Below, piece after piece: positions 1-64,000 of a DNA stretch of 64,000 nt. Made by a program: the position numbers and the translations under genes. Position 1 is the stretch's first letter. Every line of letters begins with the position of its first letter. The notes under the pieces are model-generated. The model did not search any database, was not told the origin of the DNA, and saw only the letters and a program-made list of their open reading frames with translations. Source of the stretch: Candidatus Nanohalovita haloferacivicina (GTDB lineage Archaea; Nanohalarchaeota; Nanosalinia; Nanosalinales; Nanosalinaceae). The stretch is from assembly GCF_029232205.1 (NCBI RefSeq), contig NZ_CP107255.1, forward strand, positions 411,781-475,780. The letters are read 5' to 3'.

Positions 1-369
1 AGGCGGAAACCACTTATCCAGAGAATGAGAGTAGACTCCCTTGTCAGTAGTACCTTCCCACGGCCTCTCCTCAAGGCCTCCACCAAGAATATCAATCCAT
101 GAATGAAGCCAGGCAGAAGCCGTAAAGTAAGAGGCCAGAACAACGTAGTAGTTTCCTGTAGCTGCAGCCGCACCAATCAATACCGATGAAAGAACAGTAT
201 AACCTACTGGAAAATGCAGACTCTCGCGGTGCTTCCACGCCAGATCAAGATCGGGGAAAAGGCCTCCAAGAAAACCTGCTGCAACTGCTGCCAGAAAAAG
301 TTCTGGCGTGAAAAACATGCTTGAAGCACCCAGAAGGCCTCCCATCAGTGCGTGTGTAACTCCCATCAT
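1..369 (-). CDS. partial (C-terminus off-window) membrane-bound metal-dependent hydrolase-like protein
   Basis: Minus-strand ORF truncated by the window edge, so absent from the ORF track. Translation starts MMGVTHALMGGLLGASSMFF...GLFPDLDLAWKHRESLHFP. A hydrophobic N-terminus plus a His/Asp-rich loop resembles YdjM/DUF457-type membrane hydrolases. Coordinates counted by hand (+/-2). Confidence 0.35.
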   Translation of the reverse strand, partial: MMGVTHALMGGLLGASSMFFTPELFLAAVAAGFLGGLFPDLDLAWKHRESLHFPVGYTVLSSVLIGAAAATGNYYVVLASYFTASAWLHSWIDILGGGLEERPWEGTTDKGVYSHSLDKWFPP

Positions 370-446
370 TTTCAGTAAAACCTCGCTTCAGCTTTCATAC
401 AGTATTTCAGCAAATCTTTTTCAATCTAGGCCTTTCTCTCCTGTTT

Positions 447-878
447 ATGTGGAAAAAAGTACTGATAGCAAGTATTCTGGTTGTCGCATCTGGCTGTGCA
501 CAGTTAACCGGCGAAGGCCCTTCCGAGGAACCTTCAGCAGCTGAAGATGCTATTAATCAGCAGGTAATTCAGGACACGGAAGTTGAGATTGTTTCAGTCT
601 ACGGTGAGAGTTCTCAGATGAATGTTGTAGCCTCCAATCAGGGTTCGACAGTTATCAAAGAAGGAGAGCTCGAGTTCACTCTGGACAGAAACGGCCAGGA
701 AACGGTTCTTGAATGTGAGAACCCGGAACTGGATGCAGGAGACACTTTCACCTGTCAGACAACTCAACAATTTCCGGATCAACAATCATCTTTCGAGATC
801 AGCGTTGAATTCAAAGACACAGTTCTGACAACTGCAGAGTGTACTGTAGAATCAGAGGTAGCAGCAACCTGTCAGTAG
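447..878 (+). CDS. putative secreted lipoprotein (acidic)
   Basis: N-terminal signal peptide MWKKVLIASILVVASGC with a lipobox-like ASGC. The rest is acidic and Thr/Glu-rich, with several Cys. Confidence 0.5.
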   Translation: MWKKVLIASILVVASGCAQLTGEGPSEEPSAAEDAINQQVIQDTEVEIVSVYGESSQMNVVASNQGSTVIKEGELEFTLDRNGQETVLECENPELDAGDTFTCQTTQQFPDQQSSFEISVEFKDTVLTTAECTVESEVAATCQ

Positions 879-927
879 TTGTCACTGAAAAAACATAAAA
901 AATTCTGCTTTCCTTTTTTCTTTCTAT

Positions 928-1368
928 ATGACTGACAAACTCTACCACGGAAGAGGCGATGAAGGCCTTAGAGATATTGCTGAAACAGGTATTATCCAGG
1001 GCCATCCGATTGATGACGACGATGTTTTCCCGAGGATGGGTCTTGAAAGAGACTCCTATGACAAGGATCAGGCTATCTGGGTAACTGATAGCAGAGCATG
1101 CGCGAAGGCCTATGCATGGGGAGGAGGATACCTGGAAATTAATCCTGAAAATGTAAAAGTGATAGAGGACTCTGACTCGTGCTACGATGTAATAATGAGG
1201 GAGGAACTTCCTCTGCATCATGTAGAGAGAATAATGGTGGAGAACAGGGAAGGGCCTAGAGATGAACCTCAGAGAGATCTGGATATAGAAATAGCGAATC
1301 TACTGGATGAAGAACACCAGGACATAAAGATCGGATCTTACGAACCGAACGATCTAACTATAGAATAA
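928..1368 (+). CDS. hypothetical acidic protein
   Basis: 146-aa ORF with coherent acidic composition and no recognisable motif. Confidence 0.4.
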   Translation: MTDKLYHGRGDEGLRDIAETGIIQGHPIDDDDVFPRMGLERDSYDKDQAIWVTDSRACAKAYAWGGGYLEINPENVKVIEDSDSCYDVIMREELPLHHVERIMVENREGPRDEPQRDLDIEIANLLDEEHQDIKIGSYEPNDLTIE

Positions 1369-1373
1369 CTTTT

Positions 1374-1625
1374 CTACTCCTCTTCTTCATCTTCCACTAA
1401 GGCATCGATCTGGTAAGTCTTCTGACACTGTGGATAGCCCTCGCATCCCCAGAAATAGCCGTAACGGCCCTCCTTAATTTTCATAGGCATTCCGCACTCT
1501 GGACAGGCCACATCTCTTGGCTCATCTTCCTTATGCTTCTTGCATACCGGCTGTCCCGCGGAATTTTTTGTAGTAGCGCTCTTCCCGCAGAACACGCATT
1601 TCGTCATTGCTGTTTCCTGTGGCAT
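1374..1625 (-). CDS. small zinc-ribbon protein (topoisomerase-type C4 zinc finger)
   Basis: Contains CVFCGK...CKKH and CPECG...GYFWGCEGYPQC. The second element matches the topoisomerase-type C4 zinc-ribbon consensus. It has an acidic EDEEEE tail. Confidence 0.55.
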   Translation of the reverse strand: MPQETAMTKCVFCGKSATTKNSAGQPVCKKHKEDEPRDVACPECGMPMKIKEGRYGYFWGCEGYPQCQKTYQIDALVEDEEEE

Positions 1626-1661
1626 AATCAGTTGTTTCCTCGCAAAGATTATAACACCGAT

Positions 1662-2585
1662 TTACTCCTTCATCTGCTTCACATACTCGGAGGCATTCAG
1701 GCCGGCCTGACAACCCTGACCAGCCGAAACCTGCAATTGCTGAACTCCAATATTGTTGACGTCGCCAGCTGCGTAAAGGCCTTCAACACCGGTCTCCATC
1801 TCTCCGTTAACCTTGATCTTTCGGGCCTCATTCTTCTCAACGAGATCTGTGATATCTGAGTTAGGCACTGTACCGATCTCCACGAAAGCACCTGTAACTT
1901 CAAGATCCTTGATCTCTCCATCCTGCTCATACTTCAGGCCTTCAAGAAGATTCTCTCCGTAGAACTCAGTGGCCTCAGCACCTCTAATAACTTCAACGTT
2001 CTCGTCATTCTCTACCTTGTCAATAGTAATCTGCTCTCCCTTCAGTACTCCTGAACGGCTCAGAACATATACTTTCTCAGCAATATCAGAAAGATAGTCA
2101 GCGGCCTCCGTTCCAGCGTATCCACCGCCTATCACAGCTACCTCTTCGCCCTGATAGAGAGGCCCGTCGCATACAGCACAGTATCCAACTCCTTTGTTTG
2201 CAAACTCTTCCTCTCCCTTGATTCCAAGCTTTCTGCGGTGACCGCCAGTAGCAATAATCACGGAACGGCCTCTGAAGACTTCTTCATCCTCTCTTTCAAC
2301 CTCGAAAATATCATCAGGTTTCCTGATGTCAGTAACTTTGTAGCCGGTTTCCTCATCTATATCGTAATCTCTCATGTGCTCAAGATATTCCTGAGCAAGA
2401 TCCGGGCCTGAAATATGTTTGAAGCCTAGGTAGTTCTCAACTACATCTGTATTGTTTATCTGGCCTCCGTACTCGTCAGCTATAACTAGAACACTTCTGC
2501 CAGCTCTTTTGGCATAGATTGCGGAAGACTGAGCTGCTGAGGCCCCGCCTACAACTATTACATCGTAAATTTTATCCTCTGACAT
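1662..2585 (-). CDS. trxB: thioredoxin-disulfide reductase
   Basis: FAD-binding motif VIVVGGASAAQSSAIYAKRAG, redox-active CAVCDG, and a second dinucleotide fold VAVIGGGYAGTEAA. The start is placed at MSEDK inside the 1662..2609 ORF. Confidence 0.85.
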   Translation of the reverse strand: MSEDKIYDVIVVGGASAAQSSAIYAKRAGRSVLVIADEYGGQINNTDVVENYLGFKHISGPDLAQEYLEHMRDYDIDEETGYKVTDIRKPDDIFEVEREDEEVFRGRSVIIATGGHRRKLGIKGEEEFANKGVGYCAVCDGPLYQGEEVAVIGGGYAGTEAADYLSDIAEKVYVLSRSGVLKGEQITIDKVENDENVEVIRGAEATEFYGENLLEGLKYEQDGEIKDLEVTGAFVEIGTVPNSDITDLVEKNEARKIKVNGEMETGVEGLYAAGDVNNIGVQQLQVSAGQGCQAGLNASEYVKQMKE

Positions 2586-2762
2586 AATGTGTGCATTGCC
2601 CCTCAACATTCAAAATACCTCGGTTTTAGATGAAAAACTCCAGAAATTTCGGCCGACTTATACACTTAAAACTTCTAGGCCACAATTTCTCATACACATC
2701 AAAAATGTGCGGCATTGAGGAAACCCATGTCTGGTTTCTGAGATCCAGCATATCTTCGATAT

Positions 2763-2833
2763 GCGGCATTGGTCCAGTGGTACGACGTCACGTTGCCAAC
2801 GTGGAGACCCGGGTTCAAGTCCCGGATGCCGCA
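2763..2833 (+). tRNA. tRNA-Gly (anticodon GCC), no encoded CCA
   Basis: Hand-folded cloverleaf. Acceptor stem GCGGCAT/ATGCCGC. Anticodon stem TCACG/CGTGG with loop TTGCCAA, giving anticodon GCC. T-arm CCGGG-TTCAAGT-CCCGG. Discriminator A. Coordinates +/-2. Confidence 0.85.
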
Positions 2834-2890
2834 TCGTGTTACGCTACGATCGCGCAATAGTCCATTCAGGAAATGGCCTCTGATTCTTCA

Positions 2891-3553
2891 TTAATTAAAT
2901 CTGATCAAAGAGCTCTTCTCGAAAACTATTTTCTTACCAAACTCCTGGTAGGCCTCTGGTGGTACACCAATATCAGCGACCAAAATTCTTCCTGAATTAC
3001 CTTCCGACATTTTATCGAAAGGTGCGGCCAGCGTAACGGTAGTGTCGGGATTAACCGCGGGACGGAAAATATCTCCAGTCTCGGCTGAAAGGCCTGTAGC
3101 AATATCAATGCTGAAAACCTGCTCAAAACTGTTGATCTCGCGGATCATTGAATCAAATGGAGGCCTTGGATCTCCAGAAAGACTGTAACCTATCAGGCCG
3201 TCAATAGCAACAGGATAATCTTTCTCTGACTCCTGAATATTTATCTCGATATCCATTTTCTTCAGTATCTCCAGCTCCTCTTTTCTCTTGCCTTCGAGGT
3301 TTTCAGAGGCCAGAACTACTTCTACCTGGAAATCCCAGTTACTGAGTCTTCGGGCTGTAACCATGCCATCGCCTCCGTTGTCGCCTTTTCCAACGTAGAC
3401 AGAAACTTTTCTCTCAACTGCATGATCTCTGACGGCCTCTGCTACCTGAAGGCCTGCGTTCTCCATCAGTCTGCCTGTGGAGATGCCGTATTTTTCAGGT
3501 ACTATTCTATCTATTTCCTCCATTTGGGCCTTCGACACCGCTTCCATTCTCAT
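2891..3553 (-). CDS. NAD(P)H-hydrate epimerase (YjeF N-terminal domain family)
   Basis: GKGDNGGDG motif and overall YjeF_N-like sequence (…VYVGKGDNGGDGMVTARRL…IDGLIGYSLSG…). Confidence 0.75.
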   Translation of the reverse strand: MRMEAVSKAQMEEIDRIVPEKYGISTGRLMENAGLQVAEAVRDHAVERKVSVYVGKGDNGGDGMVTARRLSNWDFQVEVVLASENLEGKRKEELEILKKMDIEINIQESEKDYPVAIDGLIGYSLSGDPRPPFDSMIREINSFEQVFSIDIATGLSAETGDIFRPAVNPDTTVTLAAPFDKMSEGNSGRILVADIGVPPEAYQEFGKKIVFEKSSLIRFN

Positions 3554-3590
3554 ATCTGAATTTTAGGACAGAATCAGGTAAACTTTTCCC

Positions 3591-4598
3591 CTAGACGGGT
3601 ATGAGGTTTGTAGCTCCGAAGGTTTCGGTTATCATCCAGATCAGGAAGGCTGCATAAATCAGAAGCAGGAAGTAGGCCTCTTTTCTGTAGAGTTCAAGGT
3701 CTGTTCTCAGGGTTGTGAAAAGCGAGATGGTGGCGAATGTCAGGAATCCAAACATTGGAACGGCCACTGCATAGTTGACTGGTGTGGCGCCGGCCAGTAG
3801 AACTCCGGCAGGTATGGCAATCAGGAGATCGAATACGTTACTTCCCAGGACGTTAGCCATGCTGGTAACTCCTTCTCCATCTTTCGCGGCCTTATAGCTG
3901 ACTACTGTGTCCGGAAGGCTGGTTCCCGCAGCGACAATCGTTAGGCCCCAGAGGAATGAAGGCGTATTGAAAATGTTGCCGAACTCTACAGCACTTCTTA
4001 CAAGGCCTTCAACACCGATAACAATCAGTACAAGGCTTGCTGCAAGTAAAGCCCACTGTTTTTTCTCTGCTATGTTTTCTACTCTTTCAGGCCCTCCGTC
4101 TTTCGTGTCTTCGTACTGAATGAATATGTAAAGGCCGTAGACTGCTACAGGGATAAGTGCCAGCCATCTTGTAACTTCTCCTCTGAGCTGGCCTGGTAGA
4201 GGATTGTAGATGACGGCCATGGAGAATGTAAGAAGAAGTACTGCTATGGAGAGCATGTAGAACTGGGCTTCCTTGTATACAATGTCTCTGTTGGCGTCAA
4301 TCATTTTTCCGTTTGCAATCACGCTGACTGCGGGTATTAGAAGTATGTTGAATATTGCAGATCCTACGATCGCTCCGATACCGAGCTCGAAGTTTCCGTG
4401 AACTATAACAGAGATAACTGTTGAGGAAAGCTCTGGAAAGCTGGATCCTATTGCCGCGATCACTGCTCCCTGAACCACGGCAGGAAGACCATAGTAGGCC
4501 GCTAGTTTCTCGCTGGTTTCTTCAAGCAGGCTGCTGGATTTCCAGATTAGAACTGTCGAGATAGTTGCCAGCGCTATGTAGTACAGAAGGCCTGCCAT
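3591..4598 (-). CDS. Ca2+/Na+ antiporter, CaCA family
   Basis: Polytopic membrane protein carrying the two alpha-repeat signatures GSSFPELSSTV and GTSLPDTVVS that are typical of Na+/Ca2+ exchangers (YrbG-like). Confidence 0.75.
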   Translation of the reverse strand: MAGLLYYIALATISTVLIWKSSSLLEETSEKLAAYYGLPAVVQGAVIAAIGSSFPELSSTVISVIVHGNFELGIGAIVGSAIFNILLIPAVSVIANGKMIDANRDIVYKEAQFYMLSIAVLLLTFSMAVIYNPLPGQLRGEVTRWLALIPVAVYGLYIFIQYEDTKDGGPERVENIAEKKQWALLAASLVLIVIGVEGLVRSAVEFGNIFNTPSFLWGLTIVAAGTSLPDTVVSYKAAKDGEGVTSMANVLGSNVFDLLIAIPAGVLLAGATPVNYAVAVPMFGFLTFATISLFTTLRTDLELYRKEAYFLLLIYAAFLIWMITETFGATNLIPV

Positions 4599-5095
4599 AC
4601 ACGTAACTTTTACGGCGGCTGATTTTATACTGTGAGGTTGAGGGAAGGAAAAATAGAGAGAAAAAATGTGGTGATTATATGTGGTCGGTGTGGTAGGTCT
4701 TTAACTTATCACCCTTCAAGTGGTTATGTCAGGTTTTGATTTCTCCAAGCCTTTCTAAGGCCTTGATTTCATGGCAGCGTTGATTCTAGTTCTTCTAGTG
4801 TATTTTAGTTGTTTTATTGTAGGCAGTTTTGTCCTGTGATGGATGAGGCCTGCTGGTTTCGGTTGAGTCCTTGTGCCCGAGGCCCACTGAGTTGTGAGCC
4901 AGGCCAGGTTTCCCCAACCTACTAATCCTGTATCAGAAATACAGGATATTCAGCTTGGAGATATACTTATTAAAGAAGCTCACATTGCCCCTAGATACGG
5001 TCGCAATACTGGTGCTCGTTGGATGGGCTCCGTGAGTCATATCTCTTATTTGTGATCTGGGTTTTATAAAAGTTTGCTGACAATATCTGGTGACT

Positions 5096-5896
5096 TCAGG
5101 AAAAATACGGTAATTCCTCTACAGCCATGCTGAACCTGCCATTCTGGTAAAGTGCAACACCGAAACCGGCCGCGATCAGCACTGGAACAGGATTCAGGTA
5201 GTAGAGGTTGATGAAACCCCACAGAAATACGAAACTGACCATGTCATCCAGCATGTAATCGGTCGATCTCAGACGGCTTTCAACATCGATATCGCGGAAA
5301 ACATACTCCAGTACAAGCAGACATATCGAGGCCGAAAGCAACCAGCCTGTAAAGTTGGAAAGCGGAACACCGTAGAAAAGGCCTCCTCCATAACTCCAGA
5401 TTCCGAGGGCCACGGCCGCAGGATCAAGAACTGCATCAATCAACAATACAAGGCCCACTCCTGCTAAGAACCTCTCCCAGAAATCTTTCAGATCGTAGAG
5501 TCTTACCAATAGGAAGCTGTTAAGCACCAGGGGCACGAAGAAGACTGGGAGGCCTACAGGAACGCCATGAACCATAGGACCCAGACTGATCAGATACGAG
5601 AAATCGCCGTAAGGCCATCCCGTGCTCAAGCCCACGAACTCGATAAGATATGCATACAGCGAGATTGCCAGAATTCCTATTCCTGCCTTTCTATCAATCA
5701 AAGGCCTCAGGCCCGCTATCAATGGAGTTCTCATTACCAGTGTTCCGAAAAGTATGAAGAAGGGATTGAACTCGAGAAAACCTGGTAGAAGGCCTTCAGC
5801 AGATGCCAGAAATGTTGCAGCTCCGACAATAGGAAAAACCACGGATATTGTAAATCTGTTTTCTGAAACCAGTTCCTCAAGCCTATCCATGAACAA
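5096..5896 (-). CDS. cruF: putative carotenoid hydratase CruF-like integral membrane protein (bisanhydrobacterioruberin hydratase)
   Basis: 266-aa polytopic membrane protein. Its start overlaps the upstream UbiA-type elongase gene. Its position in a lyeJ-crtD-cruF arrangement matches haloarchaeal C50-carotenoid clusters. No unique motif was verified. Confidence 0.55.
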   Translation of the reverse strand: MFMDRLEELVSENRFTISVVFPIVGAATFLASAEGLLPGFLEFNPFFILFGTLVMRTPLIAGLRPLIDRKAGIGILAISLYAYLIEFVGLSTGWPYGDFSYLISLGPMVHGVPVGLPVFFVPLVLNSFLLVRLYDLKDFWERFLAGVGLVLLIDAVLDPAAVALGIWSYGGGLFYGVPLSNFTGWLLSASICLLVLEYVFRDIDVESRLRSTDYMLDDMVSFVFLWGFINLYYLNPVPVLIAAGFGVALYQNGRFSMAVEELPYFS

Positions 5897-6716
5897 GCAC
5901 CCACAGACCGGCCAGAGTCAGAACCATTCCAGCTAGAGAATTGATGTAGGGATAATACCAGTAGGCCTCCGAATCACTGAGATTGGAAAGATAGAAACCA
6001 ATACAGAGCAGAGGATAAATACTCATCAAAGCTCCTGCATAAAGATTGTAGAGGCCTGCAAGCAATGCGGCTACGGTCCAGAGAACAGTACAGTAGATGA
6101 AAGTATTCTTTCTCTCAAGGAAAGTAGCCGTGGTCGAAACACCGGCCTCCCTATCGGGCTCAATATCTGGAATAGCGGAGAAAGTATGCATCGCCATCGA
6201 CCAGGCCCAGCCAGCAGCCAGAACTGTTAAAGGAGGCCAGCTACCGGTAACAGCGCTGTAAGCTACTCCCAACGGCAGGATGTAGAGGCCATTGCTGATA
6301 GAGTCCAGGAAAGGCCTTGCCTTGAACCTGAACGGTGGGGTGCTGTAAGCAACCGACAATGCAAGGAATCCGATCATGAATGGCCATGCAGCTCCTGCAA
6401 GAGGTACAGTCACAGGGATTGAGGTTACTGTTGCTGCCACTATGATTGAATCTGTGAAGCTGCTGGCCCTGTAGGCCTCTTCCTTATCATCCTTCTTCGG
6501 GTTTTTCTCGTCGATATCCCTATCGAAGTAATCGTTGATTCCGTACAGCATGATGTTGGCGGGAATCAAAAAGTAGAGGAATATCAGGAAGTTCTCAACA
6601 GTAAATAATTGTTCAACTGATTCTGCGCCAAGAACCATTCCAAGGATTGCAGGGCCTGCCAGATAAAGCCAGAAACGAGGCCTTGACATTTTCAGTATGT
6701 ATTTCAGGTCATTCAA
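5883..6716 (-). CDS. lyeJ: UbiA-family prenyltransferase, lycopene elongase/hydratase-like
   Basis: Membrane protein with the UbiA aspartate-rich motif NDYFDRDID. It sits between desaturase and CruF-like genes. Confidence 0.7.
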   Translation of the reverse strand: MNDLKYILKMSRPRFWLYLAGPAILGMVLGAESVEQLFTVENFLIFLYFLIPANIMLYGINDYFDRDIDEKNPKKDDKEEAYRASSFTDSIIVAATVTSIPVTVPLAGAAWPFMIGFLALSVAYSTPPFRFKARPFLDSISNGLYILPLGVAYSAVTGSWPPLTVLAAGWAWSMAMHTFSAIPDIEPDREAGVSTTATFLERKNTFIYCTVLWTVAALLAGLYNLYAGALMSIYPLLCIGFYLSNLSDSEAYWYYPYINSLAGMVLTLAGLWVLVHG

Positions 6717-8184
6717 GGTCTTCTTCCACCTTTTCAGCTACGTGCTCTCCGCTGATCAGGCACATCGGCATTCCGATACCGGGATTGGTGTACTGACCTG
6801 TGTAGTAAAGGCCTGGCATCTTCTTCGATCTCTGTTTAGGCCTGAATACAGATGTCTGTCTCAATGTGTGAGCTATGCCGAGTGCTGTGCCGTTGAAGCT
6901 GTTGTAGCGTTTTTTGAACTCTTCTCCAGCAAAGATTCTTTCGTAATCGATCCTTTCTCTGAGGTCTTCGCCTGTGTTCTCAGCAAGATCATCCAGCACC
7001 AGTTCTCTGAACTCTTTTCTCTGTTCTTCATCAAGTTCCAAGTCCGCTGCGATTGGAACAAGAATAAACAGTGCGGAATGACCTTCTGGAGCCACTGTGT
7101 CATCGGTCTCTGAAGGATTGCAGACGTAGTATGCAGGGTTTTCTGGTAGGGCGGGTTCGTCGAATATTCTGTCAAAGTGATCGTCCCACTCCTCTGGAAG
7201 AACCAGTGTGTGATGATCTAGGTTCTCGAGATCTCCTTCAACACCTAGATACATCAGGAATGCTGAAGGAGCATAGGTCCTGGACTCCCAGTAATCTCTG
7301 TCATAAGTTGTGTATTCGTCCGGAAGAAGCTCTGTCTCGGCAAATGCATAGTCGGCGTTCGAAACTACAGCATCGCACTCGACTGTTCTAGTATCTGTTA
7401 CAACTGTATTCTTTCCTTCGACTCTGTTAATCTTCCTGACCTCTTCGTTTGTCGATATCTCTACGCCTTTCTCCTCTGCCAGCTCTTCCATGGCCTCGAT
7501 AACGGAGTAAATACCTCCTTCAGGATAGTAAACTCCCATGTTAAAGTCAACGTGACTCATCAGGTTGTAAAGCGCTGGTGTGTTTTCAGGTGACCCTCCA
7601 AGAAATACAAGAGTGTACTGCATAACCTGCTGAAGCTTTGGATTATCGAAGTACTCCTCAACGTGATCCTGCATCTTCTTGATCAACGAAATCCCACGAG
7701 CATTCCGCAGAACATCCAGAGACACGTAGTCCCGGAAATTGTTTCTGTCTTTCAGAACAAACTCGTTCATACCGATCTCATAAGTCTCCTCGGACTTCTC
7801 AAGATATCTCTGGAACTGCTCTGCAGCACCGTCCTCGTACTCCTCAAAGAGCTCTCCGGCCTCATCAGGATCAGCAGGCACATCCATCAAGTCGCCATCC
7901 TTGAAGAAAATCCTGTAGTTAGGATCCAGGCGGTGAAGCTCGTAGAACTCCTCAGGATCACGATCAAACTTGTTGAAAAATCTCTCGAAAATATCAGGCA
8001 TCAGGTACCATGAAGGCCCCATATCAAACCTGTAGTCATCTTCCTCAAGCACAGAGGCTCTCCCACCAACCTCGTGATTTTTCTCTATTAATTCAACGTT
8101 GAAACCGCTGTCAGCGAGGAAACAGGCCGCTGATAGGCCTCCAAATCCTCCACCAACTACTATAATATCTTTTTCCGTGCCCAC
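6709..8184 (-). CDS. crtD: FAD-dependent carotenoid desaturase (phytoene desaturase family; CrtD-like 3,4-desaturase)
   Basis: N-terminal Rossmann motif IIVVGGGFGGLSAACFLADSGFNVELIEKNHEVGGRA. It is CrtI-family length at 491 aa, and adjacent to lyeJ. Confidence 0.7.
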   Translation of the reverse strand: MGTEKDIIVVGGGFGGLSAACFLADSGFNVELIEKNHEVGGRASVLEEDDYRFDMGPSWYLMPDIFERFFNKFDRDPEEFYELHRLDPNYRIFFKDGDLMDVPADPDEAGELFEEYEDGAAEQFQRYLEKSEETYEIGMNEFVLKDRNNFRDYVSLDVLRNARGISLIKKMQDHVEEYFDNPKLQQVMQYTLVFLGGSPENTPALYNLMSHVDFNMGVYYPEGGIYSVIEAMEELAEEKGVEISTNEEVRKINRVEGKNTVVTDTRTVECDAVVSNADYAFAETELLPDEYTTYDRDYWESRTYAPSAFLMYLGVEGDLENLDHHTLVLPEEWDDHFDRIFDEPALPENPAYYVCNPSETDDTVAPEGHSALFILVPIAADLELDEEQRKEFRELVLDDLAENTGEDLRERIDYERIFAGEEFKKRYNSFNGTALGIAHTLRQTSVFRPKQRSKKMPGLYYTGQYTNPGIGMPMCLISGEHVAEKVEEDLE

Positions 8185-8237
8185 ACGCTAGTTGTGAGCT
8201 ACTTATTTTAAATCGGTTTTCGATAAAAATATTTGAT
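8185..8237. promoter_or_regulatory. divergent promoter region between crtD-lyeJ-cruF and crtB-GGPPS operons
   Basis: A 53-bp AT-rich spacer (ttattttaaat…ataaaaatattt) with TATA-like elements facing both directions. Confidence 0.4.
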
Positions 8238-9056
8238 ATGGATTCTGAACTTCAGGAGGTCTTCAAAAACAACTCAACCTCCTACTACTACAGCAGCCTC
8301 TTTTTCCCAGAAAAAGTCAAAGAGGACGTATTCAAACTTTATGCATACGTAAGAACAGCCGATGACTTCGTAGATGAGGAACCGCAGGACGAGGAAGGCC
8401 TGAAAGAGTTCAGAGAAAAAACAATGAACAACTGGGACTCAGGAAAGTCAGGGGACAAAATAGTTGACAGCTTCCTGGAAGTAGCCCGGAAAAAAGATTT
8501 CCACAGAGAATGGGTAGAGGCCTTCCTGGACTCAATGGAGGCCGACCTGCACAAATCAAACTACGTAACAATACAGGAAACCTTGGAGTACATCCACGGA
8601 TCCGCTGAAGTCATCGGACTAATGATGGCTGCACTTCTGGAACTTGACGAAGACTCTTACCAGTACGCAGAAATGCTCGGAAGATCAATGCAGTACTGCA
8701 ACTTCCTCCGCGACATCAAGGAAGACAACGAACTCGGAAGAGAGTATCTGCCGGACGAAGAACTGGAGAAATATGGTCTCGACGGCCTGGACGAAGCTGA
8801 TATCGATGACGAAGACTTCAAGGAATTCATGAGAGACCAGATCCAGCTTTACAGAGAATGGCAGAAAGAAGCCGAAAAAGGCCTGAAATACATTCCTTAC
8901 AGAGTCAGAATCCCGGTAATTCTCTCATCCAGACTGTACAAATGGACTGCGAAAAAGATTGAAAAGAACCCGATGAAGGTTTACAGGAAAAAAGTAAGGC
9001 CTTCAAAGCCGAGAATTCTATTCGAACTACTGAAATCTTTGAGAGGTCGAAACTAG
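8238..9056 (+). CDS. crtB: phytoene synthase
   Basis: Squalene/phytoene synthase family. Motifs: YAYVRTADDFVDE (Asp-rich motif 1) and YCNFLRDIKEDNELGREY. Confidence 0.85.
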   Translation: MDSELQEVFKNNSTSYYYSSLFFPEKVKEDVFKLYAYVRTADDFVDEEPQDEEGLKEFREKTMNNWDSGKSGDKIVDSFLEVARKKDFHREWVEAFLDSMEADLHKSNYVTIQETLEYIHGSAEVIGLMMAALLELDEDSYQYAEMLGRSMQYCNFLRDIKEDNELGREYLPDEELEKYGLDGLDEADIDDEDFKEFMRDQIQLYREWQKEAEKGLKYIPYRVRIPVILSSRLYKWTAKKIEKNPMKVYRKKVRPSKPRILFELLKSLRGRN

Positions 9057-10036
9057 TGTACGATACTTCGGAGAATAAAGAAAAGATAATATCTCGCCTG
9101 GAAGACTGCAAGAAAAACTGTGAACTATCAAAATACGGCTGGGGAGAGGAAACAATTGAAATACTGTACGATCTCTCCACAAGAGGAAAAATGGTGAGAG
9201 GAAGCCTCCTCATGGATGCAACAGAAATAATGGGCGGTGAAGAAGACAGCATACACTATGCAGCAGCCACAGAACTTATACACACCGGCCTTCTTGTCCA
9301 CGACGACATAATAGACAGAGATGAGAAAAGAAGAGGTGTAGACTCTGTACACGTCCAGTTCAGATCAGAAGAAATAACCGACAGACAGACAGAAAACCTT
9401 GCAATCTGCGCCGGCGATATATCATACTTCACAGCATACGAAATAATTTCACAGGCCTCCAATCTCGACTCAGAGGCCCTTTCAGAGTTCTCATCCACGT
9501 TTGCAAGAGTAGGAGTGGGAGAAATGTCGGACATAGTTCTCTCAGGAAGACTTGAAACAGTAGAGGACGAAGTACTGGAAATCCACAGAAACAAGACCGC
9601 ATGCTACACCTTTGCAATGCCGCTGAAGATAGCATCAATACTTGCAGAAGGCCCGGAACTTGAGAAACTGCACGAGATAGGAATGAAAATGGGAGTACTC
9701 TACCAGATAAGAGACGATCACCTGGACATCTTCTCAAATGAAGACGACACAGGAAAACCTGTGGCCTCCGACATACAGGAAGGAAAGAAAACACTTCACA
9801 CAGAAATCCTCAGAGAAAAAACCTCTGCAGGAGAAGAACTCTACGAGGAAAAAACAGTAGAAGAGGCCCGCGAAGTAGTCCGGAAAATGGAAGAATCCAG
9901 CGTACGGAAAGAAGTTGAGAAAAGAATCGAGGCCCGAAGAGCAGAAGTTATAGAGCTGATAGAGGGTCTGGAGAATCCTGAGCTCCGCGAACTGCTGAAA
10001 GACGTCCTCCAACTTGTAATACAGAGAGAAAAATGA
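9056..10036 (+). CDS. idsA: geranylgeranyl diphosphate synthase (trans-polyprenyl synthetase)
   Basis: First Asp-rich motif LLVHDDIIDRDEKRRG and second Asp-rich motif YQIRDDHLD. The start overlaps the crtB stop. Confidence 0.8.
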   Translation: MYDTSENKEKIISRLEDCKKNCELSKYGWGEETIEILYDLSTRGKMVRGSLLMDATEIMGGEEDSIHYAAATELIHTGLLVHDDIIDRDEKRRGVDSVHVQFRSEEITDRQTENLAICAGDISYFTAYEIISQASNLDSEALSEFSSTFARVGVGEMSDIVLSGRLETVEDEVLEIHRNKTACYTFAMPLKIASILAEGPELEKLHEIGMKMGVLYQIRDDHLDIFSNEDDTGKPVASDIQEGKKTLHTEILREKTSAGEELYEEKTVEEAREVVRKMEESSVRKEVEKRIEARRAEVIELIEGLENPELRELLKDVLQLVIQREK

Positions 10037-10899
10037 AAGACAGAGTAAACCGGAAAAATATTTTTCTATCAGTACTTACATCAACAGCCATACTACTGGC
10101 AATAGTATCGCTCACAGGCCTTGAAAGAACTCTGAGCTTTCTCTCACATACCCGGCCTCTACCCCTTACAGCAGCATTCATCTCCGCCAATCTAGCGATC
10201 GTAATAAACTCTCATATCTGGAAAAAGGTGCTCAACAGACTGGGCCTTGATATAACGTCTTTACAGGCAGTAAAACTGGTGTTTGCCAACGCATTCATCA
10301 ACAACATCACTCCACTAGGCCATGCCGGCGGAGAACCATTCATAGTATATCACTTACACAGGAAGACAGAGAAAGAAACAGGAACAATCTTCTCAGGCAT
10401 CCTAGTAGCTGACGTAATCAACTTCACACCTCTCATAACTTCAGGCCTTGTAGGCGCAGCAGCAACTTCGGGAGCCAGAAATCTTCTATTGCTTCCAGCG
10501 GCAATAAAACAGAAAGTAGAAGAACAGATGGGAAACTTCAGGGAAGGCCTTCAAACACTCTCAATCGACAGAAAAAATCTTCTATTTCTCTCGTTATTTT
10601 CTCATCTATCAATACTGACAGACATAGCCGCAATCATGTTTCTGGCGTACTCTCTAGGCCTCCAGATATCGTTCGTCCCGCTTCTACTGATTCTTCCGCT
10701 GGCCAGAATCGCCAACTACACCCCGACACCGGGAGGCACAGGCCCGTACGAAATAGCATTGACAGGTCTACTCAGCTTTTTCTACGGAATCCCAATTTTC
10801 CAGGCGGCCGCAATCTCGGTAATCTACAGAGGCATGACATACTACTTCGGTATAATTGCCGGAGGATATGCCGTAGCAACCCTTGAAATCGGGAAATGA
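10033..10899 (+). CDS. UPF0104/flippase-like (LPG-synthase TM region-like) integral membrane protein
   Basis: Eight-helix membrane protein overlapping the GGPPS stop. The family call rests on overall resemblance only. Confidence 0.45.
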   Translation: MKDRVNRKNIFLSVLTSTAILLAIVSLTGLERTLSFLSHTRPLPLTAAFISANLAIVINSHIWKKVLNRLGLDITSLQAVKLVFANAFINNITPLGHAGGEPFIVYHLHRKTEKETGTIFSGILVADVINFTPLITSGLVGAAATSGARNLLLLPAAIKQKVEEQMGNFREGLQTLSIDRKNLLFLSLFSHLSILTDIAAIMFLAYSLGLQISFVPLLLILPLARIANYTPTPGGTGPYEIALTGLLSFFYGIPIFQAAAISVIYRGMTYYFGIIAGGYAVATLEIGK

Positions 10900-11413
10900 T
10901 AAAAACAGGCCCGAGGTAATTCATTATATGTTATATGAATTTGAGCAGTCGGACCTCCTGCTAGCGTGGGGAGTCACAACTGCACTTGGATGGCTTGCAA
11001 CAATGATCATGGCCGTAGTACAGCCCTCTGTACCAGCGGTGATGGCAATATGGACCGTTCTAATGGCCATCCCGGTAGTCATAACACTGCAGCTATACGC
11101 AGCAGGAAACTCGAACAAACTGTTCAACTTCTGGGCAGTAGCAGTCTCACTGCTTATGATCGAGAACTTTGTAACACCGGCCTCAATATCGGTTTACAGC
11201 TACTTCCTGCTATGGATGGCAGCATCGGCCGCAGGATTCTACTACACAAGTAGAAAAATGCCGCCACCTTCCGACAAAACATACAGATACGCAGCAATCC
11301 TGGCCGCAATCGCACTGCCTGTAGTCTACTACGACTACAGAACAGGAGCAATCCTGGGAATACTGCTACAGGGAGGCCCAATGATCTACGACTACTGGAC
11401 AGTCCACAGATAA
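10883..11413 (+). CDS. hypothetical membrane protein
   Basis: 176 aa with four or more hydrophobic helices. It overlaps the previous gene's stop. Confidence 0.4.
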   Translation: MKSGNDKNRPEVIHYMLYEFEQSDLLLAWGVTTALGWLATMIMAVVQPSVPAVMAIWTVLMAIPVVITLQLYAAGNSNKLFNFWAVAVSLLMIENFVTPASISVYSYFLLWMAASAAGFYYTSRKMPPPSDKTYRYAAILAAIALPVVYYDYRTGAILGILLQGGPMIYDYWTVHR

Positions 11414-11509
11414 CATTTCCCACTCCTTTTCTTTTTCCACCAAAAAACAGTCATCTATCCTATAAAGGTTGCCCCTCAATACTTGATTATAAAGGAGGTG
11501 TTTTGTAGT

Positions 11510-11734
11510 ATGAAAGGTACAGTTAAGTTCTTCCACGATCAGAAGAAGTACGGATTTATCGAAGCTGAAGACATGGACGACGACCTATTCTTCCACGTCA
11601 GCGATCTCGAAGGCGATTCCATCGAAGAAGACACAGATGTCGAATTCGAACAGGAAGAAGGCGATAGAGGTCCTAAGGCAGTCAACGTAGTTGAAGCAGG
11701 AGCAGAAGAAACTGACGAAGAAATCGAAGCTTAA
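11510..11734 (+). CDS. csp: cold-shock protein (CspA family) with acidic C-terminal tail
   Basis: MKGTVKFFHDQKKYGFIE matches the cold-shock domain RNP1 motif. There is an aaggaggtg sequence 8 bp upstream and a TATA-like ctataaagg further upstream. The start is the internal ATG of ORF 11483..11734. Confidence 0.8.
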   Translation: MKGTVKFFHDQKKYGFIEAEDMDDDLFFHVSDLEGDSIEEDTDVEFEQEEGDRGPKAVNVVEAGAEETDEEIEA

Positions 11735-11853
11735 AGCTTCAAGCTCTTCACTCAACAAGCGTTACAACCAACTTTTTTCTTCACATTTCCCTTACTTAAT
11801 TTTCTCCACCAACAACCCGGCATTTATTACTCATAAACCCTCTTTCTAAACCT

Positions 11854-12048
11854 ATGACACAGGAAAACCAGAAAGAAGACGAATGGGCCAGAAAAGTAAT
11901 ACAGAAAAACACCGAAGGCCTCAAAGAACTGGCAGAAGAAAAACCAGCAGCCAGAATGAGAAAAAACAAGATATACCGGAAAATAATCAAGGCCTACAGA
12001 AAATACATCTCAAGAAAAGAGGAAAAAGTCTCAACTATCGAACTCTAA
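11854..12048 (+). CDS. small basic hypothetical protein
   Basis: 64-aa Lys/Arg-rich ORF, convergent with the Doc-like gene. Confidence 0.3.
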   Translation: MTQENQKEDEWARKVIQKNTEGLKELAEEKPAARMRKNKIYRKIIKAYRKYISRKEEKVSTIEL

Positions 12049-12577
12049 CCTCTTCAAGAGGCCCCTCCAGAAGAGACATCATGTACCTGTAAAGATCATC
12101 CTCATCCTTCTCCCTCACAGCAACCTGCTGCAACAACTCACGGAACTCAACAGTCAGATCAGGATAAACAGCCCGGGAAAAACCTTCCAGGGCCTGAGCC
12201 TTAATCAAAAACATCACACCGCTCAAATACGCAGTTCTCTTATTCCCCTCACCAAAGGCCTGTGACTCAGCAATCTCCTTCATCACAACCGCAGAAAGAT
12301 AAACGGCATCACTGTTCTCACCACACCTCTGAGGTAAAGTAAACTCGAAAAGATTCTCAATCAAACCCTCGCCAGAAGGCCTCAACTGGTGATAATCCTC
12401 ATCACGAGCAACCTCAAAAGCATCCATACTGCCAACAGGAACACCGTTAACATGCTCCAGCTCCGCCTCACTCTCAATATCCGGAGCCCGCGTAACAGTA
12501 GCATTCAAACCCTTCACAAGATCAAGGCCAATCATCTCCTCAACCTCTCCACAGTCAACCTCCAAAACCATAACCAA
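12035..12577 (-). CDS. Fic/Doc-family protein (Doc-like; catalytic His replaced by Gln)
   Basis: QAFGEGNKRTAYLSGVMFL aligns with the P1 Doc core HIFNDANKRTALNSALLFL, i.e. the HxFx(D/N)(A/G)NKR motif. The first position is Q rather than H. No Phd-like partner is adjacent. Confidence 0.6.
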   Translation of the reverse strand: MVMVLEVDCGEVEEMIGLDLVKGLNATVTRAPDIESEAELEHVNGVPVGSMDAFEVARDEDYHQLRPSGEGLIENLFEFTLPQRCGENSDAVYLSAVVMKEIAESQAFGEGNKRTAYLSGVMFLIKAQALEGFSRAVYPDLTVEFRELLQQVAVREKDEDDLYRYMMSLLEGPLEEVRVR

Positions 12578-12672
12578 CCAATACCTACCAACACCAAAAA
12601 GGATAACCCGATAAAAATTTCTACCTCAAAGCTACATAGGGGGAGAGGCCGATCACAGAAAAAACACGGATA

Positions 12673-13851
12673 ATGCACTTCGGCGACACACACCTGGGCA
12701 GAAAACAACCCAGCCAGATAGCCGAAAAACGCGTAGAATCAACAATCAAGGCCTTCCAATTTCTAATCGACAAAGCCATAGAAAAAGACGTAGACATCAT
12801 AATACACGCAGGCGACGTATTCGACACAGTATACCCATGGCACACAGTAATCGAACAGGCCCGCGAAACGCTGGAAAAACTGGAAAAAGCAGAAATCCCA
12901 ATGTACATGATCCGTGGCAACCACGACAGAAGCTACGGCCACGGAAGAAAACTCAAAGGCCTCGCCATCGAACACCTCGAAAACCAGTACGTAAAACTAA
13001 TCGATCCTTCTCCTGAAGAATTTGGAAAACCAGCAATACAATTCAAAGGCCTGAACATCTACGGCCTCGGATACCACTCCAGTAAAACCCGGGAAATACT
13101 GGAAGACTTCTCTCCAGGAAAAGGCACCAATATCCTGCTGATGCACGACTTCGTAGAGGGAGTTACAAGAACCTACTCCAACGACTGCACAGAAGCAGAA
13201 AAACTGGCCGATAAGAACCTGGACTACGTTGCTATAGGCCACGACCACCAGCCAAACACCTGGAAAGAAATCAACGGCACAGTTTTCTCAGCAACAGGAG
13301 GAACCGTAGACTACGACTTCAACTCCACAGAGTTCGGAAACCACTACAACATAATAGAAGCCGGCCCTGAAGGCGTACAACACGAGGAAACAGGAGAAAT
13401 ACCGCAGACACTTGAATTAAAGAAGATCAGAGTGCCGGTGGAAGAGGCCCGCGTCGAACCAACCATAGGAAGAATACAGGAACTTCAGGGAGAAAGAATA
13501 GCAGTCAAAGTCATGGTAAAGGGAGAAACAGAAAAAGAACCTGGCGAGATACCTGTCCAGGAGATAGAGGCCCGAGCAAGAGAGATAGAAAAAGTTGAAA
13601 TGGTTGAAGTAGTCCTCGACCTCCAGATAAAAGGATATGAAGATACAGAATCCGGAGAGGCCTTCAGTGTCGACGAATTTCTCGAAAAAGAACTTGAAAA
13701 TCCCGAGGAATTCCGGGAGCTGCATGAAAAAACATCCTCCATGCTGGCAGACGACGAAAACCTCACCTCATCAGGAATCAACCTGAAAAAGGACGCCAGA
13801 AAAAAGCTAAGGCAGCAAGTCAAACAGAAAATCTTCGGTGGTAGTGAGTGA
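12673..13851 (+). CDS. mre11: DNA double-strand break repair nuclease Mre11
   Basis: Calcineurin-like phosphoesterase motifs: MHFGDTHLG (I), HAGDVFD (II) and GNHD (III), followed by an acidic C-terminal domain. Confidence 0.9.
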   Translation: MHFGDTHLGRKQPSQIAEKRVESTIKAFQFLIDKAIEKDVDIIIHAGDVFDTVYPWHTVIEQARETLEKLEKAEIPMYMIRGNHDRSYGHGRKLKGLAIEHLENQYVKLIDPSPEEFGKPAIQFKGLNIYGLGYHSSKTREILEDFSPGKGTNILLMHDFVEGVTRTYSNDCTEAEKLADKNLDYVAIGHDHQPNTWKEINGTVFSATGGTVDYDFNSTEFGNHYNIIEAGPEGVQHEETGEIPQTLELKKIRVPVEEARVEPTIGRIQELQGERIAVKVMVKGETEKEPGEIPVQEIEARAREIEKVEMVEVVLDLQIKGYEDTESGEAFSVDEFLEKELENPEEFRELHEKTSSMLADDENLTSSGINLKKDARKKLRQQVKQKIFGGSE

Positions 13852-16235
13852 AGCTGGAGAAACTTGAACTGGAAAACTTCAGAAAACTGAAAGACACAGA
13901 GATAAACTTCTCCAGAGGCCTGAACCTGATAGAAGGCCCAAACAACGCAGGAAAATCCTCTATACTCTACGCAATCTACTTCGCATTGACAGGAGAGGCC
14001 TTCAACTTCAGATCGCCGAAGGAATACATCAATTTTAACGAAACCAGCATGAAGGCCCGGCTAGAGTTCTCAATACAGGAAGACAGATACTACGTTATTT
14101 CTGAGTACTCGGAGACAGGAAGAGGAAACTACGAGGTAGGATCACTGAAAAACGGCGAAGAACAGGTACTTGAGTCAACAGATGGCGGCGCCCGGGTAAA
14201 CGACGTCAGAAAAAAGGTCTTCCAGTTAACAGGCCTAGACAGCAAAAGACTTGAGCACGTCAACTACGCAGCACAGCAAAAATTCGTGGAAAAAGTAGAA
14301 GGAGGTCGAAGACAGCAGGAGGCCATGGACTACATCTTCGAAATAAAAACAGTAGACGTACTCTCCAACGCAGTAAAAGACGTCATAGGCCAGAAAGAAA
14401 GAGAACTGGACGGCCTCGAAGATAAAGAAGAGAGAAAAAACGAAATAAAGAAACAGATCGAAGAGAAAAAAGAAGAAATGGGTGAAAAGAAAGAAGGCCT
14501 TCAGGAACTCAAAGAAGAACTTGAAGATAGAGAAGAGGAACTCGAAGAGGCCGAACAGGAAAAAGAGGAGAAACAGAAACAGTACAGAAAACTGAGAAAG
14601 GCCTCAGATATAGAGAAAGAAATAGAGAAACAGAAAGAATTCATCGAATCACTCAAACAAGATATAGCAGAGATAAAAGAGAAGTATGGGGAAGAAATCC
14701 TCGATAAAAAGGCCTCGCTGGAAGAAAAACTCGAAGAAGTCAATGAAAAGTTTGAATCAGTTCGGGAAAAAGCCGAGAAAATAGATAAGGCCTCCAAAAA
14801 ACTTGAGAGAAAAGAGATGAATCTCGAGAATCTTGAAGAGAAGATAGAGGAAAAAAGCGATGGAAGGGATCAACTGGAAACTCAGGCAGAGAACTTGGAG
14901 GAGAAAAAAGAATCTCTACAGAGCGAGATAGATGAATACGATTTCTCCGGCGATCTTGAAGAAGAACTGGAGGAAATTAATTCTGAAATAAAGGATCTGC
15001 GTGAGGCCAGAAGTGAGAAAAAGGCCCGGCTAGAGGATCTGGAAAACACTCATGACAGAGGAGAATGTGAGGTCTGCGGCCGTGAAGTAGAGGACCTCGA
15101 CGAATACCACAGGAGAATAGAAGATGCCAGACAGAAAATCAAGAATACTAACGAAAAGATACAGGCCGGAGTTGAGAGAAAGCAAAAGCTGGAGGAACTA
15201 GCCGAGAAAAAACAGGAGCTTGATGAAATACAGCAAGAGTTGGATGAGAGAAGCCAAGGCCTTGAAGAAACCATTGAAAAAATAGATGAGCTGGAGAACG
15301 ATAGAGAAGAGATTGAGGAAGATATCAAGATTCTGAAAGAGGCTCTGGATGAGAAAGATTCTGGCGAAGTTAAGGATGAGCTAGAGGAACTGAGGGAGAA
15401 ACGCAGCGAACTGAAAAAAGAGATATCGGAGATCAAATCCGACGAGAAAGAAGTAGAGAGGAAACAGGCGAAACTTGAGGCCCGTGAGGAAAAACTTTCA
15501 GAGCTGAAGAACAAGCTCGACGATCTTGAAGTAGAATACTCGAATATTGATTCAGAACTTGAAAAGGCCGAAAAACAGAAGGACAAGGCCTTATCCAGCT
15601 ACAATTCTATTAATTCTAAAGTTGAGGAGATGGAGAAACGCCTTCAGGATAGAGAAAGGACAGTAGAAGAGAGCAAGGAACAGCTTGAAGAACTGGAGGC
15701 CCGAGCAGAGGAGACTCAGGAAGAAGTAGAGAAACTTCAACAACTACAGGAAAGAATTGAGGAGGTGAGGGAGGCCTCTGAGAAGTACTCAATGACGGAG
15801 TCAAAAATGAGGGAGGACAGTATCCGGAAGCTGGAAAGAAAAGTTTACAGATGGTACCAGGAACTGGCCGCGGAACCAGAATTCAGCTATCTAACCATAG
15901 ATCAAGATGACTACAGGCTGAAAGGAGTTCCAGTAAATGCGGAAAGAGAGTACTCCATCAGCGACTACCAGGGAGGAGGCCAGAGAACGCTGACAGCGCT
16001 AGCATACCAACTGGCCCTCGCAGAGATGACAGGCACTGACTTCCTGATGATCGATGAACCTACTGATGCGACAGATTCGAATAATCGGGAAAACCTTCTG
16101 GAAATCATCCACAACGCAGTCAAACAGTTCAACCAGATAATCCTCATAACACATCACGGAGTAGGCCGGGAGAAGGCCGACAACATCATCAAGGTAGAGA
16201 AAGAAGGAGAGGAAAGCAAGGTAGCAACATTATAG
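13848..16235 (+). CDS. rad50: DNA double-strand break repair ATPase Rad50
   Basis: Walker A GPNNAGKSS and a long Glu/Lys coiled coil. There is a central zinc hook CEVCGRE and a C-terminal D-loop/Walker B MIDEPTDATD. It is translationally coupled to mre11 (GTG start overlapping the mre11 stop). Confidence 0.9.
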   Translation: MKLEKLELENFRKLKDTEINFSRGLNLIEGPNNAGKSSILYAIYFALTGEAFNFRSPKEYINFNETSMKARLEFSIQEDRYYVISEYSETGRGNYEVGSLKNGEEQVLESTDGGARVNDVRKKVFQLTGLDSKRLEHVNYAAQQKFVEKVEGGRRQQEAMDYIFEIKTVDVLSNAVKDVIGQKERELDGLEDKEERKNEIKKQIEEKKEEMGEKKEGLQELKEELEDREEELEEAEQEKEEKQKQYRKLRKASDIEKEIEKQKEFIESLKQDIAEIKEKYGEEILDKKASLEEKLEEVNEKFESVREKAEKIDKASKKLERKEMNLENLEEKIEEKSDGRDQLETQAENLEEKKESLQSEIDEYDFSGDLEEELEEINSEIKDLREARSEKKARLEDLENTHDRGECEVCGREVEDLDEYHRRIEDARQKIKNTNEKIQAGVERKQKLEELAEKKQELDEIQQELDERSQGLEETIEKIDELENDREEIEEDIKILKEALDEKDSGEVKDELEELREKRSELKKEISEIKSDEKEVERKQAKLEAREEKLSELKNKLDDLEVEYSNIDSELEKAEKQKDKALSSYNSINSKVEEMEKRLQDRERTVEESKEQLEELEARAEETQEEVEKLQQLQERIEEVREASEKYSMTESKMREDSIRKLERKVYRWYQELAAEPEFSYLTIDQDDYRLKGVPVNAEREYSISDYQGGGQRTLTALAYQLALAEMTGTDFLMIDEPTDATDSNNRENLLEIIHNAVKQFNQIILITHHGVGREKADNIIKVEKEGEESKVATL

Positions 16236-16325
16236 GCCCTATACAGAGCATAAGACCGAGCTAATCCGGCGCCAGCGAGTGTGTTGATTACTCTAAAAAC
16301 AGTTAAGGCCTAAGAGTTATTTCTG

Positions 16326-16958
16326 ATGACTGGAATAGATGGCTTCATCCAGAGAACACTTGAACCTGAGAGAGCGGAAGACCAGAGAATAATCGATGAA
16401 GGAGATGAAGTAGAGGAAGGAGCCGTGAAACAGGTGTTTGAAGGCCTGCACGGAGAAATGATAATGCCAATCCAGTCAGACGAAGAAATAAGACAGATAT
16501 ACAGAGACCTCCACGGAAAGGCCAGAGTCGTCAACACCTGGGCAGTAACCGAAGAAGGAGTAGACATGTTCAAACAGGACAGAGTACCCGACAAGTTCTA
16601 CGACGTAATGTACCAGGAAGGCCTCGAACATGTAATAAGAGAAACAGTCGAAGTATTCGAAAGCTTCGCAGACCACGGATACGCCTACTGCGACCTATCA
16701 CCAGACAACATAAGATTCCACAACGGAAACGGCATAGCAATAGACTACCTCGACGAACACGCAGTAGAAAAACTCGACGGCAATCCAACCTTCGCAGCAG
16801 CCAAGTCATACGACCTCTTCACCAGCGAAATAACCTCAGACATACCAGGCCTCCAACCAGAAGAAGTAGAAAGATACATCGACAAATACTCCAACCACGT
16901 ATCAACAGAAAAATACACCGGAGATGTACTCGCCGACTTCGCATTCAAACCTGAATAG
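16326..16958 (+). CDS. hypothetical acidic protein with protein-kinase-like catalytic-loop motif
   Basis: YCDLSPDNIRF…IAIDY resembles the H/YxDLxPxNI catalytic loop plus a DFG-like IDY element, as in RIO/Bud32/Kdo-type small kinases. No glycine-rich loop was identified. Confidence 0.4.
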   Translation: MTGIDGFIQRTLEPERAEDQRIIDEGDEVEEGAVKQVFEGLHGEMIMPIQSDEEIRQIYRDLHGKARVVNTWAVTEEGVDMFKQDRVPDKFYDVMYQEGLEHVIRETVEVFESFADHGYAYCDLSPDNIRFHNGNGIAIDYLDEHAVEKLDGNPTFAAAKSYDLFTSEITSDIPGLQPEEVERYIDKYSNHVSTEKYTGDVLADFAFKPE

Positions 16959-17274
16959 AAACCCTGTAAAAACCAGGCCTATGACCCTTAGCCTTCCGAT
17001 CAGAAACACTACGATTACGGCCCAGAGAAGTCTCCTGATACCTCTTCTGAGGTTTTCGAACCCACTCCCACGACTCAAACTCTCCTTCATTCCGGGCCTC
17101 ATCCAAGATGTTAACAATATTCTGAGAAATACTCCGAAGATCACCCCGAATCTCCACAGCCTCACTGTTAGGGATTTCTCTGTGAAAAAGCTCAATTTTG
17201 AGAACAGGCCCAGACTGTTTCCTCACAGCCTTTACTCCATCGATGTCTCTGAGTTTGTCGATTAGTTGTTTCAT
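16945..17274 (-). CDS. hypothetical protein (last gene of the RM-island operon)
   Basis: 109-aa ORF with a 4-bp ATGA overlap to the upstream DUF45 gene. No motif recognised. Confidence 0.4.
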   Translation of the reverse strand: MKQLIDKLRDIDGVKAVRKQSGPVLKIELFHREIPNSEAVEIRGDLRSISQNIVNILDEARNEGEFESWEWVRKPQKRYQETSLGRNRSVSDRKAKGHRPGFYRVSIQV

Positions 17275-17999
17275 TCTGTATTTTTCTCGTTTTCCAATAT
17301 TAGGGATTTGTCAAATACTAGTTGAGCACTATTTTTAGCGAGCCACTTGTTCGATCTCTGGTACTTTGGAAGTATTCCACGTACACGAGACCAGAATTTT
17401 TCACTGTGGTTTCTTTCTTCTAAATGTACTAATTCATGTACTACAACATATTCTAGGACGTGTTGTGGTGCTAGTACTAGCCGCCAATTGAAGTTTAAAT
17501 TTGATTTACTGGAGCAACTTCCCCATTTAGTCTGCTGATCTCTTATGAATATCTCTTCATGTTCCCCGTCTACTTTATCCTTATGATCCTCTATTTTTTG
17601 TTCTATCACTTCTCTTGCTCTTTCCCTAAGTGCCTTTTCAAGTTGGTCTTTCAAAGAAGTCTGTTCTACCAAATGTTCTGCTAAGATAATTTTATCATTA
17701 ATCTGATTCTTCCTAGCGGTTTGGACAGTTATCTCCTTCTCTTCACCTAAAATAGTGATTTTACTGCCGTTTGACAAGTTTCTATCTGGAATTTTTCTCT
17801 TAAAACGCAAAAATTCTTTCCGTTTCTTAGCAACCCAGCTTTCTTTCTGTTTTAGTAGTTCTTCAGCATCTAAATCTTGATCTTCGGGTATAACTACTGT
17901 AAAATCACCTAACTTATGATCGATTCTTGGCTTGGATGCTTCAGAACTGTTGCGTATACTATAGTTTATTTTCAGGCCATCAATTTTAGCTTCCATCAT
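17271..17999 (-). CDS. YgjP/DUF45-family zinc metal-dependent hydrolase
   Basis: C-terminal HELVHLEERNHSEKFW matches the DUF45/WLM-like HExxH...NHS motif. This family is commonly adjacent to type I hsdR. Confidence 0.75.
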   Translation of the reverse strand: MMEAKIDGLKINYSIRNSSEASKPRIDHKLGDFTVVIPEDQDLDAEELLKQKESWVAKKRKEFLRFKRKIPDRNLSNGSKITILGEEKEITVQTARKNQINDKIILAEHLVEQTSLKDQLEKALRERAREVIEQKIEDHKDKVDGEHEEIFIRDQQTKWGSCSSKSNLNFNWRLVLAPQHVLEYVVVHELVHLEERNHSEKFWSRVRGILPKYQRSNKWLAKNSAQLVFDKSLILENEKNTE

Positions 18000-18000
18000 A

Positions 18001-21000
18001 CTACCGATTCTTAATTACAAGATCTACGGTTTTAGACAGAAACTCATCTTTGTTCTCCTGAGCAAGCACATCAACAAAATCATGAGCCACGAGCTCCTGG
18101 ATAATTCTACGTCTTATACTCTTACGTAAAGTTGACTCCACAGAATTGAAGTCTAATGATTCTGTACTCTCAGATATTGATTCTGCTATTTCCTCTGCGC
18201 CCTCCGGTGTGAAGTATTCTGAGTAACGATCTGTAAGCAATTGGTATATAGAGAAGGAAACATCATCCATTTTCTTCCTCTGTTGTTCTGATTCTAATTC
18301 TTCTATATCCTTTCTAACTTCCTCGTACTCCTGTATTGCCTGTTCGGCATTAATATCTTCGTCCTTCCAGTCCTGGATTATTTGTTTAACCCTCTCACTT
18401 AATGATTCATAAGCAGGATTACTCTGAGCCTTCACCTCAACATTTTCTTCAAGGACTGCACCCTCTGCTGCGGCCTTGTATTCTGGTTCCTGGTCTTCTA
18501 CATGTTTTACTTCAGGAGTACCTATCTCATAGTAAACGTCTTCTTCCTCTGTTTCTATCTCATTAACCTCGAGATTTTCTTCAAGAATTTCTCTTGTCTT
18601 TTCTCTCACCTCTCCTGAAATTTTGCCTTCTTCAGGACGTGCACCTTTCTCCATCTCCTTGTACTCGAAGTAGACTTGATTAATAATTTTCCATTTTGCT
18701 ATGACGTTGTCTTCTCCCAGTTTTTCGTGAGGTTGAACAGATTCGTAGATATCTTCGGCTTCAGAAAACATTTCCAAGAATCTAGAGGCCTTACTGTCAT
18801 TCTTCCTTAGAGAAGCAACCGCTGACTGAATTGTCTCAGGATCATTTCTAAACCTAATCTCAAAGAGGTTTAGAATCTCTTCTTGAAGCTCTAAAAATTC
18901 TTCTGCAAGTTCATCCGTCTCCTTTAGGCCATCTTTGATAATATTGAATTCTTCATACTGTAGTGCTTCTTCTGGGTTGTCAAATACACCTGCGAAGTCG
19001 ACGATTTCTCCATTCTTTTTACCTGTTCTAGGTCTGTTGGTTCTAGCAATGGCTTGTAGAAGGTTATGGTTGTTCAAGTTTTTGTCGAGATATAACGTCT
19101 TTAGTACGGGGGCGTCAAAGCCGGTAAGAAGTTTGTCGCATACTACAAGAAGCTGAGGGTCTTTCTTATCATCTTTAAAGTTCTCTATAATATTTTTCTC
19201 ATCTTCTTCTGATCTGATGTACTTCTGCATGAAATCATCGTCTTTCCCATCTCCTGAGATAATAGCCTCAACTTCATCGGAGTCGCGGTACTTTCTTAGC
19301 TCATCGCAGTAAATGGCAGCAGCCCTACGTGAAGGTGTAACTACCATCCCTTTCAGGTTGATGGGCTCGACTTTGCTCTCAAAGTGATCTAGAATTTTCC
19401 GGACAACTTTCTCCACTCTAGGCCTCAGTTCTGCCAGTTCAGATTCGTTTACATATTCTCTCAAGATTTTTTTCTGCTTAGGTAAAGGAAGATCTCCGAA
19501 TTCTCCTTCAAACTCTTGGTCGAGTATTTCTTCAGGGATCTCTCCCCAGTCCACATTCATCTTAGTAAAGGTAACTTCCGTAATTACTCCATCTCTTTGA
19601 CCTTCTTCAATTGAGTAACGGTGCAGATAATCCTCTCCTGTAGGTGAGAACTCCTTAAACGTGTTCCTACCATCTTTACTGTTTTCAACTACGGGGGTTC
19701 CGGTGAAACCAAAGTAGAAAGCATCGGGCAACGCATTTCTTAGTTTACTCCCTAACTTCCCCTCAGTAAATCTATGGGCCTCATCCACGTAGACAGCGGT
19801 CTCCCCCTCTGGGTCAGCATCTATATGCGAGTTCACATTTTCAAATTTCTGGATCGTAGTAAGTACCAACTGATTCTTATTCTCTTCTAGTATATTCTCA
19901 AGATCGTTAATTGTGTCTGCTACTTCAAATATAGGAAAACCAATATCATGCAAATCATCAGACATTTGGCCTTCAAGTTTAGTCCTATCCACCACCAGTA
20001 TCTGTTGCCTGTCTTTCACGCTAGGAGACTTCTTTGCTTTATGAGCTGCAAACATCATAGTAAATGATTTTCCTGAACCTTGAGTATGCCAAATAAGGCC
20101 TTTACGTGGCTCTCCTTTTCTCATTCTCTCAATCATTCTGTTAGATGCCTGGAACTGCATATATCTCGGTACTATTTTACCTTCATCAGAGAAGAAGACA
20201 TAGTACCTGAATAGATCCATGAGCTTGTCTGGCTGAAACAGATCTGTAATCGCATTTTTGACTTCGTAGTCTCCTTCCTTAAAACTCTCTGATCTCCAAG
20301 GGAAGTAAAACTTCTGAGGAGCGCCTGTTGCAGCGTAGCGAAACCTCTGTCCATCGCTAACTACGTTGAAAAGGTTAGGTACAAACATTCTTTGAGCGTT
20401 TTCCTGATACTCGTCCATTTCATTCATCGCTTTCTGAATGGTTGAACTAGGGCCTACGTTCTTCAACTCGAACTGCACAATCGGTATTCCGTTGACTAGA
20501 AGGGTTATATCCGGCCTAACAGACTTCTTTCTCTCAAACTGAAATTGGTTTATTGCGACAAACTCGTTTTTCTCCATCAGTTCTTCTAGGTTGCTCTCAT
20601 CTTCGGGAAGATGAATAAGATCTATGTATTCGCTTTTCTCCTCACCGTCTTCATCTACGACGGTATGAGGTACGCCGTCGCGCATCTTTTCATAAAACTC
20701 TTCATTGGCGTCAAGCAGATTTTCCGCGCCCAGGTTCCGCTTTAAGTTATCAACTATTTCCTGTGCATCATCATTGGAAATGTTCTCGTTAAGTTCGACA
20801 ATTTTCTGCTTCAATAAGTTCCAGTAAACTGCTTCATCGCGGTCTCTATCGTACTTATCATCTAGCTGGCTGCCACCCCACTCGCCATTATTCTTAGGGT
20901 CTCCGTAAACATCCCAGCCGACATCTTCCAAGTAATCTAGAACTTTTGCCTCAACGCCGCCCTCAGTAGTTTGTCTCAAGTTTCCAGCACCTTTAAGATT

Positions 21001-21003
21001 CAT
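18001..21003 (-). CDS. hsdR: type I restriction enzyme R subunit
   Basis: 1000 aa. N-terminal nuclease region, helicase motif I GSGKSFTMMFAAHKA and DEAH box VYVDEAHRF. Confidence 0.9.
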   Translation of the reverse strand: MNLKGAGNLRQTTEGGVEAKVLDYLEDVGWDVYGDPKNNGEWGGSQLDDKYDRDRDEAVYWNLLKQKIVELNENISNDDAQEIVDNLKRNLGAENLLDANEEFYEKMRDGVPHTVVDEDGEEKSEYIDLIHLPEDESNLEELMEKNEFVAINQFQFERKKSVRPDITLLVNGIPIVQFELKNVGPSSTIQKAMNEMDEYQENAQRMFVPNLFNVVSDGQRFRYAATGAPQKFYFPWRSESFKEGDYEVKNAITDLFQPDKLMDLFRYYVFFSDEGKIVPRYMQFQASNRMIERMRKGEPRKGLIWHTQGSGKSFTMMFAAHKAKKSPSVKDRQQILVVDRTKLEGQMSDDLHDIGFPIFEVADTINDLENILEENKNQLVLTTIQKFENVNSHIDADPEGETAVYVDEAHRFTEGKLGSKLRNALPDAFYFGFTGTPVVENSKDGRNTFKEFSPTGEDYLHRYSIEEGQRDGVITEVTFTKMNVDWGEIPEEILDQEFEGEFGDLPLPKQKKILREYVNESELAELRPRVEKVVRKILDHFESKVEPINLKGMVVTPSRRAAAIYCDELRKYRDSDEVEAIISGDGKDDDFMQKYIRSEEDEKNIIENFKDDKKDPQLLVVCDKLLTGFDAPVLKTLYLDKNLNNHNLLQAIARTNRPRTGKKNGEIVDFAGVFDNPEEALQYEEFNIIKDGLKETDELAEEFLELQEEILNLFEIRFRNDPETIQSAVASLRKNDSKASRFLEMFSEAEDIYESVQPHEKLGEDNVIAKWKIINQVYFEYKEMEKGARPEEGKISGEVREKTREILEENLEVNEIETEEEDVYYEIGTPEVKHVEDQEPEYKAAAEGAVLEENVEVKAQSNPAYESLSERVKQIIQDWKDEDINAEQAIQEYEEVRKDIEELESEQQRKKMDDVSFSIYQLLTDRYSEYFTPEGAEEIAESISESTESLDFNSVESTLRKSIRRRIIQELVAHDFVDVLAQENKDEFLSKTVDLVIKNR

Positions 21004-21415
21004 TTAGATTCAATTCTTTTCTGGTTTTCTCAAGAAATCTCTTCGAGGCCTTCAAACACCTATCGGCTTCAGTCAGAGATACCTTGGCATTCCTGTACTG
21101 GATCTCGGTCTTCTTATCAACAACCCACTTCCTGACAGAATCAAGATTGGACTTGAAATCCTGCGAGATCATCCTTTCCTCATACATCTCCTGCAACTCA
21201 TTGGCAGTAGTAGAATGATCCTTATTGGTATGGCCTCTATTCTCCAACATTAAAGCATCATTACACTTAATCATCGCCATAATACAGTTCACAACTACAG
21301 GATTCCAGATATCGGAGTCTTGCTCAAGCAAGTTCTCCCGAACCTTCTCCGCACCATAAATATAGGCCTCCGCCTCTTTAATCGACTTACTTGACCTTTG
21401 CACGAAGAGAATCAC
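20993..21415 (-). CDS. HEPN-domain protein (putative toxin of HEPN/MNT pair)
   Basis: 140 aa all-helical protein. RGHTNKDH fits the Rx4-6H HEPN motif. It overlaps the MNT gene stop by 29 bp and the hsdR start by 11 bp. Confidence 0.5.
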   Translation of the reverse strand: MILFVQRSSKSIKEAEAYIYGAEKVRENLLEQDSDIWNPVVVNCIMAMIKCNDALMLENRGHTNKDHSTTANELQEMYEERMISQDFKSNLDSVRKWVVDKKTEIQYRNAKVSLTEADRCLKASKRFLEKTRKELNLNES

Positions 21416-22025
21416 CCCATAAAACTTCTGAATCTCTCACAACATTTTGCTCAAACCGTTTCTTGTTTTCATAGTTTTCAGTAAACTCGGATTCGGTTTC
21501 TACCACAGGAACAATTTCTTTATCCGACTTACTCCTTGATTTGTTAATTATCTGGTTCTTGACATAATCTGTGTCAACACCGTCCTCAACCACAAATAAA
21601 ATATCAATATCTGAATTAGAGTCGGCAGTACCACGCGCAACACTACCGAAAAGAACCACACTCACAATCTTTTCTTCCATCTCATCCGAATCCATCAGCT
21701 CATGGACAAAACTATCAGCTTCCTTAAAAAGTGGCGTTACCTCTACCTGGAAAATAGCGTCAACGGCATGGAAATAACGAGAATCCTGATTAAACTCGAC
21801 CAAGTAGGAACTACCTTTCTTCCTAATCCTCACCAAATCCAAATCCTCCAACTCACGGATAAAATCCCTGACAGCAGGATAAGAACCATCAACACTCTCA
21901 GCAACCTCATTAATCGTAAACATCTGATCAGGCCTATCCCTCAAAAACTCCAACACCTGACCACGATACTCCTTACCCAACAAATCCACAAACCTCTCTG
22001 CCATATTACAACCTCTTTGATCCAA
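21387..22025 (-). CDS. minimal nucleotidyltransferase (MNT) with N-terminal winged-helix DNA-binding domain
   Basis: NTase signature LFGSVARGTADSNSDIDILFVVED (GS-x9-13-DxD). The N-terminal approximately 90 aa look wHTH-like. Confidence 0.75.
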   Translation of the reverse strand: MDQRGCNMAERFVDLLGKEYRGQVLEFLRDRPDQMFTINEVAESVDGSYPAVRDFIRELEDLDLVRIRKKGSSYLVEFNQDSRYFHAVDAIFQVEVTPLFKEADSFVHELMDSDEMEEKIVSVVLFGSVARGTADSNSDIDILFVVEDGVDTDYVKNQIINKSRSKSDKEIVPVVETESEFTENYENKKRFEQNVVRDSEVLWGDSLRAKVK

Positions 22026-22062
22026 AACTTAAATGTTTAAGTTTTTCCTTAAACGATTAAGG
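22026..22062. promoter_or_regulatory. palindromic operator/promoter upstream of MNT-HEPN-hsdR
   Basis: Two perfect inverted repeats, AACTTAAA-TG-TTTAAGTT and CCTTAA-ACGA-TTAAGG, in the 71-bp AT-rich gap upstream of the MNT gene. Confidence 0.4.
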
Positions 22063-22096
22063 ATTTTCTTGAAGATTTTATTCTGGTTTTTAATTT

Positions 22097-23170
22097 TCAA
22101 AGTATCGGCCTCTTGACAAGTTTCATCGGTTTTTGAGAATGTTCTCTGAAAGATATAGTTAGGTAGTCCTCGTCCTTGATTTCCGCTCTCATGCTTTTGG
22201 CTAGAACCTCTCTAATCTGTGAATCGTCTTCTATAAGATACTCGTTTTCATCAGCTCTATCATCGTTTTCGAGAGCACTAATTACTGGCTTGACAAGGTT
22301 ATCGACATCCAGAGCGTTATCTTTGTCCGTGTAATGATAGACAATCGCAACATCAATTTCACTGTCTTTGTAATCCTCAAAATTTTCGTTCTTCATCCAG
22401 TTTGCCAAGTCAGTCCGCAAGTCCTCAATATTCTCAAAATTTTCTCTCCCACGGATAACCTTGTTGAAACCACCATGATAACCAACTGAATCAATCAAAA
22501 CATCGCCCTCCTGATTCGCCCAGTGAGACATATCCTTCAAAACCTCAATCTTGTCGTTATTTATCACGTAGACTCCGGCCTTATTCTTCAGGTAATGGAA
22601 ATTCTCATTCACTCTGAATAAAGTTCCATAGTACTCGTCCTTCTCAGTCTCAATAAATACGGCACGCTCGTCCTTCTTCATCTGGCTATATAGATCAGCG
22701 GTAGCAGTCGAAAAAATCACAAAACACGTTAAACCAAAGATACCGCCCCAAACACCGAAACTGAAAAATCCAAGAGAAGCAGTAAAACTCAGCACAGTAG
22801 AGAAAAACAAAATTTTCCAAATCTCCCAATCCTCATCGATCAAGTCGTTATCCGTCTCCCTGTAGTAATCAAGTTTTCTACTCATCCAGATAATCGCAGG
22901 CCCCAAAATCAGAAATGAACCACCAAATAAAACCTGCATAACCGAGTCACTAAACCTCAATCTTAGAGGTACGCTCAACAGAAAACTCATAGCCAGAGGA
23001 ATAACCATGAAGAGAATAACAAAAGCCACACCATGACCATACCTGTCAGTATCATCCTTCAAATCAAGATCCCTATCAGAAATCTTCTTGCCATAAAAAT
23101 AAACTGCAGCAGCAACCAAAGCACCAATAAACGAAAAATTAAGAACCAACCGAACCTCAGGAACAGCCAT
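22097..23170 (-). CDS. membrane-anchored RusA-like (Holliday-junction-resolvase family) nuclease-domain protein
   Basis: The N-terminal approximately 170 aa carry four predicted TM helices. The C-terminal domain carries DVDNLVKPVISAL…YLIEDDSQI, which aligns with the E. coli RusA catalytic core DLDNLQKAAFDAL…LDDAQV. It is a paralog of ORF 23565..24077. Confidence 0.55.
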   Translation of the reverse strand: MAVPEVRLVLNFSFIGALVAAAVYFYGKKISDRDLDLKDDTDRYGHGVAFVILFMVIPLAMSFLLSVPLRLRFSDSVMQVLFGGSFLILGPAIIWMSRKLDYYRETDNDLIDEDWEIWKILFFSTVLSFTASLGFFSFGVWGGIFGLTCFVIFSTATADLYSQMKKDERAVFIETEKDEYYGTLFRVNENFHYLKNKAGVYVINNDKIEVLKDMSHWANQEGDVLIDSVGYHGGFNKVIRGRENFENIEDLRTDLANWMKNENFEDYKDSEIDVAIVYHYTDKDNALDVDNLVKPVISALENDDRADENEYLIEDDSQIREVLAKSMRAEIKDEDYLTISFREHSQKPMKLVKRPIL

Positions 23171-23572
23171 TCAATACCTGCCTCCCGTCGGAGTATTCAT
23201 CTCATATTTTGCAGTCCAGTAAAACAGGCCTGTCGCAACATAAATCAAACCTGTGAAAATCCCCTGAATAGGAGTCTGGAGCACTACAGCAGTCAAAGGC
23301 ATCAAAGAATTCGCTATCGAGATAAAAATCGCCTTAATAGCAGGACCAGCAGCCTCAACAGAACCAGAAGTCAACGCACCCCAGTTCAGCAAAAGAGAAA
23401 AACCGGTATTCAAAGCCAAAGCAAGCCCTGCACCAGTACGGTAAATATTCCTCCACTGTCCTGGTCCTGCCAACAAGTTACCTTTCGCATAATTCTTAGC
23501 CTGAGGACTAAATAGGCCTTTATGCGATTGAGTTCTCCTTCTCCGAGGTCTCTTCTTCCTTCTTCTACTCAT
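23171..23572 (-). CDS. small poly-basic membrane protein
   Basis: N-terminus MSRRRKKRPRRRRTQSHK followed by three hydrophobic helices. Stop and start abut the flanking RusA-like genes. The start is placed at the internal Met of ORF 23171..23593. Confidence 0.45.
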   Translation of the reverse strand: MSRRRKKRPRRRRTQSHKGLFSPQAKNYAKGNLLAGPGQWRNIYRTGAGLALALNTGFSLLLNWGALTSGSVEAAGPAIKAIFISIANSLMPLTAVVLQTPIQGIFTGLIYVATGLFYWTAKYEMNTPTGGRY

Positions 23573-24077
23573 CCAGATAACCCCGTCCAGCAACCATCTT
23601 CATAGGTTTTTCCGGATCATGTTCTCTGAAAGAAATCGTAATCCTGCCATGAGCCTCCCTCCAATCACCATTTTCTGTCTTATCTATTTTCACATCTTTC
23701 TGAATTTGATCGGTCTCACGTTTGATTTTCTTCGTCAAAATTCGGATAATCTGTGAATCGTCTTCAACAAGATAAGGTTCATCTTCCTCACTATCCTCTA
23801 AAACCGTAACACCGCTACTACCGTCAAGAGCGGAAACAATAGGCTTCACCAAATTATCAATATCCACAGCATCGTCTTCCCTCCAATACTCATACACAAT
23901 TGCCAAATCAATTTCCTTATCCCTCAAATCATCAAAAACCTCATTATTCAACCACATACCTAAATCTCTCCGAATCCTCTCAATATTTTCCCCAAGTCCA
24001 TCATTTCCTAAACGCTTGTTGAAACCACCCATCCTACCAACAGCATCCTCCAAATTCAACCCCTCAGCATGAGACAC
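23565..24077 (-). CDS. RusA-like nuclease-domain protein (soluble paralog)
   Basis: IDLAIVYEYW…DIDNLVKPIVSAL…YLVEDDSQI…ITISFREH aligns with RusA (VKIRIECHM…DLDNLQKAAFDAL…LDDAQV…LELTITE). It is about 45% identical to the C-domain of ORF 22097..23170. It lies 5 bp downstream of hsdS. Confidence 0.55.
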   Translation of the reverse strand: MSHAEGLNLEDAVGRMGGFNKRLGNDGLGENIERIRRDLGMWLNNEVFDDLRDKEIDLAIVYEYWREDDAVDIDNLVKPIVSALDGSSGVTVLEDSEEDEPYLVEDDSQIIRILTKKIKRETDQIQKDVKIDKTENGDWREAHGRITISFREHDPEKPMKMVAGRGYLDE

Positions 24078-24082
24078 TAGCC

Positions 24083-25447
24083 CTACACCTCCACAACCTC
24101 ATCCAACACCTCAACACCCTCAGAAGTACGAACACTCCCAGTCAACAAATCCTGCATAAGGCCTTTCTTCAGAGATTGGAGCTGCTCCTTCTCTTCCTTG
24201 TAAGTTCTAATTTGGTTCTCATAAGTTGATAGGATTTCAGCTATTCTTTTCTGTTCCTTCAAAGGAGGTATTGGCATCTCAAATTTCCTTAAATCGCTGG
24301 TATTCAGGTGTTTGACTGTAGTTCCAACTGAAACAGATTTTATTAGCGATCTACCAATTTCAGAGTTCATGAAATAAGCCACATACTCCGGATAAACTTC
24401 CTTCTCATCGAATCTAGTGATTATCAGGGCATGACAATTGGCGTTGTCATATCTCTCAGGAACTATAGCGGATTCTCCTATATGTCCTGACTGAACTGTC
24501 AGCATATTTCCCTCATAAATCCTAGTATCCTGATTATCTTCATGGAACTCCTCCGAAATCTCTACCATTTCATCTTCAGAATCTATTTTGTTTGGTCTAA
24601 CGTTGAAGCTCTGAAGATAAGGAATTCCACCTTCCTCATAATAGGGAGTAGCAGTTCCTACGAACCCATTCCGTATCTCAGTTGAAACTTCCAACATCTG
24701 TTTTTTCTCCCAGTTCTCTGGAAGCTCAAATGTTTTTGGCCCTATTCGGACTTCTTTTAGCTCTCTTCCATCTATCCCCTCGTTCATTAGGTCCTGCATC
24801 AGGCCTTTCTTGACCCGCTGGGTTTGCTCGATGATTTCCTCCGTCTTACTGATCGCCTGATCCACATTATACAGAACCGACGCAATCCGGCGTTGCTCGG
24901 ATTTTGGAGGGTGAGGAATTTCGTGTAGTTTGAGAATATTTTTCCCGATGTTCGCCTGTGTGGTCTCCCTTTTCTTGCTAGCAAGTCTGTCTTGCTCGAA
25001 GTCAAGAGCGTAACGGGCAAACTGGATATTTGTGTCTTTTGGATCCCAGAGGCCTATGATTCCCTGATTTGTGGAAACTGGCGCTGTGACAATCCCGGTT
25101 TCGCCGAGAGTTCCGTAGATTGTCAGAAGGATTGTTCCAGGATCATAGATTCGAGTTTTTCCGTCTTCTATTGCTTGCTGAGTTGTGTATTCCTTAGCAT
25201 CTGAGATTCCATCTCCTTGCTGTCTGTTGAGGTCTTCAATCTTGACGAATGGAATATCTCCACCTTCCCAATATTTGTCTTTTCCTCTTTTCGGGGTGCC
25301 TCCGCTTTTAATTCCGTCAAATATGTCGCCAATTTTTTCTGAGGTCCAGCCTTCTGTCTCTTTAGTCTCTTCTCCATCTAATGAGCTTGAGCTTTCTACA
25401 GAGTCAGAAATATCTCCGAGTGAGGCCTGGTTACTCATCATTCTCAC
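24083..25447 (-). CDS. hsdS: type I restriction-modification specificity subunit
   Basis: Two target-recognition domains, each followed by a conserved helix (QRVKKGLMQDLMNEG and QSLKKGLMQDLLTG). Confidence 0.85.
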   Translation of the reverse strand: MRMMSNQASLGDISDSVESSSSLDGEETKETEGWTSEKIGDIFDGIKSGGTPKRGKDKYWEGGDIPFVKIEDLNRQQGDGISDAKEYTTQQAIEDGKTRIYDPGTILLTIYGTLGETGIVTAPVSTNQGIIGLWDPKDTNIQFARYALDFEQDRLASKKRETTQANIGKNILKLHEIPHPPKSEQRRIASVLYNVDQAISKTEEIIEQTQRVKKGLMQDLMNEGIDGRELKEVRIGPKTFELPENWEKKQMLEVSTEIRNGFVGTATPYYEEGGIPYLQSFNVRPNKIDSEDEMVEISEEFHEDNQDTRIYEGNMLTVQSGHIGESAIVPERYDNANCHALIITRFDEKEVYPEYVAYFMNSEIGRSLIKSVSVGTTVKHLNTSDLRKFEMPIPPLKEQKRIAEILSTYENQIRTYKEEKEQLQSLKKGLMQDLLTGSVRTSEGVEVLDEVVEV

Positions 25448-26003
25448 CTTCTTTCTCTTCTAGGACTTTTTCAAGAAGTTCTTTGATGTCTTGTATTTCT
25501 TTCTTCATCTCTGTAATTTCTTTGCTTGTTTTCTCATTTTCCTTTATCCTATCTCTCTGAAGATCGAGTAGTTCGATAACTGCCCCATGATATTTTTGTT
25601 CAGCCACATTTTCTCTACGTTCAGATTCAAGTTTTTCCTCTTCAACTTCCTCTTTCATCTTCTCTATTTTGGCTTTTTCTTCGGTAGAGCTTTTTTCTAG
25701 TTCTACTTGTTCTTTCCAGGCCTTCAGGTTACGAAGTTTCCTGTTGATTTGATCTTCGTATCTATTCTGTCTTTGTTTACTATTTAGACCAATCGCTCCT
25801 GTAACTACATCAGGATAGAGATTATCTTTTTTCTCTTCTCCATCCGAGAAGGCAGTTTTCGCAAAGTTATCTAATCTTGTTTCCATCTCCTTTTTCTCTT
25901 GCTTACCTTTCTCATAAGAAAGTTCTAGAAGGCCCTCTGCCTGCTTTATGAACTCATCTATCTTTTCTTCTGCTTTTTCAGGATCTATTTGAAGCTTACT
26001 CAT
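25431..26003 (-). CDS. coiled-coil hypothetical protein inserted between hsdM and hsdS
   Basis: 190 aa, Glu/Lys-rich heptad pattern. It overlaps the hsdM stop by 8 bp and the hsdS start by 17 bp. Confidence 0.5.
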   Translation of the reverse strand: MSKLQIDPEKAEEKIDEFIKQAEGLLELSYEKGKQEKKEMETRLDNFAKTAFSDGEEKKDNLYPDVVTGAIGLNSKQRQNRYEDQINRKLRNLKAWKEQVELEKSSTEEKAKIEKMKEEVEEEKLESERRENVAEQKYHGAVIELLDLQRDRIKENEKTSKEITEMKKEIQDIKELLEKVLEEKEGENDE

Positions 26004-27480
26004 AGTTGAGGGCCTCCATGTGTTCTTGCATCTGGTTTTCGATTTCTTCTCTTTCTGATTGGAGTTCTTTCAGTTTCTCCAGTTCTTCGGCGACTTCTAT
26101 GTTTTCTTCGGGTTGGGTGGTGTCGACGTAGAGGGCGATGTTGAGGTTGTAGTCGTTTTCGCGGATTTCTTCGAGGTCGACGACTCGGGAGACTCTTTCC
26201 TCGGTTTCCCAGTTCCTGTATTTTTCCACGATTTCTTTGATTCCGTCTTCTGTGAGTTTGTTCTGGTTGCTGAGTTCTTCGTAGAAGTTTTCGTCGGCTG
26301 CGTGGATGAACTGGACTTGTCCTTCTCTTTCTTCTGGTTTGTCTTTGTTGACTATGAGGATTCCTGATGGGATTGAGTTGTTCTGGAATAGGTTTTCTGG
26401 TAGGCCTATGACTGCTTCTACCATGTCGTTTTCTAGCATTGGTTCTCTGAACTTGCTCTCATGTTTTCTGAAGAGGACTCCGTGTGGTATGACGCAGGCC
26501 ATTTTTCCTTCTTCGTTCAGTGATTTGATCATGTGCTGGATGAATGCGTAGTCGGCTCTGTCTGCTCGTGCCATTCCCCAGTCGAAACGGTTGTATTTGT
26601 CGTCCTGGCATGCGTCTTTCTGCCAGTCAGCTGAGAACGGAGGATTGGCTAGTACATAGTCAAACTTCTCTAGTTTGCCGTTTTCCGTGAACTGTGGGTT
26701 GGCGAGTGAGTCTTCCCGCGTGATTTCTCCGTCTAGGTCGTGTAGGAATAGGTTCATTCGTGCGATTGGTGCGATTCCAGGGTTGATTTCCTGGCCTTTC
26801 AGCAATAGATCTTTCTTGGGGTCGCCGATTTCTCTGTAGTGTTCGGCCATTTCTACGAGCATTCCTGCTGATCCAACTGTTGGATCGTAGATCTTGATGG
26901 TTCCGTCTCCGTTCTCAGGGTTCAGTACGTCGGCCATTAGCTGGACCATCTCCTGTGGTGTGAAGAACTGTCCGCCATCCTTTCCTTCTGATTCAGCAAA
27001 GTCCCGAACGAGATCCATGTAGGCTTCTCCTAGAATATCTGGTTTTACTCTTTGCAGAGACATGTTTTTCGTGTTCAGGTGTTCGAGCATACGGTGAAGA
27101 GTATCGTGATCGATTCCGTCCGCATTCACGAAGTTGACTCTGAAGATATTCTCAAGTTTCTCTGGGTTTTCGGATTCTAGTGCGTCAAATGCTTCGTTTA
27201 GGAACTGATCTACGTTTTCTGTCTGTTCTAGAGCTTTTTCGTATCTGTAGTCTTCCGGGATTTGGAAGTCGTGGAAGGCTTGGTCTTTTGCTAGTTCTTC
27301 GTCTCCTGTTTCTTCCAGTGCTTCTTCGTACCGGTCCTGGTATGTGTCATCTATTGCTTTATAGAAGACGACGGGTAGTATGTATGTTTTGTAGTCTGTA
27401 GGGTCTACTCTGTCTCTGATGATGTCTGCGCATTTGAAAAGATGGTCGCGTAGTTCTTCTTCGGTGATTTCTTTTGCCAT
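25996..27480 (-). CDS. hsdM: type I restriction-modification N6-adenine DNA methyltransferase subunit
   Basis: HsdM N-terminal domain, SAM motif I VGSAGMLV and catalytic motif IV LANPPFS. Confidence 0.9.
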   Translation of the reverse strand: MAKEITEEELRDHLFKCADIIRDRVDPTDYKTYILPVVFYKAIDDTYQDRYEEALEETGDEELAKDQAFHDFQIPEDYRYEKALEQTENVDQFLNEAFDALESENPEKLENIFRVNFVNADGIDHDTLHRMLEHLNTKNMSLQRVKPDILGEAYMDLVRDFAESEGKDGGQFFTPQEMVQLMADVLNPENGDGTIKIYDPTVGSAGMLVEMAEHYREIGDPKKDLLLKGQEINPGIAPIARMNLFLHDLDGEITREDSLANPQFTENGKLEKFDYVLANPPFSADWQKDACQDDKYNRFDWGMARADRADYAFIQHMIKSLNEEGKMACVIPHGVLFRKHESKFREPMLENDMVEAVIGLPENLFQNNSIPSGILIVNKDKPEEREGQVQFIHAADENFYEELSNQNKLTEDGIKEIVEKYRNWETEERVSRVVDLEEIRENDYNLNIALYVDTTQPEENIEVAEELEKLKELQSEREEIENQMQEHMEALNYE

Positions 27481-28019
27481 TAGTTTTGAACCTCGTCTAG
27501 TATTTTTTCAGCTTCTTCTTCAATTTTTGAGTTGTCAATAAATGCGTTCGATCTGTCTGTTATTAGTCCTAACATTTTTGCTTCTCCTTCTGTCTCTCTG
27601 AGAACTCTGTCGGTTTCTTTAAATACTGAATTCAACGATTCAAGATCTTCTCTGTTCTTTGCTACCCGTAAAACTTCGATAATTGTGTCTTGAACTCTCT
27701 GAGAGGTGACTTGTTCTGAGATATTTTTCTTTACGAAAGTCCTCAACTCGTTTAGCTGGTTGGGTTCCTCGCTTCTTCGTACGAGAAATGTCTCTATGTG
27801 TTCGCGATAAAGTTGTTGTATTTTCTCTAAATTGATATCTAGTTCTTTCTCTCCTTCTACTAGTTTCTTATCTCGTAGTTTCTTGACATTGTTTGAGACA
27901 GCGCCTTTACTGAGAGAGGTGTTCTCGACAAGCTCACTCTGTCTCTGAGGGGAATTATGGGCCAATGCGGAAAGTATTTCAAGTTGGCCTTTGCCAGTAT
28001 TGTCTGTGAGTATTCTCAC
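27480..28019 (-). CDS. winged-helix transcriptional regulator (MarR/ArsR-like) at head of RM operon
   Basis: N-terminal wHTH, QLEILSALAHNSPQRQSELVENTSLSKGAVSNNVKKLRDKKLV. Its stop abuts the hsdM start. Confidence 0.55.
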   Translation of the reverse strand: MRILTDNTGKGQLEILSALAHNSPQRQSELVENTSLSKGAVSNNVKKLRDKKLVEGEKELDINLEKIQQLYREHIETFLVRRSEEPNQLNELRTFVKKNISEQVTSQRVQDTIIEVLRVAKNREDLESLNSVFKETDRVLRETEGEAKMLGLITDRSNAFIDNSKIEEEAEKILDEVQN

Positions 28020-28103
28020 ATCTAGGTTTTTGTGTCCTGACCTTTAACATTCTTTCGATAACTAGAAATCACTTCTGTAAAACGTTTAGCAATACTGACT
28101 TTG

Positions 28104-28424
28104 TTAATTTTCTATTTTTTTATCTAGTTTCCAGCCTTTGAGGGCTTCTTTGGGCCTCATGTTGATTTTGTGGTATGTGTTGTAGAGTTGGATGGCTTTG
28201 TGGGCTTTTTCTGTGTTGAAGCCTTTTACGTTGTGTTCTGCTGTGAATTTTATTACTTGTTTGAGTGTTGAGATGTCGTTTACTGTGCGTACGTGTTTGT
28301 TGCCGTGTTTGAAGACTAGTTCTACTTCTTCGTCTACTTTCTGGCTGTCCTGTGCTGAGAGCCTGAGGTTCATGTTGTTGCCGTGGTTGTTCCATTTTCC
28401 GAATATTACTGCTTCTGTATCCAT
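28104..28424 (-). CDS. hypothetical protein
   Basis: 106-aa basic ORF on the RM operon strand in a GT-skewed segment. No motif recognised. Confidence 0.4.
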   Translation of the reverse strand: MDTEAVIFGKWNNHGNNMNLRLSAQDSQKVDEEVELVFKHGNKHVRTVNDISTLKQVIKFTAEHNVKGFNTEKAHKAIQLYNTYHKINMRPKEALKGWKLDKKIEN

Positions 28425-28489
28425 TTTTTGTGCCTTTTCCTGTAGTTATTGGCGGCGAAGAGTTAAAAGGTGGAAGAAAATTTGTTTTT

Positions 28490-28816
28490 CTAGACTCCGT
28501 CGAGACCTGAAAGTTTTTTGTGCTTGTCAGGGGTCAGGAAGTGGAGTATTACGTCTGTAAATCTTTCATCTCCTAGTTGTTCTTCGAAGTTCTGGTCGTA
28601 TGAGAACTGGGCCCAGTCCCTGGTTACGTAAAGTTCTACGTCCATTTTTTCTCCGTCGTATTCGAGGGTGTGTTCTCCTAGTTCGAAGTCTACGTGAGAG
28701 GGTGATACTTGTTCGATTATTGAGTTCTTGTTGATGAAGCCGTGTGTTACGTATTTTCCGGCGTACTGGTGGCCTGCTACGTCTTCTTTTGTCCATGTGT
28801 GGTCCTGTAAGCCCAT
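28490..28816 (-). CDS. hypothetical protein
   Basis: 108-aa ORF on the same strand. No motif recognised. Confidence 0.4.
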   Translation of the reverse strand: MGLQDHTWTKEDVAGHQYAGKYVTHGFINKNSIIEQVSPSHVDFELGEHTLEYDGEKMDVELYVTRDWAQFSYDQNFEEQLGDERFTDVILHFLTPDKHKKLSGLDGV

Positions 28817-28963
28817 CTAGATTATTGTTTATATGGAAGTCTTAAGGCCTTATCTGCGAGGAACTCCCTGTTTTTGTCCGCAACGCTTAAAAATCGGCTG
28901 TTGCAATTTTGCCTGTGATCAAACACAACCTTTATGTTCATCGAAGAGTAATAACAGTTATGG

Positions 28964-29827
28964 GTGGCTGTTCTGAGTACTAATCTGAGGGAGGCTGTTC
29001 TTCCGAGACTGGAGCAGGATACTGAAGCTGACAGTCTTGAGGAGTTCGAGTCCCAGGTAAAAGGCCTTTTGACGGGTGAAGAAGTCCAGAGAAGAAGTGT
29101 TGAGGATGAGGACTTTGTGTATGAGGCCGATGATGAGTCAGGTAACTACAGCCTTACGAATGAGGCCGAGCTAGGTCTTGAGGGTCTTCCTGGCATGGAT
29201 AGTGTTGAGAAGGATCACTCAGCTGTAATGGATAATTATGGAGGTATTGATCGTGTGGGTGTCAGCAGTGATGGAAGGGTCACTCTTGAGATGGAGAGTG
29301 GTGGTATGCAGACTTACTTCCTTGCTGGTGCTTATCAGGGCCAGGCCGCTGTGAAAGATGATAATGGAATAATCTGGAAGTACGATAAAAGAGATGATAC
29401 TCTTGAATACCTGAATACTGAGAAGGGGTGGGTTGAATCGGACTCGGACAGGCACAAGTCGATGATGGATAAGATCGTTGATTTTCAGCATGAGACATGG
29501 GCTGTTGAGAGAGCAGTTGAAGAGGTCAGGGGCTGGAGCCATGATTCTGGAAGCAGAGGTATTCACGACAGGTTGAAGTCGCGTTTCGACATGGTTATGA
29601 CCGAGCTTGCCCAGTACAATGATGGGGACGAGTCGGTCTATGAGGCCGATAAGTCGAAGAATGTTACTCCTGGTGGAGCTAAAGGAACGGATGTGGTGAA
29701 GGATTTTGACGAGGCATCCGAAAGATTCCGGGCTTACGGCCTGCTGGAGTACGGTATCGACGTTGAAACCGAGGTAGAGGTTGCAGGAGACTATTCAGAA
29801 GCAAGGTTCGCTCCTGAAGGCCTCTAA
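28964..29827 (+). CDS. hypothetical acidic protein
   Basis: 287 aa. The ORF-track start is a GTG, so the true start is uncertain. Confidence 0.4.
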   Translation: MAVLSTNLREAVLPRLEQDTEADSLEEFESQVKGLLTGEEVQRRSVEDEDFVYEADDESGNYSLTNEAELGLEGLPGMDSVEKDHSAVMDNYGGIDRVGVSSDGRVTLEMESGGMQTYFLAGAYQGQAAVKDDNGIIWKYDKRDDTLEYLNTEKGWVESDSDRHKSMMDKIVDFQHETWAVERAVEEVRGWSHDSGSRGIHDRLKSRFDMVMTELAQYNDGDESVYEADKSKNVTPGGAKGTDVVKDFDEASERFRAYGLLEYGIDVETEVEVAGDYSEARFAPEGL

Positions 29828-29873
29828 AAACCAGATCAAATTTCTTCCATTCTTAATATTTGAGGGATAATCT

Positions 29874-30359
29874 ATGAGTATGAACGACCGGTATGAAAAC
29901 CTGGAGGATGTAGAGCTTTTCGAACTGAGGGAGCCGGATGTTTACTCGGTTGACTCCTATCTGGAGCCACGGGTAAGGCATGTGGACGCTCTTTTCGAGG
30001 AAGTAGATGAGACTCCACAGGTATACCCGATTGAAGAGACACTGTCCACTATCACGATGGACGGCGAGTTCTCTCCGCGAGACAGAGTGATGATGGGGGT
30101 ATCAGGAAACTTCAGGGACTACACTGTAGGCCTTGACAGATCCGACTTCAAGTCCTACCACGGAGAATATCTGCAGCCAAACACCTTCGAAGATATCATG
30201 CTGAAGATCGATCAAGAAGAGGTAGATGCCAGGCCTACAGATATTGAAACTCGAAATATCAGGTTTGAGATTCCTGTAGGCCAGCCTACCGTTGAAAAAG
30301 ATGCCTTGCCCGACGACGGTGTCGAAGTGCGTTTCAACGACAATATTCCTACTCTTTAA
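29874..30359 (+). CDS. hypothetical acidic protein
   Basis: 161 aa, with gagggataatctATG providing an SD-like spacing. Confidence 0.4.
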   Translation: MSMNDRYENLEDVELFELREPDVYSVDSYLEPRVRHVDALFEEVDETPQVYPIEETLSTITMDGEFSPRDRVMMGVSGNFRDYTVGLDRSDFKSYHGEYLQPNTFEDIMLKIDQEEVDARPTDIETRNIRFEIPVGQPTVEKDALPDDGVEVRFNDNIPTL

Positions 30360-31213
30360 GAGATCCTGAATGTGTAAACTCCGTTGTTCTCCTCGTAATC
30401 AAGTACCTCGGGGTGATCAGGGAAATTAACTATTTCTTTCTCTCCATCAACCTCTATAACCAGTGATTGAGGCCCTACATCGAAATTAGCCTCCTCGTAT
30501 CCTGACGGCATCATTACATCAAGCTCGTATTCTGCTTCAGAACTGTCTGGCGCCCTGTATCTCTGAGTTGCAATTTCTGTAGGGTCTGCTACCTCAGTAT
30601 CTTCAAGATCGTCCTCCGAAAGCTCTCCCTGTTTTGCATGTAAAATATTCTGCACGAACTGTCCAGCGGTCATACCGTCCTCGCTTCTGAGAACTCCGTC
30701 ACCGCTCATCAACGTGACAGGCGCGCTATCTTTGACACCGTTACCATCGTAGATAGCAGGCATCACGGCCCTGTTATTATCTATTTCATCCCAGAAGTAC
30801 TCCGAAGGATTGCCCGCGTACTGATCATCATATTCATCTACCTTATCTGCAACTTCCTGTGGATCTGCAACCCTCACTGCATAGGCCTGAGGGAAACCAG
30901 CCATTTTTACAACGGCCTCTTCTCCAAGAAGATCTCTTACTTCATCGCTGGCGAAAATCACCCTTTCTCCTCCATCAGCGAAGTCGCTGTAAAGGCCTTC
31001 GACAGTTCTCCTCTGAGCAGGAGTCATATTTCCGGCCTTGAATCGGTCCATGGAAGAGGCAATTGAACTTCCGGGCGTAGTAACTGCAGAAGTATCTCCG
31101 AATCGGGCTACCTGTGCATCAGGTATTTCTTCAAGTACATCAGGTTTTCCGAGCTTTTCAAGCTCTTCAGTTGTTAAAACATCTTCAATAGAGTGTTCGG
31201 CGCTTGTAGACAC
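30356..31213 (-). CDS. hypothetical acidic protein
   Basis: 285 aa, convergent with the previous gene with a 4-bp overlap. Confidence 0.45.
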   Translation of the reverse strand: MSTSAEHSIEDVLTTEELEKLGKPDVLEEIPDAQVARFGDTSAVTTPGSSIASSMDRFKAGNMTPAQRRTVEGLYSDFADGGERVIFASDEVRDLLGEEAVVKMAGFPQAYAVRVADPQEVADKVDEYDDQYAGNPSEYFWDEIDNNRAVMPAIYDGNGVKDSAPVTLMSGDGVLRSEDGMTAGQFVQNILHAKQGELSEDDLEDTEVADPTEIATQRYRAPDSSEAEYELDVMMPSGYEEANFDVGPQSLVIEVDGEKEIVNFPDHPEVLDYEENNGVYTFRIS

Positions 31214-31268
31214 AACCTATACAGTTGCTGCCGAGTTTTAAAAAATTTCGGGATAAAAGGAGTTGTGC

Positions 31269-31529
31269 TCACCGGGAAAGAAGTTTGTCAAGTGGAGCAG
31301 TGGCCTCTTTCACCAGGAATCTCATCGAAACCTCAAGCCAGATAGCAGCCACTATAATTCCGATAAATGCGCTGTAGGCCAGTGCCAGATTGCTTTCGAT
31401 CTCAAGGCCTTTCAGATAGTAGACCGATCCCATGCTTGAAGCGATAAAGAGAACTATTGCGCCAGCCTTAGAATCCTCGATATTTAACATACAGAAAAAA
31501 GCTGAAAAATTTGTTAAAACAGTTTTCAA
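31269..31529 (-). CDS. small membrane protein
   Basis: 86 aa with two hydrophobic helices. Confidence 0.35.
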   Translation of the reverse strand: MKTVLTNFSAFFCMLNIEDSKAGAIVLFIASSMGSVYYLKGLEIESNLALAYSAFIGIIVAAIWLEVSMRFLVKEATAPLDKLLSR

Positions 31530-31582
31530 ACCACTTATGAGGTTCTATGCTATACCTTCTGTAAAAAATATAATAGAAAAAT

Positions 31583-32485
31583 TTAGTCCTGGAGTTTGTC
31601 CAGGCCTTCCTCTACTGAGTCAATCTTCTCAAGATCTCCTACATCAAAGTTTGAGACATCCAGATCGGAAATTCTGTCAAGCACGGCCTGAAGGCCTTCC
31701 TCTGTATCGCCTGAGGTCATGCCTCCCACTAACTCTGTTGGGAATGTCACGATTGTGGAGTTCTCCGCTGCTACAGAGTCCAGGGTCTGAAGTGTTCTCA
31801 TTCTGTAGCCTTTGTCGCCGATGATCTCTGAGGCCTGACGTAGTTTGACTGCGGCCTCTAGCTCTCCCTGTGCATTGGTTCTTCTGGCTCTGCGATCTCT
31901 TTCTGCCTCGGCCTCTGCAGCCATGGCTCTCTCCATTTTCTCAGGAAGATTGATGTTCTGGATTTCCACGTCGAGCACGTTAACTCCGAAGCTGTCGGTC
32001 TTATCGTCCAGTTTCTGTTTTATCTGGTCGCCGATCTCATCTCTGCGCTGAAGAAGATCATCCAGCTCTTTCTTACCCACGAGATCTCTCAGAATGCTTG
32101 TAGCATAATTCAGTGTCTGCTTTCTGTAGTCTCCTACATTTACAATCGCATCTTTCACGTCCTCGGTGTTGTCCTTCACCTCGAAGAAAACCACTCCGTC
32201 AACCTCCACAGGCACGTTGTCACGGGTAATCGCCTCCTGTTTCATCACGTCGACAGAATCCTCGTAGACCGGGACTGTCACCGGTTTCTCCACGAAAGGA
32301 ATCTTGAAGTGAAGGCCTGATTTTCTGCTGCGGTTATATGATCCGAACCTGAGCACAATACTTCTCTCCCACTCATCGTTGAGGAAGAAAGGTAGAGGCC
32401 CTGAAAGAGATAGACTCATAGAGAGGTATTTGATTTGCAGAAATAAAGATATTTGGATAAGGCTGCGTAAAGTTTCTGTCTGCAC
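31583..32485 (-). CDS. SPFH/band-7 (stomatin/prohibitin-like) domain protein
   Basis: The SPFH core runs from HFKIPFVEKPVTVPVYEDSVDVMKQEAITRDNVPVEVDGVVFFEV to the EAERDRRARR coiled region. An alternative start lies at MSLSLSG (32419). Confidence 0.8.
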   Translation of the reverse strand: MQTETLRSLIQISLFLQIKYLSMSLSLSGPLPFFLNDEWERSIVLRFGSYNRSRKSGLHFKIPFVEKPVTVPVYEDSVDVMKQEAITRDNVPVEVDGVVFFEVKDNTEDVKDAIVNVGDYRKQTLNYATSILRDLVGKKELDDLLQRRDEIGDQIKQKLDDKTDSFGVNVLDVEIQNINLPEKMERAMAAEAEAERDRRARRTNAQGELEAAVKLRQASEIIGDKGYRMRTLQTLDSVAAENSTIVTFPTELVGGMTSGDTEEGLQAVLDRISDLDVSNFDVGDLEKIDSVEEGLDKLQD

Positions 32486-32503
32486 TCTTCTTCTACCGTT
32501 AAT

Positions 32504-33346
32504 TTGTTAAACGTGTGTAATACACTGTGTCGTGTGGTATCTCATCTTAGAGCTGCTGAAGAAGATGATATTGGCGAGATTCTAGGTCTAATTGAACGTG
32601 TCTACCCAGAAGGATATCCTAAGACTTGGGCCTCTAGAGAGGGGCTTGAGCCAGCTATAGGTGATTTTGTTGTCGCGGAGGAGGATAATAGTGTTGTAGG
32701 GACTGGCAAGGCTAACGATGAGTACTGGCCTGGAGCTGTTTATATAGAGTCTATTATGGTTGATCCTGATTCTCAGGGGCAGGGTCTTGGAACCGATATT
32801 GTTGATGAGCTAGGAAATTTAAGGGATGAGACGCTGGTAAGCCTGGATAGGTCTACTTCTGCAGGAATATTTCTGGGAGAAGGATATCTACCTGCTGCGT
32901 TCCTGCCTGAAAGAGAGTACTTCGGTGATCGGCGAGAATCTCTAATGGTAACTTACAGGCCAGGCAATAAACATGGCAAGACCTGGGAAAAAGACCTCAG
33001 GGTAAAGAGCCGAGATGATGAACCTTATCTTGTTGAAATTACTGGTACAGATCTCTCCGAGCAGATAATACAGGAATCCATCGAAGAGCTACCCTCCACA
33101 TATTTACAGGTAATAAACTACGTTGATGGTGCTGCTGAAGGCCTTTCACTAGATCAAGAGGGCCTAAAAGGCGGGAAGATGGGAGAAATAGAACTTCCGG
33201 ATGGCAGACTGGAGATACAGGCCTACGTACCTAGTCAAGAGGTAACAGAGGATTTTCCTCATGATGTTGAAGAGTTCAGGAACTCTCTTGATGGTTTCAA
33301 TGAGGCCCAAAGCTTACTTGATGAACAGGTACGGTTCTGGGACTAA
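32504..33346 (+). CDS. GNAT-family N-acetyltransferase with C-terminal extension
   Basis: Acetyl-CoA binding region VDPDSQGQGLGTDIVDEL (Q/RxxGxG/A). The start may be further downstream. Confidence 0.6.
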   Translation: MLNVCNTLCRVVSHLRAAEEDDIGEILGLIERVYPEGYPKTWASREGLEPAIGDFVVAEEDNSVVGTGKANDEYWPGAVYIESIMVDPDSQGQGLGTDIVDELGNLRDETLVSLDRSTSAGIFLGEGYLPAAFLPEREYFGDRRESLMVTYRPGNKHGKTWEKDLRVKSRDDEPYLVEITGTDLSEQIIQESIEELPSTYLQVINYVDGAAEGLSLDQEGLKGGKMGEIELPDGRLEIQAYVPSQEVTEDFPHDVEEFRNSLDGFNEAQSLLDEQVRFWD

Positions 33347-34431
33347 AGGGTTTGATCTATTTTGTCGATAAATCTTTCCATTATGTTGATGTAGGGGCTG
33401 AGGGAGGGCTTGTATAGTTTTTCGTTTTCTGCATGAAGGTTGTAGCCTGTGGGCCCGAAAACAACGGCAGGAACTCCTTTATCGCTGAAGTATCTCATAT
33501 CACTGGCCTCAGGGCTTTTTTCAGTCCTGCATTCGCCCTCAACCTCCTTGCACGCCTTTTTAAGAGCCTTCACGTAGTTGTTGCTAATAGGTGCCTGCAT
33601 TTTTGGGGCTTTGTCAAGTACAGAGTACTCTATGTCGTTTCCTGCCAGGATATCTTTTATCTTTTTCAGGTCTTTCTCTTGTGTAAATCTTACGTCTATA
33701 TGTGCGTCTGTCTCTGGTGTTACAGTGTTTTTGGCCTTACCTCCTTTTATTGTTGTTAATGCTGCCGTAGTTGTCCATTTGTCTTTGCTTGATTCTGGAA
33801 GCTCTTCTGTTATCTCCTTGAATGCGTCTAGAAGTTTCACTGCGGAGTTTTGACCGTTCCATGGTTGGGAGGCGTGAGAGCCTTTACCTTTCGAGGTTAC
33901 ATCTATCTTGAAGACTCCTTTCTGCTCCGTTGTTATTTCAGGTACTTCTGTATTACGTGGTTCTGCGCTGAGTCCAAAAGATGGCCGGTATCCTTCCTCT
34001 TCGAGCAAGTACTTTATACCTTTGAAACCGCCGATTTCCTCGTCAGATACTATCATAAGGCCTACACTCGGCTGGTTTTCGCGTTGACCTAGTTTCTTCA
34101 TCAGTATCATCAATGCTGCAACCCCGCTTTTCATATCTGCTGATCCTCGGCCATAAAGCCAGTCTCCGCTTTCTTCAGGTTCAAAAAGTCTGTCTTCGGC
34201 CTCCACAACGTCTATATGGCCGTGTAACATAATATCTGGGCTATGTGTTTCCTCAAAGAGAACTACTAGCGATGGTTTGCCGTCTTTCTCGTATCTACGT
34301 GTGATAAACTCTGAACCTGAAAAATAGTTCTGTATAAACTCTATCGTCCTATCAAGTTCTTCAGGGTTGCTCTTAACCGATCTATACTTGATCAATTCTT
34401 TGGTCAACTCTACAGGATCTCTTTCAACCAT
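33343..34431 (-). CDS. M20-family metallopeptidase (ArgE/DapE/acetylornithine deacetylase-like)
   Basis: Metal-ligand motifs LHGHIDVV and GRGSADMKSG, plus VSDEEIGG. Confidence 0.8.
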   Translation of the reverse strand: MVERDPVELTKELIKYRSVKSNPEELDRTIEFIQNYFSGSEFITRRYEKDGKPSLVVLFEETHSPDIMLHGHIDVVEAEDRLFEPEESGDWLYGRGSADMKSGVAALMILMKKLGQRENQPSVGLMIVSDEEIGGFKGIKYLLEEEGYRPSFGLSAEPRNTEVPEITTEQKGVFKIDVTSKGKGSHASQPWNGQNSAVKLLDAFKEITEELPESSKDKWTTTAALTTIKGGKAKNTVTPETDAHIDVRFTQEKDLKKIKDILAGNDIEYSVLDKAPKMQAPISNNYVKALKKACKEVEGECRTEKSPEASDMRYFSDKGVPAVVFGPTGYNLHAENEKLYKPSLSPYINIMERFIDKIDQTL

Positions 34432-34479
34432 GTATCTGTATTGGAACTCCCCTATGAAGTAATTTACTGAAAATATTCT

Positions 34480-35730
34480 CTACCATTTCCGTTCTGCGCC
34501 AAGAATCATTGAGATGATTACTCTGAGCCAGAGGTATCCGTTGATGAATACGAAGAAGGCCAGGTATGCGATTACCGGTATGAGGCCGTGTTTCATCAGA
34601 TTCTCCTTGGTGTGCTGGGATGCCATGTAGGCCATGGTGATTGATGTTCCGAACAGCGCTGCGATGAAGAAGAATGTGGTGTATCTTATGCTGATAATGT
34701 TCCAGTAGATGTCGTTGATCAGTGAGGAGACTGTGAATGGTTCGAACTGGAACACGTAGAATCCTATCTGTGCGAACTCTAGGAAGAACTCTACCAGAGG
34801 CCTTCCGAACATGTATGCCGTGATGAAGAGCACTACAAGTGATAGGAATGTCTGGGCTAGTTTGGCAGGTACTGCGAACATTCCGAGGTCACCGTATTCG
34901 CGGTTGAAAATCATGTACTTGTACTGTAGGGCGGTCTCAAGTGATCCGCGGTACCATCGGTATCTCTGGGCCTTGAATCCTTCCCAGGTGGAGGGTGCTA
35001 CAGTGTATACTTCTGCGTGGCTGGCGTGGCCTATCTTGTAGTGCTTGTCCTGAAGCCTGAAGCAGATTTCCTGATCTTCTACCAGCGAGTCTTCGTCGAA
35101 CATGCCTACCTCGATAATTTTCTCCCGGTCGTAGACTGAGAGAGGGCCTGGTGTGACGTGGATGGCGTTCATGATTCCCATGATGTTTCTTGTGAATATG
35201 CCGACGATGTATTCGACCCACTGGAGTTTCTGCAGCAGATTCTCTGGCTCGTACACTTTCATCGCGGAGGCCACTCCTGCATACTTGTCGCCTTTCTCCG
35301 CGACCATGTGCTTCAGCGAGTCCTCCTGCAGAATTGAGTCTGCGTCGACACAGGCCACTACTTCTGCATCCGAGGCCTCTACTCCTGCGTTCAGTGCAGA
35401 TCCTTTTCCGCCGTTCTCCTTGTCTATTATTGTTACATTTTCGTTGTCCTCGAACTTCTTCGCTTCTTCAAGTGTTGAGTCAGTGCTGCCGTCGTTGACA
35501 ACTATGATGTCGTACTTGTCCCGTGGATAGTTTATGTCGAGTGCGGAGTCGATAGTCATTGCAATCGTCTCTTCCTCGTTGAACGCAGGAATGATCAGTG
35601 AAAGAGTTGGCAGATCTTCAAGATCTTTTACTCCTGGCTTGATGCTGCCCTCGTCGAACAGAGTTATCAGTAGGAAGAAGGTGATGAAAAGTACTATTCC
35701 ATACAGCATCCACATGACAGGGTCAAGCAT
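34480..35730 (-). CDS. processive family-2 glycosyltransferase (membrane-integrated polysaccharide synthase-like)
   Basis: GT-A motifs LIIPAFNEE, VVNDGSTD and DADS, plus QRYRWYRG (the Q/RxxRW processivity motif). There are flanking TM helices. Confidence 0.8.
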   Translation of the reverse strand: MLDPVMWMLYGIVLFITFFLLITLFDEGSIKPGVKDLEDLPTLSLIIPAFNEEETIAMTIDSALDINYPRDKYDIIVVNDGSTDSTLEEAKKFEDNENVTIIDKENGGKGSALNAGVEASDAEVVACVDADSILQEDSLKHMVAEKGDKYAGVASAMKVYEPENLLQKLQWVEYIVGIFTRNIMGIMNAIHVTPGPLSVYDREKIIEVGMFDEDSLVEDQEICFRLQDKHYKIGHASHAEVYTVAPSTWEGFKAQRYRWYRGSLETALQYKYMIFNREYGDLGMFAVPAKLAQTFLSLVVLFITAYMFGRPLVEFFLEFAQIGFYVFQFEPFTVSSLINDIYWNIISIRYTTFFFIAALFGTSITMAYMASQHTKENLMKHGLIPVIAYLAFFVFINGYLWLRVIISMILGAERKW

Positions 35731-35836
35731 CTAATTGATTCAAGTGGCGACGACTGTTTTAAGACCAACCCTCGCCACACTACAGGCCCTCAAGTAGGGG
35801 TGTGTTTATAAGAGTTGTAGAATGTATTTTGAGATA

Positions 35837-35950
35837 CTGGCGGCCATAGCGAGAGGGTAACACCCGTACCCATTCCGAACACGGAAGTAAAGTCTCTCCG
35901 CGATCCAAGCCGTACTGCCTTTTAAGGCGGAAGCCTTGGGACGCTGCCAG
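35837..35950 (+). rRNA. rrf: 5S ribosomal RNA (stand-alone)
   Basis: CTGGCGGCCATAGCGAGAGGGTAACACCCGTACCCATTCCGAACACGGAAGTAAAG matches the archaeal 5S 5' half. The terminal helix CUGGCGGC/GCUGCCAG closes. Coordinates +/-3. Confidence 0.75.
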
Positions 35951-35965
35951 ACTGTTTTTACTACT

Positions 35966-36913
35966 TTATTCTATATCCGTTCTCGGTATTACTGTTGTAA
36001 ACTTGGCTCCACCAAGTTCCTCGGACTCTCCAATATCTACAGTTATATCGTATATATCAGCTATTCTTGAGAAAAGAAAGAGGCCTATTCCGGAGTTTCC
36101 TGTATCGCCGTTAGTTACGCCCTTCTGTATTATCTCATCTCTTAATTTTTCAGGAATTCCTTTGCCGTCATCCGCGACTTCGACCTTTGCAACCCTCTCA
36201 TTGCCGGAGATGTTGATGTCAATTGTTTCTCCACCAGAGTGATTGATCGCGTTCTCAATAAGCTGTGCATACATGTCGTCGAGAAGAGGCCCAGCGTTCA
36301 CAAGATAGTTCTCATCTGCGTCTACATCAATCTCAATATCGTTGTCGCTTGCAACAGCCTCGTAATCTTCTACTGCGGAGTCCACAGAATTATTCAGGTC
36401 TGTAGGATATGTTTCGCCATTCTTCAGATTATTTACCACTCTTGAAGTATCTAGCAAATCCTCTATAGATCTCATCTTGTCGCCGATAACTTCCCAGTAT
36501 CTATCGTTGCTCTCGTTATAGTCATCCTCCTCAAGCAGTTCAATATATCCCATTGCAACGTTCAGATCGTTTCCAGCATCATGCCTGAGCAACTGGAGGA
36601 ACAGGTTGGCATCCTCATCAGGACAGCTATTCAGATAGTGATCAATTCTCTCTGCATCTACATCAGGCCTCCCACTCAAAATATCTGTATAATTAGTGCC
36701 GAAGCTGTCGAAGGCCATGTAGGGAATTCCTTCTTCCTCCGCGTCGTCGTAGAGAGCTCCGATCTCAGGTCCTACAATTCCGTCGTAGTCTATTCTTGAG
36801 AAAAGCTCTTTGGCCTCATCTCTAGTTGCTCTATCATATTCTATTCCTTGTTCCTGAAGAGATATCTCCAGTTCGCTGTACTCCTCAGGTTCTACAAAAA
36901 GTACTCTGGCCAT
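35966..36913 (-). CDS. sensor histidine kinase (cytoplasmic)
   Basis: H-box LRHDAGNDLNVAMGYIELL and HATPase_c N/G boxes: NAINHS…DDGKGIP…GNSGIGLFL. Confidence 0.7.
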   Translation of the reverse strand: MARVLFVEPEEYSELEISLQEQGIEYDRATRDEAKELFSRIDYDGIVGPEIGALYDDAEEEGIPYMAFDSFGTNYTDILSGRPDVDAERIDHYLNSCPDEDANLFLQLLRHDAGNDLNVAMGYIELLEEDDYNESNDRYWEVIGDKMRSIEDLLDTSRVVNNLKNGETYPTDLNNSVDSAVEDYEAVASDNDIEIDVDADENYLVNAGPLLDDMYAQLIENAINHSGGETIDINISGNERVAKVEVADDGKGIPEKLRDEIIQKGVTNGDTGNSGIGLFLFSRIADIYDITVDIGESEELGGAKFTTVIPRTDIE

Positions 36914-36977
36914 ACCATTATACTGAACAACAACTTTAAAAATAGTAGCAATATTTTGTGACCTTTCGGTGAATGAG

Positions 36978-37853
36978 TTATTCGGGTGCTGGAAATGTGA
37001 ATACTTCCAGGCCTTCTACTCCTTCTACAGTCACTGCAATATCGGAGTCTCCTCTTACATAATCTCTTATCGTGTTGATATTCAGAATCTCTCCTCTTCT
37101 CTGAGGATTCCAGTCATGGCCTTCCTTAACCATGTAACTTCCCATTGTGTGGCCGATCACCTGCGGAACCTCTGACTCCATCTCGTAGAAACGGTTCCAA
37201 ACAATACCGCCTGTAGCAGTAAAACCTCTATCATCACGAACTACGTCAAAAAGATCAGGATACCTCGACTTCAACTCGTTACCTTTCTCAGTTTCAACTA
37301 CCTCAACAAGATATCTCTGAGCATCGACAAAGGCCTGTTCATCGCCGTTCATCAACTTTTCATGTGCTTCAAGCAGCTTCCGACCGACCTCACGCAGCTG
37401 CCTGTTCAGATCTTCTACATCAGACCTCTCCTCACTACCTGAATGACTGTATACATACTCGGGGCCTTCGAATGCAGCAGTTATCTCTCCTTCCGCAACT
37501 TTCTCCAGCAACCTGTGTCGCATCTTCTCAGGCATATCTCTCCAGTAAAGGCCTTCCTCGTCATGCGCCTCAAAGTAGCTCTCGCTCATGAACTCGTTAA
37601 CCACATCTGGGAACATGGCGAAAAACTCGTGATTGCCAATATTGTATACGTCAGCATTCTCAAAAGCCCATTCAAGGCTCTCCCTGTTTTGAGGCCCTCT
37701 ATCAAACATATCTCCATTTAGAATAAGTTTATCGTCGGAAATCCACTGTTTTCCATCCAGTAAATCTGTTTCAATTTCTTCCTCAAGGCTTTCAAGAGCA
37801 TGAATGGCCTGATCCAGGTATCCGTGGATGTCGGTAATGCAGACAAATCTCAC
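36978..37853 (-). CDS. PPP-family metallophosphoesterase (Ser/Thr phosphatase/ApaH-like)
   Basis: ITDIHG, GDMFDRGP and GNHE motifs. Confidence 0.7.
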   Translation of the reverse strand: MRFVCITDIHGYLDQAIHALESLEEEIETDLLDGKQWISDDKLILNGDMFDRGPQNRESLEWAFENADVYNIGNHEFFAMFPDVVNEFMSESYFEAHDEEGLYWRDMPEKMRHRLLEKVAEGEITAAFEGPEYVYSHSGSEERSDVEDLNRQLREVGRKLLEAHEKLMNGDEQAFVDAQRYLVEVVETEKGNELKSRYPDLFDVVRDDRGFTATGGIVWNRFYEMESEVPQVIGHTMGSYMVKEGHDWNPQRRGEILNINTIRDYVRGDSDIAVTVEGVEGLEVFTFPAPE

Positions 37854-37944
37854 ATCCAGATAATTGTGTCTTAACGGTTAAATTTCTGGCCTCTTCGGCG
37901 CCATCCATTTAAGTCTTGAACAATTGTTACTATAAGGTGGAAAA

Positions 37945-40059
37945 ATGTCAGTAGAAGGCAAACAGGGTGGCGAAAGAAAGCTGCCGGAAGGTAACGTCTT
38001 CGGTACTAAAGAAGACGATGAATTTACTGTAAACGTTGAAGGAGAAGAAGCAGGTACTTTCAAACGATTTGAATACTATTCAATGCCCTTCTCACTGACA
38101 GGCCAAGAAGAAGTCTTCGAAGAAGTAATGCACCGCGCAGAGGAAAACGACAGCAGCTTCGCAGAAGAACTTGAACAACACGAAGAGGCCCAGCAAGTAG
38201 TACAAGATTTCTACGACAGAATGGAGGAGAACCCAGGCCTCAGCAAGGAAATGATGGACTCTCTGCTTGCAGATGTCTACGTGGACGATAACGTAATAGC
38301 AGAAATGGAGGCAGAGGACTCGCTTGAGGATAAAATGGGCAAGTTCACAGCAGGCTGGAAACACCTCTCAGATTTCTACGGAATCGAAGGCCTTGTAGGT
38401 GGCGACGCTGAAGAAATCAATCCTTTCCTGAACGGAGACGACGCATCAATGGTTGCAGGAGGCCTTGACAGCCTTGAAACAGTGCTTCCAGCTCTGAGAG
38501 AAAACATGGGTGAGGAAGAGTGGACGAAGTCTGCTTTAAGGCTCTCTTCGATTGTGGAAAGAGAGCATGGGCAGATTGATGAGGCTGTGGATATGCTGGA
38601 AGAGATACATGGCGTCGGAGACTACGATCAGGAATTTCTAGATAATTCCGCTCAGGTTCTCGAAGATCTTGCTAACTCAAGATTCGAAACCAATTCCGAG
38701 CACGGCAAGTTCTACAACACATTCATCAGATTCCATAACTGGATGCCATTGAAACTGAAGGAAGATGGCAGAGAAGGAGACCAGTACGACAGTCTCTGTG
38801 CGCCTACAGGAGATGGAATGGATAAAATTAAGGATAGATCTGTTCACGCAGATCTCGATGAGATAGGAGACGCCGACAGCCCGAAAGGCCTTGCACTTTC
38901 CTGGCTTCTTGACGAGGGAATAGAGGTCGACGGAGAAACACTCGGCGACAGAGAAGAATTCCAGGACTCAGTTGATGAATGGGAACAGAGAATTAACGAA
39001 GAATTAAGCGAAGGCCGCGAAGAATACGCAGAATTCACAATGGACGACCCGGCGATGTACTCCGGACTGGTAGGAGGAAAATGGAAAGGCCTCAAACTGC
39101 TTGACGACGCAAAAGAGGCTCTTGACCTCGGCTATGATATAGCTGATGGAAAAGTGGTTTCCTCGGTTGGCGTTGAACAGATGCTGGAAGAAGCCGGCGT
39201 ACAGGAATTAATTGAACAGGACGTCTTTGAAATGGGAGAAGACAGAAGACAGGAGATCGTCGACAGAATCGATGATGTAGATGTCAGCGAGTACGTAGAT
39301 GACGTAGAAGGCGGCACTATTGCCCGTTCCAGTATGTACGGAGAGGATGGAGCCTCGAACTTCGCTGGAACATACGAATCGTTCCATGCAGATGGCTCTC
39401 CGGGCCAGGCAGTTAAAGACGTAGTTAAAAGCTACTTCTCCGAGAAAGCAGTCAACGCTAGAGAAGACAAAGGCATGACGCACAACGGAGGCATCAGCGT
39501 AATCCTTCAGGACGCGATAGAACACGAAAGAGGAGGTGTAGTGCATCTTACTGATGAAAGCTATTCGATCAGCGAGGCCGAAGACGCCGAGAAAGCTGTA
39601 GAAGGAGAAGGCGAGACACATACAGCAGAAACAGTGGAAGGCCTGGTAGAGGGCACTGCTATGGAAGGAATGGCACATGATCTTGAAGAACTCCATGAAA
39701 CCTTCGGCGACATCGATCTAGAGTACGTAGCAGAAGGCGACGAAGTATACCTTACACAGATGAGGCCTAAACATAGAGCAGTGGATGGTGAAAGGCCTGA
39801 CTTTGACTCAATGAGTACAGTACAGCTGGACTCTTTCGAGGATATGTACGAGGCCGAGCTTGATGGAGAAGCACCTTACGTGGTCAGAATGGACTTCCTC
39901 GGCCGCGACAATATTATGGATAGGGAAAGAGAGATAGAAGAGTTCCTGCGTGAGAATCAGGATAAGATCGGTGGAGTAGAAGGCCACATGCCGGCACCGG
40001 CCCACATTCCGAACAATATCGAAGGCCACTTCAGAATACCTTACAGAGAGGCCTCATAG
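37945..40059 (+). CDS. large hypothetical acidic protein
   Basis: 704 aa, pI very acidic. No recognisable domain. Confidence 0.45.
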   Translation: MSVEGKQGGERKLPEGNVFGTKEDDEFTVNVEGEEAGTFKRFEYYSMPFSLTGQEEVFEEVMHRAEENDSSFAEELEQHEEAQQVVQDFYDRMEENPGLSKEMMDSLLADVYVDDNVIAEMEAEDSLEDKMGKFTAGWKHLSDFYGIEGLVGGDAEEINPFLNGDDASMVAGGLDSLETVLPALRENMGEEEWTKSALRLSSIVEREHGQIDEAVDMLEEIHGVGDYDQEFLDNSAQVLEDLANSRFETNSEHGKFYNTFIRFHNWMPLKLKEDGREGDQYDSLCAPTGDGMDKIKDRSVHADLDEIGDADSPKGLALSWLLDEGIEVDGETLGDREEFQDSVDEWEQRINEELSEGREEYAEFTMDDPAMYSGLVGGKWKGLKLLDDAKEALDLGYDIADGKVVSSVGVEQMLEEAGVQELIEQDVFEMGEDRRQEIVDRIDDVDVSEYVDDVEGGTIARSSMYGEDGASNFAGTYESFHADGSPGQAVKDVVKSYFSEKAVNAREDKGMTHNGGISVILQDAIEHERGGVVHLTDESYSISEAEDAEKAVEGEGETHTAETVEGLVEGTAMEGMAHDLEELHETFGDIDLEYVAEGDEVYLTQMRPKHRAVDGERPDFDSMSTVQLDSFEDMYEAELDGEAPYVVRMDFLGRDNIMDREREIEEFLRENQDKIGGVEGHMPAPAHIPNNIEGHFRIPYREAS

Positions 40060-40068
40060 AAGGATAAT

Positions 40069-40482
40069 CTACCCTTCTGGTTTCTTTTTTACGAATTTCT
40101 CTGCGTCTTCTTCGGCGAATTCTTTGTTTGAGTATCCGTACATCGGTGTGTCGATCTCTGAACCGAATTTTTCAGAATTAATCGTCCAGAATCCGTTGTC
40201 TTTCTTCTCCAGTGATACTTCGGCCCCGGTCTTGGAATGCTTCCAGGTATCTCCTTCACGGTTCCATTCTCCGACGTCACGCAGATCTTTGCAGTAAGAG
40301 GAATAACGACGGTTTCCGGGTTTGCATACTAGAAGTGCATCTTCCTCCTGGTATATTTCGTATTCTCCTCCTGAAGGCCCTGCAATAAGTACTCTGTCGT
40401 CCTCTACTTTTTCGACTGTGAGAGGAGTCTTTCTTTCGTTGAAAAGTATTTTCTGGCCTTCCTCAAGTTCGCTGTACTTCAT
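40069..40482 (-). CDS. hypothetical protein
   Basis: The start is placed at MKYSELEEG within ORF 40069..40647. Acidic/aromatic composition. Confidence 0.4.
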   Translation of the reverse strand: MKYSELEEGQKILFNERKTPLTVEKVEDDRVLIAGPSGGEYEIYQEEDALLVCKPGNRRYSSYCKDLRDVGEWNREGDTWKHSKTGAEVSLEKKDNGFWTINSEKFGSEIDTPMYGYSNKEFAEEDAEKFVKKKPEG

Positions 40483-40564
40483 CTTTGTAGTATTCGAAGA
40501 GGTTCTGAGGTATAAAAGAGGTGGGAGTTTGTTGCAGACATAGATAATCCAAAGATTTATATAT

Positions 40565-41944
40565 TTGCTATTGTTAAGTAACAACATGAGTCTTTCTTCC
40601 GAGGGTTTTGATGAGGATCCTGATTTTGGGGAGGGTCTTGACAGCATTGTAGATCAGTATGTCGAAGATGAAGGTCTTGAAGGAGTTGTTATTGAAGAAA
40701 ATAGACGGTTCGGTGTCTATCTCGGAAGAAAGAATGATTCTGTTAGGGTAGGCCTTTCTGAAGAGGCAGTTTCTACTGATAGAATTACTCCTGCAGAACA
40801 AAATTTTGTGTTAGCACATGAACTAGGTCATGATAAGCTTGAATCTAATCACGGTAATACAGAATATAGTAAAGAACATGGGTTGATGGCGAGACTTGAA
40901 GAGGGAGCAACTTCTCTACCTCATATTACACTTTCTGAAACTGTTGCAGAGCTTTCAGCTCTTGAAATGACTGATATGGAGGATGTGCCGGAATTTCTTA
41001 ACAGAAGTCCTTTCAGAGAGGAGCATGAGGGTAGCTTCTCGGACTACGATAGGCTGAGTGAGAAACAGCGCGTTGCAAGACAATTAAGGCCTCAGCTGGA
41101 AGATCTAAAACAGGCTAGTCTTGATGAGCCGCATGAAATACTTGATGCTTATGATGAGTCAAGTCTTTCTGAAGGATATCAGTCTAATTTGAATTTTTCT
41201 CACTCTTTGAAATCTGACTTGGACAAGTTTGATTCTCATGTTATGGATGAGGTAGGGCCTGCTAAGGTTCATTATAATCATGGGGAGGATAGACAGTTCC
41301 TTTTCTGGACGGACTTTCTTCAGCAGCTACAGAGGGTTAAGACTGAGGGTATCGATCAGACGAACTTCCTGACTCATTACTGGGCTGATAAGGCGACTTC
41401 GTCGGTACCAGGCCCTAGAGAAGAGCCGCAATTCGAGGTTATTGATTCCTACATTCCCGTTGATAGTGAGGAGTTTGCTGATAAAACTCTGGAGCTTCAT
41501 ACGGATGAGGATATCAGAGATTCGTTTACTGATGTTTATCGGGTTATTGATAGTAACTCTGATGATATCTTCAGAGATCTTGAAGAGTTTGTATTTCAGA
41601 AGGCTACTGGCGAGATGGAGGAGTTTGTTGATCGCTATGGTTTTGAACAGGATCTTAATGACGAATCATATCCTGAGATAATTTCTGATCTTGAAAATGG
41701 TTCTTACGATGTTGGGGGCGTGGATTATCCTCACACTGTTGGCTGTACTATGGGTAAAGTGCTTTACGATAATGACGTCGAGGCTGATGACGTGGTCTCG
41801 GATATGGGTACTTACAGAGATATAGCAGTGCGGGCTATAGAGCTAGCTGCTGAAAAAGGAATAGAGATGGATAAAGGAGTGTCGAATCCTACTCACGAGG
41901 ATTACATCCGGGAAGTTGACAGAATGGTAAATGCCGCTACATGA
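40565..41944 (+). CDS. hypothetical acidic protein with HExxH motif
   Basis: 459 aa. VLAHELGHDKLESNHG suggests a zincin-like metal site. Confidence 0.45.
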   Translation: MLLLSNNMSLSSEGFDEDPDFGEGLDSIVDQYVEDEGLEGVVIEENRRFGVYLGRKNDSVRVGLSEEAVSTDRITPAEQNFVLAHELGHDKLESNHGNTEYSKEHGLMARLEEGATSLPHITLSETVAELSALEMTDMEDVPEFLNRSPFREEHEGSFSDYDRLSEKQRVARQLRPQLEDLKQASLDEPHEILDAYDESSLSEGYQSNLNFSHSLKSDLDKFDSHVMDEVGPAKVHYNHGEDRQFLFWTDFLQQLQRVKTEGIDQTNFLTHYWADKATSSVPGPREEPQFEVIDSYIPVDSEEFADKTLELHTDEDIRDSFTDVYRVIDSNSDDIFRDLEEFVFQKATGEMEEFVDRYGFEQDLNDESYPEIISDLENGSYDVGGVDYPHTVGCTMGKVLYDNDVEADDVVSDMGTYRDIAVRAIELAAEKGIEMDKGVSNPTHEDYIREVDRMVNAAT

Positions 41945-41956
41945 TTGCTTCTGATT

Positions 41957-43915
41957 TCATATCTCCTTACTTTTCATCAACTGGGCGTTGAAGGCCACAA
42001 TCACTGTGCTTAGCGACATAATCAATGCACCAACCGCTGGCTGAAGTGTCAATCCAATCGGTGCTGCAACTCCGGCCGCAAGCGGAATTGCAAACGCGTT
42101 GTATCCAGTGGCCCAGAAAAGATTCTGCACCATCTTTGAGTAGGTTACTTCGCTGATATTCATGATCTTCACGATTCCCATCGGGCTGTCGTTCACCAGT
42201 ACGATGTCAGCTGATTCAACAGCTACATCTGTGCCACTACCAATCGCGACACCGATATCCGCTCTTGTCAGGGCTACAGCGTCGTTTACCCCGTCGCCTA
42301 CCATCATCACTTCTCCATTTTCCTGTAGTTCACGGACCTCCTCATCTTTCTCATCCGGAAGCACCTCCGCAAACCAGTTATCGATTCCAAGTTCTTCGGC
42401 AACGGCAGAGGCCACATCCTCAGAGTCTCCAGTAATCATAGCTACCTCAACTCCTCTATCATGAAGCTTTTCGATGGCCTCATAGCTTTCCTCCCTGATA
42501 TGATCTCCTAGAGATACAGCGCCGAGAACCTCGTCCCTAATCAGATAAACAACTGTGCGGCCTTTACTTCCTTCTTCCTCCGCAAATTCCTCGAAGCTGT
42601 TCTCCATATCGAGTTCTTCAAGCATTTTAGGCCCTCCGGCATAGAAAGCCTCTCCATCTATCTCGGCCCTGACACCTTTCCCTTTGATGGCTTCAAAATC
42701 ATCTGTCTCCTGCAGTTCAAGGCCTCTTCTCTCTGCTTCTTCGACAATGGCCTGTCCTATGATGTGTTCGGAGTTTTTCTCGATTGAGGCCAGTTTTGCA
42801 AAGTCTTCATCGCTGATCTCTGTTCTCTCCACTTTCTGCTCTCCCTCGGTAAGTGTGCCGGTTTTATCCAGTGCCACAGTATCAATTTCTCTGGCCTGTT
42901 CGATGGCTGTTCTCTGCCTGACAACTACTCCATTGCTGGCGCTCATAGCAGTACTTATCGATACTACAAGCGGTATTGCCAGGCCTAGTGCGTGAGGACA
43001 TGCGATGACAAGTACGGTGACTACTCTCTCCAGCGTAGTGATTCCGAGGCCTGTAGCTATAGTCCATGCGATGCCTGTGATGAATGCGGATCCCAGTGCG
43101 ATGTAGAAAAGCCATCCAGCGGCCTTATCCGCAAGTAACTGTGTCTCCGTCTTATCTTCCTGGGCCTCGTCAACAAGTTTCATGATGCCGGAGAGAGCTG
43201 TATCATCTCCTGTTGCCGTAATTTTTACTCGTAAAGCTCCTTCCTTGTTGACTGTGCCTCCGATGACTTCGTCTCCTTCTGACTTGCTTACTGGATCTGA
43301 TTCTCCAGTAATCATTGATTCATCGACGGAGGAATCTCCTTCAACTACTTCTCCATCCGCAGGAATTGAGCTACCGGGCCTAACGAGAACTATGTCGCCT
43401 TCTTCCAGCTCAGTGACTTCTACTTCCTCTGTTTCATCTCCATCAACTACCTTTTCTGCTGTGTTCGGTACAAGCTCTTTCAGTTCGTCAAGTGCGGAGG
43501 AGGCCTGACGCACAGACCTCATTTCTATCCAGTGGCCCAGCAACATGATGTCGATCAGTGTTACTAGTTCCCAGAAGAAGCTGGATGTAGTATTCAGGAA
43601 AAGCGATGCCATGCTGTATGTGAAGGCCACTATAATTGCCAGTGAGATCAAGGCCATCATTCCTGGCTTTCTATCTTCCAGTTCTTCTTTACCCATTTTT
43701 AGGAATGGCAGGCCTCCATATGCGAAAATTATTACTGAGAAAACTGGCACTATCAGGTTGCTGCCGGTAAAGGCCGGCATTGAAAAGTTGAAAATACTCT
43801 GTATGAATGAAGAGTAGAGTAAAACGGGTATGGACAGTGCTGTGGAGATGAAGAACTTCTCCTTGAACATCATTTCGTGGTGCTTGTGGCTGTGGCCTTC
43901 GTTTTCGTCGTTCAC
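41957..43915 (-). CDS. copB: copper-translocating P1B-type ATPase (CopB-like, CPH subtype)
   Basis: His-rich N-terminus HSHKHHE, transmembrane CPH motif (IACPHALG), phosphorylation site DKTGTLT, and [10 protein letters not shown] hinge. Confidence 0.85.
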
Positions 43916-43968
43916 GTTTGAACTTACACTCTTCCAGAATTATAAATGTGTCAACATATGATATAGTT

Positions 43969-44364
43969 ATGTCGGAGATAAATCTCTCGAATGTTAACAG
44001 GCTTCTTACTGTTTTGCTTTTGAAAACCAAAGAACGGCATGGATATGAGATTATGGATAGGATTGAAGGTGTTACTGGGAAAAGGCCTTCTTCATCGCAT
44101 ATTTATCCGTTTTTGTCAACTCTTGTAGAAAATAGTCTTGTTGATGAAAGGAAGGATGGCCGCAAGAAAGTCTATTCTTTGACTGAGGAAGGAGAGCGGT
44201 TTGCTGATGAAAAAGTTGATTCTTTCGGTCAGATTATTGAGGCCTCAGTGCTTCAGAAGGTCTCGGAGTGTGAGAGCTGTGGATGTGAGATTTACTCTGG
44301 GGGTTATGAGGAAGAAGGCAAACTTTACTGCTGTAGTCATTGTGCTACTGCAAATAATTCATAA
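43969..44364 (+). CDS. PadR-family transcriptional regulator with C-terminal TRASH-like Cys cluster (putative copper-responsive regulator)
   Basis: PadR wHTH: HGYEIMDRI…HIYPFLSTLVENSLV…KVYSLTEEG. The C-terminus carries CESCGCE…CCSHC. It is divergent from copB. The start is the ATG inside the TTG-initiated ORF 43918..44364. Confidence 0.65.
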   Translation: MSEINLSNVNRLLTVLLLKTKERHGYEIMDRIEGVTGKRPSSSHIYPFLSTLVENSLVDERKDGRKKVYSLTEEGERFADEKVDSFGQIIEASVLQKVSECESCGCEIYSGGYEEEGKLYCCSHCATANNS

Positions 44365-44386
44365 ATTTAGCTACCTAATTCCTATT

Positions 44387-44923
44387 ATGTCAGAGGAAAC
44401 AGCAAGCTTTGCGCTCGGATGTTTCTGGGATTCTGATGCTCTTTTTGGAGGCCTTAACGGCGTTATCAGAACCCGTGTAGGATACTCTGGAGGGGAAAAG
44501 GAAAACCCTAACTGTCAGGAAATAGGAGATCATGTGGAAACAGTACAGATAGACTACGATCCTGATGAGATCACTTACAGGGAGCTTCTTGAGAAATTCT
44601 GGGAATGGCATAACTACGCAGAACAAAGTAAGGAGCAGTATGAATCTGTTATTTTCTACCACAACGAGAAACAGAAACAGAAAGCAGAGGAATCAAGGCC
44701 TGAAAACGCTGTAACAGAGATAAGGCCTATGAAGAAATTCTGGATGGCGGAAGACTACCACCAGAAATACAGGCTTAGAGGTTCCGATAAAATAGAGGAA
44801 TACAGGGAGATGGATCCAGAAGATTTCAGAGAATCTCCTGAGGTTGCAGAGGCCAACGCCGAAGCATACAGTAAGATGGATTATAGTTCGGTAGGTTCCG
44901 AACAATCAGCCTCCATTATTTAA
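44387..44923 (+). CDS. msrA: peptide methionine sulfoxide reductase MsrA
   Basis: Active-site GCFWDSDALF (GCFW motif). The start is at MSEETASF within ORF 44201..44923. Confidence 0.85.
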   Translation: MSEETASFALGCFWDSDALFGGLNGVIRTRVGYSGGEKENPNCQEIGDHVETVQIDYDPDEITYRELLEKFWEWHNYAEQSKEQYESVIFYHNEKQKQKAEESRPENAVTEIRPMKKFWMAEDYHQKYRLRGSDKIEEYREMDPEDFRESPEVAEANAEAYSKMDYSSVGSEQSASII

Positions 44924-44946
44924 CCGGTAAAGCACACCTCTAAACT

Positions 44947-46797
44947 ATGAGAACAGAATATCTCGCAATCGCAGGCCTTACACTATTGCTAGCAGCAGGA
45001 ATAGTTTTCAACCCATTAAACAACTCTGAAACTAACTCTCAAAGCTTCAATACTTTTGACTCACAGCAACAGTTTGCAGAATACGTAAATTCCAACGGCG
45101 GTACTTCAGGATTCCAGGAGTACACATCTAACCCAAGAGCATCTCTTGACACAACCACTTCTGAAGGCGCATCAGGCGACAGCTCAACTACGAGAACAGC
45201 CTCAACCAACAACCAGGTTGCAGGAGTACAGGAACCGGATATACTGAAAAACAACGGCGAAAAAATCTTCTACTCGAAAGAAAGCTACTGGAACTCTAAT
45301 TCAACAGTATTCAACGCAAGGCCTCCAGAAAACTTCTCAGCGGAAAGAAATATCTCTGCAAGTGGAAGAATGGTTCTTTCAGACAACACATTGATCTATC
45401 TCAACAGCCAGAACATCACAGCATACAACACGGAAAACTATGAACAGGAATGGAATCACGGCCTCAACAACTCATGGATAGAAGCCGCAAGAATGCATAA
45501 CGACACACTATACGTCGTCCTGCGAAAAGGATTGACAGATTCGTGCCCTGTAAGGCCTCTAGCATCCACAAGAATAGCGGTGCCATGCAGCAGTATCTAC
45601 TATCCAGGCCCTTCAGGAGAGGTAGATTCAACCTACGTCCTGATGAAGATCGACAGCGAAGGAGAGGTACAGGAGAAAAAGGCCTTCCTCGGATCTCCAT
45701 CCAACACAGAAGTCTACATGTCTCAGAAAAATATCTACCTGACCTACTCGGAGACAGCTGACGACACACAGGTAACAATCAACTTCCTGAAGGATGAAGG
45801 CCTTCAAATGCTTGATCAGGAGACACGAGATCACTTGGAGAAAGTCTTCGAATATGATCTATCTCAACAGGCCCTTGAAGCTGAAATTCAGTCAACTCTG
45901 AGAGATTACCGTTCCTCACTTTCCAAAGAGGAGAGAAAACAGTTTGAGAAAGATTTTGACAACGCTTTCGGAAACTACACAGATGAGAGAAAGAGAAAAC
46001 TTGTCAACACATCCATCGCAAAGTTCGGCCTTGAAAATCTTGAGCTTGAAGCCGAGGGAACTGTTCCTGGCGAGGTAAACAACCAGTTCTCAATGGATGA
46101 GAAAGACGACGAGTTCAGAATAGTAACTACTGTTGGAAACTCTTGGAGGTTTGACGCAAAGTCAGAGAACGATCTTTACGTGCTTGACAAAGAGCTAGAG
46201 ATTGAATCCTCTCTACAGGGTATGGGCCTCGAACAGAGAGTCTACTCGGCAAGATTTATCGATGACAAGGCCTACGTGGTTACATTCAGAAGAGTTGATC
46301 CTTTCCACGTGATTGATCTTTCAGGTGATGAACCGAAACTTGAAGGAAAGCTCAAGCTACAGGGATACTCCTCCTACCTGCATCCAATCAGCGAGGACAG
46401 AATTCTGGGAGTCGGAATGGTCAACAGATCTGTAAAGCTTACAGTATTCAACGTTGAGGACGGCACACCTACAATCTCATCAGAGAAAACACTGAACGAG
46501 AGCTACTCGGAGGCCCTCAACAACCATCACGCGTTCCTCATCGACAGAAGACACAAGGCCTTCTTCATCCCGGCATCCAACGGAGGCCATATCTACTCCT
46601 ACGAAAACGGTATCGAGGAGATCAAAAAAGTTGACATAGAGAACCCTAGAAGAGCAACCTACATTGGAGACACGATGTACATCTTCTCCGATGAAAAAGC
46701 TGTAGCAATCAACGAAACCAACTGGGAAACAGTCAGGGAAGTAAAGTTTGGCTCGGAGCAGAGAAGAGTCTACCTTCCTGAACCAGTACTCAGGTAA
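44947..46797 (+). CDS. secreted/membrane-anchored hypothetical protein
   Basis: N-terminal signal/anchor MRTEYLAIAGLTLLLAAGIV. 616 aa, Ser/Thr/Asn-rich mature region. No motif recognised. Confidence 0.45.
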   Translation: MRTEYLAIAGLTLLLAAGIVFNPLNNSETNSQSFNTFDSQQQFAEYVNSNGGTSGFQEYTSNPRASLDTTTSEGASGDSSTTRTASTNNQVAGVQEPDILKNNGEKIFYSKESYWNSNSTVFNARPPENFSAERNISASGRMVLSDNTLIYLNSQNITAYNTENYEQEWNHGLNNSWIEAARMHNDTLYVVLRKGLTDSCPVRPLASTRIAVPCSSIYYPGPSGEVDSTYVLMKIDSEGEVQEKKAFLGSPSNTEVYMSQKNIYLTYSETADDTQVTINFLKDEGLQMLDQETRDHLEKVFEYDLSQQALEAEIQSTLRDYRSSLSKEERKQFEKDFDNAFGNYTDERKRKLVNTSIAKFGLENLELEAEGTVPGEVNNQFSMDEKDDEFRIVTTVGNSWRFDAKSENDLYVLDKELEIESSLQGMGLEQRVYSARFIDDKAYVVTFRRVDPFHVIDLSGDEPKLEGKLKLQGYSSYLHPISEDRILGVGMVNRSVKLTVFNVEDGTPTISSEKTLNESYSEALNNHHAFLIDRRHKAFFIPASNGGHIYSYENGIEEIKKVDIENPRRATYIGDTMYIFSDEKAVAINETNWETVREVKFGSEQRRVYLPEPVLR

Positions 46798-47437
46798 GCT
46801 CCTCAGGATCAAACCTGTCAAAAAGCTCCTGAAGGTATATCTCGGCCACACGAGTATTGTTCTCGCGGTCGAAGGCCTTCAGTTTTTTCTCCTTCATTTT
46901 TCCTTTCTCAACTACATCCAGAATATTCTCTTTCTCAGGCCTTGGAACATAATCCACAAGCTGCAGATGCTGTAAATCTTCCTCACTTAACTCTCCGTCT
47001 CTGAAAAGTTCAATGCACTTCTCCTGATAATTCTTTCCAGGTACTTCGTCGTCATCGCTTTCAGCATAGTATTTGACTGCGTCATCAGGATATCCAAGGA
47101 ATTTTCCTACAGCTTCATCTGTACAGGTATAGAACTTTCCATGGCTGTCCTCAAGGATCTCAAACCTTTCCTTATCATCTGTAATAAACGCTCCGGGATC
47201 AAAGAGATCGTTTCTCTCGCCCATAAAACGTACTGAAAGATTGAAGTCCTCGCAGAAGTTTTTGACAACATCTTCATCCTCCTTCTGCACGCTCATCAGC
47301 AGAACTCCTGATCTATCGCCTGCTACCAGTGAGAGAAGGGCTCTGCACTCATCGCTTGGAAATATTTCAGGTAAAATCTGCAGAAAGTATTTTTCCAGGT
47401 CCGAGTTATCAACCATTAATTCAGTATTAATCGCCAA
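46790..47437 (-). CDS. hypothetical acidic protein
   Basis: 215 aa. It overlaps the 3' end of the previous gene convergently by 8 bp. Confidence 0.4.
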   Translation of the reverse strand: MAINTELMVDNSDLEKYFLQILPEIFPSDECRALLSLVAGDRSGVLLMSVQKEDEDVVKNFCEDFNLSVRFMGERNDLFDPGAFITDDKERFEILEDSHGKFYTCTDEAVGKFLGYPDDAVKYYAESDDDEVPGKNYQEKCIELFRDGELSEEDLQHLQLVDYVPRPEKENILDVVEKGKMKEKKLKAFDRENNTRVAEIYLQELFDRFDPEELT

Positions 47438-47472
47438 ACGGTTTAATATTCAGCGACAGCCAAAGAATCGAT

Positions 47473-47808
47473 ATGTCAAATCCAATAGACCATGATCACA
47501 GACAGGCCGCTAAAGAATACAGAGAGGCCTCCGGAGGAAAAGGAGAGAAATTCAGGGACTGGCAGGCACAGGTAGAAGACGAAACCAGCTTTGATGACAA
47601 AACCAGAGAGCTCATGATGCTGGCCGTAGCCTCCGCACTACAGTGCAAGTTCTGCGTTAGCGCACATAGTAAAAAAGCGATAAGACATGGAGCATCCAGG
47701 GAAGAAGTAGCAGACGCAGTACAGATTGCTTCAGAAGTCAGAGCAGCATCCACAATGGCCTACGGAATGGACGCATACCAGAACTTTGACGACTTCGATG
47801 AAGAATAA
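47473..47808 (+). CDS. carboxymuconolactone decarboxylase/AhpD-like family protein
   Basis: CKFCVSAH (the CxxCxxxH AhpD-core motif) in a 111-aa helical protein. Confidence 0.7.
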   Translation: MSNPIDHDHRQAAKEYREASGGKGEKFRDWQAQVEDETSFDDKTRELMMLAVASALQCKFCVSAHSKKAIRHGASREEVADAVQIASEVRAASTMAYGMDAYQNFDDFDEE

Positions 47809-47848
47809 AAAATAAGAACTTTAGAGGCCTTAAGGCCTCACAAATTTT

Positions 47849-49228
47849 TCACCTGTTTTCTCTTTCCCATTTTCTTGCGGCTTCGTGGAAGATATGGAAT
47901 CCTGCAAGCCCGATAATCAGTGAGAATGATAGGAAACCGATAGATACTACTGCAGGCGCCAGGTGGTACAGTAGGCCTGCTACGAACATCGGCACAAGCA
48001 CTGCGCCGGCGCTGAACATGAAGATTGTGAACTTCCATGCATCGAACAGCATCTCGTTAGGCTCAAGGCCTGAAAGATAAGCTGTCACGCCCACAAGGTA
48101 GACGGATATTGATGGGAGGCTGAGTGCTCCTACGATAGCGCCGTCAGCTCCGTAAATATAGGTGTTTGCTGCGATGAATGCCCAGGCTACAGGTACTGAG
48201 ACAGTTAGGTAGAGGCTGAGCTTTGCATCAAACACTTCGTGCATTTCAACAGGGAACTTGGTGTATGTGGAAGGCCTGTCATTCAACGTAATCCAGTTAT
48301 ACGTGGAGAGCGAGGCAATTGAAAGAATCAGCGCGACTACAAGACCTGGTGCTGCTGTTCCTGCTGTCAGGAACGGGATCTGTGACATCATGAATACATA
48401 GAATGCGTAGATCAGGCCGAACGAGAAGAAAATCTTGATTACTCCTCCGCTACTCCTAAGAAGCTGGATAACAGATTTGGAGACAATTCCTGTCTTGTCG
48501 TATCCAAGTAGATCATGCACTTCATGGAACTTGTCCTCGCTGGTACGCGACTTTCTACCGCTGGAAGGCCTGAAAATTGCCACGCTGTAGAGAGCCAGTA
48601 ATGAAAATGGAAGGAATCCTGTAATGAAGCTGGAGATCCCTGGATTTGAGAAGAATCCAAGAGGGGTCAACTCCATAAGGCCCATGCTAGAGTAGTAGAT
48701 TGCTCCTGCAAGAGGAATGCTGAATCCAAGAAGGTAGTTCACGCCAAGATTGTAGAGCGAGGCGAATGCCAGACTCATTGAAACTCCCAGCATAAACATT
48801 CCGGAACCTGCAACCCAGGCCATCAACACTTTCGAAACTGCATAGGATGTGAAGTAGTTGACTGATAGAAGGCCTAGAGTCAGTGGTGCTACGAAAAGTG
48901 CTGAGTAGTACAGTAAATCCTTGAGTATGAATACTGAGACAATCTTTCTCTGCTGGATTGGCAGGGTTCTTGAGGAATATATCAGAAGATTGTTCTCTCC
49001 TATCAAGTTCTCGGCTCTATCCCGGCTGATGAACCCTATTGAGCCGACGTTGAGACCCAGGAAGAACAACAAGGCAAGTATTCCATACTCTATCTGGCCT
49101 ACAGTAAATCCTGTGTAGAAAGATGAGGCCACTAGAAATGCTGAGGCCGCGAGGACTACAAGAGGGAATAATGCGAAGTTTCTGCCTCCGAAAAGTTCGG
49201 AGTGCATTCTCCACTCTTCTTTAATCAT
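47849..49228 (-). CDS. ABC-2 type exporter permease
   Basis: More than 10 TM helices. It overlaps the 3' end of the ATPase gene. The start is taken at the internal Met to give an 8-bp overlap. Confidence 0.6.
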   Translation of the reverse strand: MIKEEWRMHSELFGGRNFALFPLVVLAASAFLVASSFYTGFTVGQIEYGILALLFFLGLNVGSIGFISRDRAENLIGENNLLIYSSRTLPIQQRKIVSVFILKDLLYYSALFVAPLTLGLLSVNYFTSYAVSKVLMAWVAGSGMFMLGVSMSLAFASLYNLGVNYLLGFSIPLAGAIYYSSMGLMELTPLGFFSNPGISSFITGFLPFSLLALYSVAIFRPSSGRKSRTSEDKFHEVHDLLGYDKTGIVSKSVIQLLRSSGGVIKIFFSFGLIYAFYVFMMSQIPFLTAGTAAPGLVVALILSIASLSTYNWITLNDRPSTYTKFPVEMHEVFDAKLSLYLTVSVPVAWAFIAANTYIYGADGAIVGALSLPSISVYLVGVTAYLSGLEPNEMLFDAWKFTIFMFSAGAVLVPMFVAGLLYHLAPAVVSIGFLSFSLIIGLAGFHIFHEAARKWERENR

Positions 49229-49940
49229 TTCTCTGAGCAGACTCAAATCCTTCCACCTCTTCAAGGAACTCATCGGTTAGCTCGCCGATCTCATCCATCT
49301 CATGCTCGGCAATCAGTTCTCCCTGATCCAGGACACCGATCTTGGTGCAGACCTCCTGAGCAAGACTCAAAACATGTGTCGAGAGGAATATAGTATTTCC
49401 ATCCTCCTGATACTCTTGGAAAAAGGCCTTGACATTTTCCTGAACCAGTGGATCAAGATTGGTCAACGGCTCATCAATGAAAACCAGGCTAGGCTCGTGG
49501 ATAAAGGCCTGCGTAATCATAACCTTCTGCTTCTCACCCTTCGAGAGATCCATGTTCAAAGTATCAAGTTTCTCCTCAAACTTCAGTCTTTCAGCCCATT
49601 CCTCAACCTTGTCAGAGACATCAACGTTTCTGATCTCTCCGACAAACTGGAAGTACTCTCTAGGCGTCAGAAAGCTTGGAGGATCCTCTCTTTCAGGAAG
49701 AATTCCAATCTTCTCCCGAACTGTACGCGGATGCTTCTGAGGATCGACCCCCAGAATCTTCGCAGAACCAGAATCAGCTGAGAGCTGGCCTGTCAAAATA
49801 TTGATTGTAGTAGATTTTCCAGCGCCGTTAGGGCCGATAAAACCGTAGAGCTCGCCCTCATCAAGTTCGAGATCGAGATCTTTCAAGGCCTCTACGTCTC
49901 CAAAACTTTTGGAAAGGCCTTCTGCTTTGATAGCTTTCAT
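49221..49940 (-). CDS. ABC transporter ATP-binding protein
   Basis: Walker A GPNGAGKSTT, signature LSKGEKQKV and Walker B LVFIDEP. The start is at MKAIKAEG. Confidence 0.85.
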   Translation of the reverse strand: MKAIKAEGLSKSFGDVEALKDLDLELDEGELYGFIGPNGAGKSTTINILTGQLSADSGSAKILGVDPQKHPRTVREKIGILPEREDPPSFLTPREYFQFVGEIRNVDVSDKVEEWAERLKFEEKLDTLNMDLSKGEKQKVMITQAFIHEPSLVFIDEPLTNLDPLVQENVKAFFQEYQEDGNTIFLSTHVLSLAQEVCTKIGVLDQGELIAEHEMDEIGELTDEFLEEVEGFESAQRND

Positions 49941-50043
49941 TGTTTTACAAACACCTGTCACAAATTTTGCCAGGCCGCTGTAAATAAACTTGGTTTCCTG
50001 GAACTGAGAATACTTAAAAGAATGAATCAACTTCAACCAATTC

Positions 50044-50673
50044 ATGGGCCTGAAACTACTTGTTACCAGCGATTTCCACGCCAAAGAAGACCTTAAAGAA
50101 GGCGCAATTGAAGAGGCAAACTCTGGAGACTACGATCTATACCTTAATCTAGGAGACTTTATCGACCCGGATTACGCGGAAGAGCTTTTCGACAGGATCG
50201 AAATTCCGGGTCTCGGATGCACAGGTAACAGAGATCTATTTGAAGACGAGGAAATGATTGAGAAGGCTCCGGTATTCCACTTTCTGGAGGCCGACGTCGA
50301 CGATGAATATCTCGTGATTTTGATTGGAGGAGACTTCCCTGACGATATCAAGGAGCAGGTTACAGAGATAATTGAAGAACACGGCGACTCATCGAAAGTA
50401 ATAGTAGGTTCTCACTACCCGCCACTGAAGCTCGGCGACAGAATCCACTCTGGCGACAGGATAGGGTTTGAACAGTTCAGAGAACTTATCCTGAAGCAGA
50501 AACCTGCGCTATGGGCTAACGGCCATGTACACGAAGACTTTGGAGAAAGAAGCCTTCTTGGAACCACGGTACTTAACGCCGCAGGAGAATCAACGGGCAA
50601 AGGCTACGCAGTTACAATCGGAGACGAAGGCGGAGTAGAAGAGGTAGAAGAAGTAAATCTTCTAGACGAATAA
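50044..50673 (+). CDS. metallophosphoesterase (calcineurin-like)
   Basis: TSDFHA, LGDFID, GNRD and GHVHE motifs. Confidence 0.7.
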   Translation: MGLKLLVTSDFHAKEDLKEGAIEEANSGDYDLYLNLGDFIDPDYAEELFDRIEIPGLGCTGNRDLFEDEEMIEKAPVFHFLEADVDDEYLVILIGGDFPDDIKEQVTEIIEEHGDSSKVIVGSHYPPLKLGDRIHSGDRIGFEQFRELILKQKPALWANGHVHEDFGERSLLGTTVLNAAGESTGKGYAVTIGDEGGVEEVEEVNLLDE

Positions 50674-50715
50674 CAATTTATAAGATTCAGAGTAAATCTG
50701 TTTTCCTACATAGAA

Positions 50716-50789
50716 GGGCTCTTAGTTCAGCCTGGCGGAACGCTTCCTTGGCAGGGAAGAGGCCGTGGGTTCAAATCCCACAGAGTCCA
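50716..50789 (+). tRNA. tRNA-Ala (anticodon GGC), no encoded CCA
   Basis: Acceptor stem GGGCTCT/AGAGTCC with a G3:U70 pair (the Ala identity element). D-arm GTTC/GAAC. Anticodon stem CTTCC/GGAAG with loop TTGGCAG. T-arm GTGGG-TTCAAAT-CCCAC. Confidence 0.85.
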
Positions 50790-50836
50790 CTACCATCAAT
50801 TTTCTGAGAAGGCCCTGTTTTCTTCATATGCAAAGA

Positions 50837-51094
50837 TTACAGTATTCCGGTCTTTATCCCTGTGTAGGCCTTTACTACAATCTCTTTCAGTACTCTCGTG
50901 CTCTGAATATTCATCAGGTAAACTGCAGCAGCCAGTACGTGCAGAGATATTAGGTAGGTAGCCAGACTGTGAAGGGTGCCGCTTGTTCTCTGTACTATAA
51001 TACTAATGAGTGCAGAAGCTATGTGGATCTGTATAAATGCTGCAGCAAATTTTTCTACACCTGAGCTCTGACCCATGTAGGACTCTCGAGACAT
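50837..51094 (-). CDS. small hypothetical membrane protein
   Basis: 85 aa hydrophobic ORF. Weak evidence. Confidence 0.3.
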   Translation of the reverse strand: MSRESYMGQSSGVEKFAAAFIQIHIASALISIIVQRTSGTLHSLATYLISLHVLAAAVYLMNIQSTRVLKEIVVKAYTGIKTGIL

Positions 51095-51203
51095 TAATTA
51101 TTATAAAAAAGCCTCAGGCCGTGGATGAACGTTTCTTTTATAAATATTTTTTCTGGTTCTTTTCGGGATAAACCCTATTAACAACGCGGAAGAAAACACT
51201 TTC

Positions 51204-51596
51204 ATGTTAGAAGGCAGAACCTTTGAGAAAGGAATTTTTTCAGGCCTTGCAATCTCTGTAGTAGGTTCTCTGATTTTACCTGTGTTTCAGCTGGTTGCTG
51301 TGGTAGCAGGAACGATTCTGGCCGCGGTGATAGCAGCTAAAAACTACAGAGAAGGCCTTATAACAGGATTTGTGACAGGATTTTCTATTGTTTTTATCGC
51401 ATTGCTAAATCTCTACACAGGTTCGGGCCTGCCAGTACAGGGCATAATGAGTTCTGCAATGTCTTTTTCACCAGCTAACACAACTATGGGTTTGTTTATC
51501 TCGGCCTCCATCATGGTCATGGCTCTTTCAACAGTTTCCGGCGCTATTACGGGTTATGTAATTCATGAGGAGGAGTTTGACTACTCTACTGCATGA
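51204..51596 (+). CDS. hypothetical membrane protein
   Basis: 130 aa with four hydrophobic helices. Confidence 0.4.
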   Translation: MLEGRTFEKGIFSGLAISVVGSLILPVFQLVAVVAGTILAAVIAAKNYREGLITGFVTGFSIVFIALLNLYTGSGLPVQGIMSSAMSFSPANTTMGLFISASIMVMALSTVSGAITGYVIHEEEFDYSTA

Positions 51597-51758
51597 AGAA
51601 TCTGTCAATGATGATGGCAGGGCCTCCGATAAGTGAAACCAGCAGCAATATGACTGCAAACCCGAGATCGATCTGCGCAACTAGAACAGCCAGTACCACT
51701 CCTGCAATATTGACAACAGTAAGTGCTGCTACGGCCTTCCAGAATTTTTCCATTATTC

Positions 51759-52178
51759 TTACTTCCTCTCAAGCCTGTAGATATCCTCGGAGATCAGTTC
51801 TTCGAATACCAGCAGGATGTTGTATGTGAAAGTTACGTGAGCGCCTATCAGGAATACAAAGGCCATTGAGAAGCTCTCAACATTGGTTACAGCGAGATAC
51901 GTGATCAGGACGCTGCCGAGGGATGCGAAAATGTGGATCATCGAGGCCGCAATATGCTGTACTTCTGGAGATTCAACTTCGCGGAAGAAACCTCTGAAGC
52001 TGATCGCGGCCAACAATGCAAAACCTACAACCCCTCCGAATACAAAAGCCAGTATGGCGGAGGGAGTCATTGTGAAATTATTCAAAAGCAAGGCTCCTGA
52101 ACCCCAGATACTCAAAGTATAACCATAAGCCGCTGACTCATCTGTAATATTGTCCTGGATATTGTCAAGGAACCTCAT
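51759..52178 (-). CDS. hypothetical membrane protein
   Basis: 139 aa with four hydrophobic helices. Confidence 0.4.
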   Translation of the reverse strand: MRFLDNIQDNITDESAAYGYTLSIWGSGALLLNNFTMTPSAILAFVFGGVVGFALLAAISFRGFFREVESPEVQHIAASMIHIFASLGSVLITYLAVTNVESFSMAFVFLIGAHVTFTYNILLVFEELISEDIYRLERK

Positions 52179-52230
52179 GCATAGGGTTTTAGATTGCTCT
52201 AACTTAATAATTTTTCAAGTGACTGGAAAA

Positions 52231-52791
52231 ATGGTTGAAGAAAAAGAATTTGAAGAAATCTACATTCTTACAGGCAACTCCGACAAAGTTGAGGCAGCAA
52301 GAACAGCCTTTGAAGAATCAGAAATCAAGCTTAAACAGTTAGATAAAGATATTCCTGAAATCCAGGCCGCTACCAGTATGAAAGTAGCCCGTCACACCGT
52401 TGAAGAAGTAATTGAAGATCTAGAGGGTCCTGTTGTAAGAGAGGATCACAGTATTTTTCTAGATGCTATTCCAGGGTTTCCAGGCCCTTATATGAGCTAC
52501 TTCGATAAAAATATGCCTGCAGAGAGATTGCTGGAGCTTCTTGAAGGAGAGAAAAGAACAGGTTATTTTGAGATTTCTGCTGTGTTAGGTCTTCCTTCCG
52601 GTCAAATTGAGGAGTTCGGTTTTCGTGTGCCGATCAAGATTTCGGAGGAGATCAGAGGCAGTCAGAGAAACTGGGATCGGGTTTTAATGCTGAGAGATTC
52701 TGAAGAAACGTTTGCAGAGTCGGATGCGGATTCCAGGAGAGAAATTTTCAACAGGAATTTCCAGGAGATCGCAGAGTTCCTGAGTAAGTAA
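52231..52791 (+). CDS. non-canonical purine NTP pyrophosphatase (Ham1/RdgB family)
   Basis: The N-terminal ILTGNSDKVEAA matches the Ham1 TGNxxKxxE motif. The start is at MVEEKE within ORF 52150..52791. Confidence 0.7.
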   Translation: MVEEKEFEEIYILTGNSDKVEAARTAFEESEIKLKQLDKDIPEIQAATSMKVARHTVEEVIEDLEGPVVREDHSIFLDAIPGFPGPYMSYFDKNMPAERLLELLEGEKRTGYFEISAVLGLPSGQIEEFGFRVPIKISEEIRGSQRNWDRVLMLRDSEETFAESDADSRREIFNRNFQEIAEFLSK

Positions 52792-52827
52792 TTCTCTTTT
52801 TTATTTATCGAGCCAAAGTTAGTTCAT

Positions 52828-53046
52828 ATGGATCTAGTTAGTTTTGTAGCAGGAGTTTTCGTAGGAATTGTTGCCGGTATCGGTGGCGCGTTGTTCTATT
52901 TGAGATGGAAGATGCGTCAGCAGCTTGGAATGATGGAAGATCAGATGAGTGACTTGATGGATTCCACGCAGGCAATGACTGAAGGCCTCGGAGATCTTGA
53001 AGATATTGAAGAGGTCGAGAATAAAGAAGAGGAAAATACGGATTAA
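52828..53046 (+). CDS. small protein with N-terminal TM helix and acidic tail
   Basis: 72 aa; one TM helix followed by EDIEEVENKEEENTD. Confidence 0.35.
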   Translation: MDLVSFVAGVFVGIVAGIGGALFYLRWKMRQQLGMMEDQMSDLMDSTQAMTEGLGDLEDIEEVENKEEENTD

Positions 53047-53055
53047 ATTTCCTTC

Positions 53056-53295
53056 TTATTTTTCTTCGTAGAGCTCGTAGCCGAAGTAGATCTGATACAG
53101 TCCGGCAAGGCCTACAAGAAGATAGATAGCGGCTTCAACCTGTCCTCCGGCAACTCCGCCGAAGATAAGGTTTACAACGTTGTATGCTTCTCGTCCTTCT
53201 CCGGAAAGCATTCCCAGGCCTACTAATCCCCAGTTCAATGCACCGATTACTACAAGGCCTAGAGTCGACCAGTCAAGGTATTTTACATCTGCCAT
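53056..53295 (-). CDS. DUF378-like small membrane protein
   Basis: 79 aa with two TM helices (LGLVVIGALNWGLVGL…). Confidence 0.45.
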   Translation of the reverse strand: MADVKYLDWSTLGLVVIGALNWGLVGLGMLSGEGREAYNVVNLIFGGVAGGQVEAAIYLLVGLAGLYQIYFGYELYEEK

Positions 53296-53351
53296 TTACA
53301 GTTCACTTAACCACTTTTACTGCTCTGAGGATTTTATAGTTTGGGCCTGTT

Positions 53352-53735
53352 TTACTGCTTTTTCTCCAGTTTTTCGGCTGTTCTCTCCATTTCGTTGGAG
53401 ATGCTTCTAAGCTGGTCGATGAAGGCCTCGCTTCTGGCAGAGTATTCTTCCTCTATTTCAAGGTCTCTAAGTGCTGATCTGAGATGTGCTTCCTTGATTT
53501 TTGCCATCATATCGCCTTCTTTCAGAGTTTTTTCGGTTATTTCGTCTAGCATTCTGGATAGAACACAGTTGATTACGTGAGGTACGTCGCCGTCAAGGGT
53601 CTGTTCCTCATCCATTCCTTCCCGAATAATTCTTCTGATTCTTCCCTCGGAAAGAGCAAGATCATCGTTTTCAAGCTGGCCATAATTGTCCGGAATAAGC
53701 TTCTCAAGGTTCATAATAAGGAATATATGCTGCAC
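53352..53735 (-). CDS. hypothetical protein (possible histone-fold-like)
   Basis: 127 aa helical, LSEGRIRRIIREG…VINCVLSRMLDEI. A true start may be at MNLEKL. Confidence 0.35.
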   Translation of the reverse strand: MQHIFLIMNLEKLIPDNYGQLENDDLALSEGRIRRIIREGMDEEQTLDGDVPHVINCVLSRMLDEITEKTLKEGDMMAKIKEAHLRSALRDLEIEEEYSARSEAFIDQLRSISNEMERTAEKLEKKQ

Positions 53736-53802
53736 AAACTACAAAAAATCACTTGGTCCACTGCCGAAATCCACTAAAATTATCAACACCAATCTTTAAC
53801 CT

Positions 53803-54807
53803 ATGAGAATCAAGGCCCGCACCATCCGGTTTTTACTCGCAGTTTTCCTGACAGCTCTCCTGATTCCTGGAGTAGCAGGAGAAACAGTTTTCGAAGACAG
53901 AGTTACAGTAAATTCCAACTCCAGCATGACAGTTTTCGCACAGGACGTAACTGTAGAAAACGTAAACGGCAGCCTAACAGTATTCACACAGAACCTCGAT
54001 ATTGAAGGCCCTGTAACCGGCAACGTAAAGGCCTACGCACAGAATGTCAATATCTACTCTACTATAGGAGGAGATGCCGAATTTTATACTCAGAGCTTTT
54101 CTTTGAAAGATACTGGCCAGGTTAATGGCACGCTAACTGTGGCTGCGGAAAATACACATCTGAATGGATGGATTAACGATGCAAGAGTTGAATCTGAAAA
54201 TCTTGTAGTTGACTCTGGCGCACAGATCAGTGGAACACTACGTTACAGGGCCGAAAGGTTCGAGCAACAGACAAATGTAACCGGCCAGATAGTTGAAGCC
54301 CCGAGAGATATAGATCTAGTTAATACAGCCGATATAGCTAGTGAGGCCGTAATGGAGACTGCAGAGTTCCTGATAAGGATCTTTGCAGGCCTTCTGCTTA
54401 TTGCTTTCGCGCCAAGATATTCGCAGAAGATCAGTGAAGCCTTCCGGTCAAGAACTGCGGCCTCAGGATTCCTTGGATTAATGGCTGCGATTCTTCTTCC
54501 TGCCGCGACATTCATCCTTGCACTGACGATTGTAGGACTCCCTCTAGCAGCAATAACAGGTCTGCTGTTCCTGATTCTTTACCTGTTGGGAACTTTCTAC
54601 GGGCCTTACAGCCTCCTGAAGAATGTTGTGGGGACTGAGGAGAGAGGCCATGATTACGCGGCAATGGTTCTGGGAGTTGTCCTCTGGACCTTGCTTGATG
54701 CGCTTCCGCTGCTTGGAGATATAGCCCAGTTAGTGATTGCGGTGATAGGTATAGGCGCCTTTATTCTTCCTGGCTGGGAGGGCATGGGTCGAAGGATAAG
54801 AAGATAA
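53803..54807 (+). CDS. beta-helix-repeat protein with signal peptide and C-terminal multi-TM anchor
   Basis: Signal peptide MRIKARTIRFLLAVFLTALLIPGVAG. Internal repeats of roughly 20 aa (NVNGSLTVFTQNLDIEGPVTGNVKAYAQNVNIY…). Four to five C-terminal TM helices. Confidence 0.45.
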   Translation: MRIKARTIRFLLAVFLTALLIPGVAGETVFEDRVTVNSNSSMTVFAQDVTVENVNGSLTVFTQNLDIEGPVTGNVKAYAQNVNIYSTIGGDAEFYTQSFSLKDTGQVNGTLTVAAENTHLNGWINDARVESENLVVDSGAQISGTLRYRAERFEQQTNVTGQIVEAPRDIDLVNTADIASEAVMETAEFLIRIFAGLLLIAFAPRYSQKISEAFRSRTAASGFLGLMAAILLPAATFILALTIVGLPLAAITGLLFLILYLLGTFYGPYSLLKNVVGTEERGHDYAAMVLGVVLWTLLDALPLLGDIAQLVIAVIGIGAFILPGWEGMGRRIRR

Positions 54808-54832
54808 ATGCCTCCAACTCCAAAGAACTTGC

Positions 54833-55363
54833 ATGGAGAAAGTGTTTTTCCTCAGGCATTTCCAGACAGAGGTAGATCCGGATACCCCGGTCTCTGAATG
54901 GAATCTTTCAGAAGAAGGCCTTGAAGAAATGGAGGAGTTTATGCAGGGCGATCTTCCGCAAGTTGAGGCAATTCTAACTAGTCCGGAACCAAAGGCCCAG
55001 AACACTGCTGAAAGACTTTTAGAGCAGATCGGCGAAGAGGTTGTTCCTCTTGAAGAACTTAGAGAGGTTGATAGATCTCGCAGAGGGTTTATCGAAAAAC
55101 ATCATAAGTATGTGGAGACTGCAAAAGAGTATCTGCAGAACGATTATCCAAAAACGGCCTGGGAACCTAAATCAGAGGTCAAAAGAAGAATCAGAGAATT
55201 TATACAGAGAATGGAGGGTATGGGCTATGACAGAGTTCTTGTAGTGGGCCATGGCCTGTACTTCAGCATCATGCTTGGTGAGGAGCCTTATTATTTCTGG
55301 AGAGAGCTTGAGTTTGGAGAGTTAATCGAAAAAGATTTCGAGGAATTGCAGCAGTTTAAATAA
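54833..55363 (+). CDS. histidine phosphatase superfamily (phosphoglycerate mutase-like) protein
   Basis: N-terminal FFLRHFQT (an RHG-like motif) and C-terminal VVGHGLYF. Confidence 0.55.
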   Translation: MEKVFFLRHFQTEVDPDTPVSEWNLSEEGLEEMEEFMQGDLPQVEAILTSPEPKAQNTAERLLEQIGEEVVPLEELREVDRSRRGFIEKHHKYVETAKEYLQNDYPKTAWEPKSEVKRRIREFIQRMEGMGYDRVLVVGHGLYFSIMLGEEPYYFWRELEFGELIEKDFEELQQFK

Positions 55364-55377
55364 TCTTCAGATTTCTT

Positions 55378-56511
55378 TTGTTTCCTGTGAAGAAGAAAAT
55401 CCAGATAGATGATCGAGAGATCACAGTGATAGGAACAGCACATGTATCCCAGGAGAGCAAGGAAGAGGTCAAAAATACTATTGAAGAGGTCAGGCCCGAC
55501 ACTGTATGCGTTGAACTGGATGAGAATAGGTTGAAATCTCTCAGAGAGGAGTCGGGATGGCGAGAGCTCGATGTAACAGAGGCCATCAGAAACGGTGATG
55601 GAAAACTTCTCTTGATGAACCTGGTCCTATCAATATATCAGAAACAGATGGGCCTGGAACAGGACATGAAACCGGGAGAAGAACTTCTACAGGCCATTGA
55701 TACAGCTGAAGAGAAAGGCCTTAACTATGCTCTAGTAGATCAGGATATCAATATTACATTGAATAGAGCAATGAGCTCGCTTGGCATCTGGGACAAAATA
55801 AAACTGATGGCCTCGCTCATGGTTTCCTCAGAGGAAATGAGTGTAGAAGAACTGAAAGAAGACAACCTGATCAACGCTCTTGTCGATGAACTTGACGAAG
55901 AATTCCCTCAGCTATCCAGAGTATTCCTGCACGAAAGAAACACGTACATGGCAGAAAAAATACTTGAACAGGACTTTGAAAAGGCCGTTGTAGTTGTAGG
56001 AGCAGCACATATGAAAGGCCTGATAGAAGAACTTGAGAAAGAAAAGAGAGATACCGATTTCCCTGATGTAGAAGGCTTTCCGTGGATGAAAGCTGTAAGC
56101 TACGGCATTCCGGCGTTTATACTATTGGGCCTTGGCTACAGTTTCTTCCAGATAGGTTTTTCCACTGGAATTAACGCTACAAAGTTCTGGATTCTGAGTA
56201 ATGGCATTCTTGCCATGCTTGGTGCTATAATTGCGCGTTCACATGTTTCTACCTGGATTGTTTCTTTCCTGGCCGCACCTCTAACATCGCTGGATCCTGC
56301 GCTCGGTGCTGGAATGGTTGCTTCGTATGCAGAGGCCAAGCTTCACCCACCTACAGTTGAGGAGCTGGAATCGATCACTGAAGTTACACGTTACAGAGAT
56401 CTCTGGGGTAATCAGGTTGGCCGCATCCTGCTTACATTCGGTTTTGTAACGATCGGCAGTGCACTGGCCACGTTTGTCTCAGCAGGGTATATCGCCTCGC
56501 TTATTGGGTGA
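55378..56511 (+). CDS. TraB/PrgY-family protein
   Basis: N-terminal ITVIGTAHVSQES motif, then the TraB-domain layout with C-terminal TM helices. Confidence 0.75.
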   Translation: MFPVKKKIQIDDREITVIGTAHVSQESKEEVKNTIEEVRPDTVCVELDENRLKSLREESGWRELDVTEAIRNGDGKLLLMNLVLSIYQKQMGLEQDMKPGEELLQAIDTAEEKGLNYALVDQDINITLNRAMSSLGIWDKIKLMASLMVSSEEMSVEELKEDNLINALVDELDEEFPQLSRVFLHERNTYMAEKILEQDFEKAVVVVGAAHMKGLIEELEKEKRDTDFPDVEGFPWMKAVSYGIPAFILLGLGYSFFQIGFSTGINATKFWILSNGILAMLGAIIARSHVSTWIVSFLAAPLTSLDPALGAGMVASYAEAKLHPPTVEELESITEVTRYRDLWGNQVGRILLTFGFVTIGSALATFVSAGYIASLIG

Positions 56512-56543
56512 GGTTTTAATGAGTCCAGCCCGTAAAGACTCTC

Positions 56544-57068
56544 ATGTCAGAAGAAATAGGCCGTCACAAGGGAACAGTTGAAACACTTCTACACGAGAAG
56601 AAAGAGCTTTCCAGAATTCTACAGATAGTGGACTCTCAACTTGAGAGACATCTTTCCGCACTGGAAGAGAAAGGAGTGGACACAGACCAGTTCATAAATC
56701 AGATACAACAGCAAAGCCAGCAGAGACAGCAAAAGGCCCAGCAACAAAGCAAAGAAAGAAGCTCACAGAGAAGCCAGGGAAACTCCGGTAGAGGCCAGAG
56801 ATCTGGAGGAAGCTCTCAGAACTCAGGAAGATCACGGAACAGGTCATCTAACTCAGGTAATTCCGGCAATTCCAGAAATTCCAGCGGTAGAAGAAGTTCA
56901 GGCCGAAGAAACAGTTCCGGAAACAGCCAGAGAAACAGAAACAATAGGAGTAGCGGAAGAGGCCGATCACAGGATAATCAGGAAGAAGACGATAGAGACA
57001 TGGATGACTTCTTTGAGGATGAAGAAGAGCAGAGCGACTCAAACAGGAAGGACTTCAACCCTCTATAA
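56544..57068 (+). CDS. low-complexity protein with coiled-coil N-terminus and Arg/Ser/Asn/Gly-rich basic region
   Basis: The N-terminus is a coiled-coil. Residues 60-150 are SQRSQGNSGRGQRSGGSSQNSGRSRNRSSNSGNSGNSRNSSGRRSSGRRNSSG. The C-terminus is acidic (DDRDMDDFFEDEEE). Confidence 0.45.
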   Translation: MSEEIGRHKGTVETLLHEKKELSRILQIVDSQLERHLSALEEKGVDTDQFINQIQQQSQQRQQKAQQQSKERSSQRSQGNSGRGQRSGGSSQNSGRSRNRSSNSGNSGNSRNSSGRRSSGRRNSSGNSQRNRNNRSSGRGRSQDNQEEDDRDMDDFFEDEEEQSDSNRKDFNPL

Positions 57069-57071
57069 AAA

Positions 57072-57698
57072 CTACATCATCCATTTTTCTTCCCATCTTC
57101 TAATCCTATCTCTCCACTCCTCTTCTTCTAGATCATTTTCAGAATCTTCCTGCGCCCGTTCCTCACTATTCCTAAGGTACAGGCCTACAGCAGCACCTGC
57201 AAACATTCCAAAAAGATGAGCCTCGTACGCCACATTGTTCTCCGCCCCAAGACCTAGCAAATTCAACGCAATATAGCCCAAAAGCACAACCCACATCGGC
57301 GCTGGAACACCAAAAACAAGACCGATCTTGTTAGGCCTGTAAACAGCCAGCGCTGCCAGAATTCCAACTGCACCACCAGAGGCCCCGATAATAACCGAGT
57401 TAGGGAAGAAAATAAAGGCCGTAAGATTTCCAACCAGTGCAGAAATAAGGAAGGTTCCCATCAAAGTTTTTTCATCAGTCATCAACTCATAGATGCTGCC
57501 AAATAGAGCGATAAAGAAAATATTGTTGAACAAGTGCTCAGGCCCTGAATGGCCTAGGAAGGATGTGAAGAACTTCCACAAAGGAGATACGCCGGCCTGA
57601 AATCCTGGCTGCCAACCGTAAACTGTCTGACCTAGAAATACCAGTGCAAGAAAGAACGAAAAAATCAAGGCCGTGAATCTGAACTGTCTGTCTTTCAT
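57072..57698 (-). CDS. rhomboid-family intramembrane serine protease
   Basis: Six TM helices. GASGGAVGILAA carries the GxSG catalytic Ser, with His in the following helix (AHLFGMFAGA). Confidence 0.75.
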   Translation of the reverse strand: MKDRQFRFTALIFSFFLALVFLGQTVYGWQPGFQAGVSPLWKFFTSFLGHSGPEHLFNNIFFIALFGSIYELMTDEKTLMGTFLISALVGNLTAFIFFPNSVIIGASGGAVGILAALAVYRPNKIGLVFGVPAPMWVVLLGYIALNLLGLGAENNVAYEAHLFGMFAGAAVGLYLRNSEERAQEDSENDLEEEEWRDRIRRWEEKWMM

Positions 57699-58303
57699 TG
57701 TACTGGTTCTGCGAGCACCCAGAAATGGGTTTCCTCTCGGTAATCCTCGGTGTAGGTTGTTATTATTTCGAATCCGGCCTTTTCAAGCAGTTCGACATTC
57801 TTTTCAGCGGAGTAAGAGCTCCATACCATTTCCTGGCCTCCGATCTCTCCCTCAAAATCATCCATCTCATCAGGGCCTAGAGTGATTAAAATAGCTCCCT
57901 CATCACTAATCCATTCTCTAATCTTCTTGAAGAGATCAAAATGCTCTTCACGCGGAATATGGAAGATAGCATAAAAGCTGACTACTGCATCAAAAGAATT
58001 TTCCCCGAAATCATTTTCAAAGAAGTCTCCCTGCAGAAAATCAGCTTCAGGAACATTTTCACGCGCCATCTCTACATGTTTCTCAGAGATGTCAACGCCT
58101 GTGACTTGATGATCTTTCTCTACAAGAAAACGGTCGAAAGGAAGGCCTGTACCACATCCAAGATCCAGAATCTTGGACTCTGAAGGAATACCGTCAAAAA
58201 GGCTCTCCATCAGCTCTCTTTCCTTCTCTCTGACCTCTCGGCCTTCGCGATAATCGCCTTCATAGTCGCCCTTGTCGTAGCCTTCCTTTACCTTGTCTCT
58301 CAT
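57695..58303 (-). CDS. class I SAM-dependent methyltransferase
   Basis: Motif I ILDLGCGTGL. A 4-bp overlap with both neighbouring genes. Confidence 0.75.
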   Translation of the reverse strand: MRDKVKEGYDKGDYEGDYREGREVREKERELMESLFDGIPSESKILDLGCGTGLPFDRFLVEKDHQVTGVDISEKHVEMARENVPEADFLQGDFFENDFGENSFDAVVSFYAIFHIPREEHFDLFKKIREWISDEGAILITLGPDEMDDFEGEIGGQEMVWSSYSAEKNVELLEKAGFEIITTYTEDYREETHFWVLAEPVQ

Positions 58304-59904
58304 TCCTCTAGCTGCCTCAAAATTTCAGCAGTATCCTCTACCCCGATTGACATGATCAGTCGGGAAAGTCGAGGCCCCTGCTCACGTGAAAGAAGGGTTT
58401 TGTAGGCTGCAGTGAAGAACTCGCCGGTTCCCAGCGCCGAATCCTCTTTAACATCGAAGATCTTACCGTCAAGATCATCCTGATCCTTGAAATCAGTGGA
58501 TTCCAGCTTATCAGCAAGCAGAACCATGGCCTCCTTCTCATCCTCGCTTAGATTATCTCTTATCTCGTGTGTGATTTCTTTATTGATCTCATAGACATAG
58601 TCTTCTGGAGCGTAGTCGCGAGCCCAGTTCTTCGCTCTTTCAAGTCTTTCCAGCACTCTCTCCGCATTTCTCTCGGAGATATCCTCTGGAATATGGCCTG
58701 TACGTTTCAAGGATTCAAGGCCTTTCTCCTCCCACTCTTCTTCAGGTACTGTCTGCGCGATGAAGGCTGCGTGCTGGAAAGGAACTCTTACAGGCTGTTC
58801 TTCAGGAATATCGACCATTGCAATCTCGTAAACTCTCTTCCAGTGTTCTCTCTTTCTATCGTTCTCGACTTCTTCAGGATTGAAGTAAGCGTTCTCAACC
58901 TTGTCGAAGTTATCATATCTTTGGAAGATGTCTTCTGACTGGAAAGGAATCTCGAAGGCCTTGCTTGGCTTCGTATTGGAGAACAGGAATCTGATGATCT
59001 CCGGAGAATAAACCTCTTTCAGTGTGGAAACCGTAAATACGTTTTCTCCTGATGAGGAGGAGATCTTGGCGCCATCTTTTGTAACAAATTCGTACATCTG
59101 GTGGACAGGTACATGGCCGTCAAATACTTCCTGAACAATCTCGTTAGCGGTGTCTCTTGATCCTCCTGAGGCTGAGTGCTCTTTACCAGCAGGCTCAAAG
59201 TCAACTCCTTCGTATTTCCATCTCATAGGCCAGTCAACTCTCCATGGTGGCTTAACATTTCCTTTCTCCTTGAAGTTAAGCTCTCTTTCCTCTTCACATT
59301 CCTCACAGTAGTAGGTAACGGTGTATTCCCCGTCGTAATCTCGTACTTCTGTGAAGTCTTTCTCACATTCTGTACAGTAAACTCTCAGAGGATAGTAAGG
59401 TTCTTCGAGAGGTTCTCTTCGGTATTTGTCAAGTATTTCTTTGATTTTATCACGGTGCTGAAGGCCTTTCTTGATTAGATCGGCGTACTCTGCTCTCTCA
59501 AACATTTCGCTCTGTCTGATGAACTCAATGTCCATATGCATTCCTTCAAGCTCTTCCTCAAGTCGAGACTCGAAGTGATCTGCGTAACTGTCGTGGCAGC
59601 CCTCTGGGTCTGGTACCTTGCTGAGTGGAAGGCCTAAGTACTGTTCGAAGTCGTCAGGTACGTTGGCTGGAACCTTTCTGAAACGATCGTAGTCGTCCCA
59701 TGAGTAAATGAATCGGACGTTTTCCCCATAGTTCTTCAGTGACTTGACAACGAAGTCTGTAGTAATTATTTCACGGAAGTTACCTGCGTGCACGAGGCCT
59801 GAAGGAGAAATTCCCGATGCACACACATATTCTTCCTGATCTTCAAATTTTTTCCTGACTCCGAAAGCCAGTTGATCGCTCCAAAATAGCGGTTGATCAC
59901 TCAC
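58300..59904 (-). CDS. lysK: lysine--tRNA ligase, class I (archaeal type)
   Basis: HIGH-type motif SPSGLVHAGNFRE, KMSKS-like GAKISSSSGE, and a zinc-binding YCTECE…YYCEECEEE insertion. 534 aa. Confidence 0.8.
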   Translation of the reverse strand: MSDQPLFWSDQLAFGVRKKFEDQEEYVCASGISPSGLVHAGNFREIITTDFVVKSLKNYGENVRFIYSWDDYDRFRKVPANVPDDFEQYLGLPLSKVPDPEGCHDSYADHFESRLEEELEGMHMDIEFIRQSEMFERAEYADLIKKGLQHRDKIKEILDKYRREPLEEPYYPLRVYCTECEKDFTEVRDYDGEYTVTYYCEECEEERELNFKEKGNVKPPWRVDWPMRWKYEGVDFEPAGKEHSASGGSRDTANEIVQEVFDGHVPVHQMYEFVTKDGAKISSSSGENVFTVSTLKEVYSPEIIRFLFSNTKPSKAFEIPFQSEDIFQRYDNFDKVENAYFNPEEVENDRKREHWKRVYEIAMVDIPEEQPVRVPFQHAAFIAQTVPEEEWEEKGLESLKRTGHIPEDISERNAERVLERLERAKNWARDYAPEDYVYEINKEITHEIRDNLSEDEKEAMVLLADKLESTDFKDQDDLDGKIFDVKEDSALGTGEFFTAAYKTLLSREQGPRLSRLIMSIGVEDTAEILRQLEE

Positions 59905-60061
59905 TGCAGATCACCGTTATTTTGTTCGAAGAAATTTGATCCTAAATTTCGGCTCCAGAATAAAGGCTGCTCGCTCATGAAGGCCTTTTATCTACAGAAT
60001 TTTTTATACCGCTCGATCCTCAAGCACCAATTTTTAAGCATCCAACCCTTCAAGAAGATAC

Positions 60062-61261
60062 ATGATTGCAGGACTTGAACCACGAGTAATTTTCTCAATA
60101 ATTTTCCTAGCTGCACTAGCAGCATTCCTCTGGTACGACAGAAACCAGATACAGAGAGTCTCAATACTTTTCTACAGAAGAACAAAACACGGAATAGACC
60201 TGATAGATAGAATAGCCAAGAAATCACCGCGCTTCTGGAACATATACGGCTGGGCAGGAGTAGCCACAGGCCTAATCAGCATGCCTGCAATCCTCTTCCT
60301 GGCAGGATCCGGAATCGCAAACCTCTTCAGCAATCCATCCGCAGGAGGAGGCCCAGCACTAATCGCACCAGGCCTCTCAGGAGAAACCACTTTCCAATCA
60401 GGAATCTCCTTCATACCTGTAGAGTACTGGCTTATCTCGATTATGGTGCTCATGGTTGTACACGAGTTCAGCCATGGAATAGTTGCAAGAGCTCAGGACT
60501 TCGAACTTAACTCGGTTGGATGGCTGATCATGGGAGTAATCCCTGGCGCATTCGTTGAGCCAAAGGGAGAAAACATGCTTCCGGGCGGAGATGAAGATAT
60601 GGAAGAAGTAAAGGAAAACGGCGGAATGTGGGACCAAGGAACCTGGACACAGCGACTTAAAGTCCTCTGCGCAGGAAGCTTCGCAAACTATGTCACCGCA
60701 GCAGTATTCTTCCTACTGGCCACAGCAACAGTAATGGGTACAACAATGACTGTAGAGTCAGGATACATAGGGATCCAGACACAGCCATCGGAGCAAGGCC
60801 TCCAGTACCAGGCCGTTGAAGGATTCCCGGCTTACGAGGCTGGAATGAGAAATGGCACTCTGCAATCGATAAACGGCACTGAGGTTAGCAGTGTTGAAGA
60901 TCTCAGAAACTTCTCCAACAACCTGAAGCCTAACCAGACGCTGCAGATAGAGACCAGCGAAGGCGACTTCACGGTTGAGACAATAGAATACGAATACAGA
61001 GAGTTCAAGGCCTCAGTTCTTCCATACGCTGCAGGAATGCTATGGTTCATCAGCCTGTTGAACATGGTAGCATACCTGAACTTCGTGGTAGGATTCTTCA
61101 ACATGCTGCCAGCTAAACCTCTTGACGGAGGCCAGGTAGTAGACGCATTCCTCGAAAGATTCTACCCAGATGGCAGAGGCCTTCTAAACTACTGGTCTCT
61201 ACTGGTCTGGCTACTGCTCCTGGGATCACTGGCCCTGGGAATATCAGTATCGGTACTCTAA
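60062..61261 (+). CDS. site-2 protease (M50 family) with PDZ domain
   Basis: HEFSHG (the HExxH motif) lies in a TM helix. There is a central PDZ-like region and an NMLPAKPLDGG (LDG) motif. Confidence 0.8.
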   Translation: MIAGLEPRVIFSIIFLAALAAFLWYDRNQIQRVSILFYRRTKHGIDLIDRIAKKSPRFWNIYGWAGVATGLISMPAILFLAGSGIANLFSNPSAGGGPALIAPGLSGETTFQSGISFIPVEYWLISIMVLMVVHEFSHGIVARAQDFELNSVGWLIMGVIPGAFVEPKGENMLPGGDEDMEEVKENGGMWDQGTWTQRLKVLCAGSFANYVTAAVFFLLATATVMGTTMTVESGYIGIQTQPSEQGLQYQAVEGFPAYEAGMRNGTLQSINGTEVSSVEDLRNFSNNLKPNQTLQIETSEGDFTVETIEYEYREFKASVLPYAAGMLWFISLLNMVAYLNFVVGFFNMLPAKPLDGGQVVDAFLERFYPDGRGLLNYWSLLVWLLLLGSLALGISVSVL

Positions 61262-61286
61262 AATACCTCTCCTCCCCTTCTTTTTC

Positions 61287-61676
61287 TTGATGAGCTACGA
61301 ATACGAAGCAGGTTCCTGCAACATCAACAGGTACCAGCAAAAAAGAAGATATCTTGCATCAGTAATAGGATTTGCAGCTGCTGGAACAGTAGCACTATTC
61401 TCTTACAGCTTTCAGCTACATCCTCTAATGACTCTGGCAGTATTCATCGCTACAATGGTAGGATTCGAAGGTCTATACCAGGGAAGATTCAGCTTTTGCA
61501 CAGGATTCGCCTCCAAAGGAATCAGAAGCAAAGGAGAGGAAGCAGAAACAGAAGAAGTCCCCGAAGAACAACTTGAAGAAGACAGAGAAATGGCCCGCAG
61601 AATACACTACTACTCACTACTGTCCTCAGCATTCGTTACAGCGCTGTTCTACACAGTAACCTATGCAGTCAACTAA
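61287..61676 (+). CDS. hypothetical membrane protein
   Basis: 129 aa with three hydrophobic helices and an acidic loop. Confidence 0.4.
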   Translation: MMSYEYEAGSCNINRYQQKRRYLASVIGFAAAGTVALFSYSFQLHPLMTLAVFIATMVGFEGLYQGRFSFCTGFASKGIRSKGEEAETEEVPEEQLEEDREMARRIHYYSLLSSAFVTALFYTVTYAVN

Positions 61677-61690
61677 AAAACTCATTTACT

Positions 61691-63091
61691 TTACTCTTCT
61701 TTCTCAAAGGCCTTCTTCACATCCTCTTCAACTTTCTCAACTTCCTCCTCAATCTCCCTTTCTTCTTTCTCAACATCTCGTTCGATCTCCTCAACCTCCT
61801 CTTCAATCTCATCTCTCTCAAAATAAAAGAACTCGGCAACGAATACAACCGCAAAAATACCTCCAATGTAGTACAGCATATGCTGATTAGTCCTGAAAAG
61901 ATGCACAATCAACAGTACAAGTGCAGATAAAGACCCGAGCAAGCCAAAGGCCGGCACCCAGCCATTATTCCTTGATTCTCTATCCTTCAGACAGATGAAG
62001 TTCACAATGGCAAATATGCTGATGAAGGCCACAGATGCGAAGGTTGTAACTTCTTCAAGAGAGCCCAGAAAAGTAAATAATGCAGTAAGGCCTCCAACCA
62101 CGGCAATGCTATGGGTGGGTACTCCCTTCGAGTTTCGGAATGAGAAAAGATCTGGTAGTTCGTTGTCACTTGCAATCCTGTAAGTCAGACGTGAAGTACC
62201 GAACAAGGTGGCGTTGATAGCTGACGCAGTGGAGAAAAGAGCCGCAACTGAAACAAGTAGTACGCTGCCTGTCTGCAGGAAGTAATTATGGAAAATCTGG
62301 GAGGAGGCAAAGGCCAGAGCAGTCTCTTTATGAACAGCAATCTGCTCAGCAGTCATCAAGTTGGTAGTAACAAGAGCAACAAGAACATAGATCAAAGTAG
62401 AGGCAATAACCGAGATATAGGCCGCTTTCTTCAGCGTATCGTGGCCTCCTTCAATCTCGGAATACTCGTAGGTAAGCAACTGAAAACCCTCAAAAGAAAC
62501 AAAAATAGCTCCAACAGCAAAGATCGGTGATAGAAATCCGTGCTGCAAAACACCTTCCGCGAAAAACGTCAGCTCAGGCCTCTGAAAAATCATGTACAGC
62601 CCGGAGATGGAGAAAAGGCCTAGGATACAGATCTTGGCATATACAAGCAGATCTTCTGAACTGCCAGCCTTCGAAGGACCCAGAAAGTTAACAAGCACAA
62701 ACAATCCGATAATTCCAACAGATAGAACAGGCCTCAAAAGTTCTGAAGTAAAGGGAAGAGCGTTAGCGGCAAATGAACCAAAAGCATAGGAGTACATGGC
62801 CATAGTCCCGATATATCCAACTACAAGAATCCAGCCAACCATTCCAGCGATATTCTTATTGTCAACGTAATGCTCGAGAAAAGTAAAAGATCCTCCTTCA
62901 TCCTCAAGGTGCGATGTCATGTTAACATACGAGTAAGCAGATGCTAGGGCCACAAAACCAGCCAAAAGATACGCAATAAAGGCAGCATCACCTGCAATCG
63001 AGGCCGCAACACCAAGTGCCGCGAAAATACCACCGCCAATAATTCCTCCGATACCCATCGCAACTGATTCCTTAAGACCCAGATCGCTCAT
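61691..63091 (-). CDS. APC-family amino acid permease with acidic coiled-coil C-terminal tail
   Basis: Twelve TM helices with the APC N-terminal GIGGIIGGGIF-type motif. The C-terminal 50 aa are an EEEVEEIERDVEKEEREIEEEVEK-type repeat. Confidence 0.75.
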   Translation of the reverse strand: MSDLGLKESVAMGIGGIIGGGIFAALGVAASIAGDAAFIAYLLAGFVALASAYSYVNMTSHLEDEGGSFTFLEHYVDNKNIAGMVGWILVVGYIGTMAMYSYAFGSFAANALPFTSELLRPVLSVGIIGLFVLVNFLGPSKAGSSEDLLVYAKICILGLFSISGLYMIFQRPELTFFAEGVLQHGFLSPIFAVGAIFVSFEGFQLLTYEYSEIEGGHDTLKKAAYISVIASTLIYVLVALVTTNLMTAEQIAVHKETALAFASSQIFHNYFLQTGSVLLVSVAALFSTASAINATLFGTSRLTYRIASDNELPDLFSFRNSKGVPTHSIAVVGGLTALFTFLGSLEEVTTFASVAFISIFAIVNFICLKDRESRNNGWVPAFGLLGSLSALVLLIVHLFRTNQHMLYYIGGIFAVVFVAEFFYFERDEIEEEVEEIERDVEKEEREIEEEVEKVEEDVKKAFEKEE

Positions 63092-63164
63092 AAAAACAAA
63101 AGAGAACTCTCTAGAACTTAAACTCTTCCAAACCTATTTGTAACTTTAACCGGCTTCAATCAGT

Positions 63165-63470
63165 ATGACACACAAAATAGAAGTTGTCGACCGCGACGAA
63201 GAAGTAGAAGCAGAAGACGGCCAATCAATACTGCAGGCCCTGCTACACGGAGGAGTAGAATGGATGCACGCATGTGGAGGATTCTGCAACTGCACCACCT
63301 GCCGAGTCAAGATAGAGGAAGGCATGGAAAACGTCAGCGAAATGCAGGAAGACGAAAAAAACACTCTAAGAAGATTCCAGGGAGAAGAAGTACTGGAAGG
63401 ACCCTTCCGCCTCTCATGCCAGGTCAAAGTACACGGCGACATCAAAATCTCGGAACCAGAATGGTACTAA
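63165..63470 (+). CDS. 2Fe-2S ferredoxin (plant/adrenodoxin-type fold)
   Basis: Cys ligands in CGGFCNCTTC…C spacing. 101 aa. Confidence 0.7.
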   Translation: MTHKIEVVDRDEEVEAEDGQSILQALLHGGVEWMHACGGFCNCTTCRVKIEEGMENVSEMQEDEKNTLRRFQGEEVLEGPFRLSCQVKVHGDIKISEPEWY

Positions 63471-63493
63471 TGAACAAATCTCTGTGATCCCAG

Positions 63494-64000
63494 GATGAAC
63501 GACCTAATCATAGTCGGAGCAGGCCCAGTAGGATCACACCTCGCACAGAAAATGCAGGAAAAAAGCCTCAACGTCCTCGTAATAGAAAGAAGCAATGAAA
63601 TAGGAAGGCCTCTCGCATGCTCAGGCCACGTATCGCCCGACATCTGGAACTTCGTACCAGAAGATGCAAGAGAAAGGCTCTACCAGAATGAAATAAAAGG
63701 GGCCAATTTTCACACAGAATCCGACAAAGAATACACTTTCTACAAAAAAGAGACAGTCTCCTACGTAATTGACAGAGTAGAGCTCGATAAATTAAAGGCG
63801 GAAGAGGCCCAGAAAGCAGGAGCAGAATACCGAATGGGAGAAACAGTCCTGGAAGTAGAAGAGAAAGAAGACAAAGTAATAGTTGAAACAGACAGCGACA
63901 CATACGAGGCCAGAATGGTGGCAGGCTGCGACGGCGCATCCTCAACAGTCAGATCCAAAGCAGGCCTCCCTGAACCAGACCATTTCTATCAGGGAATACT
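63494..64000 (+). CDS. partial (3' off-window) FAD-dependent geranylgeranyl reductase family protein
   Basis: LIIVGAGPVGSHLAQKM…ERSNEIGRPLACSGHVS…GCDGASSTVR is typical of digeranylgeranylglycerophospholipid reductase. It runs off the window end. Confidence 0.65.

Follow-up and report, generated by a model that had tools for sequence, protein, structure and literature searches.

The type I restriction-modification (RM) operon of Candidatus Nanohalovita haloferacivicina contains, between hsdS and hsdR, two genes whose products very probably both belong to the RusA superfamily; one encodes a soluble protein of 170 aa and the other a 357-aa protein, in which the RusA-like domain follows a membrane anchor. 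Comparison with related loci indicates a small, mostly archaeal subfamily that recurs as an accessory cassette of type I RM operons. With somewhat less than even confidence, the genes can be read as encoding a second-line, structure-selective DNA nuclease effector coupled to the RM system.

The window, i.e., the whole stretch of DNA that was analysed, comprises 64,000 nucleotides, and the positions given below are those of the window. All hsd genes of the locus lie on the minus strand (18001-27480), and Pfam searches found HsdM, HsdS and HsdR all present and intact in one cluster, which makes it a type I RM operon. In minus-strand order, hsdS is followed by the genes for the 170-aa, 133-aa and 357-aa proteins, the MNT/HEPN genes, hsdR and a YgjP peptidase gene. 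The features are as follows:

27480..28019, minus strand: winged-helix regulator of MarR/ArsR type, encoded first in the operon (Pfam MarR_2 1.7e-8, HTH_5 1.1e-6)
25996..27480, minus strand: hsdM, type I methyltransferase subunit (Pfam N6_Mtase 7e-92, HsdM_N 4e-22)
25431..26003, minus strand: ORF for a 190-aa acidic Glu/Lys-rich protein between hsdM and hsdS
24083..25447, minus strand: hsdS, specificity subunit with two target-recognition domains (Pfam Methylase_S 7e-48, two stretches)
23565..24077, minus strand: predicted soluble RusA-like nuclease, 170 aa (paralogy, profile and structure matches)
23171..23572, minus strand: small 3-TM membrane protein, 133 aa from ATG (hydropathy, charge)
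22097-23170, minus strand: whole ORF of the 357-aa membrane protein
22691..23170, minus strand: N-terminal anchor of five TM helices, aa 1-160 of the 357-aa protein (AF2 helices, hydropathy)
22526..22678, minus strand: five-strand β-barrel linker, aa ~165-215 of the 357-aa protein (AF2 strands)
22100..22525, minus strand: C-terminal RusA-like domain, aa 216-357 of the 357-aa protein (Pfam RusA, paralogy)
21387..22025, minus strand: wHTH-MNT nucleotidyltransferase, toxin-antitoxin component (Pfam NTP_transf_2 1.3e-10, Polbeta 2.9e-9)
20993..21415, minus strand: HEPN-like partner of the MNT gene, 140 aa (identity to a gene of locus L041)
18001..21003, minus strand: hsdR, restriction/translocase subunit (Pfam HSDR_N 1.5e-32, SWI2_SNF2 3e-52, ResIII, T1R_D3-like)
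17271..17999, minus strand: YgjP-like metallopeptidase, the usual last gene of such operons (Pfam YgjP-like 1.2e-48)

The three ORFs downstream of hsdS were found where an earlier, sequence-only reading had placed them, and are as tightly packed as it had described: a 5-nt gap separates hsdS from the 170-aa gene, the ATG of the small gene overlaps the stop codon of the 170-aa gene by 8 nt, and the TGA of the small gene is immediately followed by the ATG of the 357-aa gene. An AT-rich gap of 71 nt (22026-22096) lies between the 357-aa gene and the MNT gene. The same reading had put an MNT/HEPN-hsdR block further downstream, and this was recovered as well: Pfam identified MNT and HsdR, the MNT gene also matches PADLOC PDC-M05A (1.2e-22), and the HEPN-like ORF, for which Pfam gave no match, is 58% identical to an L041 gene that shows a weak Pfam HEPN match and sits after an MNT gene. 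The 190-aa acidic protein has no significant family match in Pfam, PADLOC or NCBIfam, and in relatives the slot between hsdM and hsdS is filled by other genes, e.g., that of an SduA_C nuclease in L005. A 208-aa homologue of the wHTH regulator is encoded upstream of hsdM in L006 and L031, and YgjP follows hsdR also in L002, L003, L005, L007, L023 and L027. The GC content of the island is below that of its flanks, an exact 18-nt repeat is shared by the point where the 170-aa and small genes meet and the interior of the 357-aa gene, and the Mre11-Rad50 genes, which are housekeeping genes in archaea, lie beside the island (12673-16235).

The 170-aa protein and residues 214-352 of the longer protein share 44% identity in alignment (E 1e-34), and at the level of sequence their paralogy is far beyond chance; the motifs GGFNK, IDxAIVY, DxDNLVKP, EDDSQI and ISFREH..KPM, noticed beforehand as common to both, were all found in the two copies. 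Hydropathy analysis revealed no TM segment in the 170-aa copy, in agreement with its description as soluble. The module had been called duplicated, which holds as paralogy but not as a recent tandem event; the latter was rejected, as the 170-aa copy shares about 50% identity with each of the fusion-clade domains. In an unbootstrapped neighbour-joining tree the 170-aa copy groups with the soluble proteins P0002 and P0007.

In direct Pfam searches, the 170-aa protein gave no match to RusA, and residues 249-328 of the 357-aa protein matched profile positions 27-113 with an E-value of 0.045 and 14.8 bits, which does not reach the gathering score of 22.8 bits. Direct matches to the RusA-like PHROG_140 were weak (E 0.02, with the 170-aa protein, and 0.31); a sequence search of the PDB with the 170-aa protein gave no match, and a three-sequence profile returned a spurious one (MG377, E 0.1). 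The assignment to RusA proposed from the motifs is carried by the family, represented by 85 sequences obtained in an exhaustive profile search: 69 of the 85 match Pfam RusA at E <= 0.01 (best 1.1e-10), and an hhalign comparison of the family profile with E. coli RusA gave an E-value of 4.4e-6 and a probability of 87%. In this alignment, D70-x-D72-N73..K76 of RusA corresponds to D72-x-D74-N75..K78 of the 170-aa protein, and D90-D91-x-Q93 to D106-D107-x-Q109, the predicted catalytic residues of the 170-aa protein being D72, D74, K78 and D107. The RusA-like domain of the 357-aa protein has intact DVDNLVK and EDDSQI motifs, and the alignment of this domain across the fusion clade shows invariant columns. 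A loss of the conserved Asp and Lys residues among homologues was looked for, and the D-D-K-D catalytic tetrad was found to be kept in 78 of the 85 representatives and in both studied copies; P0080, a fusion representative, lacks the catalytic residues.

A Foldseek search of the PDB with the AlphaFold 2 (AF2) model of the 170-aa protein, whose confidence is moderate (pLDDT 68), returned E. coli RusA as all of the top seven matches (E 4e-3 to 2e-2, probability 0.96-1.0, TM score normalised to the target 0.54-0.65), followed by unrelated proteins of low probability. In the model of the full-length 357-aa protein (pLDDT 63.5) the RusA domain is poorly modelled. Judged by their residues, both gene products appear to be strongly diverged RusA-superfamily members with an intact catalytic site; the enzymes of this superfamily are Mg2+-dependent, dimeric, structure-selective DNA endonucleases.

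The sequence-only reading had the RusA module of the 357-aa protein fused behind four TM helices. The fusion to a membrane anchor was confirmed, but the AF2 model contains five helices (residues 3-31, 40-72, 75-105, 113-138 and 140-164), followed by a five-strand β-barrel spanning residues 169-213 (strands 169-175, 179-187, 191-196, 199-204 and 208-213; pLDDT about 75-80). Loop 1, loop 3 and the stretch after TM5 together carry 12 Lys and Arg residues, versus 3 on the opposite side; this bias predicts an N-terminus located outside, and a C-terminus and nuclease domain that would be cytoplasmic. The fusion architecture occurs in ten representatives of the family set. In L023, the module of TM helices and barrel is encoded by a stand-alone gene adjoining a soluble RusA-like gene, and its product is homologous to the N-termini of the fusions over its full length; L003 contains a separate gene of similar build. 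The fusion of membrane module and RusA domain is conserved among Nanohaloarchaea.

The small protein between the two copies comprises 133 aa, counting from the ATG at 23572, or 140 aa (23171-23593) if a TTG start is used. Its N-terminus, MSRRRKKRPRRRR, is polybasic; 15 of the first 45 residues are Lys or Arg, the pI is 11.3 and there are three hydrophobic segments, as expected of the polybasic 3-TM protein first described. The possibility that the ORF is a non-coding artefact was rejected, since seven homologues and a conserved motif, YA.GNLLAGPGQW, located upstream of the NCBI start, show a real gene; the polybasic tail is retained in P0089, P0090 and P0092, with substitutions and one in-frame indel. 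All homologues with available flanks are encoded between hsdS and hsdR. The proposed arrangement of a nuclease with a membrane partner stands insofar as the small protein co-occurs with the fusion in L006 and L031, but not as a fixed three-gene system: an obligate unit of three genes was rejected, since the content of the slot varies and the small membrane protein is also found in RM operons without a RusA gene (L027-L030), so that it does not have to be the nuclease's partner. An 87-aa membrane protein of L041 matches the small protein weakly (hhalign probability 18%).

Within the nanohaloarchaeal clade, a RusA-like gene is located between hsdS and hsdR in 11 of 11 informative loci (the studied locus, L001, L002, L003, L005, L006, L007, L008, L031, L040 and L041), frequently with start/stop overlaps with hsdS, and this position is constant though the proteins of the loci are only 30-50% identical. 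The slot holds differing gene combinations among relatives, and in L001 and L040 the RusA-like gene is alone in it. In the wider subfamily, 6 of 14 informative loci are type I operons (L009, L010, L011, L012, L014 and L023), and in L017 the gene adjoins that of an HSDR_N protein; as raw counts, 7 of the 14 adjoin type I RM genes and three more, without RM genes (L013, L015 and L020), adjoin toxin-antitoxin (TA) or Abi genes, namely MNT-HEPN, RHH-PIN or AbiEii. The family members of L016 and L021 lie amid housekeeping or glycosyltransferase genes. Distant relatives of 150 aa come mostly from DPANN and methanogen archaea, about half of them in type I operons, and soluble family members also occur in Methanosarcinales and Bacteroidota, among them the non-halophilic relatives L011 of Methanosarcinaceae and L010 of Bacteroidota. 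The profile search of genome contigs used an alignment of 12 closer sequences, and that of metagenome contigs added one further locus only, L031; the loci are few, and most come from short metagenomic contigs of hypersaline sites. The expectation that homologues would be found in defence islands was borne out, their neighbours being either the genes of a type I RM operon or TA/Abi genes. The cassette follows hsdS, or in some cases hsdM, and is tight against hsdS, often overlapping it; since relatives fill this slot in other archaea as well, it looks like an undescribed RM accessory.

This position bears on an alternative that we regard as a minority possibility, a guard resembling PrrC: the nuclease would be kept latent by contact with HsdM/HsdS or by sequestration at the membrane, and would be freed when a virus inactivates the restriction enzyme, attacking DNA, including that of its own cell. 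PrrC is itself almost exclusively embedded in type I RM systems (10.1101/2024.01.29.577857), and the RusA-like gene shares the prrC slot, as its only occupant in L001 and L040; packing against, or overlap with, hsdS suggests co-expression with the methylase/specificity unit, and TA pairs are regular neighbours of RusA-like genes. Yet the family has no sequence or domain relationship to PrrC (searches of Pfam, NCBIfam and PADLOC with the three proteins gave no ATPase or PrrC family match), and L013, L015 and L020 contain members without any RM genes. RusA, moreover, is not known to be toxic on expression.

It is very unlikely that the resolvase serves the maintenance or mobility of the cassette, driving recombination by which the RM operon or the target-recognition domains of hsdS would be moved or reshuffled, instead of targeting invaders. 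The gene directly adjoins hsdS, the content of hsdM-hsdS-hsdR operons is very variable among close relatives, which implies frequent recombination, and both the 18-nt repeat and the lower GC of the island would agree with this. Known hsdS shufflons, however, contain inverted hsdS copies and a site-specific recombinase, whereas each of these loci has one hsdS, with neither inverted copies nor such a recombinase; junction resolvases, as far as we know, do not initiate recombination, and the membrane anchor would be left unexplained.

None of the three proteins matched a PADLOC-DB v2.0.0 model at E <= 1. A search of PADLOC with 42 family members at E <= 0.01 revealed seven scattered weak matches (best E 7e-4), each confined to one or two of the members, and no covering model; NCBIfam contains no model for the three proteins or the 42 family members, its RusA model being weakly matched by 2 of the 42. 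The literature searched contained no account of type I RM operons with RusA-like genes, and the genome paper on Candidatus Nanohalovita haloferacivicina reports a type III RM system only. As had been suspected, the arrangement is covered neither by a PADLOC or NCBIfam model nor by a published description found here. Close relatives were not found among the 2.9 million viral contigs of IMG/VR, which, together with the intact ORFs of both copies, the tetrad kept in 78 of the 85 representatives and an operon position conserved across such divergent loci, makes a functionless, decaying remnant of a viral RusA gene hardly credible; this disfavoured explanation could appeal to the degenerate active site of P0080 and to the fact that RusA is typically phage-borne.

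The preferred reading, that of a second-line effector, supposes that the nanohaloarchaeal nuclease sits on the cytoplasmic side of the membrane, attached either by fusion to the module of five TM helices and β-barrel or by pairing with separate membrane proteins (TM+barrel, small polybasic 3-TM and others). Its substrates would be branched or abnormal DNA, for instance intermediates that arise while an invader replicates or recombines, or else junction-like structures formed where HsdR stalls in translocation, and cleavage would take place near the membrane, where foreign DNA enters. Since RusA is active as a dimer, the soluble and anchored copies might form a heterodimer. A role in defence or abortive infection is suggested by gene position, and the nuclease activity and its substrate are likewise predictions; genes embedded in type I RM operons have precedents as defence genes in TgvAB (PMC11411939) and PrrC (10.1101/2024.01.29.577857). 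A more specific version seems to us fairly unlikely: a RusA-like nuclease mechanistically coupled to the type I enzyme would recognise and cut junctions or cruciforms at stalled HsdR, or branched viral replication intermediates that have escaped restriction, and would do so at the membrane, where the TM+barrel and polybasic small proteins would position or gate it.

The conserved catalytic core also suits a function in self-repair or restriction alleviation, in which Holliday junctions would be resolved in repairing breaks made by the cell's own type I enzyme, at stalled forks or after the acquisition of a new specificity; we rate this as quite improbable. Canonical RusA is a genuine resolvase of Holliday junctions in recombinational repair, a repair function travelling with an RM cassette is plausible given the reduced genomes of DPANN archaea, and Mre11-Rad50 is encoded beside the island, though as a housekeeping function. 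The membrane anchor and the small membrane partners would nevertheless be of no obvious use to a repair resolvase, and the members that lie next to TA/Abi genes, away from RM operons, fit conflict systems better.

If the effector reading is true, a structure-selective DNA nuclease joins PrrC and TgvAB as an accessory effector embedded in RM systems, with the membrane-anchored RusA version as a further variant. It would also provide a first handle on the antiviral defence of DPANN/nanohaloarchaeal symbionts, about which little is known. The more specific version, with mechanistic coupling to the type I enzyme, would make this a new class of membrane-tethered, structure-specific effector atop RM, found largely in archaea with reduced genomes. 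The soluble relatives in Methanosarcinales and Bacteroidota could be studied in tractable hosts, which makes the hypothesis directly testable.

A recurrent place in type I RM, BREX or DISARM operons has been used to predict defence genes, as guilt by embedding (10.1101/2024.01.29.577857). The same logic underlies the PDC/HEC candidates of PADLOC, one of which, PDC-M05A, is matched by the neighbouring MNT gene, whereas no such model matches the 170-aa, small or 357-aa protein. In TgvAB of V. cholerae VPI-2, several genes form a nuclease cassette by which a type I RM operon is interrupted; experiments established it as a defence system of its own, complementary and independent (PMC11411939). The present cassette shares with it the location inside a type I RM operon, but TgvAB consists of GmrSD/DUF262-type families and is a bacterial, soluble, type IV system targeting hypermodified cytosines; its activity is demonstrated, while that of the present cassette is a prediction.

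PrrC of the EcoprrI type I RM operon is a latent nuclease encoded between hsdS and hsdR, and the minimal order hsdS - nuclease - hsdR recurs in L001 and L040. The two proteins are unrelated, PrrC being an ABC-ATPase with a tRNA anticodon nuclease and the present family a predicted RusA-type DNA nuclease, and only the operon position is common. The closest likeness in protein structure is to E. coli RusA, the Holliday junction resolvase of the DLP12 prophage (PF05866; PDB 1q8r, 2h8c, 2h8e): the fold found by Foldseek, the catalytic motifs in register and the similar size of the core domain are shared. So far RusA has been known solely as a resolvase of Holliday junctions that phages or prophages encode, and it is not known to act as a toxin or defence effector. 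The present family, in contrast, is cellular and mostly archaeal rather than phage-borne and is embedded in type I RM operons; its 170-aa member is only ~12-14% identical to E. coli RusA in structural alignments, it has an extra N-terminal segment and the subfamily-specific invariants D57 and C-terminal ISFR.H..K.M, and one of its lineages is fused to an anchor of five TM helices and a β-barrel.

The 170- and 357-aa proteins are annotated as hypothetical proteins in Candidatus Nanohalovita haloferacivicina, a nanohaloarchaeon (DPANN) with a 1.05-Mb genome, since both fall under curated annotation thresholds: Pfam RusA matched the 357-aa protein only (E 0.045; 14.8 bits, under the 22.8-bit gathering score), and PHROG_140 ('RusA-like Holliday junction resolvase') matched the two copies at E 0.02 and 0.31. 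The RusA-like assignment, made earlier by a sequence-only reading, is nevertheless borne out by relatives, alignment, structure search and active site. Searched exhaustively by profile, 1.84 billion representatives yielded 85 proteins at E ≤1e-3, and 69 of them match Pfam RusA at E ≤0.01 (best 1.1e-10). When a 42-member family profile was aligned by hhalign with the sequence of E. coli RusA (E 4.4e-6, probability 87%), RusA D70-L-D72-N73..K76 and D90-D91-A-Q93 fell in register with D-x-D-N..K and D-D-S-Q of the family. The 170-aa protein was modelled with AF2 at moderate quality (pLDDT 68); the best seven Foldseek PDB matches of this model were all E. coli RusA, the later ones being unrelated. 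AF2 models generally reached moderate confidence, with the RusA domain poorly modelled in the full-length model. All the motifs quoted earlier are present, and the D-D-K-D tetrad (RusA D70, D72, K76, D91) is intact in both copies and in 78 of the 85 representatives. Unlike E. coli RusA, the subfamily has its own invariant D57 and a C-terminal I-S-F-R-x-H..K-x-M motif. Taken together, profiles and models indicate that the two copies are very probably divergent but genuine RusA-superfamily nucleases. That they are the decaying remnant of a viral gene is highly improbable; both active sites are intact, and a search of 2.9 million viral contigs revealed no close relative. The tetrad of P0080, a 340-aa TM+barrel+RusA-like fusion, is degenerate (K-N-R-E), which points to a catalytically inactive form of the membrane protein.

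The cassette lies within a single minus-strand gene string:

27480-28019, minus, wHTH regulator
25996-27480, minus, hsdM
25431-26003, minus, 190-aa Glu/Lys-rich protein, no assigned function
24083-25447, minus, hsdS
23565-24077, minus, 170-aa soluble RusA-like protein
23171-23572, minus, small membrane protein
22097-23170, minus, 357-aa membrane protein
21387-22025, minus, wHTH-MNT
20993-21415, minus, HEPN-like
18001-21003, minus, hsdR
17271-17999, minus, YgjP-like peptidase

The packing is as tight as had been proposed: 5 nt separate hsdS from the 170-aa gene, whose stop overlaps the ATG of the small gene by 8 nt, and the TGA of the latter directly abuts the ATG of the 357-aa gene. This ties the three genes to hsdM-hsdS within the operon, and we infer co-transcription. 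A 71-nt AT-rich gap (22026-22096), following packed or overlapping upstream genes, separates the 357-aa gene from the MNT gene and may contain an additional promoter driving MNT-HEPN-hsdR. Among PADLOC candidate families, PDC-M05A matches the wHTH-MNT gene (E 1e-22); its HEPN-like partner has no Pfam match. GC content is mostly 0.39-0.43 over about 17-29 kb (the RM operon; hsdM up to 0.48) vs about 0.46 in the flanks. This dip over 17000-29000 fits an island gained by horizontal transfer; its edges showed neither tRNA nor integrase, the sole tRNAs lying at 2762 and 50716. Just outside the island, on the plus strand (12673-16235), are genes for an Mre11-like phosphoesterase (392 aa) and a Rad50-like SMC ATPase (795 aa).

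Placement in type I RM operons is recurrent: all 11 informative nanohaloarchaeal loci have the gene between hsdS and hsdR, a raw count from a small sample with many short metagenomic contigs of similar environmental origin.

Gene order in the 11 nanohaloarchaeal loci and in L023 (RusA(sol), soluble copy; TM-RusA, membrane-fused copy)
Window: hsdS - RusA(sol) - small TM - TM-RusA - MNT - HEPN - hsdR
L001, L040: hsdS - RusA(sol) - hsdR
L041: hsdS - RusA(sol) - 87-aa membrane protein - MNT - HEPN - hsdR
L002: hsdS - unrelated ~100-aa 2-TM ORF - TM-RusA - 96 aa - DUF2283 - RHH - ParE - hsdR - YgjP
L003: hsdS - TM+barrel paralogue - TM-RusA - RHH - ParE-like - AbrB-like - PIN - hsdR - YgjP
L005: hsdM - SduA_C - hsdS - TM-coiled-coil-TM - TM-RusA - RHH - ParE-like - hsdR - YgjP
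L006, L031: wHTH - hsdM - hsdS - small-TM homologue - TM-RusA - hsdR
L007: TM-RusA - RHH - hsdR - YgjP
L008: hsdM - hsdS - TM-RusA
L023 (Nanoanaerosalina; counted with the wider subfamily below): hsdS - soluble RusA-like - separate 261-aa TM+barrel protein - hsdR - YgjP

Toxin-antitoxin pairs in the slot between the cassette and hsdR differ among relatives (RHH-ParE, RHH-PIN, AbrB-PIN, MNT-HEPN). The slot between hsdM and hsdS is a second variable insertion point; here it holds the acidic 190-aa protein (25431-26003), in L005 a protein of the Shedu-type nuclease family SduA_C, in L029/L030 one of 154 aa and in L001, upstream of hsdS, one of 259 aa.

The wider 150-aa subfamily is mostly archaeal (Nanoarchaeota, Woesearchaeota, Micrarchaeota, Methanosarcinales/ANME, Archaeoglobi), with a small number of bacteria. 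Among its 14 tallied loci, genes lie in a type I RM operon (L009, L010, L011, L012, L014, L023) or neighbour an HSDR_N-domain protein (L017), MNT-HEPN, RHH-PIN or AbiEii (L013, L015, L020), a Rep_1 replication protein (L018) or non-defence genes (L016, L021); L022 is uninformative. In L018, a Woesearchaeota contig, the soluble gene and the rolling-circle Rep_1 gene are close together (544-1491), and some family members may ride on small plasmids or viruses.

The membrane-anchored copy stands, with a revised anchor: five predicted TM helices instead of four precede a five-strand beta-barrel (residues 169-213) and the C-terminal RusA-like domain. Ten representatives (301-430 aa) conserve this architecture and have three to five hydrophobic segments; those aligned also show a beta linker. 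By the positive-inside rule (12 K/R on loop 1, loop 3 and the post-TM5 stretch vs 3 on the opposite side), the N-terminus would be outside and the nuclease domain cytoplasmic, as would the polybasic tail of the small membrane protein. Over its entire length, the separate 261-aa protein of L023 is homologous to the N-terminal portion of the fusions, and this alternation of fused and separate genes ties nuclease and membrane module together functionally.

The small protein indeed has three hydrophobic segments and a polybasic N-terminus (pI 11.3; 15 K/R in the first 45 residues), the latter retained, with substitutions and one in-frame indel, by the three nearest full-length relatives. Even distant relatives share the motif YA.GNLLAGPGQW. 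The NCBI product of the 23171-23593 gene (P0091, 100 aa, starting MAGPGQW) begins downstream of this motif; the 133-aa reading (ATG at 23572) is better supported, because motif and polybasic tail are conserved upstream of the NCBI start. The small protein has seven homologues; those with flanking genes always follow hsdS, and in L027-L030 they occur in RM operons without any RusA gene. It is thus an independent accessory of RM operons and no necessary partner of the nuclease.

The two nuclease domains are paralogous, as proposed (170-aa protein vs residues 214-352 of the 357-aa protein, 44% identity, E 1e-34). The soluble copy is about 50% identical to each fusion-clade domain, its neighbour's included, and an unbootstrapped neighbour-joining tree puts it with the soluble proteins P0002 and P0007, nested among the fusions; recent tandem duplication is thereby ruled out. 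An exact 18-nt direct repeat, TTCTACTCATCCAGATAA (plus strand; chance expectation ~1e-4 in 2.3 kb), occurs after TM3 inside the 357-aa gene (22876-22893, encoding I-I-W-M-S-R) and across the 170-aa stop and small-gene start (23563-23580, same frame, W-M-S-R). It hints at recombination within the cassette, of which it may be a scar; a role of the nucleases in cassette recombination is itself improbable.

No PADLOC v2.0.0 model, the embedded-candidate PDC and HEC sets included, matches any of the three genes; the 42 wider-family members gave only a few weak and scattered matches, no model covering the family, and NCBIfam gave no useful match. Full-text literature searches turned up no account of RusA-like genes in type I RM operons, and the genome paper mentions a type III system alone. 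The RusA superfamily and RM-embedded accessory genes are known; the combination, archaeal distribution and membrane tether appear undescribed so far.

The cassette thus carries two intact RusA-type active sites, one on a five-TM and beta-barrel anchor, and its place within type I RM operons is conserved. From this position, its precedents and RusA biology, we tentatively favour a second-line, structure-selective DNA nuclease that would work alongside the type I enzyme close to the membrane. Since RusA is dimeric, the two copies, one soluble and one anchored, could form a pair. A repair resolvase limiting self-restriction damage is rather unlikely. A PrrC-like guard or abortive-infection nuclease is somewhat less unlikely; PrrC occurs almost solely as an embedded gene of type I RM systems (10.1101/2024.01.29.577857). 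Together with TgvAB, an experimentally proven embedded defence system (PMC11411939), PrrC provides the precedent for the place of the cassette inside type I RM and part of the basis for the tentative assignment of a second-line nuclease.
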